Of a DNA stretch of 44,310 nucleotides, positions 1 through 44,310 are shown piece by piece. Position 1 is the stretch's first letter. Each line of letters opens with the position of its first letter. The notes under the pieces are model-generated. The model ran no database searches, was not told the DNA's origin, and saw only the letters and a list, made by a program, of their open reading frames with translations. This stretch comes from an uncultured Bacilli bacterium (lineage in GTDB: Bacteria > Bacillota_I > Bacilli_A > RF39 > UBA660): assembly GCA_944371685.1 (NCBI GenBank), contig CALVXV010000001.1:1-44310 (forward strand), read 5' to 3'. A program made the translations under genes and the position numbers.

Positions 1-1
1 A

Positions 2-73
2 GAAGTAGCTAGTGAAATTATCGATTTAATTACAACTTATTGTAGTGGCAAAGTTAAAATCATCTATAAATAA
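2..73 (+). CDS. 3' end of a gene running off the left edge (product unknown)
   Basis: Open frame from the window edge (...EVASEIIDLITTYCSGKVKIIYK) ending at TAA 71-73. No start in the window and no family recognised. Confidence 0.3.
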   Translation, partial: EVASEIIDLITTYCSGKVKIIYK

Positions 74-191
74 TTTTGACAAAATATTTATTCAATTATA
101 ATTTATAATATTTAGGTATTAATTTTATAAAAATATCGCAAACTAAATATAGAAAAATGGTAAAAAAAAGTAAAGTAGTTGACAAAAAACG

Positions 192-220
192 TTGTCAAAC
201 TAAAAAGCGTCTGCTATAAT
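192..220 (+). promoter_or_regulatory. Candidate sigma-A promoter for the 245..508 gene
   Basis: TTGTCA (192-197), 17-nt spacer, TATAAT (215-220) with TG at 212-213 (extended -10). The -35 lies inside an inverted repeat TTGACA(179-184)/TGTCAA(193-198). GGAGGGG RBS at 233-239. Confidence 0.5.
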
Positions 221-244
221 TAATAATAGAATGGAGGGGTTTGT

Positions 245-508
245 ATGGATAAGCTACAAATACTTAAAGTCAAAAAATCCAATGGGGAAGAAGTAGAAGC
301 TGAAGTATTGCTTTGCTTTGAACTAGAAAAAACAGGAAAAAAATACATCTTATATACTTTTAATGAAATAGATGACAAAGACATGGAAACAATTCATGCA
401 GCTGTTTTAAATGAAACTGATGAAGGATATCAATTAGATAAAATTCCAGCTGATGAATGGAAAGATGTTAAAGAAGTAATGCGTGAAATTATTAGAAATG
501 AGGAGTGA
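245..508 (+). CDS. Small acidic DUF1292/UPF0473-like protein (YrzB-like)
   Basis: 87 aa with a strong RBS. The pattern G-EEVEAEVLLCFEL...KKYILYT...ETIHAAV...DEW resembles DUF1292 small proteins. Assignment is by eye. Confidence 0.55.
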   Translation: MDKLQILKVKKSNGEEVEAEVLLCFELEKTGKKYILYTFNEIDDKDMETIHAAVLNETDEGYQLDKIPADEWKDVKEVMREIIRNEE

Positions 509-513
509 TTATA

Positions 514-2208
514 ATGGACGAAAATAAAGAAATACAAGCAAAATTAAATGATGACAACTTAATAAAGTTAAGCCATAAGAGAACGGGAGCCCTAAAAAAA
601 CTTTTCAAAAAAGTCATGAATGGAGCAGTTACTGTTGTCTCTCATGTTCCAGGAGCCAAATTCATTGTTCCTAAGATAACTGAAAAAATTGGTCAGATTA
701 AAGAAAATGTCCTTGAGTCTCAAATGTCAGATGAAGCGTTAACTCCAAAGCCAGTTTTAGACGTGAAAGAACCTGTTAAAACACCAGAACCAAAACCGGT
801 TACACCTGTTCAAGAATCTGAAAAACAAACAGAGTCATCTCAAAGTACATCAATTCCGGAGACAACTATTTTTGGAACTCCAGTATCTGTAGAGCCAGAA
901 CATAGTCCTATGACTACAGAAAATGAAGACTTTAAAGAACCAGAACAAGAGAAAAAGCCTATAAAAACTATCTTCCCTAAAAAATTGTTGGCTAGTAAGC
1001 CAAAAATAGAAACTGCACCTATAACTGAAGAAAAACCACTTAAAGTGGCTGAACCAACAGTTCAAGAATCTACACCAATTGACTTAAATATACTTGGATC
1101 TATTAATGATACAGATATTAACAATAAAGTTGAAGAAGAACAAAAAACACAAGTATCAGATAATGACCACTTAAAAGAATCTAGAAAACAGTATGGTGAC
1201 TTAATTAAATTTAACACATGGCAAGAATATTTTCATTCATTCTCTAAAGAGGAAGTTGAAAAGAAAAACGAAGATGGTACTATGCTTAAAGGAACAGACT
1301 TTATCAGTATCAGATTAGACCAAGCTGAGACTATTAAAAGAATCACACAGGCTGAAGAAACTGAACGTCAGGCCACTATTAGTAGTTTAAAAATTGAAAT
1401 TGAAGATAGAATCACAAAAGTTCAAGCAAATAGGGATAAGGTTGCAGAATTAAAACAAGAAATTACTGCTCGCAATAAAGAAACTGCTGAATTAAATGCA
1501 GAAAATAAAAAGGCTCGTATTCAAGTAAATTCTTTGAATAATGAAAGTAAAGAAGCTAATGATAAAATTGATGAAATGGATGACATTATTGGTCAATTAA
1601 CAGACCCCGATTATCAACCAAAGAGAAAAGCAGAAACTAAAAAAGTGGATTCTAAGACATTAGCAGCCAGAAAAAGAGTCAACGAAATTACTAAGGAATT
1701 AGAAAAAGAACTTGAAGATAATAAGAAAAAAGATGAGATAGCAAAAGTGTCTGCTGGAAGTAAAGCTGCTGCAAAAAAAGAAGTAGCCAAAGCTAAAAAA
1801 GCTACTAAAACAGTAGAAATCGACGCTCCAAAGGTCAAAAAAACAACTACCACAAAAGAAATTAAACCAAAAGTAGTAGTACCTCAAGTACAAGAAGCTT
1901 CATTAGCAGATGAACTAGCCGATTTTGATAATGAAAAGGTTGAAACTCCAAAATCTGTAGTATTGGAATCAACTAACCCAGATTATCCAGGCACTTTTAC
2001 AGTTGGTAATAGTGGATTAAGTGCTAGCTGGAAAAATTCACCTATGACAAAAGAAGACTTTAATATGGGCTTTGATAATGATACTAGAGCTAAAATTGGA
2101 CAAGAAGCTTATGATAAATTTTTAAATAGTGATGGTTCATTATCTTTTGATGAAGCTAAAGATCAAGTTGCTGAGCAATACACTCAATCTAAAGGTAGAA
2201 CAAAATAA
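514..2208 (+). CDS. Lys/Glu/Pro-rich low-complexity, coiled-coil-like protein of unknown function
   Basis: Long ORF. The track start at 505 is GTG inside the RBS; ATG 514 sits 8 nt after AGGAG (501-505). It has P/E/K-rich repeats (PEPKPVTPVQ...), a central heptad-like region and a globular-looking C-terminus. No family recognised. Confidence 0.75.
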   Translation: MDENKEIQAKLNDDNLIKLSHKRTGALKKLFKKVMNGAVTVVSHVPGAKFIVPKITEKIGQIKENVLESQMSDEALTPKPVLDVKEPVKTPEPKPVTPVQESEKQTESSQSTSIPETTIFGTPVSVEPEHSPMTTENEDFKEPEQEKKPIKTIFPKKLLASKPKIETAPITEEKPLKVAEPTVQESTPIDLNILGSINDTDINNKVEEEQKTQVSDNDHLKESRKQYGDLIKFNTWQEYFHSFSKEEVEKKNEDGTMLKGTDFISIRLDQAETIKRITQAEETERQATISSLKIEIEDRITKVQANRDKVAELKQEITARNKETAELNAENKKARIQVNSLNNESKEANDKIDEMDDIIGQLTDPDYQPKRKAETKKVDSKTLAARKRVNEITKELEKELEDNKKKDEIAKVSAGSKAAAKKEVAKAKKATKTVEIDAPKVKKTTTTKEIKPKVVVPQVQEASLADELADFDNEKVETPKSVVLESTNPDYPGTFTVGNSGLSASWKNSPMTKEDFNMGFDNDTRAKIGQEAYDKFLNSDGSLSFDEAKDQVAEQYTQSKGRTK

Positions 2209-2232
2209 ATAATTTTACGTAAAAAGATTAAT

Positions 2233-2262
2233 AGCACCGAGTACTTTTCGGTGCTTTTATTG
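2233..2262 (+). terminator. Rho-independent terminator
   Basis: AGCACCGA (2233-2240) pairs with TCGGTGCT (2248-2255) and is followed by TTTTAT. Confidence 0.75.
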
Positions 2263-2288
2263 TAATTTCACTAGCACTATGCTATACT
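2260..2288 (+). promoter_or_regulatory. Candidate sigma-A promoter for nfeD-SPFH operon
   Basis: TTGTAA (2260-2265), 17-nt spacer, TATACT (2283-2288) preceded by TGc (extended -10). AGGAGG RBS lies before the TTG start at 2311. Confidence 0.5.
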
Positions 2289-2310
2289 ATAGAAGTAGGA
2301 GGAGATAAGT

Positions 2311-2736
2311 TTGGAACAATGGGTAGTATGGTTAATTATCGTTATTTTACTTGCTTTAATTGAAATCACAACAATTAATTTAACAACCGTTTGGTTTGTG
2401 GCTAGTGGTATTTTAGCCCTTATAGTTTCTTTATATGTCGATAATTATATACTTCAATTTGGTATTTTTGTTATAGTTGGCGTCATATTATTAATTACCA
2501 CCAAACCATTTTTAACCAAATTTATAAAACAACATAAAGTTAGAACTAATGTTGATAGGATTATTGGTATGACAGGTGTTGTTACTGAAAAAATAGGTAA
2601 AAATGAAGATGGAGAAGTCAAAGTCGACGGAAAAAAATGGACAGCTTATGCAGATAAGGCTATAAAAAAAGGTGATTTGGTTAAAATATTGGAAATAAAA
2701 GGGGTAAAAATAAAAGTTGAAAAGATAGGAGAGTAA
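2311..2736 (+). CDS. NfeD-family membrane protein (C-terminal OB-fold)
   Basis: 141 aa, TTG start with AGGAGG RBS. Three N-terminal hydrophobic helices are followed by ...GMTGVVTEKI..GEVKVDGKKWTAYAD..IKKGDLVKILEIKGVKIKVEK, typical of NfeD. It sits immediately upstream of an SPFH gene, the classic pairing. Confidence 0.8.
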   Translation: MEQWVVWLIIVILLALIEITTINLTTVWFVASGILALIVSLYVDNYILQFGIFVIVGVILLITTKPFLTKFIKQHKVRTNVDRIIGMTGVVTEKIGKNEDGEVKVDGKKWTAYADKAIKKGDLVKILEIKGVKIKVEKIGE

Positions 2737-2737
2737 T

Positions 2738-3631
2738 ATGTCAGTACTTATTGTTATTTTAGTTTTAGTTTTAGTTATTGTGATACCAAATATTAAAGTG
2801 GTACCACAATCTATGTGTTATATCATTGAACGTTTAGGTTCTTATTATGCAACTTGGACAAATGGACTTCATGTGAAGATTCCTTTTGTTGATAGAGTTG
2901 CGGGAGTTATTAGTTTAAAAGAAAAAGTAAAAGATTTTCCACCACAACCAGTTATTACTAAGGATAATGTAACTATGCAAATAGATACTGTTGTTTATTT
3001 TCAAATAACTGATCCAAAATTATATACATATGGTGTTGAAAATCCGATTAGTGCTATTGAAAATTTAACAGCTACTACTCTTAGAAATATTATTGGTGAA
3101 TTGGAATTAGACCAAACCTTAACATCTAGAGATATTATTAACTCTAAAATGCGTTCTATACTAGATGAAGCAACAGATCCTTGGGGAATAAAAATTAACC
3201 GTGTCGAAGTAAAAAATATTTTACCACCTCATGATATTCAAGAAGCCATGGAAAAACAGATGCGTGCTGAAAGAGAAAGAAGAGAAAAAATTCTTCAAGC
3301 CGAAGGCGAAAAGAAGTCAAGTGTTTTAATTGCTGAAGGTAATAAAGAAAGTTTAATTTTGCAAGCTGAGGCCGCTAAAGAAGCGCAAATTAAAAAAGCT
3401 GAAGGTGAAGCAGAAGCTATTTTAAAGCGTAGTCAAGCCGAAGCTGAAGCTATAAAAAATTTAAAAGAAGCTGGAGCTGATAAGTCAGTTTTAACCTTAA
3501 GAAGTTTTGATGCTTTAGCTAATATGGCTAATGGTCAAGCCACTAAGATAATTGTGCCTTCTAACTTACAAGATTTAGCCACTTTAGGAACAACTTTATC
3601 GGAAATGTTTAAAGATACTAAAAGCAAATAA
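2738..3631 (+). CDS. SPFH/band-7 (stomatin-like) protein
   Basis: 297 aa with an N-terminal TM helix. It has the SPFH core (VVPQ....IIERLG.Y..T...GLH.KIPFVD, PPQPVITKDNV...D.VVYFQI.DP) and an Ala/Glu-rich coiled-coil tail. Confidence 0.85.
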   Translation: MSVLIVILVLVLVIVIPNIKVVPQSMCYIIERLGSYYATWTNGLHVKIPFVDRVAGVISLKEKVKDFPPQPVITKDNVTMQIDTVVYFQITDPKLYTYGVENPISAIENLTATTLRNIIGELELDQTLTSRDIINSKMRSILDEATDPWGIKINRVEVKNILPPHDIQEAMEKQMRAERERREKILQAEGEKKSSVLIAEGNKESLILQAEAAKEAQIKKAEGEAEAILKRSQAEAEAIKNLKEAGADKSVLTLRSFDALANMANGQATKIIVPSNLQDLATLGTTLSEMFKDTKSK

Positions 3632-3651
3632 TTAAATTGTTTGCTTTTTTT
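3622..3651 (+). terminator. Rho-independent terminator
   Basis: AAGCAAA (3622-3628) pairs with TTTGCTT (3640-3646) and is followed by a T-run. Confidence 0.7.
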
Positions 3652-3778
3652 GACATTTTTTTGAGTAGCTTTTTTTTAAAATATATTTAGGTGATAAAAA
3701 TGACTTATAAATATCATATCTATGATGAAATAATAACTATTTATTAGTATATTTACAGAAAATTATCCATAAAATTAT

Positions 3779-4024
3779 ATGGGTGATATCATGTTTAAAG
3801 ATTTACGTGATTATATTTTAGAAAATGAATTTAAAATAACTATTTTTACAAATAAAATTGATATTTTAAATTATTTAGAAATTGATCATTTTGATGATGT
3901 TAAAATTATTGTAAGATTTACAAAAGGATTAGTAATTATTAAAGGTGATAATCTAACAATTTCAAAATTGCTTAATGATGAACTTTTAATTTTAGGAAAT
4001 ATTAAAAGTATTGAGTTTCAATGA
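3779..4024 (+). CDS. yqfC: Sporulation protein YqfC
   Basis: About 80 aa. The pattern ...KITIFTNKIDILNYLEIDHFDDVKIIV....LVIKGDNLTISKL..DELLILGNIKSIEF is YqfC-like. It overlaps the next gene by 4 nt (ATGA) and shows Bacillus-like synteny with yqfD. The start may be ATG 3791. Confidence 0.7.
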   Translation: MGDIMFKDLRDYILENEFKITIFTNKIDILNYLEIDHFDDVKIIVRFTKGLVIIKGDNLTISKLLNDELLILGNIKSIEFQ

Positions 4025-5169
4025 TTGATAAATTAATTAGTAAAGTTTCCTTAAATATAAAAGGAAAAAATATTAATAGGTTCATCAAAAAATTAAGGCA
4101 TCAAAAAATCGAGATTTTATCCATTAAATATAAAGATGCAAATCAAGCTGATATCATCATTTATAAAAAAGATTATGAAACTGTTTTAAAAATAAAAAGT
4201 ATTTATGAGATAGCAGAGTTAGATGTTTTTGGATTAATTAAAATTAAAAGAAAACTAAAATTGTCCAAGCATCTAATAATTATAACTGTAATTATGTTTA
4301 TTTTATTTTTGATTTTAACTCATGTAATTTTTGATGTTGAAGTTATACATTCAAACAAAGAACTTAGAACTCTTTTGCTTAATGAGTTAAAAAAAGATGG
4401 TATTAAAACCTTTTCGTTAAAAAAATCATATGATGAGATAAATAAAATTAAAGAAAAGATTATGAATAAATTTCCAGACCAAATAGAATGGTTAGAAATT
4501 GAAGAAAATGGGACTAAATATACAGTTAGAGTGGAAGAAAGAACTATTATTACTAAGGATGATAATAATACACCAAGAAATATAGTAGCTAAAAAAGATG
4601 GTGTTTTAAAAAAAGTTATTGCTAAAAAAGGTGATATCGTTAAGGATATGAATGATTATGTTAAAAAAGGTGACTTAATTGTAAATGGTGAACTTATCTT
4701 TAATGATGAAGTAAAAGGAAAAGTCAAAGCTGAAGGTGAAGCTTTTGCGGAAGTTTGGTATGTCACTAAAACGGAGTATCCAATGTTTACTTTTAAAGAA
4801 GAAAAAACTGATAACATTAAAAATGTTTATGCAATTAAATTTTTAAATCATACTTTTGAATTAACTTTTAATAAATTTAAAACTAAAAAAATAGAAGAAC
4901 AAGAAATTTTAAAACATAATTTAATTCCATTAAAAATAGTTAAACAAAAACAAACTGAAACCAAAGTGACTGATGAGATTTTAACTGTTGAAGAAGCTAT
5001 TTCTAAAGCTAAACAAAAAGCTGAAACAGATATTAAGAAAAAACTTTCGAAAGGAGAATACATCATTCGTAGTAAATATTTGAAAAGTACCGTCAAAGAG
5101 AGTATAGTAGAAGTAGAAATGTTTTTCGCCGTTTATGAAAACATTACTGACTATGCAGAAATAGGGTGA
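4021..5169 (+). CDS. yqfD: Sporulation protein YqfD (stage IV-like)
   Basis: 382 aa with a single TM helix near residue 90. The N-terminal '...IKGKNINRFIKKL...IEILSIKY' is YqfD-like. It is translationally coupled to yqfC and lies upstream of the ybeY-dgkA-era block as in Bacillus. Confidence 0.7.
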   Translation: MIDKLISKVSLNIKGKNINRFIKKLRHQKIEILSIKYKDANQADIIIYKKDYETVLKIKSIYEIAELDVFGLIKIKRKLKLSKHLIIITVIMFILFLILTHVIFDVEVIHSNKELRTLLLNELKKDGIKTFSLKKSYDEINKIKEKIMNKFPDQIEWLEIEENGTKYTVRVEERTIITKDDNNTPRNIVAKKDGVLKKVIAKKGDIVKDMNDYVKKGDLIVNGELIFNDEVKGKVKAEGEAFAEVWYVTKTEYPMFTFKEEKTDNIKNVYAIKFLNHTFELTFNKFKTKKIEEQEILKHNLIPLKIVKQKQTETKVTDEILTVEEAISKAKQKAETDIKKKLSKGEYIIRSKYLKSTVKESIVEVEMFFAVYENITDYAEIG

Positions 5170-5174
5170 TGTAG

Positions 5175-5786
5175 ATGATTAGAAGAAGTTTGCTTGAAAT
5201 ATTAGGTCAGGTATGGCCAACCATCCTAATTAGTAGTGTTATTGCTGTAAGTATGCGTTTAGTTTATTTAATTAAAAACAAACAAAAAATAGTTTTCTAT
5301 AAAGAACTACTTTCGTTAATTTTTATAATTTATGTTCTATGTTTATTCTACGTTGTCACGTTCCAAGATGTTGGATGGTCTAGTTCTAACTTTATTCCTT
5401 TTAAAGAAATGTTTAGATATAGTTTGGGAAGTAATTTATTTATAAAAAATGTTTTGGGCAATATTATCATGTTTGTTCCATATGGATTTTTTGTGTCATA
5501 TTATTTAGATTTAAAAAAGCCTTGGTCTGTCTTTTTCTTAATTTTACTTGTATCTGCTTCAATTGAAACTACACAACTGTTAATCGGCCGAGTATTTGAT
5601 ATTGATGATATTATCTTAAATCTTATTGGAGGAATGTTGGGATTTGGAATATATAAACTTATAAATATTATAAATAACCATCTTCCTGCAGTATTGAAAA
5701 ATCCTATAGTTTATAATATAATTATAGTGTTATGTAGTATTTTAATGGCTATGTATATGTTTAATTTAATAGAATTAGGAGTATAA
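5175..5786 (+). CDS. VanZ-family membrane protein
   Basis: 203 aa, polytopic. It carries the motifs NFIPF, N(I)IMFVPYGFF and SASIETTQLLIGRVFDIDDIILNLIGGMLG, characteristic of VanZ-like proteins. Confidence 0.75.
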   Translation: MIRRSLLEILGQVWPTILISSVIAVSMRLVYLIKNKQKIVFYKELLSLIFIIYVLCLFYVVTFQDVGWSSSNFIPFKEMFRYSLGSNLFIKNVLGNIIMFVPYGFFVSYYLDLKKPWSVFFLILLVSASIETTQLLIGRVFDIDDIILNLIGGMLGFGIYKLINIINNHLPAVLKNPIVYNIIIVLCSILMAMYMFNLIELGV

Positions 5787-5788
5787 TC

Positions 5789-6235
5789 ATGAATAATTAT
5801 GAAGTATTTAATGAAACCGATGAAAATATTGATATCGATGAAGAAAAAAAAATAATTGATTTTGCTTTAAAACATGAAAATTTAAACAATGTAACATTTA
5901 ACGTAATTTTTGTCGATAGTGATAAGATAACAAAGTTAAATAGAGATTATCGAGGTATTGATAGGGAAACCGATGTTATTAGTTTTGCCTTAGAGGATGG
6001 GGAGGCTAATATTAATTTTGAATTTGGTAGACTTTTAGGGGATATTTATATATGTGTTCCAAAAATGAAGGCTCAAGCGCAGGAATATGGACATAGTTTA
6101 GATAGAGAAATGGGATTTTTAACTATTCATGGACTACTTCATTTATTAGGTTATGATCATATGACAAAAGATGAAGAAAAAATTATGTTTGCAAAACAGG
6201 AGGAAATTTTAAATGCCTACGGTCTCAAGAGATGA
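5789..6235 (+). CDS. ybeY: rRNA maturation endoribonuclease YbeY
   Basis: 148 aa with the zinc motif HGLLHLLGYDH and TDVISF; conserved position upstream of dgkA-era. Confidence 0.9.
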   Translation: MNNYEVFNETDENIDIDEEKKIIDFALKHENLNNVTFNVIFVDSDKITKLNRDYRGIDRETDVISFALEDGEANINFEFGRLLGDIYICVPKMKAQAQEYGHSLDREMGFLTIHGLLHLLGYDHMTKDEEKIMFAKQEEILNAYGLKR

Positions 6236-6614
6236 ATTAAAAAAAAGAGGAATACATAGATTATTTAAGAGTTTTTCTTACGCTATTGATGGTTTAAAAT
6301 ATGCTTTTAAATATGAACAAAATATTTTAGTGCATACATTAGCTATGATTTTAGTTATTATTGCTGGTTTTATATTTAAAATATCTTTATTTGAGTGGTT
6401 AGTACTTTTTTTAATAATAGGTTTAGTCATTGCTACCGAACTCATAAATACCAGTATTGAAGCGACTATTGATTTAGTGACAAAAGAAATTCATCCATTA
6501 GCTAAAATAGCTAAGGATACTGCGGCTGCGGCTGTTTTAGTTTTTGGTTTAACGGCTATTGCGATTGGATGTATTATTTTTATACCTAAAATTTTAGTAT
6601 TAATAGGAGGATAA
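6213..6614 (+). CDS. dgkA: Diacylglycerol/undecaprenol kinase family protein (DgkA)
   Basis: 133 aa with three TM helices. Motifs are ELINTSIEATIDLVT.EIHPLAKIAKDTAAAAVL. It overlaps ybeY by 23 nt. Confidence 0.85.
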   Translation: MPTVSRDELKKRGIHRLFKSFSYAIDGLKYAFKYEQNILVHTLAMILVIIAGFIFKISLFEWLVLFLIIGLVIATELINTSIEATIDLVTKEIHPLAKIAKDTAAAAVLVFGLTAIAIGCIIFIPKILVLIGG

Positions 6615-6616
6615 AT

Positions 6617-7504
6617 ATGCGTAGTGGATTTGTAAGTTTTGTAGGAAGGCCAAACGTTGGTAAATCAACTCTTTTAAATCAAATAATTGGTAGCAAAATT
6701 GCTATTACGTCAGATAAACCACAGACAACTAGAAATATTATTCAAGGTATTTATAATGATAATGATACGCAAATTGTTTTTGTGGATACTCCGGGTATTC
6801 ATAAACCTACTCATAAACTTGGTCAAATATTAAATAGGGGAGCATATTACAGTATTGATGATGTCGATGTTGTATGTTTACTTGTAGATGCTCATGCTGG
6901 TTTAGGTAAAGGTGATAAGTATATTATCGAAAGGCTTAATGATATAAATAAACCGGTTATTTTAATAATTAACAAAATAGATGGTTTATCTAAAGACGAA
7001 ATATTTTTAAAAATAAACGAATATAAAGATTTATATAATTTTGCTGAAATTGTGCCGATTTCTGCTTTGAAAAATAAAAATATTGACGAATTAATTAAAG
7101 TAATTAAGGATTATTTACCTGATAATATAAAATATTTTGATGAAAGTATTAAAACTAACAGAAGTATGCAATTTATGATTGCTGAGACAGTTAGAGAAAA
7201 AATTTTGTGGCTTACTAAAGAAGAAGTTCCGCATTCTGTAACATGTGTTTTGGAAAAGGTTTTAAAAGATAAAGATAAAAGTATTATTAATGTAGCGATT
7301 ATTGTTGATAGAGATTCACTAAAAAAAATTATTATTGGTAAGCATGGTAGTATGATTAAGAAGATTGGTACTTTGGCAAGAAAAGATTTAGAGCAAGTTT
7401 TAGGTATGAAAGTATATTTAGAATTATATGTTAAAACGATTGAAAAATGGCGAGATAGAGAAAAGTATTTAAATGAATTTAATTTTAATGATTTTACTGA
7501 ATAA
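6617..7504 (+). CDS. era: GTPase Era
   Basis: 295 aa with G1 GRPNVGKST, G3 DTPG, G4 NKID and a C-terminal KH domain (IIIGKHGSMIKKIG). Confidence 0.95.
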   Translation: MRSGFVSFVGRPNVGKSTLLNQIIGSKIAITSDKPQTTRNIIQGIYNDNDTQIVFVDTPGIHKPTHKLGQILNRGAYYSIDDVDVVCLLVDAHAGLGKGDKYIIERLNDINKPVILIINKIDGLSKDEIFLKINEYKDLYNFAEIVPISALKNKNIDELIKVIKDYLPDNIKYFDESIKTNRSMQFMIAETVREKILWLTKEEVPHSVTCVLEKVLKDKDKSIINVAIIVDRDSLKKIIIGKHGSMIKKIGTLARKDLEQVLGMKVYLELYVKTIEKWRDREKYLNEFNFNDFTE

Positions 7505-7544
7505 AATATACTATAAATCATCAAGATAATAATGGGTGATACGA

Positions 7545-7667
7545 ATGAATAAAAAGGATTTATGGAACTTGTTTAGATTAACAGGGAAAATAGAATATTA
7601 TTTAAAGTATAAAGAAATAGAGGATAAGGATGAATTTAGAGGAAGTAACGGGAATAATTGTAAATGA
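7545..7667 (+). CDS. yqzL: YqzL-like small protein (not in ORF track)
   Basis: 40-aa ORF MNKKDLWNLFRLTGKIEYYLKYKEIEDKDEF... with a GGGTGA RBS. The W..F..TG.I..YL.YKE motif and the position between era and recO match Bacillus yqzL. Its 3' end overlaps recO by 38 nt in another frame. Confidence 0.5.
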   Translation: MNKKDLWNLFRLTGKIEYYLKYKEIEDKDEFRGSNGNNCK

Positions 7668-8370
7668 GACAGCGTATGGTGAGACGAGTAAAATTTTAAA
7701 TATCATTACTAAAGAAAAAGGTTTAATTTCTGTTATGGCTAAAGGATGTAAAAATATAAAAAGTCCTTTAAGAAGTGTTTCATCTAAATTAACCTATGGA
7801 ACATTTATTATTTATTATAAAGAAAATAAAATATCTACATTAAAAGAAGCAAGTGTTTTAGATAATTTTAAGAATTTAAAAAAAGACATAACCTCAATTA
7901 GTTATGCGGCTTATATGCTAGAACTTAGTGAAGGTGTAATTAAGCAAAATAATAACCCACATATATTTGATTTACTTATTCAAAGCTTAGAGAAAATAAA
8001 TGAAGGCTTTGATCCGTTAATTATTATGAATATTTTAGAGTTAAAATATTTAGAATATTTAGGGGTTATGCCTATTATTGATTCATGTGCCATATGTGGT
8101 AAAAAAACAGGAATTGTTACTTTATCTAGTTATCGTGGTGGTTATGTTTGTAAAGATTGCTATACAAATGAAAATATAGTGTCGGATAAAACAATAAAAT
8201 TAATTAGAATGTTTTACTATGTAGATATTAAAAAAATATCTAAATTGGATATTAGTTTAAAATCTAAAAATGAGATTAATAGGTTTTTAGATGATTATTA
8301 TTCAAGATATACTGGTTTATATTTGAAAAGTAAAAATTTTATTAAAAATTTACAGAAATTAGTAAACTAA
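7630..8370 (+). CDS. recO: DNA repair protein RecO
   Basis: 246 aa with an N-terminal OB-fold pattern (GIIVNETAYGETSKILNIITKEKGLISVMAKG) and a zinc motif CAICGKK...YVCKDC. Synteny after era. Confidence 0.9.
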   Translation: MNLEEVTGIIVNETAYGETSKILNIITKEKGLISVMAKGCKNIKSPLRSVSSKLTYGTFIIYYKENKISTLKEASVLDNFKNLKKDITSISYAAYMLELSEGVIKQNNNPHIFDLLIQSLEKINEGFDPLIIMNILELKYLEYLGVMPIIDSCAICGKKTGIVTLSSYRGGYVCKDCYTNENIVSDKTIKLIRMFYYVDIKKISKLDISLKSKNEINRFLDDYYSRYTGLYLKSKNFIKNLQKLVN

Positions 8371-8373
8371 CTC

Positions 8374-8402
8374 TTGACTAAATTTAAATAAAAACATAAA
8401 AT
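8374..8402 (+). promoter_or_regulatory. Candidate sigma-A promoter of the glyQS leader
   Basis: TTGACT (8374-8379), 17-nt spacer, TAAAAT (8397-8402). Confidence 0.55.
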
Positions 8403-8534
8403 TAATATGGATATTGAAAGGCGATGATCTGTGTGGAAAGCAGGGAGTCATATATTATAAAGTGATTCTTCTAGGATAAATAAGGTGGAACCGCGGTCAT
8501 ACCGTCCTTATATATTACTAGGAGTTTTTGTTTT
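8403..8534 (+). promoter_or_regulatory. T-box riboswitch leader (glycine class presumed) with terminator
   Basis: Conserved T-box sequence AAATAAGGTGGAACCGCGG (about 8478-8496). GCGATGA K-turn-like element at 8421-8427 and GTGGAAAGC distal-loop-like element. A long imperfect helix runs from CTTCTAGGATAAATAAGGTGG (8468-) to CCGTCCTTATATATTACTAGGAG (-8524) and is followed by TTTTTGTTTT. The specifier was not placed confidently. Confidence 0.65.
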
Positions 8535-8545
8535 AGGAGGTAATT

Positions 8546-9916
8546 ATGGAAAAATTAACTATGGAAAAATTAGTCAGTATTTGTAAGCAATATGGTTTTA
8601 TCTTTCAAGGAAGTGAAATATATGGAGGCCTTGCTAATACTTGGGATTATGGACCACTTGGTGTAGAACTAAAAAATAATTTAAAGAAGGCTTGGTGGAA
8701 GAAATTTATTCAGGAAAGTAAGCATAGTTATGGTGTTGATGCGGCTATTTTAATGAATCCCAAAGTATGGGAAGCATCAGGTCATGTTCAAAATTTTTCA
8801 GATCCATTAATTGATTGTAGAGAATGTAAAGCAAGATGGCGAGCTGATAAATTGGCCGAAGAATATGATCATGAAATTGATGGCGATTCTATGAGTGATG
8901 ATGAACTATATGATTATATTGTAAAAAATAACATCAAATGTCCGAAGTGTGGTAAATCAAATTGGACTAAGATTAGACAATTTAATTTACTTTTTGAAAC
9001 AAGTAGAGGCGTTATTAAAGACGATTCATCTAAAGTTTATTTAAGAGGGGAAACTGCTCAAGGAGAGTTTGTTAATTTTTTAAATGTTCAAAAATCTATG
9101 AGAGCTAAATTACCATTTGGTATTGGTCAAATTGGTAAAGCTTTTAGAAATGAAATTACTCCAGGTAACTTTACGTTTAGAACGATAGAGTTTGAACAGA
9201 TGGAACATCAGTTATTTTGTAATGGTGAAGATTCAATGAATTTTTATGAAACTTATAAACAAAAAGCTTGGAATTTTTTGATAAATTTAGGTATCAAAGA
9301 AGATGATATTAGGTTTAAAGACCATGAAAAATTAGTTTTCTATTGTAAAGCCGCTTGTGATATACAGTATAGATTTCCTTTTGGCTTTGATGAATTGTGG
9401 GGTACTCATCACAGAGGTACTTATGATTTATCTCGTCACGAAGAATATTCAGGTACGCCAATGCGTTATTTAGATCCCGATACTAATGAAAAAGTTTTAC
9501 CAACTATAGTTGAATCAAGTGTTGGAGCGGATAGATTAACTTTAGCTATTTTATGTAATGCTTATGAAAATCAAACTTTAGAAGATGGTACTACTAGAGA
9601 AGTGATGCATTTTCATCCTTTTTTAGCCCCTTATAAAGCTGCTGTTTTACCACTTGTTAAAAAGCATCATAAAGAAAAAGCTTTAGAAATATATGAAATG
9701 CTTTCTAAAGACTTTATGATTACATATGATGAAACAGGTAATATTGGAAAAAGATATCGCAGGGAGGATATTGCTGGAACGCCATTTTGTATAACGGTTG
9801 ATGATGAGACTCTTAATAATAAAACTGTAACAGTTAGAGATAGAGATACTATGAAGCAAGAGATAATTAAAATAGAAGATTTAAAAGATTATTTGAATAA
9901 GAAAATCCAATTTTAA
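8546..9916 (+). CDS. glyQS: Glycine--tRNA ligase, single-chain (alpha2) type
   Basis: 456 aa. N-terminal ...CKQYGFIFQGSEIYGGLANTWDYGPLGVELKNN and class II motifs (FRNEITPG..FRT.EFEQME; GADR) are present, and the gene is preceded by a T-box leader. Confidence 0.9.
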   Translation: MEKLTMEKLVSICKQYGFIFQGSEIYGGLANTWDYGPLGVELKNNLKKAWWKKFIQESKHSYGVDAAILMNPKVWEASGHVQNFSDPLIDCRECKARWRADKLAEEYDHEIDGDSMSDDELYDYIVKNNIKCPKCGKSNWTKIRQFNLLFETSRGVIKDDSSKVYLRGETAQGEFVNFLNVQKSMRAKLPFGIGQIGKAFRNEITPGNFTFRTIEFEQMEHQLFCNGEDSMNFYETYKQKAWNFLINLGIKEDDIRFKDHEKLVFYCKAACDIQYRFPFGFDELWGTHHRGTYDLSRHEEYSGTPMRYLDPDTNEKVLPTIVESSVGADRLTLAILCNAYENQTLEDGTTREVMHFHPFLAPYKAAVLPLVKKHHKEKALEIYEMLSKDFMITYDETGNIGKRYRREDIAGTPFCITVDDETLNNKTVTVRDRDTMKQEIIKIEDLKDYLNKKIQF

Positions 9917-9944
9917 AGTGAAGTATTAGAAATGGAGAAGATTT

Positions 9945-10850
9945 ATGACAAAAATCGTCATAGCAAAAACTAATATTTTAAAGGCTATTTTTACTAATAT
10001 TATCAATTTTCGTAAATTATTAAAATGTTATAGAAATATATCTACCGATAATTTTCCTATATTAGTTTTTAAAAAAGCTCTAATAAACTTATTTTATAGG
10101 GAATCTAATGAAGGTGAGGCAGATATATTTACGATTATTGGTAAGATAGATTATCAAAAACTAAAAGATAAAATTAAAGCAAAAAAAGTAAAAGTTATTG
10201 ATAAAAAAATATCATCTAAAGTTATTTTTGTAGATGATGAAAGTAAAAAAATACATAAAAAACAAATACAATCTAAAGAAAATATAAATCAAAAGAAAAA
10301 AATTGGGATTGCATCAATCAGAATTTCCGAGCAAAAAAATTTATTTAGTAAAACTATCGTTATTACTCCAATCATTAGCCCTAAAAAGAAAGCTATTATC
10401 AATGTATCTAACCAAGAAAAGATTGATAAAATAGGTGAATTAAAACAATCTAAAATAAAAGAAAATAAAGTGTCATTGCAAAATGTAAGTTTAGTTAAAA
10501 AAACTATAGAAAAACCAAATAAGACTGTAAATAGTCGGAAAAGTGAAATTCATCTTTCAAAAAAAGAAAATCAAAAACAAGATATTATTTTTAAAAAAAC
10601 ACCTAAAATTTCAAGTAAACCTACAATAAAAAATAATAAACCAAAAGTTCAAAAATATAAACTACAAAAGAAAAGTCCATCTATAATGGTGGCCTTATTT
10701 AGCGCTGTAAGTGCCTCTATTTTGTTTGGATTAGCTTTAGGTCATAAAAAAGCATTTACAAACATATTATTCGCATCATCACTAGCTTTTTTAGGCTTGG
10801 GTATGTTTGCTAATAAAAATAAAAACAAACAATTAGTAAAGAAAATATAA
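9945..10850 (+). CDS. Lys-rich hypothetical protein with C-terminal membrane anchor
   Basis: 301 aa, very basic and low complexity (KKKI..K..), with two hydrophobic helices at the extreme C-terminus (IMVALFSAVSASILFGLALG; ILFASSLAFLGLGMF). No family recognised. Confidence 0.6.
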   Translation: MTKIVIAKTNILKAIFTNIINFRKLLKCYRNISTDNFPILVFKKALINLFYRESNEGEADIFTIIGKIDYQKLKDKIKAKKVKVIDKKISSKVIFVDDESKKIHKKQIQSKENINQKKKIGIASIRISEQKNLFSKTIVITPIISPKKKAIINVSNQEKIDKIGELKQSKIKENKVSLQNVSLVKKTIEKPNKTVNSRKSEIHLSKKENQKQDIIFKKTPKISSKPTIKNNKPKVQKYKLQKKSPSIMVALFSAVSASILFGLALGHKKAFTNILFASSLAFLGLGMFANKNKNKQLVKKI

Positions 10851-10865
10851 AAAATGCTATGTAAT

Positions 10866-12149
10866 TTATTTCATAACATTTTTTAAGTATGCTTGTAATG
10901 CTAAAGCAATACCTTTAGCATATCCTTTAGGATTATTTAAAATATTTTTTAATTCTTTTACATTGTCGATATAGCCAAGTTCCATTAAGTAGCCTTCAGC
11001 GGTATCATTAGAATTGTAATACGGGTTTGCATCATAATCTTTATTACTACCGTCTACATAGGCATGAGTGGCAATGCCACCAATTTCTCTAATCATATAG
11101 TAATAAGGTGTGATACCGTCGTCTGAAAATCTTTGATAAATGCCATCTTCAGTTTTGAATTCTTTTTTTGTAGAAATATTCGTATTACCATATTTACAAA
11201 TGTTTTTAACAAGTAATCTAGCTAAATCAAATTTACTATCACCAGCCACATAGACTTCTAAGCCATGAGTACTTGACATACCACCAGGAATATTAGTTGA
11301 ATTATGATGAAGGGCTAAATTAAATTTAGATTTAGTTGTATTAGCAGTGGTGCCACTACCCATTTTTCCATATGTTGGAACAGTTGCTTTTTTACTTTCT
11401 CTAGTAAGTTTGACTTTAAAGCCCATTTTTTCAAGTTCATTTTGTAATGCCTTTGCCACTGTAAAATTAATATCAGATTCTTTGTAGGCTATAGAATTAT
11501 AACATTTACCTTGATTATTAGGTACACTACCATCCGCACATACAATCATTCCTGCATCGTTACCGTCATGCCCTGGATCTATAGTAATATCGTAAACATC
11601 GTTTGGCAATGATGTATTAGTGATATGAAAGCCTAAAAGTTCATGACCAGCATATTTATCCCAGGTGATATTTATTTTTTTATTATGCCCATTTTTAGTT
11701 AAAGTGTAATAAGTTATATCACTATAAGTGGTTTTATTAATTAAAGGTAAATATGTAATTTTGTTAGAACTATTTACTTTGATAAGTAAATAATATGTTC
11801 CACTGGTTAATTTTTCTAAATTAATTCCACCATTAATATATTTACTGGTTTTGAAACTATAATGGTTATTATTATTTTTTATGTCCCAATCAACTATAAA
11901 TTCATCTTTACCATTACTTAAAACTAAAGTAGGGTTACTATAATCATCTTTTAATTTAAAATCGCCTTTAAAATTAAGATGAATTCCATATCTATCATAA
12001 TAAGTGATATTACCACTCATATTGTAATTTATTTGGCTTAAAAATATTTTTCTATTAATAATATAAAAAATACTAATGGCTCCTAATATTAAAATGATTA
12101 ATAGAAAAATGACTTTCATTTTCTTCTTTTTTCTTTTTCTTTTAGCCAT
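10866..12149 (-). CDS. N-acetylmuramoyl-L-alanine amidase (Amidase_3 family), membrane anchored
   Basis: 427 aa with an N-terminal KRKRKKKK plus TM helix. The C-terminal catalytic domain has IDPGHDGNDAG, LALHHNS and MELGYIDN motifs. Confidence 0.8.
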   Translation of the reverse strand: MAKRKRKKKKMKVIFLLIILILGAISIFYIINRKIFLSQINYNMSGNITYYDRYGIHLNFKGDFKLKDDYSNPTLVLSNGKDEFIVDWDIKNNNNHYSFKTSKYINGGINLEKLTSGTYYLLIKVNSSNKITYLPLINKTTYSDITYYTLTKNGHNKKINITWDKYAGHELLGFHITNTSLPNDVYDITIDPGHDGNDAGMIVCADGSVPNNQGKCYNSIAYKESDINFTVAKALQNELEKMGFKVKLTRESKKATVPTYGKMGSGTTANTTKSKFNLALHHNSTNIPGGMSSTHGLEVYVAGDSKFDLARLLVKNICKYGNTNISTKKEFKTEDGIYQRFSDDGITPYYYMIREIGGIATHAYVDGSNKDYDANPYYNSNDTAEGYLMELGYIDNVKELKNILNNPKGYAKGIALALQAYLKNVMK

Positions 12150-12347
12150 AAATCATACTTCCTTTAAAATTATTTTACCTAAAAAAATAAGTAAAGTGTA
12201 GATAAAAATAAATTTTTATCTAAAAAGATAGTATTTAATGGTTTACTTTACACAAAATAACAAAAGAACATGAAAAAGCATTTCTTTTTTCTAAAATCTA
12301 TGATAAAATTAACTATAGCAAAGTATTAAATACTAAGGAGGATAAAT

Positions 12348-12752
12348 ATGGGTTTGATAAAGAAAATCATAGGTGAAGAAGAAGATGTTTTTTCCGCACC
12401 ATCAAATGACCAGTACTATGATTTGAAAGCCGAAGAAGCATTGACTGAAGAAGGCGGCGCTAAAATGATATTGTTAGAGCCAAGAGCATACTCTGAGTCA
12501 CAACAGATTGCTGATCATTTAAAGAAAAGAAACACAGTAGTTGTTAATTTAAAAAGAGTAACCCCTGAACAAGCTAAGAGGATCGTTGATTTTCTGAGTG
12601 GAACTATTTATGCAATTGGTGGGGATTTGCAAAAAATAGGTGGCGGAATATTTTTGTGTACTCCAAACAATGTAAGTGTTCAAGGAAAAATTACAAATGA
12701 TACTGAAGGAAAAGGTATTCATGATAATAATAATATAGATATTGAGTGGTAA
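12348..12752 (+). CDS. sepF: Cell division protein SepF
   Basis: 134 aa. The DUF552 core [62 protein letters not shown] is present. It lies upstream of divIVA as in Bacillus. Confidence 0.9.
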
Positions 12753-12786
12753 AAATAGGCGAAAGCGCTGAGGTGAGGTCGAACTT

Positions 12787-13266
12787 ATGGAAAAATTTAC
12801 AAGAGTCATGAGAGGATATGACCCGGATGAAGTTAATAACTTTTTAGATCAGGTTATTAAAAGGGTTGAAAAAATGATTGCTGATATTGATAAAAAAAAT
12901 AAATTAATAGAAAGCAAAAATGAAGAAATAAAAAAATTACAAGCTCAAATTGAAGATACTAGTGTTATTAAAGAAAAATTAGAGCAGTATGAAAGAATGG
13001 AAAATACTTTAAATAGAGCTATAATGATGGCTCAAAAAACGTCCGACCAATTAAAAATAAGTGCCCACCGAGAAAGCGAAATAATTATTGATGATGCCAA
13101 AAAGAATGCCAGCCGTATCGTTAATGATGCTTTAATTAAAGCTGAAAAAATTGAAAATGATGCGGAAGCTACTAAACGTAATATTAACGTTTTAAAGCGT
13201 AGATTGAAAAGTATTATTGAATCTCAATTAGAAATAATTGATGATATTGATAAGTTGGATATATAA
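12787..13266 (+). CDS. divIVA: DivIVA-domain cell division/septum-site protein
   Basis: 159 aa with N-terminal F..VMRGYDPDEVNNFLDQV followed by coiled coil. Confidence 0.85.
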   Translation: MEKFTRVMRGYDPDEVNNFLDQVIKRVEKMIADIDKKNKLIESKNEEIKKLQAQIEDTSVIKEKLEQYERMENTLNRAIMMAQKTSDQLKISAHRESEIIIDDAKKNASRIVNDALIKAEKIENDAEATKRNINVLKRRLKSIIESQLEIIDDIDKLDI

Positions 13267-13267
13267 A

Positions 13268-13481
13268 AACAGATGATAGAGATGTTATATTAATAATAGC
13301 TTTAAAGAGAGTTAGTGGTTGGTGAAAGCTAATAGCTAATTAATATATGGATCACTCTTGATGTTTCTTTTTGAACGTAAGTAAATAAGAACGGTAACGC
13401 GTTATAGTTTCTTGAGTGTATTTTAAAATAAAATAAGGTGGTACCGCGGGAAAACTCGTCCTTAAATAAGGACGTTTTTTT
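13268..13481 (+). promoter_or_regulatory. T-box riboswitch leader, isoleucine specifier (AUC)
   Basis: K-turn GATGA (13272-) is followed by AGAG. AGAGAG box and GGTGAAAGC distal loop are present. The specifier-loop 3' side reads ATC-A and is immediately followed by CTCT (pairs with AGAG) and TGATG. T-box sequence AAATAAGGTGGTACCGCGG. Terminator is CGTCCTT(13457-63)/AAGGACG(13468-74) plus T7. Confidence 0.75.
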
Positions 13482-13482
13482 G

Positions 13483-13512
13483 TTGATTAAAGCGTAAATG
13501 ATATGCTATAAT
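13483..13512 (+). promoter_or_regulatory. Candidate sigma-A promoter immediately downstream of the T-box terminator
   Basis: TTGATT (13483-13488), 18-nt spacer, TATAAT (13507-13512) preceded by TGc (extended -10). It lies 20 nt upstream of the ATG at 13532. Confidence 0.45.
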
Positions 13513-13531
13513 TGATGGTAGGTGACAAAAA

Positions 13532-14263
13532 ATGTTTAAATATAGAAATATTAATATAAATTATATTAGATATGGTAATCCAAATGGACAAACTGTAGTT
13601 TTATTACATGGATGGGGCCAAAATATTGAGATGATGAAACCGATAGGGGATAGACTTGTCGATAATGATGTTATTATATTAGACCTTCCTGGTCATGGTA
13701 AAAGTGATGAGCCAAAAGAAGTATGGGATTTAAAGGATTTTGTAGATATGATTCACGAATTACTTAATACTTTAAATATAAAAAATCCAATATTAATTGG
13801 TCATTCATTTGGCGGTAAAATAAGTTTACTTTATGCCAGTAAATATCCAGTTAAAAAATTGATCTTATTTGGTAGTCCATTTAAAGTTAAGAAAAATCCG
13901 CAAAGTTTAAAAGTTAGGACTTTAAAAAAATTAAAAACGTTACCGGGTTTAAATAAAGTCGCAGAAGTTATGAAAAAGCATATGGGCTCTACTGATTATA
14001 GAAATGCAAGTCCGATGATGAGAGACATTTTAGTTAGACATGTAAATACTGATATTACTGAAAATGTTAAAAAGATTAACTGTCCAACTATAATTATATG
14101 GGGAACTAATGATGCAGCGGTTCCAATAGAAGATGCTTATGAACTTGAAACTTTAATTAAAGATTCGGCAGTTATTCCATATGAAGGATGTACTCATTAT
14201 GCATATTTAGAAAGGTTAAATCAAACGGTTTCAATTATTCAAAATTTTATAAAGGAGAAGTAA
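13532..14263 (+). CDS. Alpha/beta-fold hydrolase
   Basis: 243 aa with an oxyanion HGWG, the nucleophile elbow GHSFGG and a C-terminal ..GC.H.. (His of the triad). Substrate unknown. Confidence 0.8.
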   Translation: MFKYRNININYIRYGNPNGQTVVLLHGWGQNIEMMKPIGDRLVDNDVIILDLPGHGKSDEPKEVWDLKDFVDMIHELLNTLNIKNPILIGHSFGGKISLLYASKYPVKKLILFGSPFKVKKNPQSLKVRTLKKLKTLPGLNKVAEVMKKHMGSTDYRNASPMMRDILVRHVNTDITENVKKINCPTIIIWGTNDAAVPIEDAYELETLIKDSAVIPYEGCTHYAYLERLNQTVSIIQNFIKEK

Positions 14264-14264
14264 T

Positions 14265-15860
14265 ATGGCACAAGAATTTTTAATTTCTATCATTGTTTAT
14301 GTTATTTATGTTTTTTTAAGAAGCCAAGATTCTATGCATATGCTTCAGCAAAATAAATATAACCGTAAAAAAACATATCTAAAGTGGCTAAATAAAAATA
14401 AGGCTAAAGCTTTTAAAAATATTAGTATTTTGTTTGTTTTATTATCATTATTTATTTTTATAAATAATACATCTTTATTGATATTGTGTTTTATTTTACT
14501 TTATTTATTTTTGACTATAAATTTGGTTTTAGATAGGAAAAGGTCACAAAATAAATTGCCGTTAAAATATACAGCAAGGGTTAAACGATTAATTTTTACA
14601 AATACTTTATTAATATTATTACCAATAATAATTATGAGCTTTTTTGTAACTGAAACGAACTTAGTTTTTTGTTATTTGATTTTAGGCTTATTCGCATATT
14701 TAAATAACTTTTATATTTTAATTGCGCTTTTGATAAATACTCCGGTTGAGAGTTTAGTAGGTCTTTATTTTAAAAATAAAGCTATTCATAAAATAAAAAG
14801 TATGAAGTCGTTAAAGGTAATTGGAATTACGGGTAGTTATGGGAAAACGAGTAGTAAAAATATTTTAAATGATATTTTAAATATTAAATATAATTCCATG
14901 CCAACACCTAAAAATTTTAATACTCCATTTGGCTTAATGATTACTATAAATAATTATTTAGATAAATTTACCGATGTTTTTATAGCCGAAATGGGGGCCT
15001 GTCAAGCAGGTGATATTAAGGAACTTTGTGATTTAGTTCATCCTAAATATGGGATAATTACTAAAATTGGTATGGCACATTTAGCCACTTTTGGAAGTAG
15101 AGAAAATATTCAAAAAACAAAATTTGAATTGATTGAGTCGCTTCCAAGTGATGGAGTTGGAATTTTAAATGGTGATGACGATTGGCAAAGAAGTTATAAA
15201 ATAAAAAATAATTGTAAAATAAAATGGATTGGAATTAATAGTGAAGATGTTGATGTAAGAGCCACAAATATTACTTTAAGTCCTAAGGGTACAATTTTTG
15301 ATTGCTATTTTAAAGGTGATGATAAACCATATAAATTTGAAACACAATTATTAGGTTATAATAATGTATATAATATTTTAGCTGGTATTGCGTTAGGTAG
15401 AGAGTTTGGTATGACTATCGAGCAGCTTAAGGCTGGAGTGGCTAAAGTTAAAGCAGTTGAACATCGCCTGGAACTAAAGAGAAATGGTGATGTAACTATT
15501 ATTGATGATGCTTATAATTCAAATCCGACTGGAGCTAAAATGGCTTTAGATGTTCTTAAAATGATGCCTGGTAAACATATTGTGGTTACACCTGGAATGA
15601 TTGAGCTGGGTGATGAAGAATATAGTAAAAATAAAGAATTTGGCACACAAATAGCTGATAGCTGTGACGAAGTAATCTTAGTTGGAGCTGAAAAAACTAA
15701 ACCAATATTAGAAGGATTAAAAGAAAAAGGCTATGACGAAAATAAAATACATGTAATTAATGATGTTTTAAAGGCTTTTCCATTAATACAAAAGCTAAAA
15801 GAAAAAGAAACTTATGTTCTTTTAGAAAATGATTTACCAGATATATTTAATGAAAAATAA
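14265..15860 (+). CDS. murF: Mur ligase, MurF-like (UDP-MurNAc-tripeptide--D-Ala-D-Ala ligase) with hydrophobic N-terminal extension
   Basis: 531 aa with P-loop GITGSYGKTSSK, EMG, the DDAYNSNP motif and a Mur ligase C-terminal domain. It is followed directly by ddl. Residues 1 to about 165 form about 4 predicted TM helices instead of the usual soluble domain 1. Confidence 0.7.
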   Translation: MAQEFLISIIVYVIYVFLRSQDSMHMLQQNKYNRKKTYLKWLNKNKAKAFKNISILFVLLSLFIFINNTSLLILCFILLYLFLTINLVLDRKRSQNKLPLKYTARVKRLIFTNTLLILLPIIIMSFFVTETNLVFCYLILGLFAYLNNFYILIALLINTPVESLVGLYFKNKAIHKIKSMKSLKVIGITGSYGKTSSKNILNDILNIKYNSMPTPKNFNTPFGLMITINNYLDKFTDVFIAEMGACQAGDIKELCDLVHPKYGIITKIGMAHLATFGSRENIQKTKFELIESLPSDGVGILNGDDDWQRSYKIKNNCKIKWIGINSEDVDVRATNITLSPKGTIFDCYFKGDDKPYKFETQLLGYNNVYNILAGIALGREFGMTIEQLKAGVAKVKAVEHRLELKRNGDVTIIDDAYNSNPTGAKMALDVLKMMPGKHIVVTPGMIELGDEEYSKNKEFGTQIADSCDEVILVGAEKTKPILEGLKEKGYDENKIHVINDVLKAFPLIQKLKEKETYVLLENDLPDIFNEK

Positions 15861-15868
15861 AGGAGTGA

Positions 15869-17071
15869 TTGATGATGATTAAAGTTGGTGTATTTTTTGG
15901 TGGCGATTCAGTTGAACACGAAGTAAGTATTATTTCTGCTTTGCAAGCTATGGAAAATATAGATGAAGAAAAATATGAAATTATACCTATTTATATTAGT
16001 AAAGAACGTCATTTTTATACCGGTAATGCCTTAAGAGATATGGAAACTTACAAATATTTTGATAGTATGAAAAAATATGTTAAAGAAATAACCATTTGTC
16101 GTAAAGGTAAAGATATTGTTTTACAAAAGATTAAAGGTATATTTGGCCGTAATGTTAATACTATTGATGTGGCTTTTCCAATCGTTCATGGTAAAGGTGT
16201 GGAAGATGGTTCATTAGCTGGTTATTTAGAAACACTTGGCCTTCCAGTTGTAGGGCCTTCAGTTTTAGGTGCTGCTTTAGGACAAGATAAAGTTGTTTTG
16301 AAACAAGTGTTACAAGCTAATAATATTAAAACCCCAAAATATGTATGGTTTTATGATTATGAATATAGTATGAACAAAGATGATATTTTAAATAAAATTG
16401 AGACTTTAAATTATCCAGTAATTGTTAAACCGGCTAATTTAGGTAGTACTATTGGTATTGGTGTTGCTCATAATAGGAGTGAGTTAGAAACTAAAATTGA
16501 TGAGGCTATAGAATACGAAAAGAAAATAGTAGTTGAAGAAATGATTGCCAATTTACTTGAATTAAACTGTGCAGTTTGTGGTAATTATGAATATTCAGAA
16601 ACGAGTTTAATTGCTGAGATGAAAATGAAACATGAACTATTAACTTTTGAAGATAAATATTTAGGTGGTAGTAAAGGAAAAGGAATGAAGGGTGCTTCTA
16701 AAAATCCGAGTGCTATGTCTAGTAGTGAATTTGACATTCCTGCTAAAATAAATGAAGATATGGAAAATAAAATATATGAAATATCAAAGCAAGTATTTAA
16801 GGTTTTAAATTTAAAAGGAGTTTGCCGTATTGACTATTTGGTTAATAGAAAAACCGGTGAGATTTATGTTAATGAGCCAAATACAATTCCAGGTTCGCTT
16901 GCCTTTTACTTATATAAACCAAAAGGTAAAGATTATAAAACATTAACTGATGAGTTAATTAAATCGGCTATTAAAGATTATAAAAATGAAATGCGTAAAA
17001 CATCTAGTTTTACATCTAATATTTTAAGTGAATATAATGGTACAAAAGGATTTAAAAAGGGAATTAAATAA
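15869..17071 (+). CDS. ddl: D-alanine--D-alanine ligase
   Basis: 400 aa with N-terminal VGVFFGGDSVEHEVSIISA and an ATP-grasp core (VIVKPANLGSTIGI, EPNTIPGS). There is a Gly/Ser/Lys-rich insertion (GGSKGKGMKGASKNPSAMSSS). Confidence 0.85.
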   Translation: MMMIKVGVFFGGDSVEHEVSIISALQAMENIDEEKYEIIPIYISKERHFYTGNALRDMETYKYFDSMKKYVKEITICRKGKDIVLQKIKGIFGRNVNTIDVAFPIVHGKGVEDGSLAGYLETLGLPVVGPSVLGAALGQDKVVLKQVLQANNIKTPKYVWFYDYEYSMNKDDILNKIETLNYPVIVKPANLGSTIGIGVAHNRSELETKIDEAIEYEKKIVVEEMIANLLELNCAVCGNYEYSETSLIAEMKMKHELLTFEDKYLGGSKGKGMKGASKNPSAMSSSEFDIPAKINEDMENKIYEISKQVFKVLNLKGVCRIDYLVNRKTGEIYVNEPNTIPGSLAFYLYKPKGKDYKTLTDELIKSAIKDYKNEMRKTSSFTSNILSEYNGTKGFKKGIK

Positions 17072-17088
17072 AATAAGGAGATGTATTT

Positions 17089-19830
17089 ATGGATTATAAA
17101 GATACGTTATTAATGCCACAAACAGAATTTAAAATGCGTGGTAATTTAGCTGAAAATGAAGTTAAACAGCGCCAAGAATGGGATGAGATGGATTTATATA
17201 ATTTAATTAAAAATAAAAATAAAAACAATAAACCATTTATTTTACACGATGGACCACCATATGCCAATGGTAATATTCATTTAGGCCATTCTTTAAATAA
17301 AATCTTAAAAGACTTCATTAACCGTTCTAAAATGATGGAAGGATATTATGTTGAATATATTCCAGGTTGGGATACTCATGGACTACCTATTGAACAAGCT
17401 GTAACTAATAGTGGTATTGATAGAAAGAGTATGTCAGTAGCGGAATTTAGAGAATATTGCAAAGAATATGCCTTAAAACAAGTTGAAACACAAATGGATG
17501 ACTTTAAAAAATTAAATGTCATAGCTGATTGGGAACATCCATATATTACTTTAAAGCCAGAGTATGAAGCTAGACAAATTGAAGTGTTTGCTAAAATGGC
17601 AGCTAAAGGTTTGATTTTTAAGGGGTTAAAGCCAGTATATTGGTCACCAAGTAGTGAGACAGCATTAGCTGAAGCAGAGATTGAATATAAAGATAAAGTT
17701 GATCCATCAATTTATGTTGCTTTTACGGTTACTGATGGAAATGAATATGTTCAAGCAGGTGATAAATTAGTTATTTGGACAACTACACCTTGGACTTTAC
17801 CAGGTAACTTAGGTGTATGTATTGGCGAAGAATTTGATTATTCAAAGGTAAAAGTAGGGGATAATAATTATATTGTAGCCACTGAATTATTAGAAAATTT
17901 AATGCAAGAATTTGGCTTTGAAAATTATGAAAAAATTGCTACATTTAAAGGTAAAGATATTGTAGGTATTAAATATCAACATCCATTTATGGATAGAACC
18001 TCACCAGTTGTAACTGCTGATCATGTAACTTTAGATGCTGGAACTGGTTTGGTTCATACTGCACCAGCTTATGGTGAAGATGATTTTATTGCTGGTAAAA
18101 AATATAATTTAGGTATGGTCAATGGAGTTAATGATAGAGGTATTTTAACTAAAGAGTCAGGTATGTTTGAAGGTTTATCTGTGGAAGATGCCAACAAAGA
18201 AATTCCAAAATGGTTAAAGGAAAATGGCTATTTATTAAAATTAAAGAAAATTACACACTCATATCCCCATGATTGGCGAACTAAAAAACCAATTATTTTT
18301 AGAGCAACTAAGCAATGGTTTTGTAGTGTAGATAAAATTAGAGATGAAATTTTACATGAATTAGATACAAATGTGAAATTCCATACTGAGTGGGGTAAAA
18401 CTAGAATTTATAATATGATTAAAGATAGAGGAGACTGGTGTATTTCAAGACAGAGAGCTTGGGGCGTACCAATTCCAATCTTTTATAACGAAGATGGCTC
18501 AGAAATTGTCGATTATGACGTTATGATGCATGTCGCTTCCTTATTTAGAGAACATGGTTCAAATATTTGGTTTGAAAAAGATGCTAAAGACCTACTTCCA
18601 AAAGGATATACTAATCCGGCAAGTCCAAATGGTAAATTTACTAAAGAAACAGATATCATGGATGTATGGTTTGATTCAGGAACTTCTTGGGCGGGTACAC
18701 TTCTTGAAAGAAAATTACCATATCCAGCTGATGTTTATTTAGAAGGCTCTGATCAATATCGTGGATGGTTTAATTCGTCATTAATTTGTAGTATGGCTTA
18801 TAGTGGCCATAGTCCATATAAGGAATTAGTATCTGCTGGTTTTGTTCTTGATGGTAAAGGCTTTAAAATGAGTAAAAGTATTGGTAATATTGTAAGACCT
18901 ATGGATGTGGTAGGTAAACAAGGAGCTGATATTTTAAGACTTTGGGTAGCCAGTGTTGATTATACCGAAGATGTAAGATTTAGTGATGAACTATTATCGC
19001 AAGTAAAAGAAGCTTATAGAAAAATTAGAAATACTTATAGATTTATGTTAGGTAACTTATTTGACTTTAATCCAGCTAATGATAAAGTTTCTTATGATAA
19101 ATTACCTGTTGCTGATCAATATATGTTAATTGAACTTAATGATATTATTGCTAAAGTAATTAAAGAATATGATGCTTATAATTATGATGAAATTTATAAA
19201 ATTATCAATAATTATGTTAATTCACTTTCAAACTTTTATTTAGATTTTACTAAAGATATTTTATATATTGAAAAAGCTGATAGTTATGTTAGAAGAAGTG
19301 TTCAAACTGTTTTATATGAAATTTTAACTTCATTAATTAAATTGATGGCCCCAATTTTACCATACACTAGTGAAGAAGTGTATAAACTTCTTCCAGGTAA
19401 AAAAGAAAAAAGTGTTCATTTAGAAAACTTCCCAGAAGTAAAAACTTATAAAAATGAAGTTGAATTAAGAGAAATGTTTGATTTATTCTTTGGTATTAAA
19501 GATGATGTTTATAAAGCTTTGGAAGAAGCTCGTAATGATAAACTAATTGGTAAATCTCTTGAAGCTAAAGTATTCTTAAAACTAAGAGATGAGGATAAAG
19601 AAACATTGAAACCAATTCTTTCAAATTTAAAACAATTGTTTATTGTCTCAGATGTTGTTCTGACAGCTGAAGAACTTCCTAAATATGAATATGCCGGAGT
19701 TCAAGTACAAAAATTTGAAGGTGAAAGATGCGAGAGATGTTGGAATTACTTTAATGAAATTGATATAACTGATCATTTATGTCCAAGATGTCACGAAATT
19801 GTTGAAACTTTAAATAAAAAAGAAGATTAA
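17089..19830 (+). CDS. ileS: Isoleucine--tRNA ligase
   Basis: 913 aa with HIGH motif (NGNIHLGH), KMSKS and a C-terminal zinc motif CERCWNY...CPRCH. Confidence 0.95.
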   Translation: MDYKDTLLMPQTEFKMRGNLAENEVKQRQEWDEMDLYNLIKNKNKNNKPFILHDGPPYANGNIHLGHSLNKILKDFINRSKMMEGYYVEYIPGWDTHGLPIEQAVTNSGIDRKSMSVAEFREYCKEYALKQVETQMDDFKKLNVIADWEHPYITLKPEYEARQIEVFAKMAAKGLIFKGLKPVYWSPSSETALAEAEIEYKDKVDPSIYVAFTVTDGNEYVQAGDKLVIWTTTPWTLPGNLGVCIGEEFDYSKVKVGDNNYIVATELLENLMQEFGFENYEKIATFKGKDIVGIKYQHPFMDRTSPVVTADHVTLDAGTGLVHTAPAYGEDDFIAGKKYNLGMVNGVNDRGILTKESGMFEGLSVEDANKEIPKWLKENGYLLKLKKITHSYPHDWRTKKPIIFRATKQWFCSVDKIRDEILHELDTNVKFHTEWGKTRIYNMIKDRGDWCISRQRAWGVPIPIFYNEDGSEIVDYDVMMHVASLFREHGSNIWFEKDAKDLLPKGYTNPASPNGKFTKETDIMDVWFDSGTSWAGTLLERKLPYPADVYLEGSDQYRGWFNSSLICSMAYSGHSPYKELVSAGFVLDGKGFKMSKSIGNIVRPMDVVGKQGADILRLWVASVDYTEDVRFSDELLSQVKEAYRKIRNTYRFMLGNLFDFNPANDKVSYDKLPVADQYMLIELNDIIAKVIKEYDAYNYDEIYKIINNYVNSLSNFYLDFTKDILYIEKADSYVRRSVQTVLYEILTSLIKLMAPILPYTSEEVYKLLPGKKEKSVHLENFPEVKTYKNEVELREMFDLFFGIKDDVYKALEEARNDKLIGKSLEAKVFLKLRDEDKETLKPILSNLKQLFIVSDVVLTAEELPKYEYAGVQVQKFEGERCERCWNYFNEIDITDHLCPRCHEIVETLNKKED

Positions 19831-19848
19831 TTTGAATCTTCTTTTTAT
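19820..19848 (+). terminator. Rho-independent terminator of ileS
   Basis: AAGAAGATT (19820-19828) pairs with AATCTTCTT (19835-19843) and is followed by TTTAT. The hairpin overlaps the ileS stop codon. Confidence 0.7.
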
Positions 19849-19969
19849 GTATATAAGTTGGGAGTTCCCAGTATGTCATACAAAGCATGCATGTGATTAT
19901 AATGCAGCAGTTAATATAATGTTTAAAGGTTTAAAAATATATACGAAAGGATTAAAACAAGTTGTCTAA
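19847..19969 (+). pseudogene. tnpB: C-terminal relic of an IS200/IS605-type TnpB (OrfB) gene
   Basis: The 40-codon frame reads ...WEFPVCHTKHACDYNAAVNIMFKGLKIYTKGLKQVV*. This matches the TnpB C-terminal signature W.CP.CG..HDRD.NAA.NI...GL (zinc finger plus RuvC-III) in degenerate form. Everything upstream of this motif is missing, because the ileS terminator abuts it. Confidence 0.6.
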
Positions 19970-20035
19970 TAAATAAATTTTGACTTTTATCCTACAAAAA
20001 TCATAAAATTAATTTTAAAATATAGTAATAAATTA

Positions 20036-20950
20036 TTATCGTACTACATAAGGATCTGTAGGAGTTCCACTACCAGTAAGCTCAACCTTATCAGATAAAT
20101 AGACTACTGGATAAACACCAATTTCACTATTAGTCGTATAAGTAATAAGTCCAGATCCATTAAAGCCATATGCGTTATCATTAGTAGGTGTTATAGTCCA
20201 CATATAGGAATCGGTGGAATACATTATTAGTGAACTTAGCCAATTTGTACTATTACAAGACCCATAATTAGCATCATCTAACGAAACTGTACTACATCGA
20301 GTTATATCGCTATTAGTTCTTAAATATTCAGATACACTAATAGTACTTATGTATCCTGAATATATTTTTGAGTTTTCATCACCTATAATATTTTCTAGAT
20401 CATCATAGTGGCTAGTCTTTATCTTACCGTATCCAAAATTTCCTTTAACAATTTTACTTTTATCTATATCGGAAATCCAGTAGTTATAATAATCATTTGC
20501 CATTGAATAAGCGCCTGATTGAGAACCATACCCAGTCCCCACACTATCTGTTTTTAATATTTTAAGCGTTCCATTTGCTTCAACAGATATTATTCTCCAC
20601 ATTCTTCCTGCAAACACTATATAATTATTTGGATCTGTTCCTTTAAAAAAGTACCTACCATCTTCATATTCATCTTTATAAAGACCGTCACCTGAAATGA
20701 CAGTATCATGTTTTAAATCTGAAGAAGAACTGCTACCTGTACAAGTATTATAAAGTTCATCTATAGCACCTTGAACATTTGTTGAAGAAAGACCACTTTC
20801 TTTATTATCATAAGTTACATCATTACTTGGAAAATAAGTTGCAGCTGATACCCCAATTGTACTAAAAAATAAAGCTGTAGTTACAAATATAAATGCTCTG
20901 GTTTTAAATATTTTCTTAATTTTTTCCTTACCATTCTTTATTACACACAT
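20036..20950 (-). CDS. Secreted/anchored protein of unknown function (VQGAIDELY N-terminal motif; W..T/VRPxxYL-type C-terminal module)
   Basis: 304 aa with an N-terminal signal/anchor (AFIFVTTALFFSTIGVSAA). It then has YFPSNDVTYDN..SGLSSTNVQGAIDELYNTC, GRMWRIISV, ISVSEYLRTN, MWTITP...GVYPVVYLS and a terminal GSGTPTDPYVV. A paralogue of the decayed gene at 33722-34607. Confidence 0.7.
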   Translation of the reverse strand: MCVIKNGKEKIKKIFKTRAFIFVTTALFFSTIGVSAATYFPSNDVTYDNKESGLSSTNVQGAIDELYNTCTGSSSSSDLKHDTVISGDGLYKDEYEDGRYFFKGTDPNNYIVFAGRMWRIISVEANGTLKILKTDSVGTGYGSQSGAYSMANDYYNYWISDIDKSKIVKGNFGYGKIKTSHYDDLENIIGDENSKIYSGYISTISVSEYLRTNSDITRCSTVSLDDANYGSCNSTNWLSSLIMYSTDSYMWTITPTNDNAYGFNGSGLITYTTNSEIGVYPVVYLSDKVELTGSGTPTDPYVVR

Positions 20951-21056
20951 ATCATAAATCTACCTCCTATTATAATTATATCATTTTTAGTCTATTTCCC
21001 CCAGAAATATTATATTTTCCCAAATAAATGTAAAAATAATGTTGGTGAAATAGATT

Positions 21057-21494
21057 ATGATAGTGAAAAATTTAAGATATTGCAGAGAAAATTTAGAATT
21101 AAAGCAAAAGGAGATAGCTGAAATATTAGGCGTCACTTATTCGACAGTATCCGGTTGGGAAACAGGTAAGGATACAGTTCCTTTAAAAAAATTGATTGAA
21201 TTTGCCAACATTTATAATTTAAGTCTGGATTATCTTTTTGGCTTAACAAACAATAATGAAAAATATAAACCCTTAACTATTGATTTAAAAGAAGTAGGGA
21301 AGAACTTAAAAAATATTAGAATAAAGAATAAAAAAACGCAAAGCGAGATTGCGGATATATTAAATACTAGTCAATCGGCTTATGCGCATTATGAAAATGC
21401 CATCTATTTAATTCCAACTAGTTTTCTATTTAACTTAAGCAAAATTTATAAAGATTTTTCTATAGATGAAATATTAGGTAGAGAAAAAAATTAA
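21057..21494 (+). CDS. Tandem-HTH XRE-family transcriptional regulator
   Basis: 145 aa with two HTH_3 units (LKQKEIAEILGVTYSTVSGWETGK and KTQSEIADILNTSQSAYAHYENA). It is divergent from 20036..20950. Confidence 0.8.
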   Translation: MIVKNLRYCRENLELKQKEIAEILGVTYSTVSGWETGKDTVPLKKLIEFANIYNLSLDYLFGLTNNNEKYKPLTIDLKEVGKNLKNIRIKNKKTQSEIADILNTSQSAYAHYENAIYLIPTSFLFNLSKIYKDFSIDEILGREKN

Positions 21495-22183
21495 CTATTT
21501 TTATTTTTGATGAATTCTCTAAGCATTTTAGTTAATGCTCTTTTTTCTATTCTGGATACATAACTTCTGGAAATACCAAGCTCCTTTGCAATTTCTTTTT
21601 GAGTTATTTCGTCTTTTCCATCCAAACCATATCTTTTAATAATTATTTCTTTTTCTCGATCAGTTAAAACTTTAAAGTATTTTTTTAGCAACTTAATATT
21701 ATCTTGAATATGTATATCTAAAGCAAAATCTGGTTTATCAGTTTTTAGTATATCTAAAAAAGTAATGGCATTTCCTTCTTTATCAAAGCCAATCGGTTCA
21801 TCAATACTAATATTTTTATTATTTTTCTTATCTGACCTAAAAAACATTAGAATTTCATTTTCAATACATCTGGCACAGTAAGTGGTAAGTCTCGTTTTAT
21901 GTTTAAAAGAGTAGCTATCTACGCCTTTAATTAAACCAATAGTGCCTATACTAATTAAATCATCACTCATTTCAGAGCCATGGTCATATTTTTTAACAAT
22001 ATGAGCAACTAATCTAAGATTATGTTCAATAAGTTTTGCTCTCGCATTTTGATCACCCATATTCGCAAGTTTAATGTATTTTTCTTCATCTTCTTTAGAT
22101 AAAGGATCAGGAAATACATTATTAGAATAAGAAGCTGTAAAAAGATAAAAGTCTTTAAATAGCTTTTTTAGAAATTCAAACAT
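21491..22183 (-). CDS. sigK: Sporulation sigma factor SigK (pro-sigma-K, uninterrupted)
   Basis: 230 aa with near-identical blocks to Bacillus SigK: FP.PLS..EE.KY, LIEHNLRLVAHIVKKY, DLISIGTIGLIKG, ARCIENEILM, GISRSYVSRIEKRAL. About 18 residues precede YSNNVFPDPL, consistent with a pro-sequence. RBS AGAGGTG. Confidence 0.85.
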   Translation of the reverse strand: MFEFLKKLFKDFYLFTASYSNNVFPDPLSKEDEEKYIKLANMGDQNARAKLIEHNLRLVAHIVKKYDHGSEMSDDLISIGTIGLIKGVDSYSFKHKTRLTTYCARCIENEILMFFRSDKKNNKNISIDEPIGFDKEGNAITFLDILKTDKPDFALDIHIQDNIKLLKKYFKVLTDREKEIIIKRYGLDGKDEITQKEIAKELGISRSYVSRIEKRALTKMLREFIKNKNS

Positions 22184-22459
22184 TAAATCACACCTCTAAT
22201 TAAAATATATGTGATAAGAATGTAAAAAATAATAAAGTTGCTGACATGAAAAAAATAATTTCATACATTTTCTTTTATTATATTCAAAAATTAAAACACG
22301 TTAGAAGAATAAACCTCTAACATATTTTTGCAATAAAATCTAATTTAAAGAAGATGTATCACATGAGATTATAAAAAGAAAGTAAATATAGGGAAAAAAG
22401 AAAAAATATAGTATAATTATATTGATCAAATCTTTTTATATTTGAAAGGAAGTGCTATT

Positions 22460-23941
22460 ATGAAACAAAATAACCTCCGTACTTATAGACGAAGAAACGT
22501 AACTAGGAAAAGTGGGTTTCATACTTGCGATGAAACAACAGGTAGTGAATGTATAATTGTAAATGCAGAAAAATTTATGTCATCTGATAATAAAGAAGTT
22601 TTTATATTTAAAAGAGACAATCTACAATTAGTGAATTTATTCAAAAGTAATTTAGGAATTTTATGTTTTGGAGGATATTTGTTTATTAACAAAAAAGTAA
22701 ATATTTGTTTTGACATTCAATACGATTACAATAATAAACATTATACTACATTAATAGAAAATAAAACATCAATAGATAAAAATGATTGGAATAATATCGG
22801 TTTTCATATAGAAATTCCTTTAACGGGAGATAATATTTTAAAAAATGTTATAGTTAAAATGACTATAGAATCAAATGAAGGTAATTTTGAAGCTGAATTT
22901 GTAAGTTTTGATTTTGACTCTTTAAACAAAAAAGAGTTTACTGATAAAACATTTGAAAAAAGTTTTCATCAGAAAACTAATATGTGTATACCATATTTAT
23001 ATTATTTAAATACAGAATATTCAATAAATAAATATTTAATATCTGATCAATTATTTTCTATAGGCCAATATGTTGTTTTAAAAAGTTGTAATAGATGTGG
23101 AAGATTTTTACCAATTAATATTTATAACGAAATAAATACTTTAAGTTTTTCGTTGCACTGCAAAAAATTAGCACCTTGTAATCATTCGGCTTTTAGATCA
23201 TATACTATTCAAAATAATTGTGATCAAGAAGAAATTGTTAAATCTGGAATTAATATAGAAGATGGTAAGGTAATTTCTTATTATGGTCATCAATTAGAGT
23301 GTAAAGCATGTAAAAAGTTTTTTGTTAATATGCCACTAAATCCACAAAGAAATGCACAACAATTTAAAGAAGATGGATTGAGACGTAGAGCCATTGAAGT
23401 TTTGATTAATAATTTGTTGAAAAAAAATTTAATTCATTTTGAATTTGAAAGAAAAAATAAAAGTGAGTTTTCAAAATATATTTGGGATAAGTTTAATCAT
23501 AAATGTTTTAAGTGCAAAAAAGATTTGCAATTATCTGAAATGAATTTAGATCATACAATGCCACTTGCTTATTTATATAGATTAGATGAGACTGCCACTT
23601 GTTTATGTGCTAGTCACAATTCTCAAAAAAGTGACCATTTCCCAGTAGATTATTATACAGAAGATGAATTATTAGAATTAAGTAAAATAACTGGTTTAAG
23701 TTTAGAAAAATTACATAGTCGAGAGATAAATAATCAAGTTTTGCAACTTCTTGTAGATAATATAGTTTGGTTTTATGATGATTTTTTAATGAATCCAGAT
23801 TATCAAAAAGTTAGAGATGGAATATTAACAGCCGATAAAATTAATGATTCATTAAAGAGAGTTATAAAAGGTAAAGTCGATTTAGCCGAAGAATATAAAA
23901 AAGTAACAGGACATTATCCTAATTCTGTTACAATAATCTAA
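22460..23941 (+). CDS. HNH-family endonuclease with multiple CxxC zinc-ribbon motifs (putative restriction endonuclease)
   Basis: 493 aa from ATG 22460 (RBS AGGAAG); the track start 22442 is TTG. It has CNRCGRF, CKACKKF and an HNH core CFKCKK...LDHTMPL...CLCASHNSQKSD (nt about 23503-23640). It is convergent with the methyltransferase, 7 nt apart. Confidence 0.65.
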   Translation: MKQNNLRTYRRRNVTRKSGFHTCDETTGSECIIVNAEKFMSSDNKEVFIFKRDNLQLVNLFKSNLGILCFGGYLFINKKVNICFDIQYDYNNKHYTTLIENKTSIDKNDWNNIGFHIEIPLTGDNILKNVIVKMTIESNEGNFEAEFVSFDFDSLNKKEFTDKTFEKSFHQKTNMCIPYLYYLNTEYSINKYLISDQLFSIGQYVVLKSCNRCGRFLPINIYNEINTLSFSLHCKKLAPCNHSAFRSYTIQNNCDQEEIVKSGINIEDGKVISYYGHQLECKACKKFFVNMPLNPQRNAQQFKEDGLRRRAIEVLINNLLKKNLIHFEFERKNKSEFSKYIWDKFNHKCFKCKKDLQLSEMNLDHTMPLAYLYRLDETATCLCASHNSQKSDHFPVDYYTEDELLELSKITGLSLEKLHSREINNQVLQLLVDNIVWFYDDFLMNPDYQKVRDGILTADKINDSLKRVIKGKVDLAEEYKKVTGHYPNSVTII

Positions 23942-23948
23942 AAAAGTA

Positions 23949-26366
23949 CTATTTTGTACTCTTTTTAATTAAAAATAAAAATTCATGTTCTATTGTATTA
24001 CCCTTATCTTTGATTCCATGTTTTTCTATGTTGGAAACAGTTTCCGAACCATAATATACCGTATTAAAATATTTTGAAGAATATTTTTGCAATTCTTCTG
24101 CCATATCTATTTTGGGAGTTTTTCCTAAATGTAATATAACTTTTCCGTTTTCTTTCAAAACTCTATTACACATTTCAAAAAATGAAGCATATATACTAAA
24201 ATCCTTTTTTTGTTTAGAATCTAAAAATAACTTGTCAGCATTTTTAAAATCTTCATTATTCCAACCACATAACCATAATCTCATCCAATTTTGCATATAG
24301 AATCTTATAGAATCTGCAAATGGAGGAGAACATATAATTACATCGACCGAATTGTCCAAATCTTTAATATCTGAATAATCTCCATATATAGAATAACCTT
24401 TAATATAATCATTAAAATCATTAATTTTATATGAGCTCTCTATTTTTTCTTTAATATGTTCTATTACATTTTTATAAATGAATTCTCCTTTTGGGGCATA
24501 TGGAGTTAAAGGATGTGAAGTCCTTGATAGTGCATAAGGTCTATTGCCATGTAACACATGTAAAAATGCCGAAAAGATCAACGCTTCTGGAGATGATAGT
24601 TTAGTAATTCTATTTACAAAATAATCTCTAGCGCATATTATTTCTCTGAATGTTTCTTCGTGAAAATATTCTTTTAATGTTTTATTAAAACCAAAATCTT
24701 TATTAGCTTCAATTAATTTATCTATTTTTTCAGTATTTTTGTTTTTTAAAATATATTTTTCTAATTTTGATAATTCAACTTTTACATCGTCATATCTAGG
24801 CTTCTCTAACTTGGCTTTAGTCACTATAAATGCCATTTCACTTAAATCATTACCAATACCAATTCTACCTTGCAAACATGCTTCAAATGGAATTGTACCA
24901 ACACCTGCTAATGGATCTAAAATGACATCTCCTTTGTTAGTAAAATTTTTAACCAAAAAATGTGCAATCGCCGGTTTTAATTTTCCATGATACGAGCACA
25001 ATGAATGCCAAGGATGTCCCCAGTTTCTTCCAGAATATTCTTTTTGTTTATATGGTAATGTCATCATAAATTTTTTTGCATCTTTATAGTATTTTTCAGA
25101 TATTTTTGTGTATTCATTATTTGAAAGATTTAAACTTAACTGTTGTTTGTTTTCCTTATTTAATTTGAACTTTAAAATTCTTTGAGATAAAGTCATATTA
25201 TTTTTTGATCTTCTTTCTCTTAAAATTATTTCATCATATTTTATAAAACCATTTATTTCACATATTTTAGTTAGTATTTCATGTGTAGGAATATGAACAC
25301 CAGCAAACTGTGAATCTCCTATATCCATGATAAAAATCCCACCATTTTTCATTGCTTTTGCAAGTTTTTTGATAACTTTATCCATATCGTTAAAATATCC
25401 AATAACCATTTTTATAATTCTTGAATCATATACTACAGGTTCTAGCTCTTTTATATATTTGTCAATAAACGATATTTCATTAATAAAAGTTTTTCTTTTA
25501 GATACATTATTTATACCTGAAATTATTCCTTTTGAGTGAAATTTAGGTAAATCTTTTTCTGAATTAATAAAATCATTTAATTTTAATTCAAGTTTTGTAT
25601 TTCTCATATAATTAGTTCCATTTAAATATGGTGGGGATGTAATTACACAATCTATTATATCTTCAAGAGTTATATCTCTTGCATCTTCGCTAGCTTTCAT
25701 GGAATAACATTTAATTGAATCTCCATAATTTATAATATCGTTTATTATAATATCTAATTTATTCAAAAACTGTTCTTTTACATTGTAATTCTTTTTGTTT
25801 TTTTCTTTTTCGTTAATATATCTTAAATCACCATTTCGAATTGTATTTGAAACTGGAACGATTATAGATGATAATGCAACCATTAAGATTTTTTTACTAT
25901 TATTTTCTTTAACATCACTTATCAAAGATTTGATTTTTAATATATAGTACAATACATCTTGATTAAAATATTTTTCAAAACCATCCCATGTAATTTTTTC
26001 ATTATTATATTCAAATAAAGTTGATTCAACTATATTATAAATTTTTTTTAAGTATTTAACACCAATATTTTTTTCAATTAAATTTTTAACACAGTTAATT
26101 TTGGCCTCTATAACCATTTGCATAAATGGATTTGATTCACTGTAATAAGAATTTATATTATATTGTGAACTAACTAAAGATGTTGTACCAGTTCCGCAAA
26201 AAGGATCATAAATATAATTAATATTTATATCTTTTAATTCATCTAATTCATTTGATACTAAGCAAGAAGAATATCCTTCTATATATTTATACCAATTATG
26301 TATTGGTTCTAATTTATTAAGTTGGAATGTACCAGCCTTTTTCTTTTTACAAGCCTCCATTTGCAC
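23949..26366 (-). CDS. Large DNA methyltransferase with two tandem N4/N6-type modules
   Basis: 805 aa. Module 1 has DPFCGTGTT (aa 54-62) and TSPPY (aa 243-247). Module 2 has DPLAGVGT (aa 484-491, followed by ...GRIGIGNDL) and CSPPF (aa 679-683). The track start is GTG 26366; ATG at 26360 lies 9 nt after GGAG. Confidence 0.75.
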   Translation of the reverse strand: MQMEACKKKKAGTFQLNKLEPIHNWYKYIEGYSSCLVSNELDELKDININYIYDPFCGTGTTSLVSSQYNINSYYSESNPFMQMVIEAKINCVKNLIEKNIGVKYLKKIYNIVESTLFEYNNEKITWDGFEKYFNQDVLYYILKIKSLISDVKENNSKKILMVALSSIIVPVSNTIRNGDLRYINEKEKNKKNYNVKEQFLNKLDIIINDIINYGDSIKCYSMKASEDARDITLEDIIDCVITSPPYLNGTNYMRNTKLELKLNDFINSEKDLPKFHSKGIISGINNVSKRKTFINEISFIDKYIKELEPVVYDSRIIKMVIGYFNDMDKVIKKLAKAMKNGGIFIMDIGDSQFAGVHIPTHEILTKICEINGFIKYDEIILRERRSKNNMTLSQRILKFKLNKENKQQLSLNLSNNEYTKISEKYYKDAKKFMMTLPYKQKEYSGRNWGHPWHSLCSYHGKLKPAIAHFLVKNFTNKGDVILDPLAGVGTIPFEACLQGRIGIGNDLSEMAFIVTKAKLEKPRYDDVKVELSKLEKYILKNKNTEKIDKLIEANKDFGFNKTLKEYFHEETFREIICARDYFVNRITKLSSPEALIFSAFLHVLHGNRPYALSRTSHPLTPYAPKGEFIYKNVIEHIKEKIESSYKINDFNDYIKGYSIYGDYSDIKDLDNSVDVIICSPPFADSIRFYMQNWMRLWLCGWNNEDFKNADKLFLDSKQKKDFSIYASFFEMCNRVLKENGKVILHLGKTPKIDMAEELQKYSSKYFNTVYYGSETVSNIEKHGIKDKGNTIEHEFLFLIKKSTK

Positions 26367-26433
26367 TATCTCCTTTATTTTAACCTTAAAAATCGATTTT
26401 TCTTTTTATTATAATATATTGAAAAAGTCGTTT

Positions 26434-26544
26434 TTATTTAATTACATTCATATTTTCTAATATTTGTTTTGGTAATCTTACTTTCATATCTTGTTGTATT
26501 ACATAAGTGCCTAAATAAACAAGATCTTTATCAATTTCATTCAT
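26434..26544 (-). CDS. 36-aa AbrB/SpoVT-like mini-ORF (not in ORF track)
   Basis: MNEIDKDLVYLGTYVIQQDMKVRLPKQILENMNVIK*. AGGAG RBS lies 7 nt upstream. The '...(V)RLPKQI.E.(L/M).V' motif is like the first half of a SpoVT/AbrB swapped-hairpin domain. It sits just upstream of the methyltransferase gene on the same strand. Confidence 0.35.
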   Translation of the reverse strand: MNEIDKDLVYLGTYVIQQDMKVRLPKQILENMNVIK

Positions 26545-26675
26545 TATAATTCTCCTAACTTTAGGCTAAATATAGTCTATATATAAATAATTATATCATA
26601 CAGACAAAATAAAAGGTTCTATAATAAATAGTGTCAGTGATTTTTGACTCACCAACACTATTTGACATTGAACCA

Positions 26676-27218
26676 TTATAATTGACTAAATATATACATA
26701 AACATACCAAAACCCATAGATGCGGTAATGAAGCATAAAACTACACAATCTAAAAATGTTCTAGTCATATTTCCGTTAGAGAAAGCAATACCTTGTTTAG
26801 TAGCTTTAGTTAGTGTTTTTCCTTTATGTTGACTTTCACCAGCTGTTTTTTCTTCTTCGTTAGGTTCATCATATATTTCGTGAAGTTCTTCAAGTAATTT
26901 TTTTACTTCAGGTAAATTGACACTATTGATTTCCATTGTTTTACTTAATGGATCATCTTCGTCATCTTCTGAAAATGTCTTAGGCTCATTATAAAATGAA
27001 CTATCATGATTTTTTGAGGAACTATTAAAATTGAAATTAGCTTGATGATCTAAACTAAATTCTTCTAGTGTATCATCTTTATAATTTGCTTCATCAAAAA
27101 GTCTATTAAGGGCTTCAATATTTTGATTTGTTTTAATTTCAGGATTTGATTCAGTCAAATAATCATGTTTATATGAAGACTGCATTTTATTTATATCATA
27201 TGGGAATTTGTCGTTCAT
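26676..27218 (-). CDS. Acidic hypothetical protein with C-terminal TM anchor
   Basis: 180 aa with a good RBS (AGGAGG). It is Asp/Glu/Asn/Ser-rich with one hydrophobic helix at the extreme C-terminus (FLDCVVLCFITASMGFGMFMYIF). No family recognised. Confidence 0.6.
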   Translation of the reverse strand: MNDKFPYDINKMQSSYKHDYLTESNPEIKTNQNIEALNRLFDEANYKDDTLEEFSLDHQANFNFNSSSKNHDSSFYNEPKTFSEDDEDDPLSKTMEINSVNLPEVKKLLEELHEIYDEPNEEEKTAGESQHKGKTLTKATKQGIAFSNGNMTRTFLDCVVLCFITASMGFGMFMYIFSQL

Positions 27219-27369
27219 TTTTATAGCCTCCTATTAAGTTAAGTATACTACAAATAAGAAGCATTTTCAATCATTTTTCTTTTAGTTGACAAAAACCTAA
27301 CTACTTTTGATAATTTAGTACTTGACAATGCAAGGTAGTTAGAATATAATGTCAGTAAAGAGGTGATTT

Positions 27370-27693
27370 ATGAATTCACAATTTAAAAAAGGTGTTTTAG
27401 AATTAATTGTTTTAGTTTCTGTTAATAAAAGGGATATGTATGGATATGAATTAGTGCTTGAAGTATCAAAAGTTGTCGATGTAAATGAGGGAACTATTTA
27501 TCCATTATTAAAAAGATTAACTAACGAAAATTATTTTGAAACCTATTTACAAGAATCTACCGAAGGTCCATCTCGCAAGTATTATAAAATTACTGTTTTG
27601 GGCCAAAAAAGATTAAAAGAATTGAAAGAAGGGTGGAAAGAATTTAGCGATTCTGTAAATAATTTTATTAAGGAGAGTGATAAAAATGAATAA
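27370..27693 (+). CDS. PadR-family transcriptional regulator
   Basis: 107 aa with LELIVL......MYGYEL........V.EGTIYPLLKRL..E.Y.......E.GP.RKYY.IT..G, the canonical PadR winged helix. Confidence 0.85.
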   Translation: MNSQFKKGVLELIVLVSVNKRDMYGYELVLEVSKVVDVNEGTIYPLLKRLTNENYFETYLQESTEGPSRKYYKITVLGQKRLKELKEGWKEFSDSVNNFIKESDKNE

Positions 27694-29116
27694 AGAGGAG
27701 TTTTTGCAAGCCTTAGAAAAGGAATTATCTATTTTAAATGATAAAGAACGTGAAGATATTATTGATGAATATAAGGATACTATTGAAGAAAAGGTGAAAC
27801 ATGGTCAAAGTGAAGAAGATGCCGTTCGAGATTTCGGCAAGATTGATGAATTAGTTAGTGAAATATTAGATGCTTATAAAATTAATCCCGAATATAATCA
27901 AAAAGATAGTAGTTTTGACAAAATTGCTCAAAAAGGAGAGAGTCTTATCAAAAAAGGGGCCGGAAAATTAGCAGATATGACTAGAGATTTTGTCAATAAC
28001 ATTAAAGATAATGATACTGAAATGAATTTAAATTTAGCTTTTGAAATAATAATTAAAATTTTCTTTACGCTTATTATATTATCTATTTTAACAGTTCCGT
28101 TTAGAATCTTTAAGGATTTAGGTTTTTCGTTTGCTGATACTTTTTTCTCACCATTAAGTGGGTTATTTAAAATAATTATATTGTTATTATTTATTGCTCT
28201 TTACTTTGGAGTTGCACTCATCATAATTATATCTTTATTTAAACAATATTTTAAAAAAGCAAAGATGAATCAAGATGAAAAAGAGGTAGTTAAAGAAGAT
28301 GTTCAAAAAACTAAAGAGGAGTTAAAAGAAGAAAAACCAGTTAAAATTATTCATAGAAATGGCCCAACAGTTGGCTCTGTGTTATTACTAATTGTTAAAA
28401 TATGGGTTGCTTTAATTGTTTTATTACCACTATTTTTTATTGATGTTTGTGTTATATTAGGATTATTTATATCAATATTTTATTGGATCAAAGGTATTAA
28501 TCTATTTGGTTTAACCTTACTATTATTAGGAATATCATCATTATTTATTTGGTTTACTATTTTAGTTTATAATTTGACGTTTTCTAAAGGTAAAACTTCT
28601 ATAATTCCATTTTTTATTGGTACAGCTGTTACTGTATTTGGGGCATTATTTTTTATTGATATGGTTAGTAATATTGAATATATTGATGAGGCACCAAAAT
28701 CTTTTAAAACTTCAGTAATTTCCAAGGAATTTACTACTGATAAAGATATTTATATTGATTATTATCTAAATGGAGATATAAATAAACAAGTAGATGAGAC
28801 AATGCCAGATAATACATTTAAGATAAATTTAACTTATGATAAAAATAGTACTAATGTTAATATTTATAATGAATCTAATTATAATTTTCCGCAAAGTGAT
28901 TGTGAAAATAATGCGTCAGAAGATTGTTTAAAAACATATAATTATATTTCTTTGAACTATGATTATATTGATGGGTATAAAAGTGCTAAAGAGAGGTATA
29001 ATGATTTTATTGATAATTTAAAACATAATAAAATATATAATTATTCAAAGTCAAATGAAGTAAATGTGGAAGTAGTAGCAAATTCTAAAACTTTAAATAT
29101 AATTGAAATAGGCTAA
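27686..29116 (+). CDS. DUF1700-like membrane protein (PadR-associated)
   Basis: N-terminal MNKEEFLQALEKELSILNDKEREDIIDEYKDTIEEKV..G.SEEDAV..FG is the DUF1700 signature. Several TM helices and a C-terminal Asn/Tyr-rich extracellular-looking domain follow. It overlaps padR by 8 nt (ATG 27686; the track GTG is at 27677). Confidence 0.7.
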   Translation: MNKEEFLQALEKELSILNDKEREDIIDEYKDTIEEKVKHGQSEEDAVRDFGKIDELVSEILDAYKINPEYNQKDSSFDKIAQKGESLIKKGAGKLADMTRDFVNNIKDNDTEMNLNLAFEIIIKIFFTLIILSILTVPFRIFKDLGFSFADTFFSPLSGLFKIIILLLFIALYFGVALIIIISLFKQYFKKAKMNQDEKEVVKEDVQKTKEELKEEKPVKIIHRNGPTVGSVLLLIVKIWVALIVLLPLFFIDVCVILGLFISIFYWIKGINLFGLTLLLLGISSLFIWFTILVYNLTFSKGKTSIIPFFIGTAVTVFGALFFIDMVSNIEYIDEAPKSFKTSVISKEFTTDKDIYIDYYLNGDINKQVDETMPDNTFKINLTYDKNSTNVNIYNESNYNFPQSDCENNASEDCLKTYNYISLNYDYIDGYKSAKERYNDFIDNLKHNKIYNYSKSNEVNVEVVANSKTLNIIEIG

Positions 29117-29138
29117 GAGCAAAACGCTCTTTTTTTTC
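29116..29138 (+). terminator. Rho-independent terminator
   Basis: AGAGC (29116-29120) pairs with GCTCT (29126-29130) and is followed by T8. The stem is short. Confidence 0.5.
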
Positions 29139-29183
29139 TTTTCAAATTTTGTTATAATGTGTATAGTAAAGAAGGGGATAGAC

Positions 29184-29693
29184 ATGACAGATGAAAACAT
29201 TTTAAATTTAAAAATCAAATTAGAATTACAAAATCCAGTATATGATATAGTGGATGAGGCTATAGAGTATACAATGAAAAAACAAAATTTTAAAAAATAT
29301 GATTTAGTTAAGTTAGTTATGATGATATATAAAAAAGATTATTCATGTTTTAGTAATACTAATGATTACCGCGATCAAGTAAAATTGTTAGATGAATATT
29401 TTGAAAAAGAATATGGACATAGTATTATTACCTTTATGATGATCAAGGCTGTTTTAGCTTATAAAGGTACTGATGTTTATGATACTATAACTTCTGATAT
29501 AGCGGTGCTTGAGACTGTTTTGAGAACTAAGAAGAATATTCAAGCAGAAGATTTGTGTATTTTTTCTTATCCTATCGAAAATGAAAAATATAATGATTTA
29601 ATGATGAATATAGAAGCTAATTCTAATTTTAAATATGCAATGGCTATAACTTATGATCAAATTAAAAATTCTAATAAAATTACTCAAAATTGA
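29184..29693 (+). CDS. Hypothetical protein
   Basis: 169 aa from ATG 29184 (RBS GAAGGGGA). The track start 29157 lies within the likely promoter region. No motif recognised. Confidence 0.55.
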   Translation: MTDENILNLKIKLELQNPVYDIVDEAIEYTMKKQNFKKYDLVKLVMMIYKKDYSCFSNTNDYRDQVKLLDEYFEKEYGHSIITFMMIKAVLAYKGTDVYDTITSDIAVLETVLRTKKNIQAEDLCIFSYPIENEKYNDLMMNIEANSNFKYAMAITYDQIKNSNKITQN

Positions 29694-29750
29694 CAATTTA
29701 ACAATATAGATATATAATAATGCGTAAATTTTTACGCAAAGGGTGATTTT

Positions 29751-30410
29751 ATGGAAAATTCTTATTATAATGTGATTGAAACATTATTGTTAATTTTATC
29801 AGCCGATGAAGGAAAACTAAAAATATATCTTGAAAAGAAAAAAGAAGAACCTTACAAAGGCTATTGGATTCTTCCTGGAAGTATTTTAAATAATCAAACA
29901 ATTTTAGAAGATAATGCTAAAAATATTTATCAAAAAACTACGGGCTTAGATGAAGGTTGTATCTTTCAAACTAAGGCTTTTAGTGATTTAAAACGTGATT
30001 TAAATGAAAGAGTTATTGCGGTGTCATTTGTAGCTATAACTGATAAAACTTTAACAGATATTAAACAAAGTACTAATGAAAAAGCTTGGTTTCAAATTGA
30101 TGAATTACCAAAATTAGGGTTTGATCATGAACAGATTATTAATGAGGTTATCAGTGAGTTAAGGAAAAAAATAACCACTAACTATGATGATATGTTGATT
30201 AAATTTTTCCCTAGTGATTTTACACTTCCTGAACTTCAAAATTTCTACGAATTTGTTTTATCTAAACCGATTGACCGAAGAAATTTCCATAAAAAGTTTG
30301 TCAATCAAGATTTAGTCATTGATACTGGTTTTAAAACAGCAAAAGGTAGTGGTAGACCAGGTACCTTATATAGATTTAATATTGATAAAATGAAAGGTAA
30401 AAGACTATGA
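29751..30410 (+). CDS. NrtR-like protein: Nudix-fold domain with degenerate Nudix box fused to C-terminal winged helix
   Basis: 219 aa. GYWILPGSIL......LEDNAKNIYQKTTGL occupies the Nudix box position, but the REx2EE glutamates are replaced (KNIYQK). The C-terminal ...LQNFYE.VL.K..DRRNF.KK........DTG......GSGRPGTLYRF is typical of NrtR-type wHTH. Confidence 0.6.
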   Translation: MENSYYNVIETLLLILSADEGKLKIYLEKKKEEPYKGYWILPGSILNNQTILEDNAKNIYQKTTGLDEGCIFQTKAFSDLKRDLNERVIAVSFVAITDKTLTDIKQSTNEKAWFQIDELPKLGFDHEQIINEVISELRKKITTNYDDMLIKFFPSDFTLPELQNFYEFVLSKPIDRRNFHKKFVNQDLVIDTGFKTAKGSGRPGTLYRFNIDKMKGKRL

Positions 30411-30841
30411 ATCAAAAGGGTTTTGGATTAAAAGAGTTTGTCATTATTATTGCCATTATCTTTGTATGTGCAATTATTATCATGTCGTTATACCGAAGTA
30501 TTATTCCAAATGCAACAACCTCGTCAGTAACGGGAACTAAAAAATTAACCTATAAGGATTTAGAGGATAGATTAGAGCTAGCTGCCGAAAGATATCAAAA
30601 TGATAACTATTCTGGTAATGCTAGTGACACTGAAGTTTGGGAATTAAGTTATTCTATGCTTAGAAAAGAAAAATATTTAGATAAGTTAATAGATCCTAAT
30701 GATGAGGATACCGAGTGTACGGGTTATGTTGAATTTATTCAAGATGAAGCAAAAGTCATGTATAAACCATTTTTAAAATGTGGATCTAACTATGAAACTA
30801 AAGGGTATGATGGTACTAATAATATAAAAGAGTCAGAATGA
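30407..30841 (+). CDS. Prepilin-type (type IV pilin/pseudopilin-like) protein
   Basis: 144 aa. The N-terminus MNQKG/FGLKEFVIIIAIIFVCAIIIM has Gly at -1, Phe at +1, Glu at +5 and a hydrophobic helix, which is a class III signal peptide pattern. The start overlaps the NrtR-like gene by 4 nt (ATGA). Confidence 0.55.
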   Translation: MNQKGFGLKEFVIIIAIIFVCAIIIMSLYRSIIPNATTSSVTGTKKLTYKDLEDRLELAAERYQNDNYSGNASDTEVWELSYSMLRKEKYLDKLIDPNDEDTECTGYVEFIQDEAKVMYKPFLKCGSNYETKGYDGTNNIKESE

Positions 30842-30852
30842 ACTGACTCTTT

Positions 30853-32583
30853 TTAATAGAAATTAACATATTTATGTAGTTTATAAATTGTACCATTGAT
30901 TCTAAGGTATATATAATATTTTCCTTTAATTCCATCTTCACTTATATAGCGAGAAGTGGTGATTTTTTTCTTAGAATCGGTAGGAGTTAATAAATTATAA
31001 GTTTTCTTATCTAAGACATTATCTAAAATAATTTGCACATCATCATTTTCTTTAAATGTACCTTTAACTTTTAAACCATATACATCTTTATAAAGTGAAA
31101 TATTATATTTCTTTAAAATATTATCGTCATTTTTAGCACTTAAAAGTAAATAATTATTAGTGGTTTCAGATTCACCTAAACTACCAAGTCTGACACCATA
31201 AACTCCAGTATACACATCATTGGCATATAGACTCATTTTTTTGGTGTTATATAAAGTTGAATTTACATTCATTTTAATGACACTTGTGTTATCTTTAATT
31301 TCCATAAGAGTATGACCTTGGGTAATTACAAAATCGTTATCACCTAAAATTTCTAAATAAGTTTCTTCGTTAGTTGGTAATTCGAAATTATCAAGCTCTT
31401 TAACAGTTCTATTTGAATAATCTATTTGGTATGTTAGTAAATGTTTTTTACCATCTATTTCGCTAGCAAAAATCATTTTATTATCGCTAAGTAAATTAAC
31501 TGATTCTGGTTTGTTAGGATAATTAAAGTCGCCATCGGTTTTAAGTAAATATGGTTTATAATCATTACTAACTTTGTTTTTATCGGCAATAATCCAGTTA
31601 ATATCTAAAGTCGTATAATCCAAATTTACAATCATATTACCATTATATCCTGATATTGTAATTGAATTAGTATTGATATCATAATTGATTGAATTCATAC
31701 CAAACCAATTATTTTTCTTTTTACCAGGTAAAATTTTATATAAATCAATTTCTTTAACAATGTTGCCACTAGCTCTATCAATTTCAACAGCTATATCTTC
31801 TGATGTTGATCGGCCATAACGATTAGAAGCTAAAAGTAAATTACCATTATTTAATTCATAAACATCATGGTGATAACCACCTGGAACGGTGTATTCATAA
31901 TAAACTTTACCAAGTAAATCCATTTCAATTAAACCAATACTGTAATTTTTTCTAAGAGTTTTATCACTACTAAGTAAGATATGACCATTATTTAGTCTTT
32001 GAATGTCCCATTTATAATCGCCAATTAAATACCATCTAACTTCACCGTTTTCATCATAAGCAGCCGTATAACCAATTTCTTCTGGAGTTGTAAAATAAAA
32101 CTCATCAGTATCAAAATTTTTATTAGATAAATCGGTTACTTTGGAAAAATCATCGGGTAGAGCAGAGGTTGTAATTGTAAGTTCTTTAACTGTACCACTG
32201 GCTTCGACAATAACTTTGTTATCATATCCAGCATATAGTCCATAGATTGGTAAAATGTGAACTTTAGCTGGCGTAAATGTATGTTTTAAGTCTTTGGCTC
32301 CATCTTTACCTTTAATTGTTATTGTTGTGGTTGTTAAGTCTTTAGTTTGAAAAACAATTAAAGCTGAAAGTGGGGAGTTACCATAAGGATTTAAAATGAC
32401 ATTAGGATTATCAATGGTGTAATTTGTATTGCTTAAATATTGTTTTTCACTTTGATTTTGAAGATAAAATATATCACTTTCAGTATCAATTGGGATGTTA
32501 TCCATAACATAATTATAAATAAATATTGAAGCTGCAAAAGTGACAACAACTAGTATAATGTATTTTGCAATTATTTTTTTCAT
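30853..32583 (-). CDS. Arylsulfotransferase (ASST)-family beta-propeller protein, N-terminally anchored
   Basis: 576 aa with an N-terminal TM helix. Repeated ...NGH/NGN-LLLS/AS... blades and GGYHHDVYELNNGNLLLAS are reminiscent of the ASST family. Assignment is by eye. Confidence 0.5.
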   Translation of the reverse strand: MKKIIAKYIILVVVTFAASIFIYNYVMDNIPIDTESDIFYLQNQSEKQYLSNTNYTIDNPNVILNPYGNSPLSALIVFQTKDLTTTTITIKGKDGAKDLKHTFTPAKVHILPIYGLYAGYDNKVIVEASGTVKELTITTSALPDDFSKVTDLSNKNFDTDEFYFTTPEEIGYTAAYDENGEVRWYLIGDYKWDIQRLNNGHILLSSDKTLRKNYSIGLIEMDLLGKVYYEYTVPGGYHHDVYELNNGNLLLASNRYGRSTSEDIAVEIDRASGNIVKEIDLYKILPGKKKNNWFGMNSINYDINTNSITISGYNGNMIVNLDYTTLDINWIIADKNKVSNDYKPYLLKTDGDFNYPNKPESVNLLSDNKMIFASEIDGKKHLLTYQIDYSNRTVKELDNFELPTNEETYLEILGDNDFVITQGHTLMEIKDNTSVIKMNVNSTLYNTKKMSLYANDVYTGVYGVRLGSLGESETTNNYLLLSAKNDDNILKKYNISLYKDVYGLKVKGTFKENDDVQIILDNVLDKKTYNLLTPTDSKKKITTSRYISEDGIKGKYYIYLRINGTIYKLHKYVNFY

Positions 32584-32593
32584 TGTTTTCCTC

Positions 32594-33142
32594 CTAAATT
32601 AGTCTAATTTCATTTTCGTTATAAAATGGTTTTTTTTTGTCAATTCTATCAAAGAATAAGATTCCATCTAAATGGTCAACTTCGTGCTGGAAAGCAACAG
32701 ATAAATCTTCTCTAGCTCTAATGGTAATTTTTTCACCATCTGGATCGTAACCAGTAATTGTTATTCTAGCATATCTAGGGACATGACCTTCAACTTCACG
32801 GTTTACACTCAAACATCCTTCACCGGTTTCCAAAGCAATTTTTTCTTCTGAGTGACTGATTATTTTCGGATTTACAATTACATAATTTTGGAATTTTCCA
32901 TCTTCATATTCATATACGATAACAATAATTCTTTTTAGCTGTCCAAGTTGTGGGAACGCAAGCCCCATTCCTGGCCTTAAATCATATTTTTCGGCATATT
33001 TTTCTATTTGACTATATGTTAGATGTTTAATAATTTGATCAATTGTTTTTTTGTCCTCTTTTGATAGTGGAAGCTTTACTTCTTTACTTTTTTGCCTTAA
33101 AATTTTGTGTTTTTCATCTAAAATATTTAAAGGTTTAAACAT
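32594..33142 (-). CDS. def: Peptide deformylase
   Basis: 182 aa with motif 1 GMGLAFPQLG, motif 2 EGCLSV and motif 3 HEVDHLDG. Confidence 0.9.
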   Translation of the reverse strand: MFKPLNILDEKHKILRQKSKEVKLPLSKEDKKTIDQIIKHLTYSQIEKYAEKYDLRPGMGLAFPQLGQLKRIIVIVYEYEDGKFQNYVIVNPKIISHSEEKIALETGEGCLSVNREVEGHVPRYARITITGYDPDGEKITIRAREDLSVAFQHEVDHLDGILFFDRIDKKKPFYNENEIRLI

Positions 33143-33289
33143 AATCCACCTCCATATATCTATTTTATCATATTTAAACTTAAATAATTAAAGTTTTTGC
33201 TTTAATTTACATCTTAAAAGCAAAGAGTATTATAAACTTATAATGGTAAAATGTCAAAATAAAAAAGCCTATAAATGAGGCATATAAAT

Positions 33290-33565
33290 TTAATTTTTAG
33301 ATTTGTATAGATCAACTCGTTTAGGTAATTTTTTGGCTAGACTAGCTGTTGTTTCGTCAAATAATAAATTAACTTTGATTCCAAACGTTTTAGCTATATT
33401 ATCAATGTTTTTACAAGTTAAATTTGCATCGCCATTTTCAATAGTACTAATATATGCCATTTTAAATTTTGTTTTATTGGCAAATTGTTCTTGGGTAAGG
33501 TTGTTTTGATATCTATACCATTTTGTATTTAAACCAACTAATTCCATTGCTTTCATATAAATCAC
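33290..33565 (-). CDS. XRE-family HTH transcriptional regulator
   Basis: About 88-91 aa with the HTH_3 motif NLTQEQFANKTKFKMAYISTIENGD.N. It is divergent from the decayed secreted-protein gene. Confidence 0.75.
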   Translation of the reverse strand: MIYMKAMELVGLNTKWYRYQNNLTQEQFANKTKFKMAYISTIENGDANLTCKNIDNIAKTFGIKVNLLFDETTASLAKKLPKRVDLYKSKN

Positions 33566-33721
33566 TCTACCTTTACAAAATATTAAGACAAAACTTAATT
33601 ATATATAAATTATAAATTTAAAGTGTAAACAACTTAATACCACTAAATATTATTAAGGTATATCTTAATAAGACTCTAAAAATATGTTATACTTCAAATA
33701 TAAAGTAAAGGAGAAGTATTT

Positions 33722-34607
33722 ATGAAAAAAATTAAAGAAGTTTCAAAAAGATATTTAATAGGATTTGTAATAGGCATAGTAGTTTGGGGTGGAATGAGTG
33801 CAATAGCTATGACTTATTTCCCATCAAACCAAACAACTTGTGATAATAGTGTAAGTGGACTTAAAAGTAAGGATGTGCAGGGAGCCATAGATGAGCTTTA
33901 TAAAACTTGCACAGCAAAGACAGTAAATATTGGCGGTATTGAAGTACCTTTAGAAGATGATGGAGATGGTTTATGTGAAGATGAGAAGGTGTAAGAACAA
34001 CTGGATATTGTTCACAAGGTAGTGCTCCATTATATGGGTGCGACGCATGGAGTTCAACGACAAATATGGTAGGAAATCCCATTGAATTTTCAAATGGTAT
34101 ATGTGCTGCTATTGTTGAAGATGATAGTGAAATATTAAAATATTTAAATTCAAAATTTTTGAATAGTATAAGTGAAAATAAAGATAAAATAATAAATCAT
34201 ATTTGGAATATTGGCGGGGTTGTACAATTGGAAGATAGTATCAAGTACAATTAGAAGATGAGAAGGAATATCAGTGGAGTGGGAAGGTTGGACTTATAAG
34301 TATTAGTGATTATCTTAAAGCAAATGGTCAACAAGATGCTTGTGGAACTTATTTGAAATATAGTAGTATTGTTGAAGGATTGTGTTCAAATTTTGTTTGG
34401 ATGTATTTACAAAACAGCAATTGGTGGACAATATCTCATATTAAAAATAGTGAGGTACTTCCTCAGGGTGTATATTTTATTTCAAAAGTTATAGGAGTTA
34501 ATAATGCAAATGTAATTCATGATGTCCGTCCTGCCTTATATTTATCCTCTGAGATCCAAATTACTGGAGGAGATGGCAGCCAAAATAATCCATATACGAT
34601 TGAATAA
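33722..34607 (+). pseudogene. Frameshifted paralogue of 20036..20950 (secreted VQGAIDELY-motif protein)
   Basis: Homology to the intact copy is spread over three frames. Frame A (33722-33994) has the signal plus YFPSNQTTCDN.VSGLKSKDVQGAIDELYKTC..GDGL. Frame B runs to 34254. Frame C (about 34244-34607) has GLISISDYLKANG, NWWTIS, VRPALYLSS and GGDGSQNNPYTIE. Confidence 0.75.
34222..34259 (+). repeat. Tandem near-duplicate (period 23 nt) at the second frameshift of the pseudogene
   Basis: GTACAATTGGAAGAT (34222-34236) and GTACAATTAGAAGAT (34245-34259) match at 14/15 positions and are offset by 23 nt (not a multiple of 3). They sit exactly where the reading frame switches. Confidence 0.7.
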
Positions 34608-34750
34608 AATTAAAGATTTTATTAAAATTTAATGGTTTTTAGAATGCTGTAATTATTATTTAGAGGTATCAAATAATTTTGATATCTTTTAATTTAATAT
34701 TTATATATAAAAAAATTATATAGCTATGATTTTTCATTATAAGTATAGGG

Positions 34751-34779
34751 TTTAAAAAACTAAGATAGTAATGTATAAT
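34751..34779 (+). promoter_or_regulatory. Candidate promoter of the CYTH-rSAM-LysR operon
   Basis: TTTAAA (34751-34756), 17-nt spacer, TATAAT (34774-34779). GGAGG RBS at 34791-34795 precedes ATG 34801. Confidence 0.4.
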
Positions 34780-34800
34780 ATAGTAGAAATGGAGGCTTTT

Positions 34801-35376
34801 ATGGGAAAAGAAAAAGAAGTAACGATTTTGGATATTAATGAAGAAGAATTTGTTAATAAGTTATTAAAAAATGGTGCTGTCAAACAAGATGAATTTTTAC
34901 AAAGAAGATATACTTATGATTTTAATCCAGTTAAAAAAAACAAGTGGATTAGATTAAGAACTAATGGGAAAAAGACAACTTTAACAATTAAAGAGATAAA
35001 GGATAAATCAGCCATAGATGGAACAATGGAACTGGAGACAGTTGTTGATGATTTTGATGTAATGAATGATATTTTAAATGAATTAGGCTATCATTATCGT
35101 AATTATCAAGAAAATTACCGAAAAATTTATTTGATGGATAATGTAGAAATTTCTATTGATTCATGGCCATTAATACCAACTTATGCGGAAGTGGAAGGTA
35201 AGAGTAATGAAGATGTTATAAAGGCTTTAAATAAATTAGGATACACTTTAAATGATGTAACTACTTTAGATGTAACCTCTATTTATAATGAAATATATAA
35301 TATTGATTTACTAAAAATAAAAGAATTAAAGTTTGAAGGGAGTAATCATGAAAGTATGCTGGAGTATAACAAGTAA
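34801..35376 (+). CDS. CYTH-domain (triphosphate tunnel metalloenzyme / CyaB-like) protein
   Basis: 191 aa from ATG 34801; the track start 34771 falls in the -10 box. Fold landmarks by eye: N-terminal EKEVT (ExExK position), WIRLRT, TLTIKE, MELETVVDD, LNELGY.......Y.K.Y, VEISIDSWP.IPTYAEVEG. Confidence 0.6.
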   Translation: MGKEKEVTILDINEEEFVNKLLKNGAVKQDEFLQRRYTYDFNPVKKNKWIRLRTNGKKTTLTIKEIKDKSAIDGTMELETVVDDFDVMNDILNELGYHYRNYQENYRKIYLMDNVEISIDSWPLIPTYAEVEGKSNEDVIKALNKLGYTLNDVTTLDVTSIYNEIYNIDLLKIKELKFEGSNHESMLEYNK

Positions 35377-36085
35377 ATGTAATAGAAATTGCAGATATTG
35401 TTTTAGATTTAATAGACAAGATTTATCTTTAAAAGAAAATGAAAAAGTTTTAGACAGTTTATTCAAAATGGGGGTAAAGAAAATTTCATGGACTGGTGGT
35501 GAACCATTTTTATACGATGATTTGCCAATTTTACTAAAAAAAAGTAAAGAATATGGAATTATTAATTCTGTGAATACTAATTTAACGACAGTTGATTTAG
35601 ATAATTTAAAAGATAAAATTAAAAATGTTGATAGATTAATTATATCTTTAGATTTTATCTCAGATGCTTTGAATGAAAAATATGGAATAGGAAAAGATTA
35701 TTATAAACATGTTTCTAAGATATTAAAACGAGTGAAACAAATCAAACCTGATATAATTTTGCAATTAAATACAGTTTTATTTAGTGGGAATATTAATTAT
35801 ATGGATGGCTTATATAAGGAAATTTGTAAATATGATATAGATTATTGGAAAATAATTCGTTTTTTACCGATTAGAGGTAAAGCTTATGAAGAAAAAAATA
35901 ATTTATCAATTGAGGATGATCAATTTGAAAAAATTTTGACAAGGTTTAAACAAAAAAAACAACATTTTAAAATTATTATTCACGGATTAAAAGAAATGGA
36001 AAAAAAACATATTATAGTTTTAAGCTCTGGGAAACTAATTTATAGTGAAAATGGGAAGGATAAAGAGATTAAATCTTTAATTTAA
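35348..36085 (+). CDS. Radical SAM enzyme, viperin (RSAD2)-like, short form
   Basis: 245 aa from ATG 35348 (RBS GGGAG; the track TTG is at 35333). CNRNCRYC lies at 35378-35401. It aligns with viperin blocks by eye: KISWTGGEPFLYDD, DRLIISLDF....N...G.GK...KHV, LQLNTVL, DYWKIIRFLPIRGKA, IEDDQFEKILTRFK. No extra Cys cluster is present. Confidence 0.6.
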   Translation: MKVCWSITSKCNRNCRYCFRFNRQDLSLKENEKVLDSLFKMGVKKISWTGGEPFLYDDLPILLKKSKEYGIINSVNTNLTTVDLDNLKDKIKNVDRLIISLDFISDALNEKYGIGKDYYKHVSKILKRVKQIKPDIILQLNTVLFSGNINYMDGLYKEICKYDIDYWKIIRFLPIRGKAYEEKNNLSIEDDQFEKILTRFKQKKQHFKIIIHGLKEMEKKHIIVLSSGKLIYSENGKDKEIKSLI

Positions 36086-36101
36086 GGAAGGAAATTTTAT
36101 A

Positions 36102-36995
36102 ATGGATAAAAATATCAATTTGAATTTGTACCGAATTTTTTATGAAACAGCTCAATATCATAGTATTTCTGATGCGGCCAAAAGTATGTATTTATCACAG
36201 CCCGCTATCAGTAAAGCAATTAAAAATTTAGAAAATGAACTGAATGTTATGCTGTTTTATAGAACACTTAATGGAATTATTTTAACTGATAAAGGTAAAG
36301 AATTATATGAGTTAGTGGAAGATGCTTTAGGTAATTTTAGACAAGCAGAAAAACGGATGCTTGAAAATAAAAATTTAGAGAAGGGTTCTTTGTCAATTGG
36401 TGTAAGATCAAATGTGGCATCATTTTATTTATTGGATAAGATTGCGTCTTTTCATAAAAAATATAACAAAATTGATATAGTGATTATTGATAGACCAAGT
36501 AGTGAGCTATTAAGAATGCTTTCAAATAATGAAATTGATTTTGTATTAGATTCTGTATCAGTAAAAGATGAATTAGATGGATTTGACGTTAAACCATTAG
36601 ATACTTTTACGCATACATTTATAGTTCTTCCTGAGTTAAACGTTTTACCTTATAAAGAAAAATATCATTTAAAAGAATTAGAAAATCTTCCACTTATATT
36701 ACCGGTTTCACATAGTTCACATAGACAGTATTTAAATAATTTAGCACAAGACAATAATACTAGTTTTAACAATGTCCTTTCTATAGAAACAAGTGAACTG
36801 ATTTATAGTATGGTAAAAAAAGGTTTGGGTATAGGCTATATTTTAAGAGATATGGTAAAAAGTGATATTGAAAGTGGCAAATTAAGAGAGATAAAAATAT
36901 ATGAAGAATTACCAGATATATCTTTAAATTTAATATGTAAACAGAGAAATTTAACTGAAGCCCCTAGACGTTTTATAGATGAATATTTAAAATAA
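36102..36995 (+). CDS. LysR-family transcriptional regulator
   Basis: 297 aa with N-terminal HTH (F.ETAQYHSISDAAKSMYLSQPAISKAIKNLENEL....F.R) and a C-terminal substrate-binding-like domain. It starts 16 nt after the rSAM stop, with RBS AGGAAGGA. Confidence 0.85.
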   Translation: MDKNINLNLYRIFYETAQYHSISDAAKSMYLSQPAISKAIKNLENELNVMLFYRTLNGIILTDKGKELYELVEDALGNFRQAEKRMLENKNLEKGSLSIGVRSNVASFYLLDKIASFHKKYNKIDIVIIDRPSSELLRMLSNNEIDFVLDSVSVKDELDGFDVKPLDTFTHTFIVLPELNVLPYKEKYHLKELENLPLILPVSHSSHRQYLNNLAQDNNTSFNNVLSIETSELIYSMVKKGLGIGYILRDMVKSDIESGKLREIKIYEELPDISLNLICKQRNLTEAPRRFIDEYLK

Positions 36996-37158
36996 CATGA
37001 AAAAATGTTATTTTTTTATTATTTTTTTGAATAGTAATTACCGAAAAATATATTGATAAAAAAATTTTTTATACGAATAATTAAAGGTTATAATTTTATA
37101 AATTATTGGTATTTTTAAACTATTTTATTTTATGATACATTTAAGTTGAGGAGGAAAT

Positions 37159-38637
37159 ATGTATAAGGTAATTGCGATTAGTGGAAGTTCAGGTAGTGGA
37201 AAAACTACAGTTAGTGAAGAAATTTTAAAAAGGGCGAAAAAGTTAGTTTATTTTGATTTTGGTTTTCTATTTAGACCAATTACATATTATTTAGTGAATG
37301 AATTAAATATGGATGAGGATAGTATTAAAAATATGGTTTTAAGTGGGCAACTGCAAAGATTTATTAAGGTTACATATAAAGTTATTAATAATAAAGTGGA
37401 AGTTGGTGTTAATGGTAAATTTTATAGTTTTGATGTTTTAAATACACCAAAGATGAATATGGATACAATTACAGTTGGAACAATTATTGGTGATACACTC
37501 AATGACGCTTTAAGAAGTATAGTGGATGATTTAAAAAAGGAAAATAATGTATTACTTAATGCGAGAAGGCCGATAGTTGCTTATCCTAAAGCAGATTGTC
37601 ATATTTTTTTAGAAGCTAGTTTTGACGAGAGAATTAAAAGAAAAATGCTTATGAATAATGAAGATTATGAAACTACTTTAAAAAAGTTAAAAAAACGTGA
37701 TGAAAAAGAAGAAACTAGTGGTTTTTGGGAAAAATATGATTTTACAAAAATTATTGATACAACAAATTTAACTAAGGAGGAAGCGGTAGATAAGGTATTA
37801 CAGGTAATAAAAAATGAATTTGTCAGTTTTAATAATTTAACATTAATTTTAGGATCATATAAATGTAATAAGAATTGTCCATATTGTATAGCTAAAAATA
37901 ATAAAAAGTTTTCTGCAGACGATAATTTAGATTACTTAGATGAAGTTTTCAATGAATTATTAAAATATAAAATTAAATTTAAGAGATTTGTTGTTAGTGG
38001 TAATGGTGAACCGTCATTTTATTCTTTAGAAAATTTAAAAATTATAAGAGATTTACTGATAAAATATCAAGAATTGTTTGAAATAGTTAGGGTTCATTCT
38101 TCTGGGAATATTTTTAGTGAGGAAAAGAAGTTTAAACTTTTTAATTTATCAAATTTACCACTGGAATTTGAGGTTCTAAGAGTTGCTTTAAATCCATATA
38201 TAGATATGAATATTTTAGGATATGATGAAGATTATTTAAAAACAAATTCGTTTCATGAGGGAAATATAAAATGTGATATTGCTTTAACTGATTATTTAGA
38301 AGCTGATGAATTAAAGTTTAAACTTTATAATTTTTTGGAAGATAATCCGTCTATAAAAAAAGTTAGGTTAAAAAGTTTATTAGCGGGTGATAGCACTAAT
38401 ACTAAGCAGGCACAATGGGTAAGAAAACATTCTCTTAGTGCGGATAAAATTCAAATGATTATAGAAGAACTTGGTTTAAATTTAAATGATGGGATTTATA
38501 GTTCTGATGATGGTAAAATTATTTATAAAACAAATGGTGATTATACTTTTGATTATGTAATTAATGACGGAATATTTCAAAATTATAATAATGAAAAATG
38601 TAGTATGAAAGTGTTAAGAAGAAAGTTAGGTGGCTAA
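37159..38637 (+). CDS. Fusion protein: cytidylate (CMP) kinase-like P-loop domain + radical SAM domain
   Basis: 492 aa. The N-terminal half has IAISGSSGSGKTT (37183-37209), FDFGFLFR, ...KADCHIFLEASFDERIKRK, KKRDEKEE and IIDTTNLTKEE, matching Cmk landmarks. The C-terminal half has CNKNCPYC (37864-37887), VVSGNGEPS and VRLKSLLAGDS, which is radical SAM, possibly also viperin-related. Confidence 0.65.
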   Translation: MYKVIAISGSSGSGKTTVSEEILKRAKKLVYFDFGFLFRPITYYLVNELNMDEDSIKNMVLSGQLQRFIKVTYKVINNKVEVGVNGKFYSFDVLNTPKMNMDTITVGTIIGDTLNDALRSIVDDLKKENNVLLNARRPIVAYPKADCHIFLEASFDERIKRKMLMNNEDYETTLKKLKKRDEKEETSGFWEKYDFTKIIDTTNLTKEEAVDKVLQVIKNEFVSFNNLTLILGSYKCNKNCPYCIAKNNKKFSADDNLDYLDEVFNELLKYKIKFKRFVVSGNGEPSFYSLENLKIIRDLLIKYQELFEIVRVHSSGNIFSEEKKFKLFNLSNLPLEFEVLRVALNPYIDMNILGYDEDYLKTNSFHEGNIKCDIALTDYLEADELKFKLYNFLEDNPSIKKVRLKSLLAGDSTNTKQAQWVRKHSLSADKIQMIIEELGLNLNDGIYSSDDGKIIYKTNGDYTFDYVINDGIFQNYNNEKCSMKVLRRKLGG

Positions 38638-38638
38638 A

Positions 38639-39349
38639 GTGCGAAAGATATTAAATTTTGTTGGTACTGGTGGTGCTTTTTCGACAAAGTATATAAATAA
38701 TTGTGCATATTATTATTTAAAAGATGATACGATTTTATTGTTTGATGCGGGTGAAACGGTTTTTCACGAGATTTTGAAAAGAAATATTATAAATGAAAAT
38801 ATTAAAAGAGTTGATATTGTAATTACACATTTTCATAGTGATCATGTAGGCAGTTTAGGAAGCTTAGTTTTTTATTTAAGATATAAGAAAATAAGTGAAG
38901 TAAATATTATATTTCCCATTAAAGTTATACCATATATGCTTTTAAATATTTATGGTATTGATGAAAGGTTATTTAATGTAAAAAAACCATGTGAAATACA
39001 TGATTATTATATTAAGGAATATGAACAATTGCATGGTGATTTAGATAAAGATGGAAATATTATTTCAATGCCTAGTTATGGATATCATGTGATTAATAAT
39101 AATGATAATTTCTTTTATAGTGGTGATACATGTATTATTAGTGATATAATATTAAAAAAGTTTAAAAATAAGGAAATTAAAATAATGTATCACGAAGTAA
39201 CTACTGATGGGTATAAAACACATATGCAATTAGATGATTTAACTAGATTGATTGATGTTAAAGATAGGAATAGAGTGATATGCATGCATATGGGAGATAA
39301 TGTAGATGTGTCAAAGATTAAAAGTTTAGGATTTGGGAGTGTGAGGTAA
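38639..39349 (+). CDS. Metallo-beta-lactamase-fold hydrolase (RNase Z/PhnP-like subgroup suspected)
   Basis: The start is GTG 38639 (AGGTGG RBS at 38628-33) or GTG 38630; it overlaps or abuts the fusion-gene stop. Motifs are FVGTGGAF, LLFDAGE and ITHFHSDH (38828-38845), with later SGDT and H residues. Confidence 0.75.
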   Translation: MRKILNFVGTGGAFSTKYINNCAYYYLKDDTILLFDAGETVFHEILKRNIINENIKRVDIVITHFHSDHVGSLGSLVFYLRYKKISEVNIIFPIKVIPYMLLNIYGIDERLFNVKKPCEIHDYYIKEYEQLHGDLDKDGNIISMPSYGYHVINNNDNFFYSGDTCIISDIILKKFKNKEIKIMYHEVTTDGYKTHMQLDDLTRLIDVKDRNRVICMHMGDNVDVSKIKSLGFGSVR

Positions 39350-39351
39350 AT

Positions 39352-39933
39352 ATGAAAGAGGAATTAGAAATTTGTGTTAGGTCTTTAGTGCCATTTAAAC
39401 AACTTTATGACGATATGATTAATAAAGGGTTTCATGTTCAAGAGGATTTTATTTTAAATGATATTTATATGGTTCATAATGACATAGAAGTATCTTTGGA
39501 AAATGAAGATGTGATTTTTTCTAATTATGTTTTGATTAGAGAGACTGTAGGTAAAAAGAAAATGCTTGTTTTAAAACATAAAGAAATGAATAAAAAAGGT
39601 GAGATAATAAAACAAGAGTCAGTTAAATGTCCAATTGATGATTGCACAAAAGCTTATGAATTTATGAAAGCTATTGGTTATAAAAAAATTTTTGATATTA
39701 GTGATCATAATATTTTGATGAGTAATGGGAAAAATGAAATTTATCTTCAAGATGTAAAAGGGATTGGAACTTATGTTGAGATGGAGCAAAAAAATTTACT
39801 TTTGAAGAATAATAATGGTGATACAATAGATAAAATGAAAAATAATTTACAAGGATATGCATTACAAATTGATACCAAAGATTATTTTGCAAGAAAAGCA
39901 TATGATGCGTTTAAAAAGATATTTAATGAGTAA
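39352..39933 (+). CDS. Second CYTH-like domain protein
   Basis: 193 aa, starting 2 nt after the MBL gene. Landmarks by eye: N-terminal ELEIC (ExExK position), VLIRET, LVLKHKE, QESVKCPIDD, MKAIGYKKIFDISDHN, EIYLQDVKGIGTYVEMEQ. Confidence 0.5.
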   Translation: MKEELEICVRSLVPFKQLYDDMINKGFHVQEDFILNDIYMVHNDIEVSLENEDVIFSNYVLIRETVGKKKMLVLKHKEMNKKGEIIKQESVKCPIDDCTKAYEFMKAIGYKKIFDISDHNILMSNGKNEIYLQDVKGIGTYVEMEQKNLLLKNNNGDTIDKMKNNLQGYALQIDTKDYFARKAYDAFKKIFNE

Positions 39934-39934
39934 A

Positions 39935-39968
39935 AAAAGACTGTTACATTTTACAATGACAGTCTTTT
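39935..39968. terminator. Bidirectional rho-independent terminator
   Basis: AAAAGACTGT (39935-39944) pairs with ACAGTCTTTT (39959-39968). The A-run and T-run make it usable from both strands. It lies between convergent genes. Confidence 0.8.
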
Positions 39969-39973
39969 TACAT

Positions 39974-40126
39974 TTAGTGATTACCACAAGCTCTAGCTCC
40001 GATAATTATTACAAGTAAAATAAATAGCACTAAAATGATTGCTGCGCCATAGCCTGTTCCGTATCCGCCACCATAGCCACCGTATGAAGGGCAGCCATAG
40101 CCTTGATACCCACCATAGTAATACAT
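39974..40126 (-). CDS. YjcZ-family small Gly/Tyr-rich sporulation protein (not in ORF track)
   Basis: 50 aa: MYYYGGYQGYGCPSYGGYGGGYGTGYGAAIILVLFILLVIIIGARACGNH*. GGAGG RBS lies 7 nt upstream. A Gly/Tyr-rich head plus the hydrophobic tail (A)IILVLFILLVII(IG) is the YjcZ/tiny-TM signature. Confidence 0.7.
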   Translation of the reverse strand: MYYYGGYQGYGCPSYGGYGGGYGTGYGAAIILVLFILLVIIIGARACGNH

Positions 40127-40270
40127 ATAATACCTCCTATCTATTCTAATATAGTTTATGATAAAGTAAAAAACCGTATATTAGAAATACCTAATTTTAT
40201 ATTTTAAAACTCACCATCTAGTCAAAAATACAAGAATATGCTATGATTATATAAGAATAGGAGGCGGGTT

Positions 40271-41443
40271 ATGAAAGAAAAGTCATTATTTAAACTTTTA
40301 AAAGATTTAGATAAACCATTGTTAATTGCGTCCGCAGCTTTATTTATTTTTGGACTTTTAAATATCGTTACAGCCTCCTCAAGAGCAGCAGTTGTCAATT
40401 ATGATGTGTCTATATATTATTATTTTTATCGCCAGCTGGCGTTTATTATAATTGGTTTAATTGCTGGGGCTATTATTATTAAAACTGATACCAAATATTA
40501 TAAAGTAATAGTTCCTGTTTTATTTGTGGCAGCTATCGCCTTAAATCTTTGGGCTTTAACTTTTGAGGAATTATCAGGCTCTAAAAACTGGATTGATTTA
40601 AAGGTAATTAAATTGCAACCGAGTGAATTTTCCAAGCCGATTATTATTTGTTTACTAGCAATTTTATTTGAAAAAAATTATCGCAAATTAAGAACCGTCA
40701 ACATTAAACATTATGATACTATTGCGACGATGCTTTTGATAGCGATGATTATTCCAGCTATTATTGTTTTACAAAAGGATTTCGGAACTTTATTGATAAC
40801 TTTATTTATAATCGGTATGATGTTTCTGGCTAGTCCAATTTTAAAGATAGATAAAATTAAAACTTTTTTATTTATGTTAGTTTTAGGTAGCCTAGCTTTA
40901 CTTGTTATTTATAATGTTCAAGGATATATATTAAATGATGCTAGAATTAGTAGATTTACTTCATTTTTAGATCCTTGTGGTAATTATGAAAAAGGTGGTT
41001 ATCAGGTTTGTAACAGTTATATTGCTATAAATGATGGAGGATTATGGGGATTAGGTATTGGCAAGAGTAAACAAAAATATTCATATATACCAGAGCCTCA
41101 TACTGATTCAGCTTTTGCAATTATTGCTGAAGAATATGGTGTTTACCGTAGCGTGTTTATTTTTATTTTATATGCTATTGTTTTATATCGTATTGCTGTG
41201 ATTGGATCTAAAGCAGCAAGCTTAAGAGGCCGGTATATCTGTGTTGGTATCATTAGTTATATATTTGTACATATTTTTATTAATTTAGGTGGTATGTTTG
41301 GTCTTATTCCATTAACTGGAGTTCCACTTCCATTTTTAAGTTATGGTGGTAGCTTTGTCTTATCATTATTAGCTTCACTAGCTATTGTTCAAAGAATTTG
41401 TATTGAATCGAAAAATAAGAAGATAAAAATTCCTAAGAAATAA
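40271..41443 (+). CDS. SEDS-family protein (FtsW/RodA/SpoVE)
   Basis: 390 aa, about 10 TM helices. It has conserved blocks ...LQPSEFSKP, PEPHTDSAFAII.EE.G and GLIPLTGVPLPFLSYGGS. Confidence 0.9.
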   Translation: MKEKSLFKLLKDLDKPLLIASAALFIFGLLNIVTASSRAAVVNYDVSIYYYFYRQLAFIIIGLIAGAIIIKTDTKYYKVIVPVLFVAAIALNLWALTFEELSGSKNWIDLKVIKLQPSEFSKPIIICLLAILFEKNYRKLRTVNIKHYDTIATMLLIAMIIPAIIVLQKDFGTLLITLFIIGMMFLASPILKIDKIKTFLFMLVLGSLALLVIYNVQGYILNDARISRFTSFLDPCGNYEKGGYQVCNSYIAINDGGLWGLGIGKSKQKYSYIPEPHTDSAFAIIAEEYGVYRSVFIFILYAIVLYRIAVIGSKAASLRGRYICVGIISYIFVHIFINLGGMFGLIPLTGVPLPFLSYGGSFVLSLLASLAIVQRICIESKNKKIKIPKK

Positions 41444-41493
41444 AAGGAATTTTTATTTTTTTGTCGTATGTTTATATATAGAGGTGATTTAAA

Positions 41494-42168
41494 ATGAAAT
41501 TTATAAAAAAACATAAAGGAAAACTTTTTATTTTACTTTTTATTTTATTTACGGTTTTTACTATTTATGATACTTATAGCATGGAAAGTGAAAGTGAAAC
41601 AGAGATTAAAACAGAACCAGAGGTAAGTGAAAAAGAAGAAAAGAAAGAAAAAGAAATTAAAGTGTTAGTGGATGTTAAAGGTGAAGTAAATACTCCTGGA
41701 GTTTATGATTTGACAGATAATAATACGGTTATGGATGCTATTAACAAAGCGGGAGGTTTGACTAAAAATAGTGATACAAGCAATCTTAATTTAAGTAAAA
41801 AATTAGAAGATGAGATGGTTATTATTGTTTATTCTAAAAGCGAAATTAAAAAAATGGAGGAGCCTAAGGTGCAATGTCCACCATGTAATGATGCTTGCAT
41901 TAAAGAAGAAGATGAGAAGGCCAAACTAGATACATCTAAAGAAACAGAATCTAAAGAAGAAAGTAAAACAGTTACTGGCAAGGTTAATATTAATAGTGCT
42001 ACAGCTTCTGAACTGCAAAGTTTAAATGGAATAGGAGAGGCTAAAGCCAAGGCTATTATTGAATATCGTGAGAAAAATGGCAATTTTGAAAAGATAGAAG
42101 ATATTAAAAATGTCTCAGGTATTGGTGATAGTGTTTATGAAAAAATTAAAGATAATATTACCGTTTAG
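41494..42168 (+). CDS. comEA: Competence protein ComEA (DNA receptor)
   Basis: 224 aa with an N-terminal TM helix and an SLBB-like segment (VDVKGEVNTPGVY). The C-terminal tandem helix-hairpin-helix is INSATASELQSLNGIGEAKAKAIIEYREKNG.F..IEDIKNVSGIG. Confidence 0.9.
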   Translation: MKFIKKHKGKLFILLFILFTVFTIYDTYSMESESETEIKTEPEVSEKEEKKEKEIKVLVDVKGEVNTPGVYDLTDNNTVMDAINKAGGLTKNSDTSNLNLSKKLEDEMVIIVYSKSEIKKMEEPKVQCPPCNDACIKEEDEKAKLDTSKETESKEESKTVTGKVNINSATASELQSLNGIGEAKAKAIIEYREKNGNFEKIEDIKNVSGIGDSVYEKIKDNITV

Positions 42169-44161
42169 TATCTTTGTCATCATATATGTTATTTTTGCTA
42201 TACACTATAAACCTATAAGTAAATATTCTATAGATGATAATAATGTAGAAGGTTATATTTACGATTGCCAAAGGCAAGATGATAAAACTATTTTAAAAAT
42301 AAAAGGCAAAGAAAATATTTTAATTAATTATTATAATGATTTTGATTGTAAATTAGGTATTAAAATAAGAGCGACCGGGGAGGTTAAAAAGCCAAGTCAA
42401 AATACTAATTTTAATCTTTTTAATTATCAAAATTATTTACTCTCTGAGAAAATTAATTATACTTTTTTAGCGCGTAATATTAACATTGTTAATGCAAAAG
42501 TCAATATTTTTTATAAAATAAAAAATTATCTTTATCAGCATATTAAAAATTATAAGAGTGAAAATTATTTAAAAGCTTTAGTTTTAGGTAACGATGATGA
42601 TATAAATATTGGGGTTAAGGGAAGTTATCAAACAAATGGAATTAGTCATTTAATTGCCATATCTGGCACGCAAATAACCTTGTTTTCTTGTTTACTTCTT
42701 TATATTTTTAATAAAATTTTTTCTAAAAATATATCTTATTTATTAACTATTCTTTTGCTTCTTTTTTATCTTTTTGTAACGAATTTTCAAGCATCAATTT
42801 TAAGAGCTACTTTGTTTTTTATCATTTTAACTATTAATAAACAGTTTGAACTAAAAATAGACAGTTATATATTATTAATTATTACATGTGGTATTCTTTT
42901 AGTTTTTAATCCATTTTATATATATAGTTTGGGCTTTCTTTTATCGTTTGTGACGTCATTTTTTCTTTTGATTTTCTCAAGTATTATTAATAAACAAAAA
43001 AATTATCTTTTTAAAAATTTAAATATATCTTTAATTGCTTTTTTGGCAAGTGCGCCGATATTAATAAATAATTTTTTTCAGTTAAATTTATTATCACCAT
43101 TAATTAATTTATATTTTGTGCCTATTATGACGTTCGTTATATATCCTTTATCTCTTTTAACCTTTATTTTTAAACCATTAGATGATATATTGTTTATTTT
43201 AATTCAAATAATGGAAAATGCGTCGCTTATTATCTCTCAAATAAACTTTTTGAATTTAACTTTTCATCATATGAATATATTAGTTTTTATTTTATACTAT
43301 ATTTTAATCGTATTTATATTATATAAATGGTCAAAAGGTAAAAATTATTTATCTTTATTTTTTATAGTTTTAATTATTCATCATAATATTAATTATCTAA
43401 ATCCATATTCTACATTGACGATGCTTGATGTTGGTCAAGGTGATTCAATTTTAATTAAATTAAAAAATAATAAAGGAAATATTTTAATTGATACTGGTGG
43501 TCAACAAGCTTATGATGGCAAAACACCTTATGATATTGCAAAAAACATTACTATTCCATATTTAAAGTCTGAAGGCATCGATCATTTGGACTATTTAATT
43601 TTAACTCATGGTGATTTTGACCATGCCGGCATGGCAATAAACTTAATTAAAAATTTTAAAGTAAATCATTTAATTTTAAATAAGGAAAATAATGATTTGG
43701 AAAATAAAATTACAAAAGCATTTAAAGGAAAAATCACAAATATTTCAAGAGGAGTAGTTACAATTAATAATATAAAATTAAATTTTTTAAATGGTTTAAA
43801 TAAGCATAATGAAAATGATGATAGTCTTATTATTTATACGAAAATTGACAGCCAGAATATATTATTAATGGGAGATGCTTCAAAAGAAAGTGAAAAATAT
43901 TTATTAAATACATATAATTTACCTAAAATGGATATACTAAAAGTAGGACATCATGGATCTAGCACAAGTTCATCAAAAGAATTTATTGAAGTAATATCTC
44001 CTAAGATATCTTTAATTTCTGCCGGCAAAAATAATGTATATGGTCACCCCCACCAAATAACTTTACAAACATTAAAAAATAGTAAAATTTTTACTACTAA
44101 AAAAGATGGTGCGATTAAAATTAATTTAACCAAAAACACCATCTTAACCCAGGCCCGCTAA
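42110..44161 (+). CDS. comEC: DNA internalisation competence protein ComEC/Rec2
   Basis: It has a polytopic competence domain (GISHLIAISGTQI) and a C-terminal MBL domain (MLDVGQGDSILI, LILTHGDFDHAG, VGHHGS). The start is uncertain: ATG 42110 overlaps comEA by 59 nt, and ATG 42137 is an alternative. Confidence 0.9.
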   Translation: MSQVLVIVFMKKLKIILPFSIFVIIYVIFAIHYKPISKYSIDDNNVEGYIYDCQRQDDKTILKIKGKENILINYYNDFDCKLGIKIRATGEVKKPSQNTNFNLFNYQNYLLSEKINYTFLARNINIVNAKVNIFYKIKNYLYQHIKNYKSENYLKALVLGNDDDINIGVKGSYQTNGISHLIAISGTQITLFSCLLLYIFNKIFSKNISYLLTILLLLFYLFVTNFQASILRATLFFIILTINKQFELKIDSYILLIITCGILLVFNPFYIYSLGFLLSFVTSFFLLIFSSIINKQKNYLFKNLNISLIAFLASAPILINNFFQLNLLSPLINLYFVPIMTFVIYPLSLLTFIFKPLDDILFILIQIMENASLIISQINFLNLTFHHMNILVFILYYILIVFILYKWSKGKNYLSLFFIVLIIHHNINYLNPYSTLTMLDVGQGDSILIKLKNNKGNILIDTGGQQAYDGKTPYDIAKNITIPYLKSEGIDHLDYLILTHGDFDHAGMAINLIKNFKVNHLILNKENNDLENKITKAFKGKITNISRGVVTINNIKLNFLNGLNKHNENDDSLIIYTKIDSQNILLMGDASKESEKYLLNTYNLPKMDILKVGHHGSSTSSSKEFIEVISPKISLISAGKNNVYGHPHQITLQTLKNSKIFTTKKDGAIKINLTKNTILTQAR

Positions 44162-44184
44162 TGCATTAGCGTTTTATATAGATT

Positions 44185-44209
44185 GACTGCTTTTTAAGCA
44201 GTCTTTTTA
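44185..44209 (+). terminator. Rho-independent terminator after comEC
   Basis: GACTGCTT (44185-44192) pairs with AAGCAGTC (44196-44203) and is followed by TTTTT. Confidence 0.75.
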
Positions 44210-44230
44210 AATGTTATTAAATAAGTTGCT

Positions 44231-44310
44231 TTATTTTTGTTTATCTTTGATTATAATATCAACACCACATATATCAGCAATTTTTATTAAATCTTCAAAA
44301 AAGTATCTAT
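44231..44310 (-). CDS. 3' end of a minus-strand gene running off the right edge (possibly HTH-type regulator)
   Basis: The reverse frame reads ...RYFFEDLIKIADICGVDIIIKDKQK* with its stop at 44231-44233. '...L.KIA..(L/C)GV' resembles the end of an XRE HTH domain. It is too short to be sure. Confidence 0.3.
   Translation of the reverse strand, partial: RYFFEDLIKIADICGVDIIIKDKQK

Follow-up and report, generated by a model that had tools for sequence, protein, structure and literature searches.

Six neighbouring genes of an uncultured gut Bacilli bacterium encode two CYTH-like proteins, two radical SAM (rSAM) domains, a CMP-kinase-like domain, a metallo-beta-lactamase-fold (MBL) hydrolase and a LysR-type regulator, raising the question of whether they form a functional unit and whether that unit is an antiviral viperin system or serves another nucleotide-related purpose. 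We examined them in the window, that is, the whole 44,310-nucleotide stretch of DNA analysed (Table 1).

A conserved operon of two modules

The locus is composed of two portable, separable modules, A (CYTH1, the 245-aa rSAM-A and LysR) and B (a CMP-kinase::rSAM-B fusion, the MBL hydrolase and CYTH2). All six ORFs lie tightly packed on the plus strand: rSAM-A starts 29 nt inside the end of CYTH1 (for which an alternative ATG at 34771 would give 201 aa), a gap of 16 nt separates rSAM-A from LysR, the MBL gene begins with GTG and shares 8 nt with the stop end of the fusion, and CYTH2 follows after 2 nt. The closing hairpin has a dG of -13.3 kcal/mol (z = -3.5; 0 of 200 shuffles fold equally well), and coordinates and fold together confirm the initial description of a compact same-strand cluster ending in a strong hairpin. 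With the total of sigma-70-type promoter-like sites in the region not above shuffled expectation, the one upstream of module A is a candidate only. On the left flank (33722–34607), three co-directional ORF fragments, earlier labelled a decayed gene, gave no family match; the right-flank ORF (39974–40126), earlier labelled a sporulation gene, is rich in Gly and Tyr, includes a hydrophobic stretch and matched nothing in Pfam or NCBIfam.

The six-gene set occurs in the same order at at least 13 loci of related uncultured Bacilli MAGs (L001–3, L007–9, L016–18, L020, L022–23 and L028), with 47–91% protein identity. Because it recurs in many genomes, this is not a chance juxtaposition, and such clear co-occurrence outside this genome bears out the proposal of a coherent unit. 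Module B is found without module A at L004, L019 and L021, and module A without module B at L013–15; the module order is swapped in L027, and L010 is re-partitioned into a CYTH::CMK fusion and a separate rSAM-B, with PHP replacing MBL. No riboswitch, PADLOC system or published description accounts for the locus, and neither the literature search nor PADLOC turned up a system of this composition, as the first-pass annotation had supposed. The six-gene operon of uncultured gut Bacilli is real, evolutionarily conserved and undescribed.

Table 1. Coordinates of the genes and sequence elements of the locus in the window
Feature	Coordinates	Strand	Basis
Candidate sigma-70-type promoter, TTTAAA-17-TATAAT	34751..34779	+	Upstream of module A; consensus scan, 10/12 matches
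CYTH1, CYTH/triphosphate-tunnel-metalloenzyme-like, 191 aa	34801..35376	+	Pfam CYTH 29.5 vs 23.2-bit cut-off
rSAM-A, short viperin-like radical SAM enzyme, 245 aa	35348..36085	+	Radical_SAM 3e-20; PADLOC pVip 3e-36
LysR-type transcriptional regulator, 297 aa	36102..36995	+	HTH_1 1e-17; LysR_substrate 3e-30
Conserved intergenic control region, 163 nt	36996..37158	+	Sequence read directly
Spacer box, ATTAC-N5-8-(A/T)TATA	37036-37054	+	Upstream of fusion in 7/9 loci scanned
TTAT-N4-ATAA dyad in spacer	37069-37080	+	Sequence read
-10-like hexamers in spacer	37076-37081, 37089-37094	+	Sequence read
RBS upstream of fusion	37150-37155	+	Sequence read
CMK::rSAM-B fusion ORF	37159-38637	+	Cytidylate_kin 9e-17; weak Radical_SAM match
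CMP-kinase-like domain, residues 1-222	37159..37824	+	PF02224 62 bits vs 26-bit cut-off
rSAM-B domain, residues 223-492	37825..38637	+	CX3CX2C + GNGE; PF04055 29.1 vs 29.5-bit cut-off
Apyc1-like MBL-fold phosphodiesterase, 239 aa	38630..39349	+	Lactamase_B_2; HxHxDH (THFHSDH in translation)
CYTH2, divergent CYTH-like protein, 193 aa	39352..39933	+	TIGR00318 7e-11, 42.3 vs 57.95-bit cut-off
Bidirectional terminator-like hairpin, operon end	39934..39970	.	13-bp stem, A-run + T-run flanking

The radical SAM domains and viperin

Viperins made up the top nine PDB matches of the rSAM-A family profile (5e-25 to 6e-19, with the next family at 8e-12), in agreement with the earlier call of a viperin-like 245-aa enzyme, and rSAM-A shares the CX3CX2C, GGEP, SLD, NTV and WK motifs with viperins and pVips. 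However, it scores 118.5 bits against the NCBIfam viperin model NF038283, below the curated cut-off of 180 bits, which 0 of its 80 nearest cluster representatives reach, and its active-site signature differs from that of three bona fide viperins (human, Anabaena and Thiodictyon): VN(Y/F)H is replaced by CWN, RWK by YWK and GEN/GQN by RGKA, and Gln takes the place of a basic residue at position K220. Judged from its sequence, rSAM-A is a member of a viperin sister clade that is repeatedly linked, and sometimes fused, to LysR.

The first-pass claim of two viperin-like domains was too strong, holding for rSAM-A, albeit below the curated cut-off, but weakened for rSAM-B. The rSAM-B profile had no significant sequence match among solved structures, viperins appearing at E 0.2–0.3. 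Its AF2 domain model (pLDDT 93, pTM 0.90) gave mouse viperin 5vsl as the top Foldseek match (E 3e-8, TM 0.66–0.68), followed by NifB and EpeE; with 5vsl the sole viperin entry in that list, any viperin likeness of rSAM-B would derive from this single match of a predicted model. On sequence grounds, rSAM-B is a separate, large, unnamed family of at least 351 clusters. The domain fused to it has a genuine CMP-kinase fold, as first assigned: its AF2 model (pLDDT 89) matches solved Cmk structures in Foldseek at TM 0.82–0.84, and its P-loop and a number of Arg residues do not vary across 29 homologs, although it scores under the NCBIfam cmk equivalog cut-off (60 vs 135.55 bits).

These features invite comparison with a classical pVip anti-phage system carrying accessory genes, in which rSAM-A, perhaps with rSAM-B, would turn CTP, UTP or GTP into 3'-deoxy-3',4'-didehydro-NTP chain terminators, more substrate would come from the fused CMP kinase in the way that CMPK2 serves RSAD2, the CYTH and MBL proteins would detoxify or recycle the analogue, and LysR would switch the system on at infection. 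The PADLOC pVip models match rSAM-A (3e-36 and 2e-34), and its nearest matches, among solved structures as among annotated plasmid genes, are viperins. Viperins typically adjoin kinases: the Anabaena pVip lies beside a deoxynucleoside kinase, and Shomar et al. 2023 describe a further example of the linkage. Here too, as in RSAD2–CMPK2 and pVip–kinase pairs, the cluster includes a CMP-kinase-type gene, and relatives are likewise linked or fused to PfkB kinases. The kinase in the window is, however, fused to the second, non-viperin-family radical SAM domain and not to rSAM-A, and the PADLOC pVip-kinase fusion model did not match the fusion. The genomic neighbourhood of the cluster differs in every lineage, with IS605 TnpB sometimes adjoining, and some relatives stand beside AbiEii (L103) or a ToxN::CYTH-like fusion (L123), points that speak for a defence system. 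Against this, the replaced motifs and the score of rSAM-A and its nearest representatives depart from viperins, the other cluster genes have no convincing PADLOC match, the flanks within the window are not a defence island, and searches of annotated phages and plasmids found no matches. Also, rSAM-A is tightly coupled to CYTH and tightly linked or fused to LysR, which described pVips are not. By these tests the operon does not qualify as a classical antiviral viperin system, and we consider this explanation unlikely.

Phosphate-handling enzymes and metabolic readings

Both CYTH assignments hold, CYTH1 by its Pfam score and CYTH2, which at 15.8 bits is under the 23.2-bit Pfam cut-off, by TIGR00318 and by homology to the CYTH1 family in hhalign (88% probability, E 3e-6, 130 columns). 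The best PDB match of CYTH1 is the Saci_0718 TTM (3e-5). As in CYTH/TTM proteins, including the class IV adenylate cyclase CyaB, both match family models and keep charged tunnel residues (in CYTH1, acidic and basic ones across 18 homologs), but both fall under the cyaB equivalog cut-off (CYTH1 at 6e-10 against TIGR00318), and the ExExK lysine is Thr in CYTH1 and Cys in CYTH2, so that their chemistry is uncertain. CYTH::kinase fusions among the relatives (P0053 and P0055) are reminiscent of the plant CYTH and P-loop-kinase proteins AtTTM1/2. We know of no CYTH protein that works with a radical SAM enzyme.

CYTH2 follows the MBL gene in all tabulated MBL-containing module-B loci. For the hydrolase itself, the MBL fold stood, and its earlier identification as RNase Z/PhnP-like was dropped: the full-length PDB matches are 7fct (2e-24) and Apyc1 7u2r (2e-17), whereas similarity to RNase Z is limited to the N-terminal ~75 residues. 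It shares the fold and HxHxDH with Apyc1, and its full-length similarity covers 7u2r, 7u2s and the host homolog 7t28; yet it lies under the cut-offs of Pfam Anti-Pycsar_Apyc1 (37.8 vs 50 bits) and NCBIfam NF041851, and the cluster encodes neither a Pycsar cyclase nor a Pycsar effector. Apyc1 homologs encoded on chromosomes cleave cNMPs (PMC11724313), and some Apyc1 homologs adjoin a cyclase-like gene according to the AntiDefenseFinder paper, just as the chromosomal MBL gene here adjoins a CYTH/CyaB-like one. In relatives, whose clusters also carry PfkB kinases, the phosphoesterase position is occupied by enzymes from superfamilies that are not related to one another (MBL, PHP, DHH, Metallophos or NUDIX), so the substrate need not be a 3',5'-cNMP.

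Such swaps resemble non-orthologous replacement in a metabolic pathway, and the locus could be a housekeeping or conditionally needed pathway by which gut bacteria with reduced genomes salvage or repair nucleosides or nucleotides. A nucleoside-like nutrient or a damaged nucleotide would then pass through import-processing, phosphorylation, radical modification and dephosphorylation, with LysR as an ordinary substrate-responsive regulator. Stand-alone rSAM-B homologs (30–38% identity) occur widely, namely in gut Alphaproteobacteria, Gastranaerophilales, RF39-like Bacilli, Clostridia and one CPR genome. The operon around them is strongly conserved: it includes a PnuC-family transporter (at 57 of 75 loci), a protein resembling nucleoside-2-deoxyribosyltransferase (at 46 loci) and a P-loop kinase, and HAM1/RdgB, NrtR-like, NMNAT-like, DHH and Metallophos genes lie nearby. 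These transporter and salvage-like operons fit a metabolic role without signalling, which tells against a gated function. Several relatives have nucleoside phosphorylase, thymidine kinase, NUDIX and pyrophosphatase genes on their flanks. The six-gene form is, however, patchy and without conserved genomic position, which is unusual for core metabolism; PnuC and nucleoside-2-deoxyribosyltransferase genes are absent beside the cluster in the window, no salvage role is known for a viperin-like enzyme, and no known pathway requires two radical SAM enzymes and two CYTH proteins. Salvage is, in our estimate, a serious but rather unlikely explanation.

Very unlikely, by comparison, is a biosynthetic cluster for a secreted nucleoside-type antimetabolite, in which radical SAM enzymes would tailor the sugar while the kinase, CYTH and MBL proteins handled phosphorylated intermediates or self-resistance. 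rSAM-A does resemble BlsE, the cytosylglucuronate decarboxylase of blasticidin S biosynthesis, but far more weakly (4e-9) than it resembles viperin. In related 'type-3' clusters, the viperin-like rSAM, CYTH and MBL are surrounded by two methyltransferases and a homolog of U32 TrhP/UbiU-like hydroxylases, which looks like tailoring chemistry, and biosynthetic clusters often have a LysR regulator specific to their pathway. The cluster in the window nevertheless has no exporter, glycosyltransferase, amide ligase or resistance gene, and small-genome gut MAGs of ~1.5 Mb, such as these hosts, rarely carry natural-product clusters.

LysR coupling and a proposed gated two-module operon

LysR is the tightest partner of rSAM-A. 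It always adjoins rSAM-A in the tabulated relatives, and in metagenome loci with an rSAM-A-like gene, LysR lies within 5 ORFs in 22 of 37 and CYTH in 20 of 37. Some relatives are rSAM-A-like::LysR fusions of ~560 aa with a CYTH gene preceding, and at L103–105 such fusions stand upstream of an unrelated operon (SsuA-like ABC transporter, PEP-synthase-like dikinase and phosphatase). We are not aware of an earlier description of a fusion between a radical SAM domain and a LysR-type regulator. BirA and NadR are enzyme-coupled transcription factors, in which, as in these fusions, an enzyme that makes or handles a nucleotide-type ligand is physically coupled to a regulator that binds DNA. The proteins here are not homologous to BirA or NadR, in the window rSAM-A and LysR are adjacent genes, and ligand sensing is putative. 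A LysR gene beside enzymes also has the look of an ordinary pathway regulator, and this one lies downstream of CYTH1 and rSAM-A and is co-directional, whereas classic LysR-type regulators are divergent; both points speak against gating.

Blocks of the 163-nt spacer are kept across loci whose proteins share only 50–70% identity, and the spacer is a putative LysR operator, promoter and operator assignments being at consensus level only. No terminator passed the consensus scan of the spacer, so transcription could continue from module A into module B, and both may simply belong to one operon.

Every enzyme of the cluster is nucleotide-related, from the CMP-kinase fold and rSAM-A, nearest to viperins, to the Apyc1-like MBL and the CYTH proteins. 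The linear scheme first proposed, in which the kinase supplies an NTP for the radical SAM enzymes and CYTH and MBL process the product, overlooks the separable modules and the tie or fusion of LysR to rSAM-A. We tentatively favour, at somewhat less than even confidence, an operon of two modules that is gated by LysR and whose enzymes make or process a nucleotide, probably a pyrimidine, modified at the ribose or the phosphate. In the substrates, reaction order and purpose that we infer, rSAM-A and CYTH1 would convert an NTP or related nucleotide into a modified nucleotide, which the adjacent, sometimes fused, LysR would sense before acting on the promoter/operator region of the spacer. Module B would then be the regulated enzymatic output: its kinase domain may phosphorylate a CMP-like nucleotide, rSAM-B may carry out a second radical transformation, and the substrate of CYTH2 and the phosphodiesterase may be the triphosphate or else a 3'-phosphate or cyclic phosphate. 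Classical pVip defence and nucleoside salvage are still serious competitors of this proposal for an operon that probably makes or processes a modified nucleotide.

Gene organisation and protein families of the cluster

The first-pass annotation had described six tightly packed genes on one strand, and all six were found as open reading frames (see table). They comprise a module A, with CYTH1, the 245-aa radical SAM enzyme rSAM-A and a LysR regulator, and a module B, with a fusion of a CMP kinase to a second radical SAM domain (rSAM-B), an MBL hydrolase and CYTH2. A hairpin with a 13-bp stem between an A-run and a T-run (−13.3 kcal/mol, z = −3.5) closes the cluster, whose GC content of 24–26% shows no clear difference from its surroundings. 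The ORF fragments at the left border have no Pfam or NCBIfam match and may be what is left of a decayed gene that contained repeats, and the Gly/Tyr-rich product of the right-border gene likewise has no Pfam or NCBIfam match in support of its earlier 'sporulation gene' label. No convincing direct or inverted repeats of the kind left by insertion flank the cluster. Its neighbours in the window are def, an Xre regulator, an arylsulfotransferase, an NrtR-like regulator, ftsW and comEA/EC, and neither a restriction gene nor any other defence partner was seen near the DNA methyltransferase and the arylsulfotransferase.

Features of the cluster and of its surroundings in the window
Feature	Position	Strand	Description
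CYTH1	34801-35376	+	ORF; other possible ATG at 34771
rSAM-A	35348-36085	+	ORF; 29-nt overlap with CYTH1
LysR	36102-36995	+	ORF; 16-nt gap after rSAM-A
Spacer			163 nt, between LysR and kinase::rSAM-B fusion
Spacer blocks			ATTAC-N5-8-(A/T)TATA; TTAT-N4-ATAA dyad; TATAAT-like element; GTATTTTT
Spacer box	37036-37054		AATTACCGAAAAATATATT
Copy of spacer box	35113-35131		18/19 positions; within CYTH1 coding sequence
Kinase::rSAM-B fusion	37159-38637	+	ORF
MBL	38630-39349	+	ORF; GTG start overlapping fusion stop
CYTH2	39352-39933	+	ORF; 2-nt gap after MBL
Left-border fragments	33722-34607	+	three co-directional ORF fragments (90, 62, 84 aa); internal direct repeats 33942-33960 and 34243-34261
Right-border gene	39974-40126		50-aa product
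T-box leader	13264-13466	+	RF00230, 110 bits versus gathering score 93; upstream of ORF 13532-14263
Probable transposase remnant	19859-19954		32-aa tblastn match (66% identity) to C-terminus of IS605-family TnpB from related locus L007; directly downstream of ORF 17089-19830
N6/N4 DNA methyltransferase	23949-26366	-	805 aa; upstream of cluster
NrtR-like winged-helix regulator	29751-30410	+	PF21906 at 8e-20
Arylsulfotransferase	30853-32583	-	576 aa; upstream of cluster

LysR is a standard two-domain regulator, with HTH_1 (64.3 bits) and LysR_substrate (105.6 bits) both well over the Pfam cut-offs. The N-terminal half of the fusion matched PF02224 (62 versus 26 bits), carries an invariant P-loop (GSGKT) and several invariant Arg residues, and, as modelled with AF2 (pLDDT 89; Foldseek TM 0.82–0.84 to E. 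coli and M. abscessus Cmk), has a genuine CMP-kinase fold. Because it falls under the NCBIfam cmk equivalog cut-off (TIGR00017, 60 versus 135.55 bits), we place it in a paralogous subfamily rather than with housekeeping cmk.

The MBL protein, with the motif HFHSDH (HxHxDH), had been assigned to the RNase Z/PhnP type, an assignment that we revise. Over its full length it matched the PDB entries 7fct (2e-24) and 7u2r, the anti-Pycsar phosphodiesterase Apyc1 (2e-17, residues 8–226), whereas the RNase Z match was confined to the N-terminus; we therefore call it Apyc1-like, at scores under the Apyc1 cut-offs (PF23023, 37.8 versus 50 bits; NF041851, 23.4 versus 400). CYTH1 passed the Pfam CYTH model (PF01928, 29.5 versus 23.2 bits), and among proteins of solved structure its best relative is a triphosphate tunnel metalloenzyme from an archaeon. 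CYTH2 remained below that cut-off (15.8 bits) and, by its hhalign match to CYTH1 (88% probability, E 3e-6), is a more divergent homolog. Both fall under the cut-off for class IV adenylate cyclases (TIGR00318, 39 and 42 versus 57.95 bits); the charged tunnel residues and the ExEx positions are retained, and the lysine of ExExK is replaced by Thr or Cys.

Two families of radical SAM domains

Both radical SAM domains have the core of viperins and prokaryotic viperins (pVips), CX3CX2C with a GGE-type motif, in the form of the cluster motif CNRNCRYC and SAM motif GGEPF in rSAM-A and of CNKNCPYC and GNGEPS in rSAM-B, each invariant in its family alignment. The best profile matches of rSAM-A were viperin models (NF038283 at 2.9e-34, PADLOC pVip at 3e-36), and viperins are its nearest characterised relatives, with nine viperin sequences on top when its family profile was compared with the PDB (5e-25 to 6e-19; next family 8e-12). 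The best annotated plasmid matches were 'viperin family' genes named by PGAP, at 23–29% identity. Despite this kinship, rSAM-A scored under the viperin cut-offs (NF038283, 118.5 versus 180 bits; TIGR04278, 50.3 versus 450). When 1.84 billion cluster representatives were searched exhaustively, the picture was the same: the 80 nearest relatives all matched NF038283 (best E 2.9e-50), and none reached its cut-off.

We aligned the rSAM-A family with the PGAP-annotated plasmid viperins of Anabaena (250 aa) and Thiodictyon (284 aa) and with what we take to be the human RSAD2 sequence, reading the signature residues in part by the roles that we presume them to have. In viperins, S124, K220, N222 and K247 are pocket residues (PMC11970327). 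Common to the three viperins are VN(Y/F)H before the cluster, a basic residue at the position of mouse K220, RWK, and GEN/GQN after β6. In their place, members of the rSAM-A family carry an invariant CWN(I/V)T with one further invariant Cys, RGxA for GEN/GQN, a non-basic Gln, Asp or Thr at the K220 position and a variable residue (Y, R, G or S) at the R245 position; the active-site signature of bona fide viperins is thus absent from rSAM-A. On the strength of the sub-cut-off scores and these differences in signature, we conclude from the sequences that rSAM-A is a member of a clade that is sister to viperins and probably differs from them in substrate or in the outcome of the reaction. This lowers the likelihood that rSAM-A is a pVip and leaves that of nucleotide work by viperin-like chemistry undiminished. 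PADLOC-type HMMs will probably label the protein pVip, and that label may be wrong.

Length does not discriminate between viperins and rSAM-A, since the annotated Anabaena viperin has only 250 aa and the alignment of rSAM-A to NF038283 extends to profile position 250 of 281. An apparent lack of the viperin C-terminal extension in rSAM-A, noted because PDB alignments stop near residue 204, was withdrawn.

The first-pass annotation had proposed two viperin-like radical SAM domains, which stands for rSAM-A but not in the same way for rSAM-B. The latter scored 17.9 bits in the test on the viperin models NF038283 and TIGR04278, and its profile gave no significant match to PDB sequences (best SkfB at E 0.05; viperins at 0.2–0.3). 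As Foldseek results for the whole fusion model were swamped by kinase matches, a model of the rSAM-B domain only was used (pLDDT 93, pTM 0.90). Its best match was mouse viperin (5vsl, E 3e-8, TM 0.66–0.68), the sole viperin entry in the top 50, with NifB, EpeE and other enzymes close behind, so that the model only weakly suggests a viperin-like domain. In hhalign, only the generic N-terminal 109 columns (the cluster and SAM-binding half) aligned between rSAM-B and rSAM-A, and by sequence the two belong to different families.

The rSAM-B domain alone is found in at least 351 clusters, named only 'radical SAM' or 'hypothetical' at source, from gut Alphaproteobacteria MAGs, Gastranaerophilales, RF39-like Bacilli/'Tenericutes', Clostridia, one CPR genome and a few IMG/VR phage contigs. 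The stand-alone form occurs in a highly conserved operon of a PnuC-family transporter, a nucleoside-2-deoxyribosyltransferase-like protein and rSAM-B, the latter two being fused in some cases, and in operons of the Bacilli/Clostridia type a 300-aa P-loop kinase-like protein follows rSAM-B (19 of 75 loci). Its surroundings include HAM1/RdgB, NrtR-like, NMNAT-like, CofE-like, DHH and Metallophos genes. Examples among loci L031–L095 are L039:8931-13601 and L042:6555-10822, in genome-reduced gut bacteria; this unnamed family and its PnuC operon merit separate study. The NrtR-like family of the window also accompanies PnuC/rSAM-B operons in other genomes, and within the window there is no PnuC, deoxyribosyltransferase-like or stand-alone rSAM-B gene.

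The N-terminus of c9, the 300-aa partner of stand-alone rSAM-B, was rejected as a CYTH domain (hhalign probability <1% against both CYTH families; PDB matches to NeuTTM at E ~0.3 only). Closer rSAM-B relatives retain the link to CYTH: rSAM-B adjoins a CYTH1-like gene in four loci (L026, L029, L030, L080), and the related proteins P0053 and P0055 are CYTH::CMK fusions. A distant homolog of ~265 aa (30% identity) lies on the IMG/VR phage contigs L096–L099, around 9748-11474, next to a 223-aa protein resembling a class-II aminoacyl-tRNA-synthetase core; in bacteria the pair is also found at L079 and L081, where engB and der, both GTPase genes, lie on either side.

Conservation, modularity and regulation

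The CMP-kinase::rSAM-B fusion family comprises ~60 clusters at 90% identity, and at least 13 fetched loci contain the six-gene set in the same order (47–91% identity), in uncultured Bacilli MAGs (genomes ~1.5 Mb) from chicken, rabbit and human gut. In locus L027 the halves are swapped (35–45% identity), and locus L010 is re-partitioned into CYTH1, rSAM-A and LysR followed by a CYTH::CMK fusion, a separate rSAM-B, CYTH2 and a PHP phosphoesterase replacing MBL. Such rearrangement with retention of the parts is strong evidence that they are functionally linked. Module B stands alone in L004, L019 and L021, and module A in L013–15. The flanking genes of the window adjoin the cluster in none of 22 related loci, showing that its genomic position is not conserved. 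The phosphoesterase partner varies among loci (MBL, PHP, DHH, Metallophos or NUDIX), which suggests a single phosphoester-hydrolysis step served by interchangeable enzymes.

The spacer between LysR and the fusion contains blocks conserved across loci with only 50–70% protein identity, which fits a conserved promoter/operator that LysR presumably binds. Chance alone would place ~0.04 matches to the spacer box (up to 2 mismatches) in the window, and none of the shuffles gave two; related loci do not share the copy inside CYTH1. Rfam gave no match even at E ≤ 1 across 33400-40300, and none in five related operons, so the cluster appears by sequence to contain no riboswitch.

Module A forms a portable cassette with close ties to LysR. 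Among 37 informative metagenome loci with an rSAM-A-like gene (≥31% identity), LysR was found within 5 ORFs in 22 and CYTH in 20; in that range, 10 loci had an Apyc1-like MBL and a single one had the kinase/rSAM-B fusion. The nearest rSAM-A relatives include ~560-aa proteins that are rSAM::LysR fusions, for which BirA/NadR-like enzyme-regulators are a precedent. In L103–105 a CYTH gene precedes such a fusion, followed after a 363-nt gap by an unrelated operon with an SsuA-like ABC transporter, a PEP-synthase/rifampicin-phosphotransferase-like dikinase and a histidine phosphatase. A metabolic role in nucleoside salvage or repair, with LysR as an ordinary regulator, would be in keeping with the PnuC operons of stand-alone rSAM-B and seems somewhat unlikely for the cluster.

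In some module-A-like arrangements there is also a PfkB kinase, either as a gene of its own or as part of a fusion. Additionally, 'type-3' clusters (L113–L140, e.g. L137:3663-10729), which combine an Apyc1-like MBL, a 692-aa U32 TrhP/UbiU-like protein, two methyltransferases, a viperin-like rSAM and CYTH, look like tailoring pathways for a modified pyrimidine. That the six genes themselves form a nucleoside natural-product cluster, as such tailoring might imply, is improbable.

In L123:6753-10227, a 384-aa fusion of a ToxN toxin to a CYTH-like domain immediately precedes a LysR gene and a viperin-like rSAM that is fused to a receiver-like domain (408 aa); this arrangement hints that some family members work in an abortive-infection context, and some relatives lie near IS605 TnpB, AbiEii or ToxN. 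Classical pVip defence would accord with these neighbours and with the pVip profile match of rSAM-A, and is unlikely given the viperin signature that rSAM-A lacks.

Proposed pathway and significance

That no described system has this composition, as first claimed, was borne out: a full-text literature search found no description of it, and PADLOC-DB v2 gave no multi-component match, its pVip models matching rSAM-A only, with CYTH1, LysR and CYTH2 unmatched and the fusion and MBL marginal (E ≥ 5e-4). Similarly, tblastn of the fusion, rSAM-B and rSAM-A against annotated phages and plasmids returned only distant true viperins on plasmids. The cluster is probably a nucleotide-modifying system of a viperin-like enzyme and a kinase, new in composition.

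What each part of the cluster does is, throughout, something that we infer. Tentatively, and as a possibility short of likely, we favour a LysR-gated two-module pathway. Module A would turn a nucleotide into a modified nucleotide sensed by LysR; in module B, the kinase would phosphorylate a CMP-like nucleotide, rSAM-B would transform it by radical chemistry, and CYTH2 and the Apyc1-like MBL would act on a triphosphate or a 3'-/cyclic phosphate.

To our knowledge, ddhNTP chain terminators are the sole product class of viperins, which are a textbook case of immunity conserved from bacteria to humans. A more specific reading, to which we give a low probability, is that viperin-type radical chemistry here serves transcriptional signalling and not chain termination, the modified nucleotide made by CYTH and the viperin-like rSAM being the LysR ligand. 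LysR, adjacent in the window and covalently fused in relatives, would then be the receiver, and a portable 'make-your-own-inducer' cassette would switch on differing output operons: here a second radical-SAM/kinase/phosphodiesterase/CYTH nucleotide-processing module, elsewhere an ABC transporter and dikinase. If true, this would be categorically new, viperin-type chemistry feeding a transcription factor.

The cluster is conserved, composite, testable and unannotated. It points to a sizeable sister clade of viperin-like enzymes coupled systematically, gene fusions included, to CYTH and LysR, and here also to a second radical SAM family, large and without annotation, that is joined to a CMP kinase. 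Knowing the product of the cluster would either widen the range of nucleotides open to viperin chemistry or bring to light a new nucleotide signal, would give function to chromosomal Apyc1-like phosphodiesterases and bacterial CYTH proteins, and would supply annotation for hundreds of genes now listed as 'radical SAM/hypothetical' in uncultured gut bacteria with reduced genomes.

Follow-up and report, generated by a model that had tools for sequence, protein, structure and literature searches.

Fusion of a cytidylate kinase-like domain with a radical SAM domain from an undescribed family within a conserved six-gene cassette of gut bacteria

The window, the whole stretch of DNA analysed here, comprises 44,310 nucleotides from an uncultured Bacilli bacterium (GenBank assembly GCA_944371685.1, contig CALVXV010000001.1). 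It carries a cassette of six genes in the order CYTH, viperin-like, LysR, kinase::rSAM2, Apyc1-like hydrolase and CYTH. The fourth gene encodes a kinase domain fused to a radical S-adenosylmethionine (SAM) domain of a family labelled rSAM2 here, and the viperin-like gene lies two genes upstream of it. The features, all on the forward strand, are as follows.

34771-35376 (+): CYTH-1, triphosphate-tunnel (CYTH) protein, 201 aa; first cassette gene, its 3' end overlapping the next gene
35348-36085 (+): viperin-like radical SAM protein, 245 aa from the ATG, with the cluster motif CNRNCRYC and GGEP
36102-36995 (+): LysR-type transcriptional regulator, 297 aa, with Pfam HTH_1 and LysR_substrate domains
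37036-37154 (+): intergenic region 5' of the fusion gene; putative function, from a consensus scan
37159-38637 (+): kinase::rSAM2 fusion ORF, a single open frame of 492 codons plus stop
37159-37815 (+): kinase domain, residues 1-219, predicted Cmk-fold P-loop NMP kinase (PF02224, 62 bits; Foldseek TM 0.78-0.84)
37183-37209, 37252-37275, 37558-37572 (+): kinase-domain motifs, respectively P-loop, FDFG..R and NARRP
37816-38637 (+): rSAM2 domain, residues 220-492 plus stop; predicted single-cluster radical SAM barrel with a C-terminal beta-rich subdomain
37864-37887, 37996-38016 (+): rSAM2 motifs, respectively CxxxCxxC and SGNGEPS
38630-39349 (+): Apyc1-like metallo-beta-lactamase (MBL)-fold phosphodiesterase, 239 aa, with HFHSDH; its start overlaps the fusion stop by 8 nt
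39352-39933 (+): CYTH-2, divergent CYTH protein, 193 aa; last cassette gene (cyaB E 7e-11, 42 bits, below cutoff; Pfam CYTH weak)

The initial annotation had described an uninterrupted 492-codon frame, and every motif quoted in it was confirmed in the translation: IAISGSSGSGKTT (residues 5-17), FDFGFLFR (32-39), NARRPI (134-139), IFLEASFDERIKR (149-161), KRDEKEE (179-185) and IIDTTNLTKEE (198-208) in the kinase half, and CNKNCPYC (236-243), SGNGEPS (280-286) and VRLKSLLAGDS (402-412) in the radical SAM half. The strand opposite the ORF is dense with stops. A ribosome-binding site, AGGAGG (37149-37154), stands 4 nt before the ATG, and the intergenic region upstream holds a promoter-like TTGATA-17-AATAAT (37053-37081) and a TTATA-N4-TATAA inverted repeat; conserved blocks of this region persist among cassettes whose proteins are about 51% identical. 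Judged by their profile scores, the domain calls for the fusion lie far beyond chance expectation.

The architecture, which the initial annotation had proposed to seek in other genomes, is present in 46 protein clusters of 484-559 aa with 40-100% identity and at least 97% coverage. The idea that a frameshift or misassembly merged two neighbouring genes could draw on the separate adjacent kinase and rSAM2 genes of loci L009, L031 and L034, but it can safely be set aside, because the 46 independent clusters, from varied assemblers and samples, keep one frame across a conserved junction, one of them on a hifiasm-assembled HiFi chromosome (OZ007022.1, 1.52 Mb), and an independent Logan assembly (P0001) holds the window's own sequence unaltered. 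The fusion is a genuine, conserved protein of gut bacteria. The initial annotation had put forward that the fusion would channel a freshly phosphorylated nucleotide from the kinase into the radical SAM site; the split forms in the same three loci are natural and show that kinase and rSAM2 need not be covalently linked. Fusions of CYTH to the kinase also occur (P0053/55/56).

Cytidylate_kin (PF02224) is the best-scoring Pfam family for the N-terminal half, with E 8.7e-17 and 62 bits against a cutoff of 26 over residues 5-218 (profile positions 1-210 of 211). PF02223, the thymidylate-kinase family, gave no match in the window protein, and PHROG thymidylate-kinase matches were restricted to the P-loop. 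The AlphaFold2 (AF2) model of the kinase domain matched the CMP kinases 2cmk, 1kdo and 4die in Foldseek with target-normalised TM scores of 0.78-0.84, and it shows the beta-hairpin insert of the NMP-binding domain (strands 71-76 and 79-84). Among 29 sequences G9, G14, K15, R39, R136, R158 and R161 are invariant, as are F38 (Y40 of Cmk), R180 and E184; R39 and R136 correspond to R41 and R131 of Cmk. These signature residues do not vary across fused, split and CYTH-fused homologues. The profile and the model together assign the N-terminal half to the Cmk family of P-loop NMP kinases, as the initial annotation had supposed. Compared with PF02224, TIGR00017 and the structures 2cmk, 1kdo, 4die and 1q3t, it retains the fold with its NMP-binding insert and the P-loop, as well as the arginines of the LID and those equivalent to Arg41 and Arg131; the aromatic residue that stacks and the ribose region RD..(D/E) are also kept.

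The differences from Cmk are equally consistent. The NCBIfam equivalog TIGR00017 scores 60 bits against a cutoff of 135.55, so the protein falls outside the isofunctional group. In bacterial Cmk cytosine is read by Ser36, Arg110 and Asp132, and the roles of the phosphate-binding arginines have likewise been described (PMC3603445). All three cytosine readers are replaced: Ser36 by an invariant F34, Arg110 by N115, which varies among N, T, S and I, and Asp132 by R137. Three residues are deleted at the position of Arg188, and the GRD(M/I)GT motif of Cmk reads NARRP. The earlier suspicion that base specificity differs from that of Cmk is strengthened by these replacements, which point to an altered pocket. 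The clade has an invariant signature of its own (FDFG, NARRP, FW and IDTT), and its members invariably occur linked or fused to rSAM2, CYTH or both, unlike a stand-alone housekeeping gene. A search for the GRDxGT motif of a canonical cmk found none within the window. Although its catalytic residues are conserved, the domain might serve to bind rather than to catalyse.

The C-terminal half is a radical SAM domain and represents a family not described before. Pfam Radical_SAM (PF04055, cutoff 29.5) gives 29.1 bits for the full protein and 29.7 for the isolated domain, and the homologues straddle the cutoff. The initial annotation's identification of a radical SAM domain holds: C236, C240, Y242 and C243, together with G281-N-G-E284, are invariant in fused, stand-alone and phage members, and the AF2 model of the domain is a confident partial (beta/alpha)6 TIM barrel (pLDDT 92.7, pTM 0.90). 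The pTM of the whole fusion is 0.59, and the inter-domain geometry is not fixed in the model. Foldseek aligned the domain with EpeE, NifB, HydG, LAM, HydE, SuiB, anSME and PFL-AE (probability 1.0, TM 0.47-0.59), that is, with generic radical SAM proteins at a TM of about 0.5. The family is rare, with 55 representatives at E<=1e-30 among 1.84 billion, and comes from gut, rumen and other metagenomes and from phage genomes; none was found in cultured phages or plasmids. Its nearest curated model is TIGR04038, for TatD-associated radical SAM proteins, which are also small single-cluster proteins and are themselves uncharacterised. This was the top sub-threshold NCBIfam match for 8 of 12 members (best E 1.4e-10), but the window domain scores 22.7 bits against a cutoff of 129.7 and is covered in its N-terminal half alone.

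An auxiliary cluster, SPASM or twitch domain was rejected for rSAM2, there being no further conserved cysteine; C372 varies in distant members. A role as glycyl-radical activase, considered for its weak similarity to NrdG2 and PFL-AE, was also rejected, as no glycyl-radical enzyme is conserved nearby. The lone glycyl-radical enzyme in the vicinity, in locus L007, is 7 kb away on the opposite strand.

The fusion had been presented as a fused analogue of the CMPK2-viperin pair. An NMP kinase is indeed fused to a radical SAM domain, and profile searches bore out the kinase, with Radical_SAM lying at its threshold, but the radical SAM half is not viperin. The viperin model NF038283 gives 17.9-18.8 bits against a cutoff of 180, over 63 residues in the region of the cluster motif only, and TIGR04278 was not among the listed matches. 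The PADLOC model of pVip-kinase fusions, PDLC02905, had no match to the fusion protein at E<=0.1, and none of the viperin structures 5vsl, 6q2p, 6b4c, 7n7h, 7n7i and 9dfu appeared among the top 50 Foldseek PDB matches of rSAM2. These profile and structural comparisons rule out membership in viperin or the PADLOC pVip-kinase fusions, and on them rSAM2 is judged not to be a viperin homologue beyond the superfamily level. The likeness of VRLKSLLAGDS to a viperin region was not upheld: hhalign places the VRLKSLL segment on the same barrel strand as viperin RWKVFQ, but the residues are not shared. The R-x-K of viperin binds triphosphate; an equivalence with the invariant R403-x-K405 of rSAM2 was dropped, since hhalign puts the non-conserved K400 opposite the WK lysine of the viperin-like neighbour.

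That neighbour, a separate 245-aa ORF, had been overlooked in the initial annotation, as had the six-gene cassette. In the ORF list it begins at a TTG at 35333. Its family is tight and unnamed, comprises proteins of 245-250 aa and is encoded on the same contigs as the fusion, and the two genes co-occur on at least 13 contigs, paired by length. NF038283 (viperin_w_prok) gives 118.8 bits against 180 and TIGR04278 51 against 450, both below cutoff; PADLOC pVip matches with E 2.7e-36 and PDLC02905 with E 5.9e-19, and the best PDB sequence matches are the viperins 9dfu, 6b4c, 7n7i and 5vsl (E about 1e-15). The alignment runs through the barrel and takes in the strand with (R/Y)WK..(Q/R).L..(E/R)G. 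In contrast to viperin, the protein covers profile positions 2-250 of 281, lacks the C-terminal extension and has C.S in place of the N.H before the cluster motif. It remains viperin-like despite the sub-cutoff scores.

CYTH-1 scores 29.3 bits with Pfam CYTH (cutoff 23.2) and 39 bits, below cutoff, with NCBIfam cyaB. Its top PDB match is the triphosphate tunnel metalloenzyme 7ns8, and its ExEx[T/K], Arg, Lys and ExE are kept across loci. CYTH-2, which follows rSAM2 in types A and A', shares with it an invariant Arg, Lys, Gly and ExE. The Apyc1-like protein matches Pfam Lactamase_B_2 (44 bits) and, below cutoff, Anti-Pycsar_Apyc1 (PF23023, 37.8 bits against 50); its PDB matches are 7fct (E 1.9e-24), Apyc1 itself (7u2r, E 2.3e-17) and 7t28. 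It is similar to Apyc1 (7u2r, 7t28) over its full length and shares the HxHxDH metal motif, but it is chromosomal and embedded in the cassette, not phage-borne, and is interchangeable with a PHP phosphoesterase, which takes its place in L009 and L031-33.

The boundaries of the cassette genes overlap, which suggests that they are translationally coupled. The six genes are conserved as a unit in three flanking contexts that are unrelated to one another; the flanks in all three are housekeeping genes, so location favours neither a defence nor a metabolic role. A compositional anomaly was rejected, the GC content of 0.24-0.27 being close to that of the flanks (0.22-0.31). The borders of the cassette were searched for repeats and terminal inverted repeats, and only AT-rich chance matches were found.

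In 104 loci rSAM2 is always beside, or fused with, nucleoside or nucleotide modules: Cmk-type kinase, CYTH, NUDIX, MBL or PHP, PnuC with a deoxyribosyltransferase-like tail and, in phages, MazG-like with a SerRS-core-like gene. No viperin-like gene stands beside it in types A', B, C and D. Type C rSAM2 is fused to a nucleoside 2-deoxyribosyltransferase-like domain and lies directly 3' of a nucleoside transporter of PnuC type; a regulator of NrtR/NadQ type is encoded nearby. Phage rSAM2 is followed by the gene that resembles the catalytic core of SerRS; the deoxyribosyltransferase-like and MazG-like assignments are weak HMM matches (E 1e-2 to 1e-4). A type C neighbour read by eye as a CYTH::thymidylate-kinase fusion was withdrawn, as Pfam, NCBIfam, PDB and hhalign showed nothing beyond a P-loop and a winged helix of NrtR type. 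L023, a distant radical SAM protein at 22% identity amid phage NAD-salvage genes, was kept out of the family.

Taken with the domain identities, the conserved motifs, the pattern of fusion and fission and the gene associations, all directly observed, the fusion is on balance probably a bifunctional enzyme that tailors a non-canonical nucleotide inside a nucleotide-handling cassette. Inference extends to the substrate, to every catalytic step, to whether kinase or radical chemistry comes first and to the biological role. The kinase domain, as a descendant of bacterial cytidylate kinase, would carry out the ATP-dependent phosphorylation of an NMP, probably not plain CMP, its ATP site, LID and phosphate-binding arginines having been retained and its base-reading pocket rebuilt. 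The rSAM2 domain would hold one [4Fe-4S] cluster through C236, C240 and C243 and convert S-adenosylmethionine to the 5'-deoxyadenosyl radical, which by hydrogen abstraction would modify the same nucleotide as that handled by the kinase. The fusion protein would act within the six-gene unit under LysR regulation. The separate viperin-like enzyme may provide a second radical step, the two CYTH enzymes may trim or cyclise a triphosphate moiety, and the Apyc1-like phosphodiesterase may hydrolyse a phosphodiester or cyclic phosphate, so that the cassette as a whole would be responsible for both synthesis and turnover of a non-canonical nucleotide. Among the observations that weigh against this explanation, Pfam Radical_SAM is only at threshold, with several homologues under it, and an RNA substrate would also suit the CYTH proteins and the MBL protein, whose N-terminus is RNase Z-like.

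A different account, which we consider rather unlikely, is LysR-controlled salvage or catabolism, in a gut bacterium with a reduced genome, of a modified nucleoside or nucleotide of exogenous origin, with the radical enzyme or enzymes removing or rearranging the modification and the kinase returning the product to the pool. LysR-type regulators are typical of metabolite-responsive operons; one is present in every type A cassette, and homologues flank four type C loci. The transporter, deoxyribosyltransferase-like fusion and regulator of type C loci would suit such a pathway, as would the host-lineage genome of about 1.5 Mb and the housekeeping flanks. Yet the type A cassette has no transporter, two radical SAM enzymes and two CYTH proteins would be a heavy investment, and the phage versions with their MazG-like and SerRS-core-like genes look biosynthetic. 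A search for a riboswitch that might name the ligand found none near the window cassette or PnuC; the cassette and nine type C loci gave only T-box leaders and tRNAs.

A viperin-like mode of action is less probable still. The kinase would raise the pyrimidine nucleotide pool and the fused radical SAM half would dehydrate an NTP to a 3'-deoxy-3',4'-didehydro chain terminator with antiviral effect. The linkage of the two activities has precedent, in that an NMP kinase lies no more than three genes from 12% of bacterial viperins, and eukaryotic viperins are fused to kinases and also to a triphosphatase/cyclase domain (Shomar et al., bioRxiv 10.1101/2023.09.13.557418); PADLOC has a model for pVip-kinase fusions. 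The viperin-like and CYTH genes of the cassette echo these fusions. rSAM2 aligns with its viperin-like neighbour at 91% probability in hhalign, both carry KCN(R/K)NC.YC, and the phage-borne relatives suggest a setting of conflict. The parallel with CMPK2-viperin and pVip-kinase lies in the genetic coupling, here by fusion, of an NMP kinase with a radical SAM enzyme in a nucleotide-related setting. CMPK2, however, is thymidylate-kinase-like, whereas the window kinase is of Cmk type and has lost the cytosine-reading residues, and the product of a Cmk-type kinase is an NDP, not an NTP. rSAM2 failed all the viperin tests run, and the cassette has its own viperin-like enzyme as a separate gene, which argues that rSAM2 has a second, different activity; it is, moreover, widespread where that gene is lacking. 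The flanking contexts examined hold no defence-island neighbours.

Some members of the CYTH family are RNA triphosphatases, and many radical SAM enzymes modify RNA. An RNA-directed system, for example one that processes, repairs or modifies tRNA or RNA 5' ends, would also accommodate the partial match of the MBL N-terminus to the RNase Z model TIGR02651 (E 3.7e-15) and the SerRS-core homologue after phage rSAM2. In such a system CYTH would be an RNA triphosphatase, the MBL protein a nuclease resembling RNase Z, the P-loop domain a polynucleotide kinase and rSAM2 an RNA modifier. This is nonetheless highly improbable: the kinase resembles Cmk in particular and conserves the insert that binds mononucleotides and the two arginines that bind the NMP phosphate, the similarity of the MBL protein to the cyclic-mononucleotide phosphodiesterase Apyc1 extends along its entire length, and PnuC, NUDIX, MazG-like, Ham1 and deoxyribosyltransferase-like partners are all small-molecule nucleotide proteins.

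The tailoring of a non-canonical nucleotide is the reading we prefer. A more specific form of it can be put forward tentatively: rSAM2 may be a second, viperin-independent lineage of nucleotide-modifying radical SAM enzymes in bacteria and phages, the cassette a two-radical-enzyme system building an unknown nucleotide analogue or modified cyclic nucleotide, and the kinase specific for a modified monophosphate.

For the conversion of ordinary nucleotides to bioactive analogues by a radical SAM enzyme, viperin with its kinase partner is the standard case. The same logic, an NMP kinase with a radical SAM enzyme, would be realised here with different parts, a Cmk-derived kinase with a rebuilt base pocket and a radical SAM family for which no curated model, structure or source-database name was found; a literature search found no description of the fusion, rSAM2 or the six-gene cassette. 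Automated defence-system finders would probably call the cassette "viperin" from the neighbouring gene and so miss the second radical enzyme. Since it is repeatedly wired to nucleotide modules, rSAM2 offers a well-defined target for new nucleotide chemistry, whether in an antimetabolite, signal, salvage or modification pathway.

The kinase::rSAM2 fusion, in which a kinase domain (residues 1-219) is joined to a radical SAM domain (residues 220-492) of a family here called rSAM2, is encoded at 37159-38637 (+) by a single open frame of 492 codons plus stop, uninterrupted as the initial annotation had reported. Numerous stop codons block the complementary strand, and an AGGAGG ribosome-binding site lies 4 nt before the ATG. 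The motifs quoted in that annotation were all found in place. The N-terminal half matches Pfam Cytidylate_kin over residues 5-218 (62 bits against a cutoff of 26, E 8.7e-17); for Radical_SAM, residues 234-361 score 29.1 bits in the full protein and 29.7 in the isolated domain against a cutoff of 29.5. A search of 5.8 billion proteins found the same architecture in 46 clusters (484-559 aa, 40-100% identity, at least 97% query coverage), nearly all with both Pfam domains. Among the homologues, one comes from an uncultured gut Bacilli bacterium whose 1.52-Mb chromosome was assembled with hifiasm, and one from a Candidatus Coprosoma MAG; the kinase-rSAM2 junction is unbroken and conserved in an alignment of 29 members. 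The two halves also occur as separate adjoining genes (loci L009, L031 and L034), and in protein clusters P0053, P0055 and P0056 the kinase is fused instead to a CYTH domain. This is a classic fusion-fission pattern, which indicates a functional link; together with the 46 clusters, the hifiasm chromosome and the conserved junction it rules out a frameshift or assembly artefact. Judged by their conserved active-site motifs, both catalytic domains are intact.

The whole protein was modelled by AlphaFold with a pLDDT of 86, and the predicted kinase half superposes on the CMP kinases 2cmk, 1kdo and 4die (TM 0.78-0.84, normalised to target), including the beta-hairpin insert of the NMP-binding domain. 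Its top sequence matches in the PDB are likewise cytidylate kinases. In bacterial Cmk the phosphates are bound by Arg41 and Arg131, the base is stacked on by Tyr40, cytosine is hydrogen-bonded by Ser36, Arg110 and Asp132, and CDP is contacted by Asp185 and Arg188 (PMC3603445). When fusion residues are equated with these through HMMER alignments, the P-loop, F38, R39, R136, the LID arginines R158 and R161, R180 and E184 prove invariant or nearly so in the kinase family. In place of the cytosine readers Ser36, Arg110 and Asp132 the family has F34 (invariant), N115 (variable) and R137, respectively, and the alignment shows a 3-residue gap where Cmk has Arg188. The replacement of all three readers strengthens the earlier suspicion that base specificity may be altered. 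At 60 bits the fusion falls short of the TIGR00017 equivalog cutoff (135.55), and the signature FDFG..R, GD..N, NARRP, RD.KE..FW and FT..IDTT is invariant across fused, split and CYTH-fused relatives at 38-40% identity. By sequence, the domain is a distinct Cmk-derived clade, probably still a competent phosphotransferase, with a rebuilt acceptor base pocket.

The fusion is the fourth gene of a cassette with the order CYTH-1, viperin-like, LysR, kinase::rSAM2, Apyc1-like MBL and CYTH-2. An additional radical SAM gene in it had not been flagged in the initial annotation.

34771-39933: cassette of six genes
35348-36085 (+): viperin-like radical SAM gene, 245 aa, separate from the fusion

The viperin-like protein matches PADLOC pVip (E 2.7e-36), and its best PDB matches are viperins at about 1e-15. 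It scores 118.8 against the NCBIfam viperin cutoff of 180 and has no counterpart of the viperin C-terminal extension. It is a member of a tight, unnamed protein family (245-250 aa), which shares a contig with the fusion in at least 13 cases (paired by identical size of contigs). On these matches it is this protein, not the fusion, that is the cassette's real viperin relative. CYTH-1 lies above the Pfam cutoff; the best models for CYTH-1 and CYTH-2, class IV cyclase/TTM, fall below cutoff, and tunnel residues are retained in both. From end to end the MBL protein is similar to Apyc1 cyclic-nucleotide phosphodiesterases (7u2r, E 2.3e-17; 7fct, E 1.9e-24), and it carries the HxHxDH motif; in related cassettes it is replaced by a PHP phosphoesterase. 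The cluster-motif coding of the two radical SAM genes (KCNRNCRYC, 35374-35401; KCNKNCPYC, 37860-37887) is 82% identical across 28 nt, which fits a remote common origin of the two enzymes.

Cassette proteins were mapped by tblastn on 104 loci gathered from genomes, metagenomes and viral contigs. Four recurrent arrangements of rSAM2 were seen.

Type A: the six genes in the order of the window; window, L001-6, L014-16, L026; partial copies in L025, L027, L029, L030
Types A' and B: kinase (fused or adjacent) and rSAM2, then CYTH-2 and PHP phosphoesterase, or NUDIX with CYTH/endonuclease; L028, L031-34, L007/8
Type C: PnuC-type transporter followed directly by rSAM2 fused to a nucleoside 2-deoxyribosyltransferase-like domain (weak scores); about 25 loci, L012 (7400-9356), L041, L043, L088, L095 and about 20 more
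Type D: MazG/PRA-PH-like protein of 83-93 aa (phrog_6408), rSAM2 and a SerRS-catalytic-core homologue of 221-223 aa (phrog_4806); about 35 loci, many of them from IMG/VR phage contigs 50-107 kb long, for example L018 (7748-9474) and L020 (7209-8966)

The viperin-like gene is confined to type A; none was found within the sequence available for the A' and B loci. Type C loci often have an NrtR/NadQ-type regulator, and sometimes a Ham1 NTP pyrophosphatase or LysR homologue, nearby; no riboswitch was found at them. A P-loop-containing protein of ~300 aa and unknown family is also often encoded there. The phage module of type D sits among GIY-YIG endonuclease and helicase genes, and some bacteria encode a fusion of the MazG-like module with rSAM2 (P0060-62). 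In L020/L099 rSAM2 is encoded in two pieces, of 109 and 134 aa. In L035 (2160-9477) rSAM2 is paired with CYTH alone, with no kinase; its neighbours, from translations read by eye, resemble genes for serine recombinase, relaxase and ATPase; if that holds, the pair could be carried by a mobile element. On a 190-kb IMG/VR contig (L023, 5706-9541), a distant radical SAM protein with 22% identity to rSAM2 has neighbours that, on the same kind of reading, resemble nicotinate/nicotinamide phosphoribosyltransferase, nicotinamidase and NMN-adenylyltransferase; this would be a putative phage NAD-salvage cluster with an embedded radical SAM enzyme. In all four arrangements the immediate partners of rSAM2 have roles in nucleoside or nucleotide binding or processing. 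For the two catalytic domains of the fusion, genomic linkage to one another and to genes for CYTH proteins and phosphoesterases is obligate.

On balance, the fusion would be a bifunctional enzyme that tailors a non-canonical nucleotide within the cassette. The kinase domain would phosphorylate a non-cytosine or modified NMP to the diphosphate, and rSAM2 would modify the same nucleotide via the 5'-deoxyadenosyl radical; given the rebuilt base pocket, a kinase acting on the radical product fits as well as one feeding the radical step. The CYTH enzymes may hydrolyse or cyclise the triphosphate, the Apyc1-like or PHP enzyme may hydrolyse a phosphodiester or cyclic phosphate, the viperin-like enzyme may carry out a second radical step, and LysR may tie expression to a small molecule. 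That the same genes serve instead in salvage or catabolism of an exogenous modified nucleoside is unlikely.

The ORF had first been described as a fused analogue of the CMPK2-viperin pair. The joining of a kinase to a radical SAM domain and the nucleotide context have stood; the radical SAM half is not a viperin. With viperin_w_prok it scores 17.9-18.8 bits against a cutoff of 180, and the PADLOC viperin-kinase fusion model does not match the fusion at all. Modelled alone from 36 sequences (pLDDT 92.7, pTM 0.90), rSAM2 is predicted to form a partial barrel, after which comes a small subdomain, rich in beta structure, at the C-terminus. Its Foldseek matches in the PDB are scattered, unrelated radical SAM enzymes at TM 0.47-0.59 (EpeE, NifB, HydG, lysine 2,3-aminomutase, HydE, SuiB, anSME and PFL-AE), with no viperin among the top 50, and in BFVD only generic phage radical SAM proteins. 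None of the NCBIfam models came near its cutoff with 12 members, the nearest being the uncharacterised TatD-associated family TIGR04038, and the family profile had no significant match in the PDB. Profile-profile comparison with the viperin-like neighbour gave 91% probability (E 9e-7) across the barrel, and the VRLKSLL segment aligns with the strand of viperin's RWKVFQ with different residues; the homology of rSAM2 with viperin is, from these alignments, at the superfamily level. A viperin analogue of the chain-terminator kind is rather improbable, and an RNA substrate more improbable still. All rSAM2 members keep CxxxCxxC and GNGE unchanged and share no further set of conserved cysteines, so rSAM2 is a single-cluster enzyme. 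An exhaustive HMM search of 1.84 billion representatives gave 406 matches at E<=1e-3, of which only 55 reach E<=1e-30; no member checked is named in any source.

The cassette is flanked by def and FtsW-ComEA-ComEC in the window, by TnpB and pilin-sortase genes in L001 and by PPDK and NUDIX-ATP-grasp genes in L004; with different housekeeping genes at its flanks in these three genomes, it behaves as a unit. Neither bounding repeats nor a compositional anomaly was found. CYTH-1 overlaps the viperin-like gene, and the fusion overlaps the MBL gene, which suggests translational coupling. In the 164-nt gap before the fusion there is a promoter-like site, along with stretches of sequence that stay conserved between cassettes at about 51% protein identity; these suggest a regulated promoter inside the cassette. 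A 19-nt direct repeat, AATTACCGAAAAAT(T/A)TATT, 95% identical, has one copy within the CYTH-1 gene (35113-35131) and one in the conserved intergenic region, right before the promoter-like site (37036-37054); it may be an operator half-site or due to chance. Just upstream of the cassette, three short ORFs (33722-34607 (+); 90, 62 and 84 aa), which have no Pfam match and contain direct repeats (33926-33960, 34207-34261), look like pieces of a single repeat-containing gene that has decayed. A 50-aa Gly/Tyr-rich ORF with a hydrophobic C-terminal segment (MYYYGGYQGYGCPSYGGYGGGYGTGYG..., 39974-40126 (-)) is found between the cassette and the FtsW/RodA-like gene. An NrtR-type winged-helix regulator (29751-30410 (+), PF21906 71 bits, no Nudix Pfam match) is encoded 4.3 kb upstream of the cassette. 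Its link to the cassette is doubtful, since it is only about 30% identical to the type C regulators over the winged helix and is absent from other type A contexts. A T-box leader (13264-13466 (+), Rfam RF00230, 110 bits) upstream of ORF 13532-14263 is unrelated to the fusion.

The CMPK2 kinase is thymidylate-kinase-like, whereas that of the fusion is Cmk-derived. Linkage and fusion of kinases with viperins are already established: an NMP kinase lies within three genes of 12% of bacterial viperins, and in eukaryotes there are fusions of viperins with kinases and with a triphosphatase/cyclase domain (bioRxiv 10.1101/2023.09.13.557418). PADLOC includes a viperin-kinase fusion model. The present locus resembles these systems in coupling a kinase with a radical SAM enzyme and in holding a viperin-like gene and CYTH partners, but its fused radical SAM domain comes from another, undescribed family. 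No description of the fusion, rSAM2 or the cassette was found in the literature, nor an annotated homologue among cultured phages and plasmids. The locus couples an NMP kinase to a presumed nucleotide-directed radical SAM enzyme, a known theme with new parts, and the fusion brings to light a radical SAM family, so far uncharacterised, whose setting in both bacteria and phages is consistently one of nucleotide genes.
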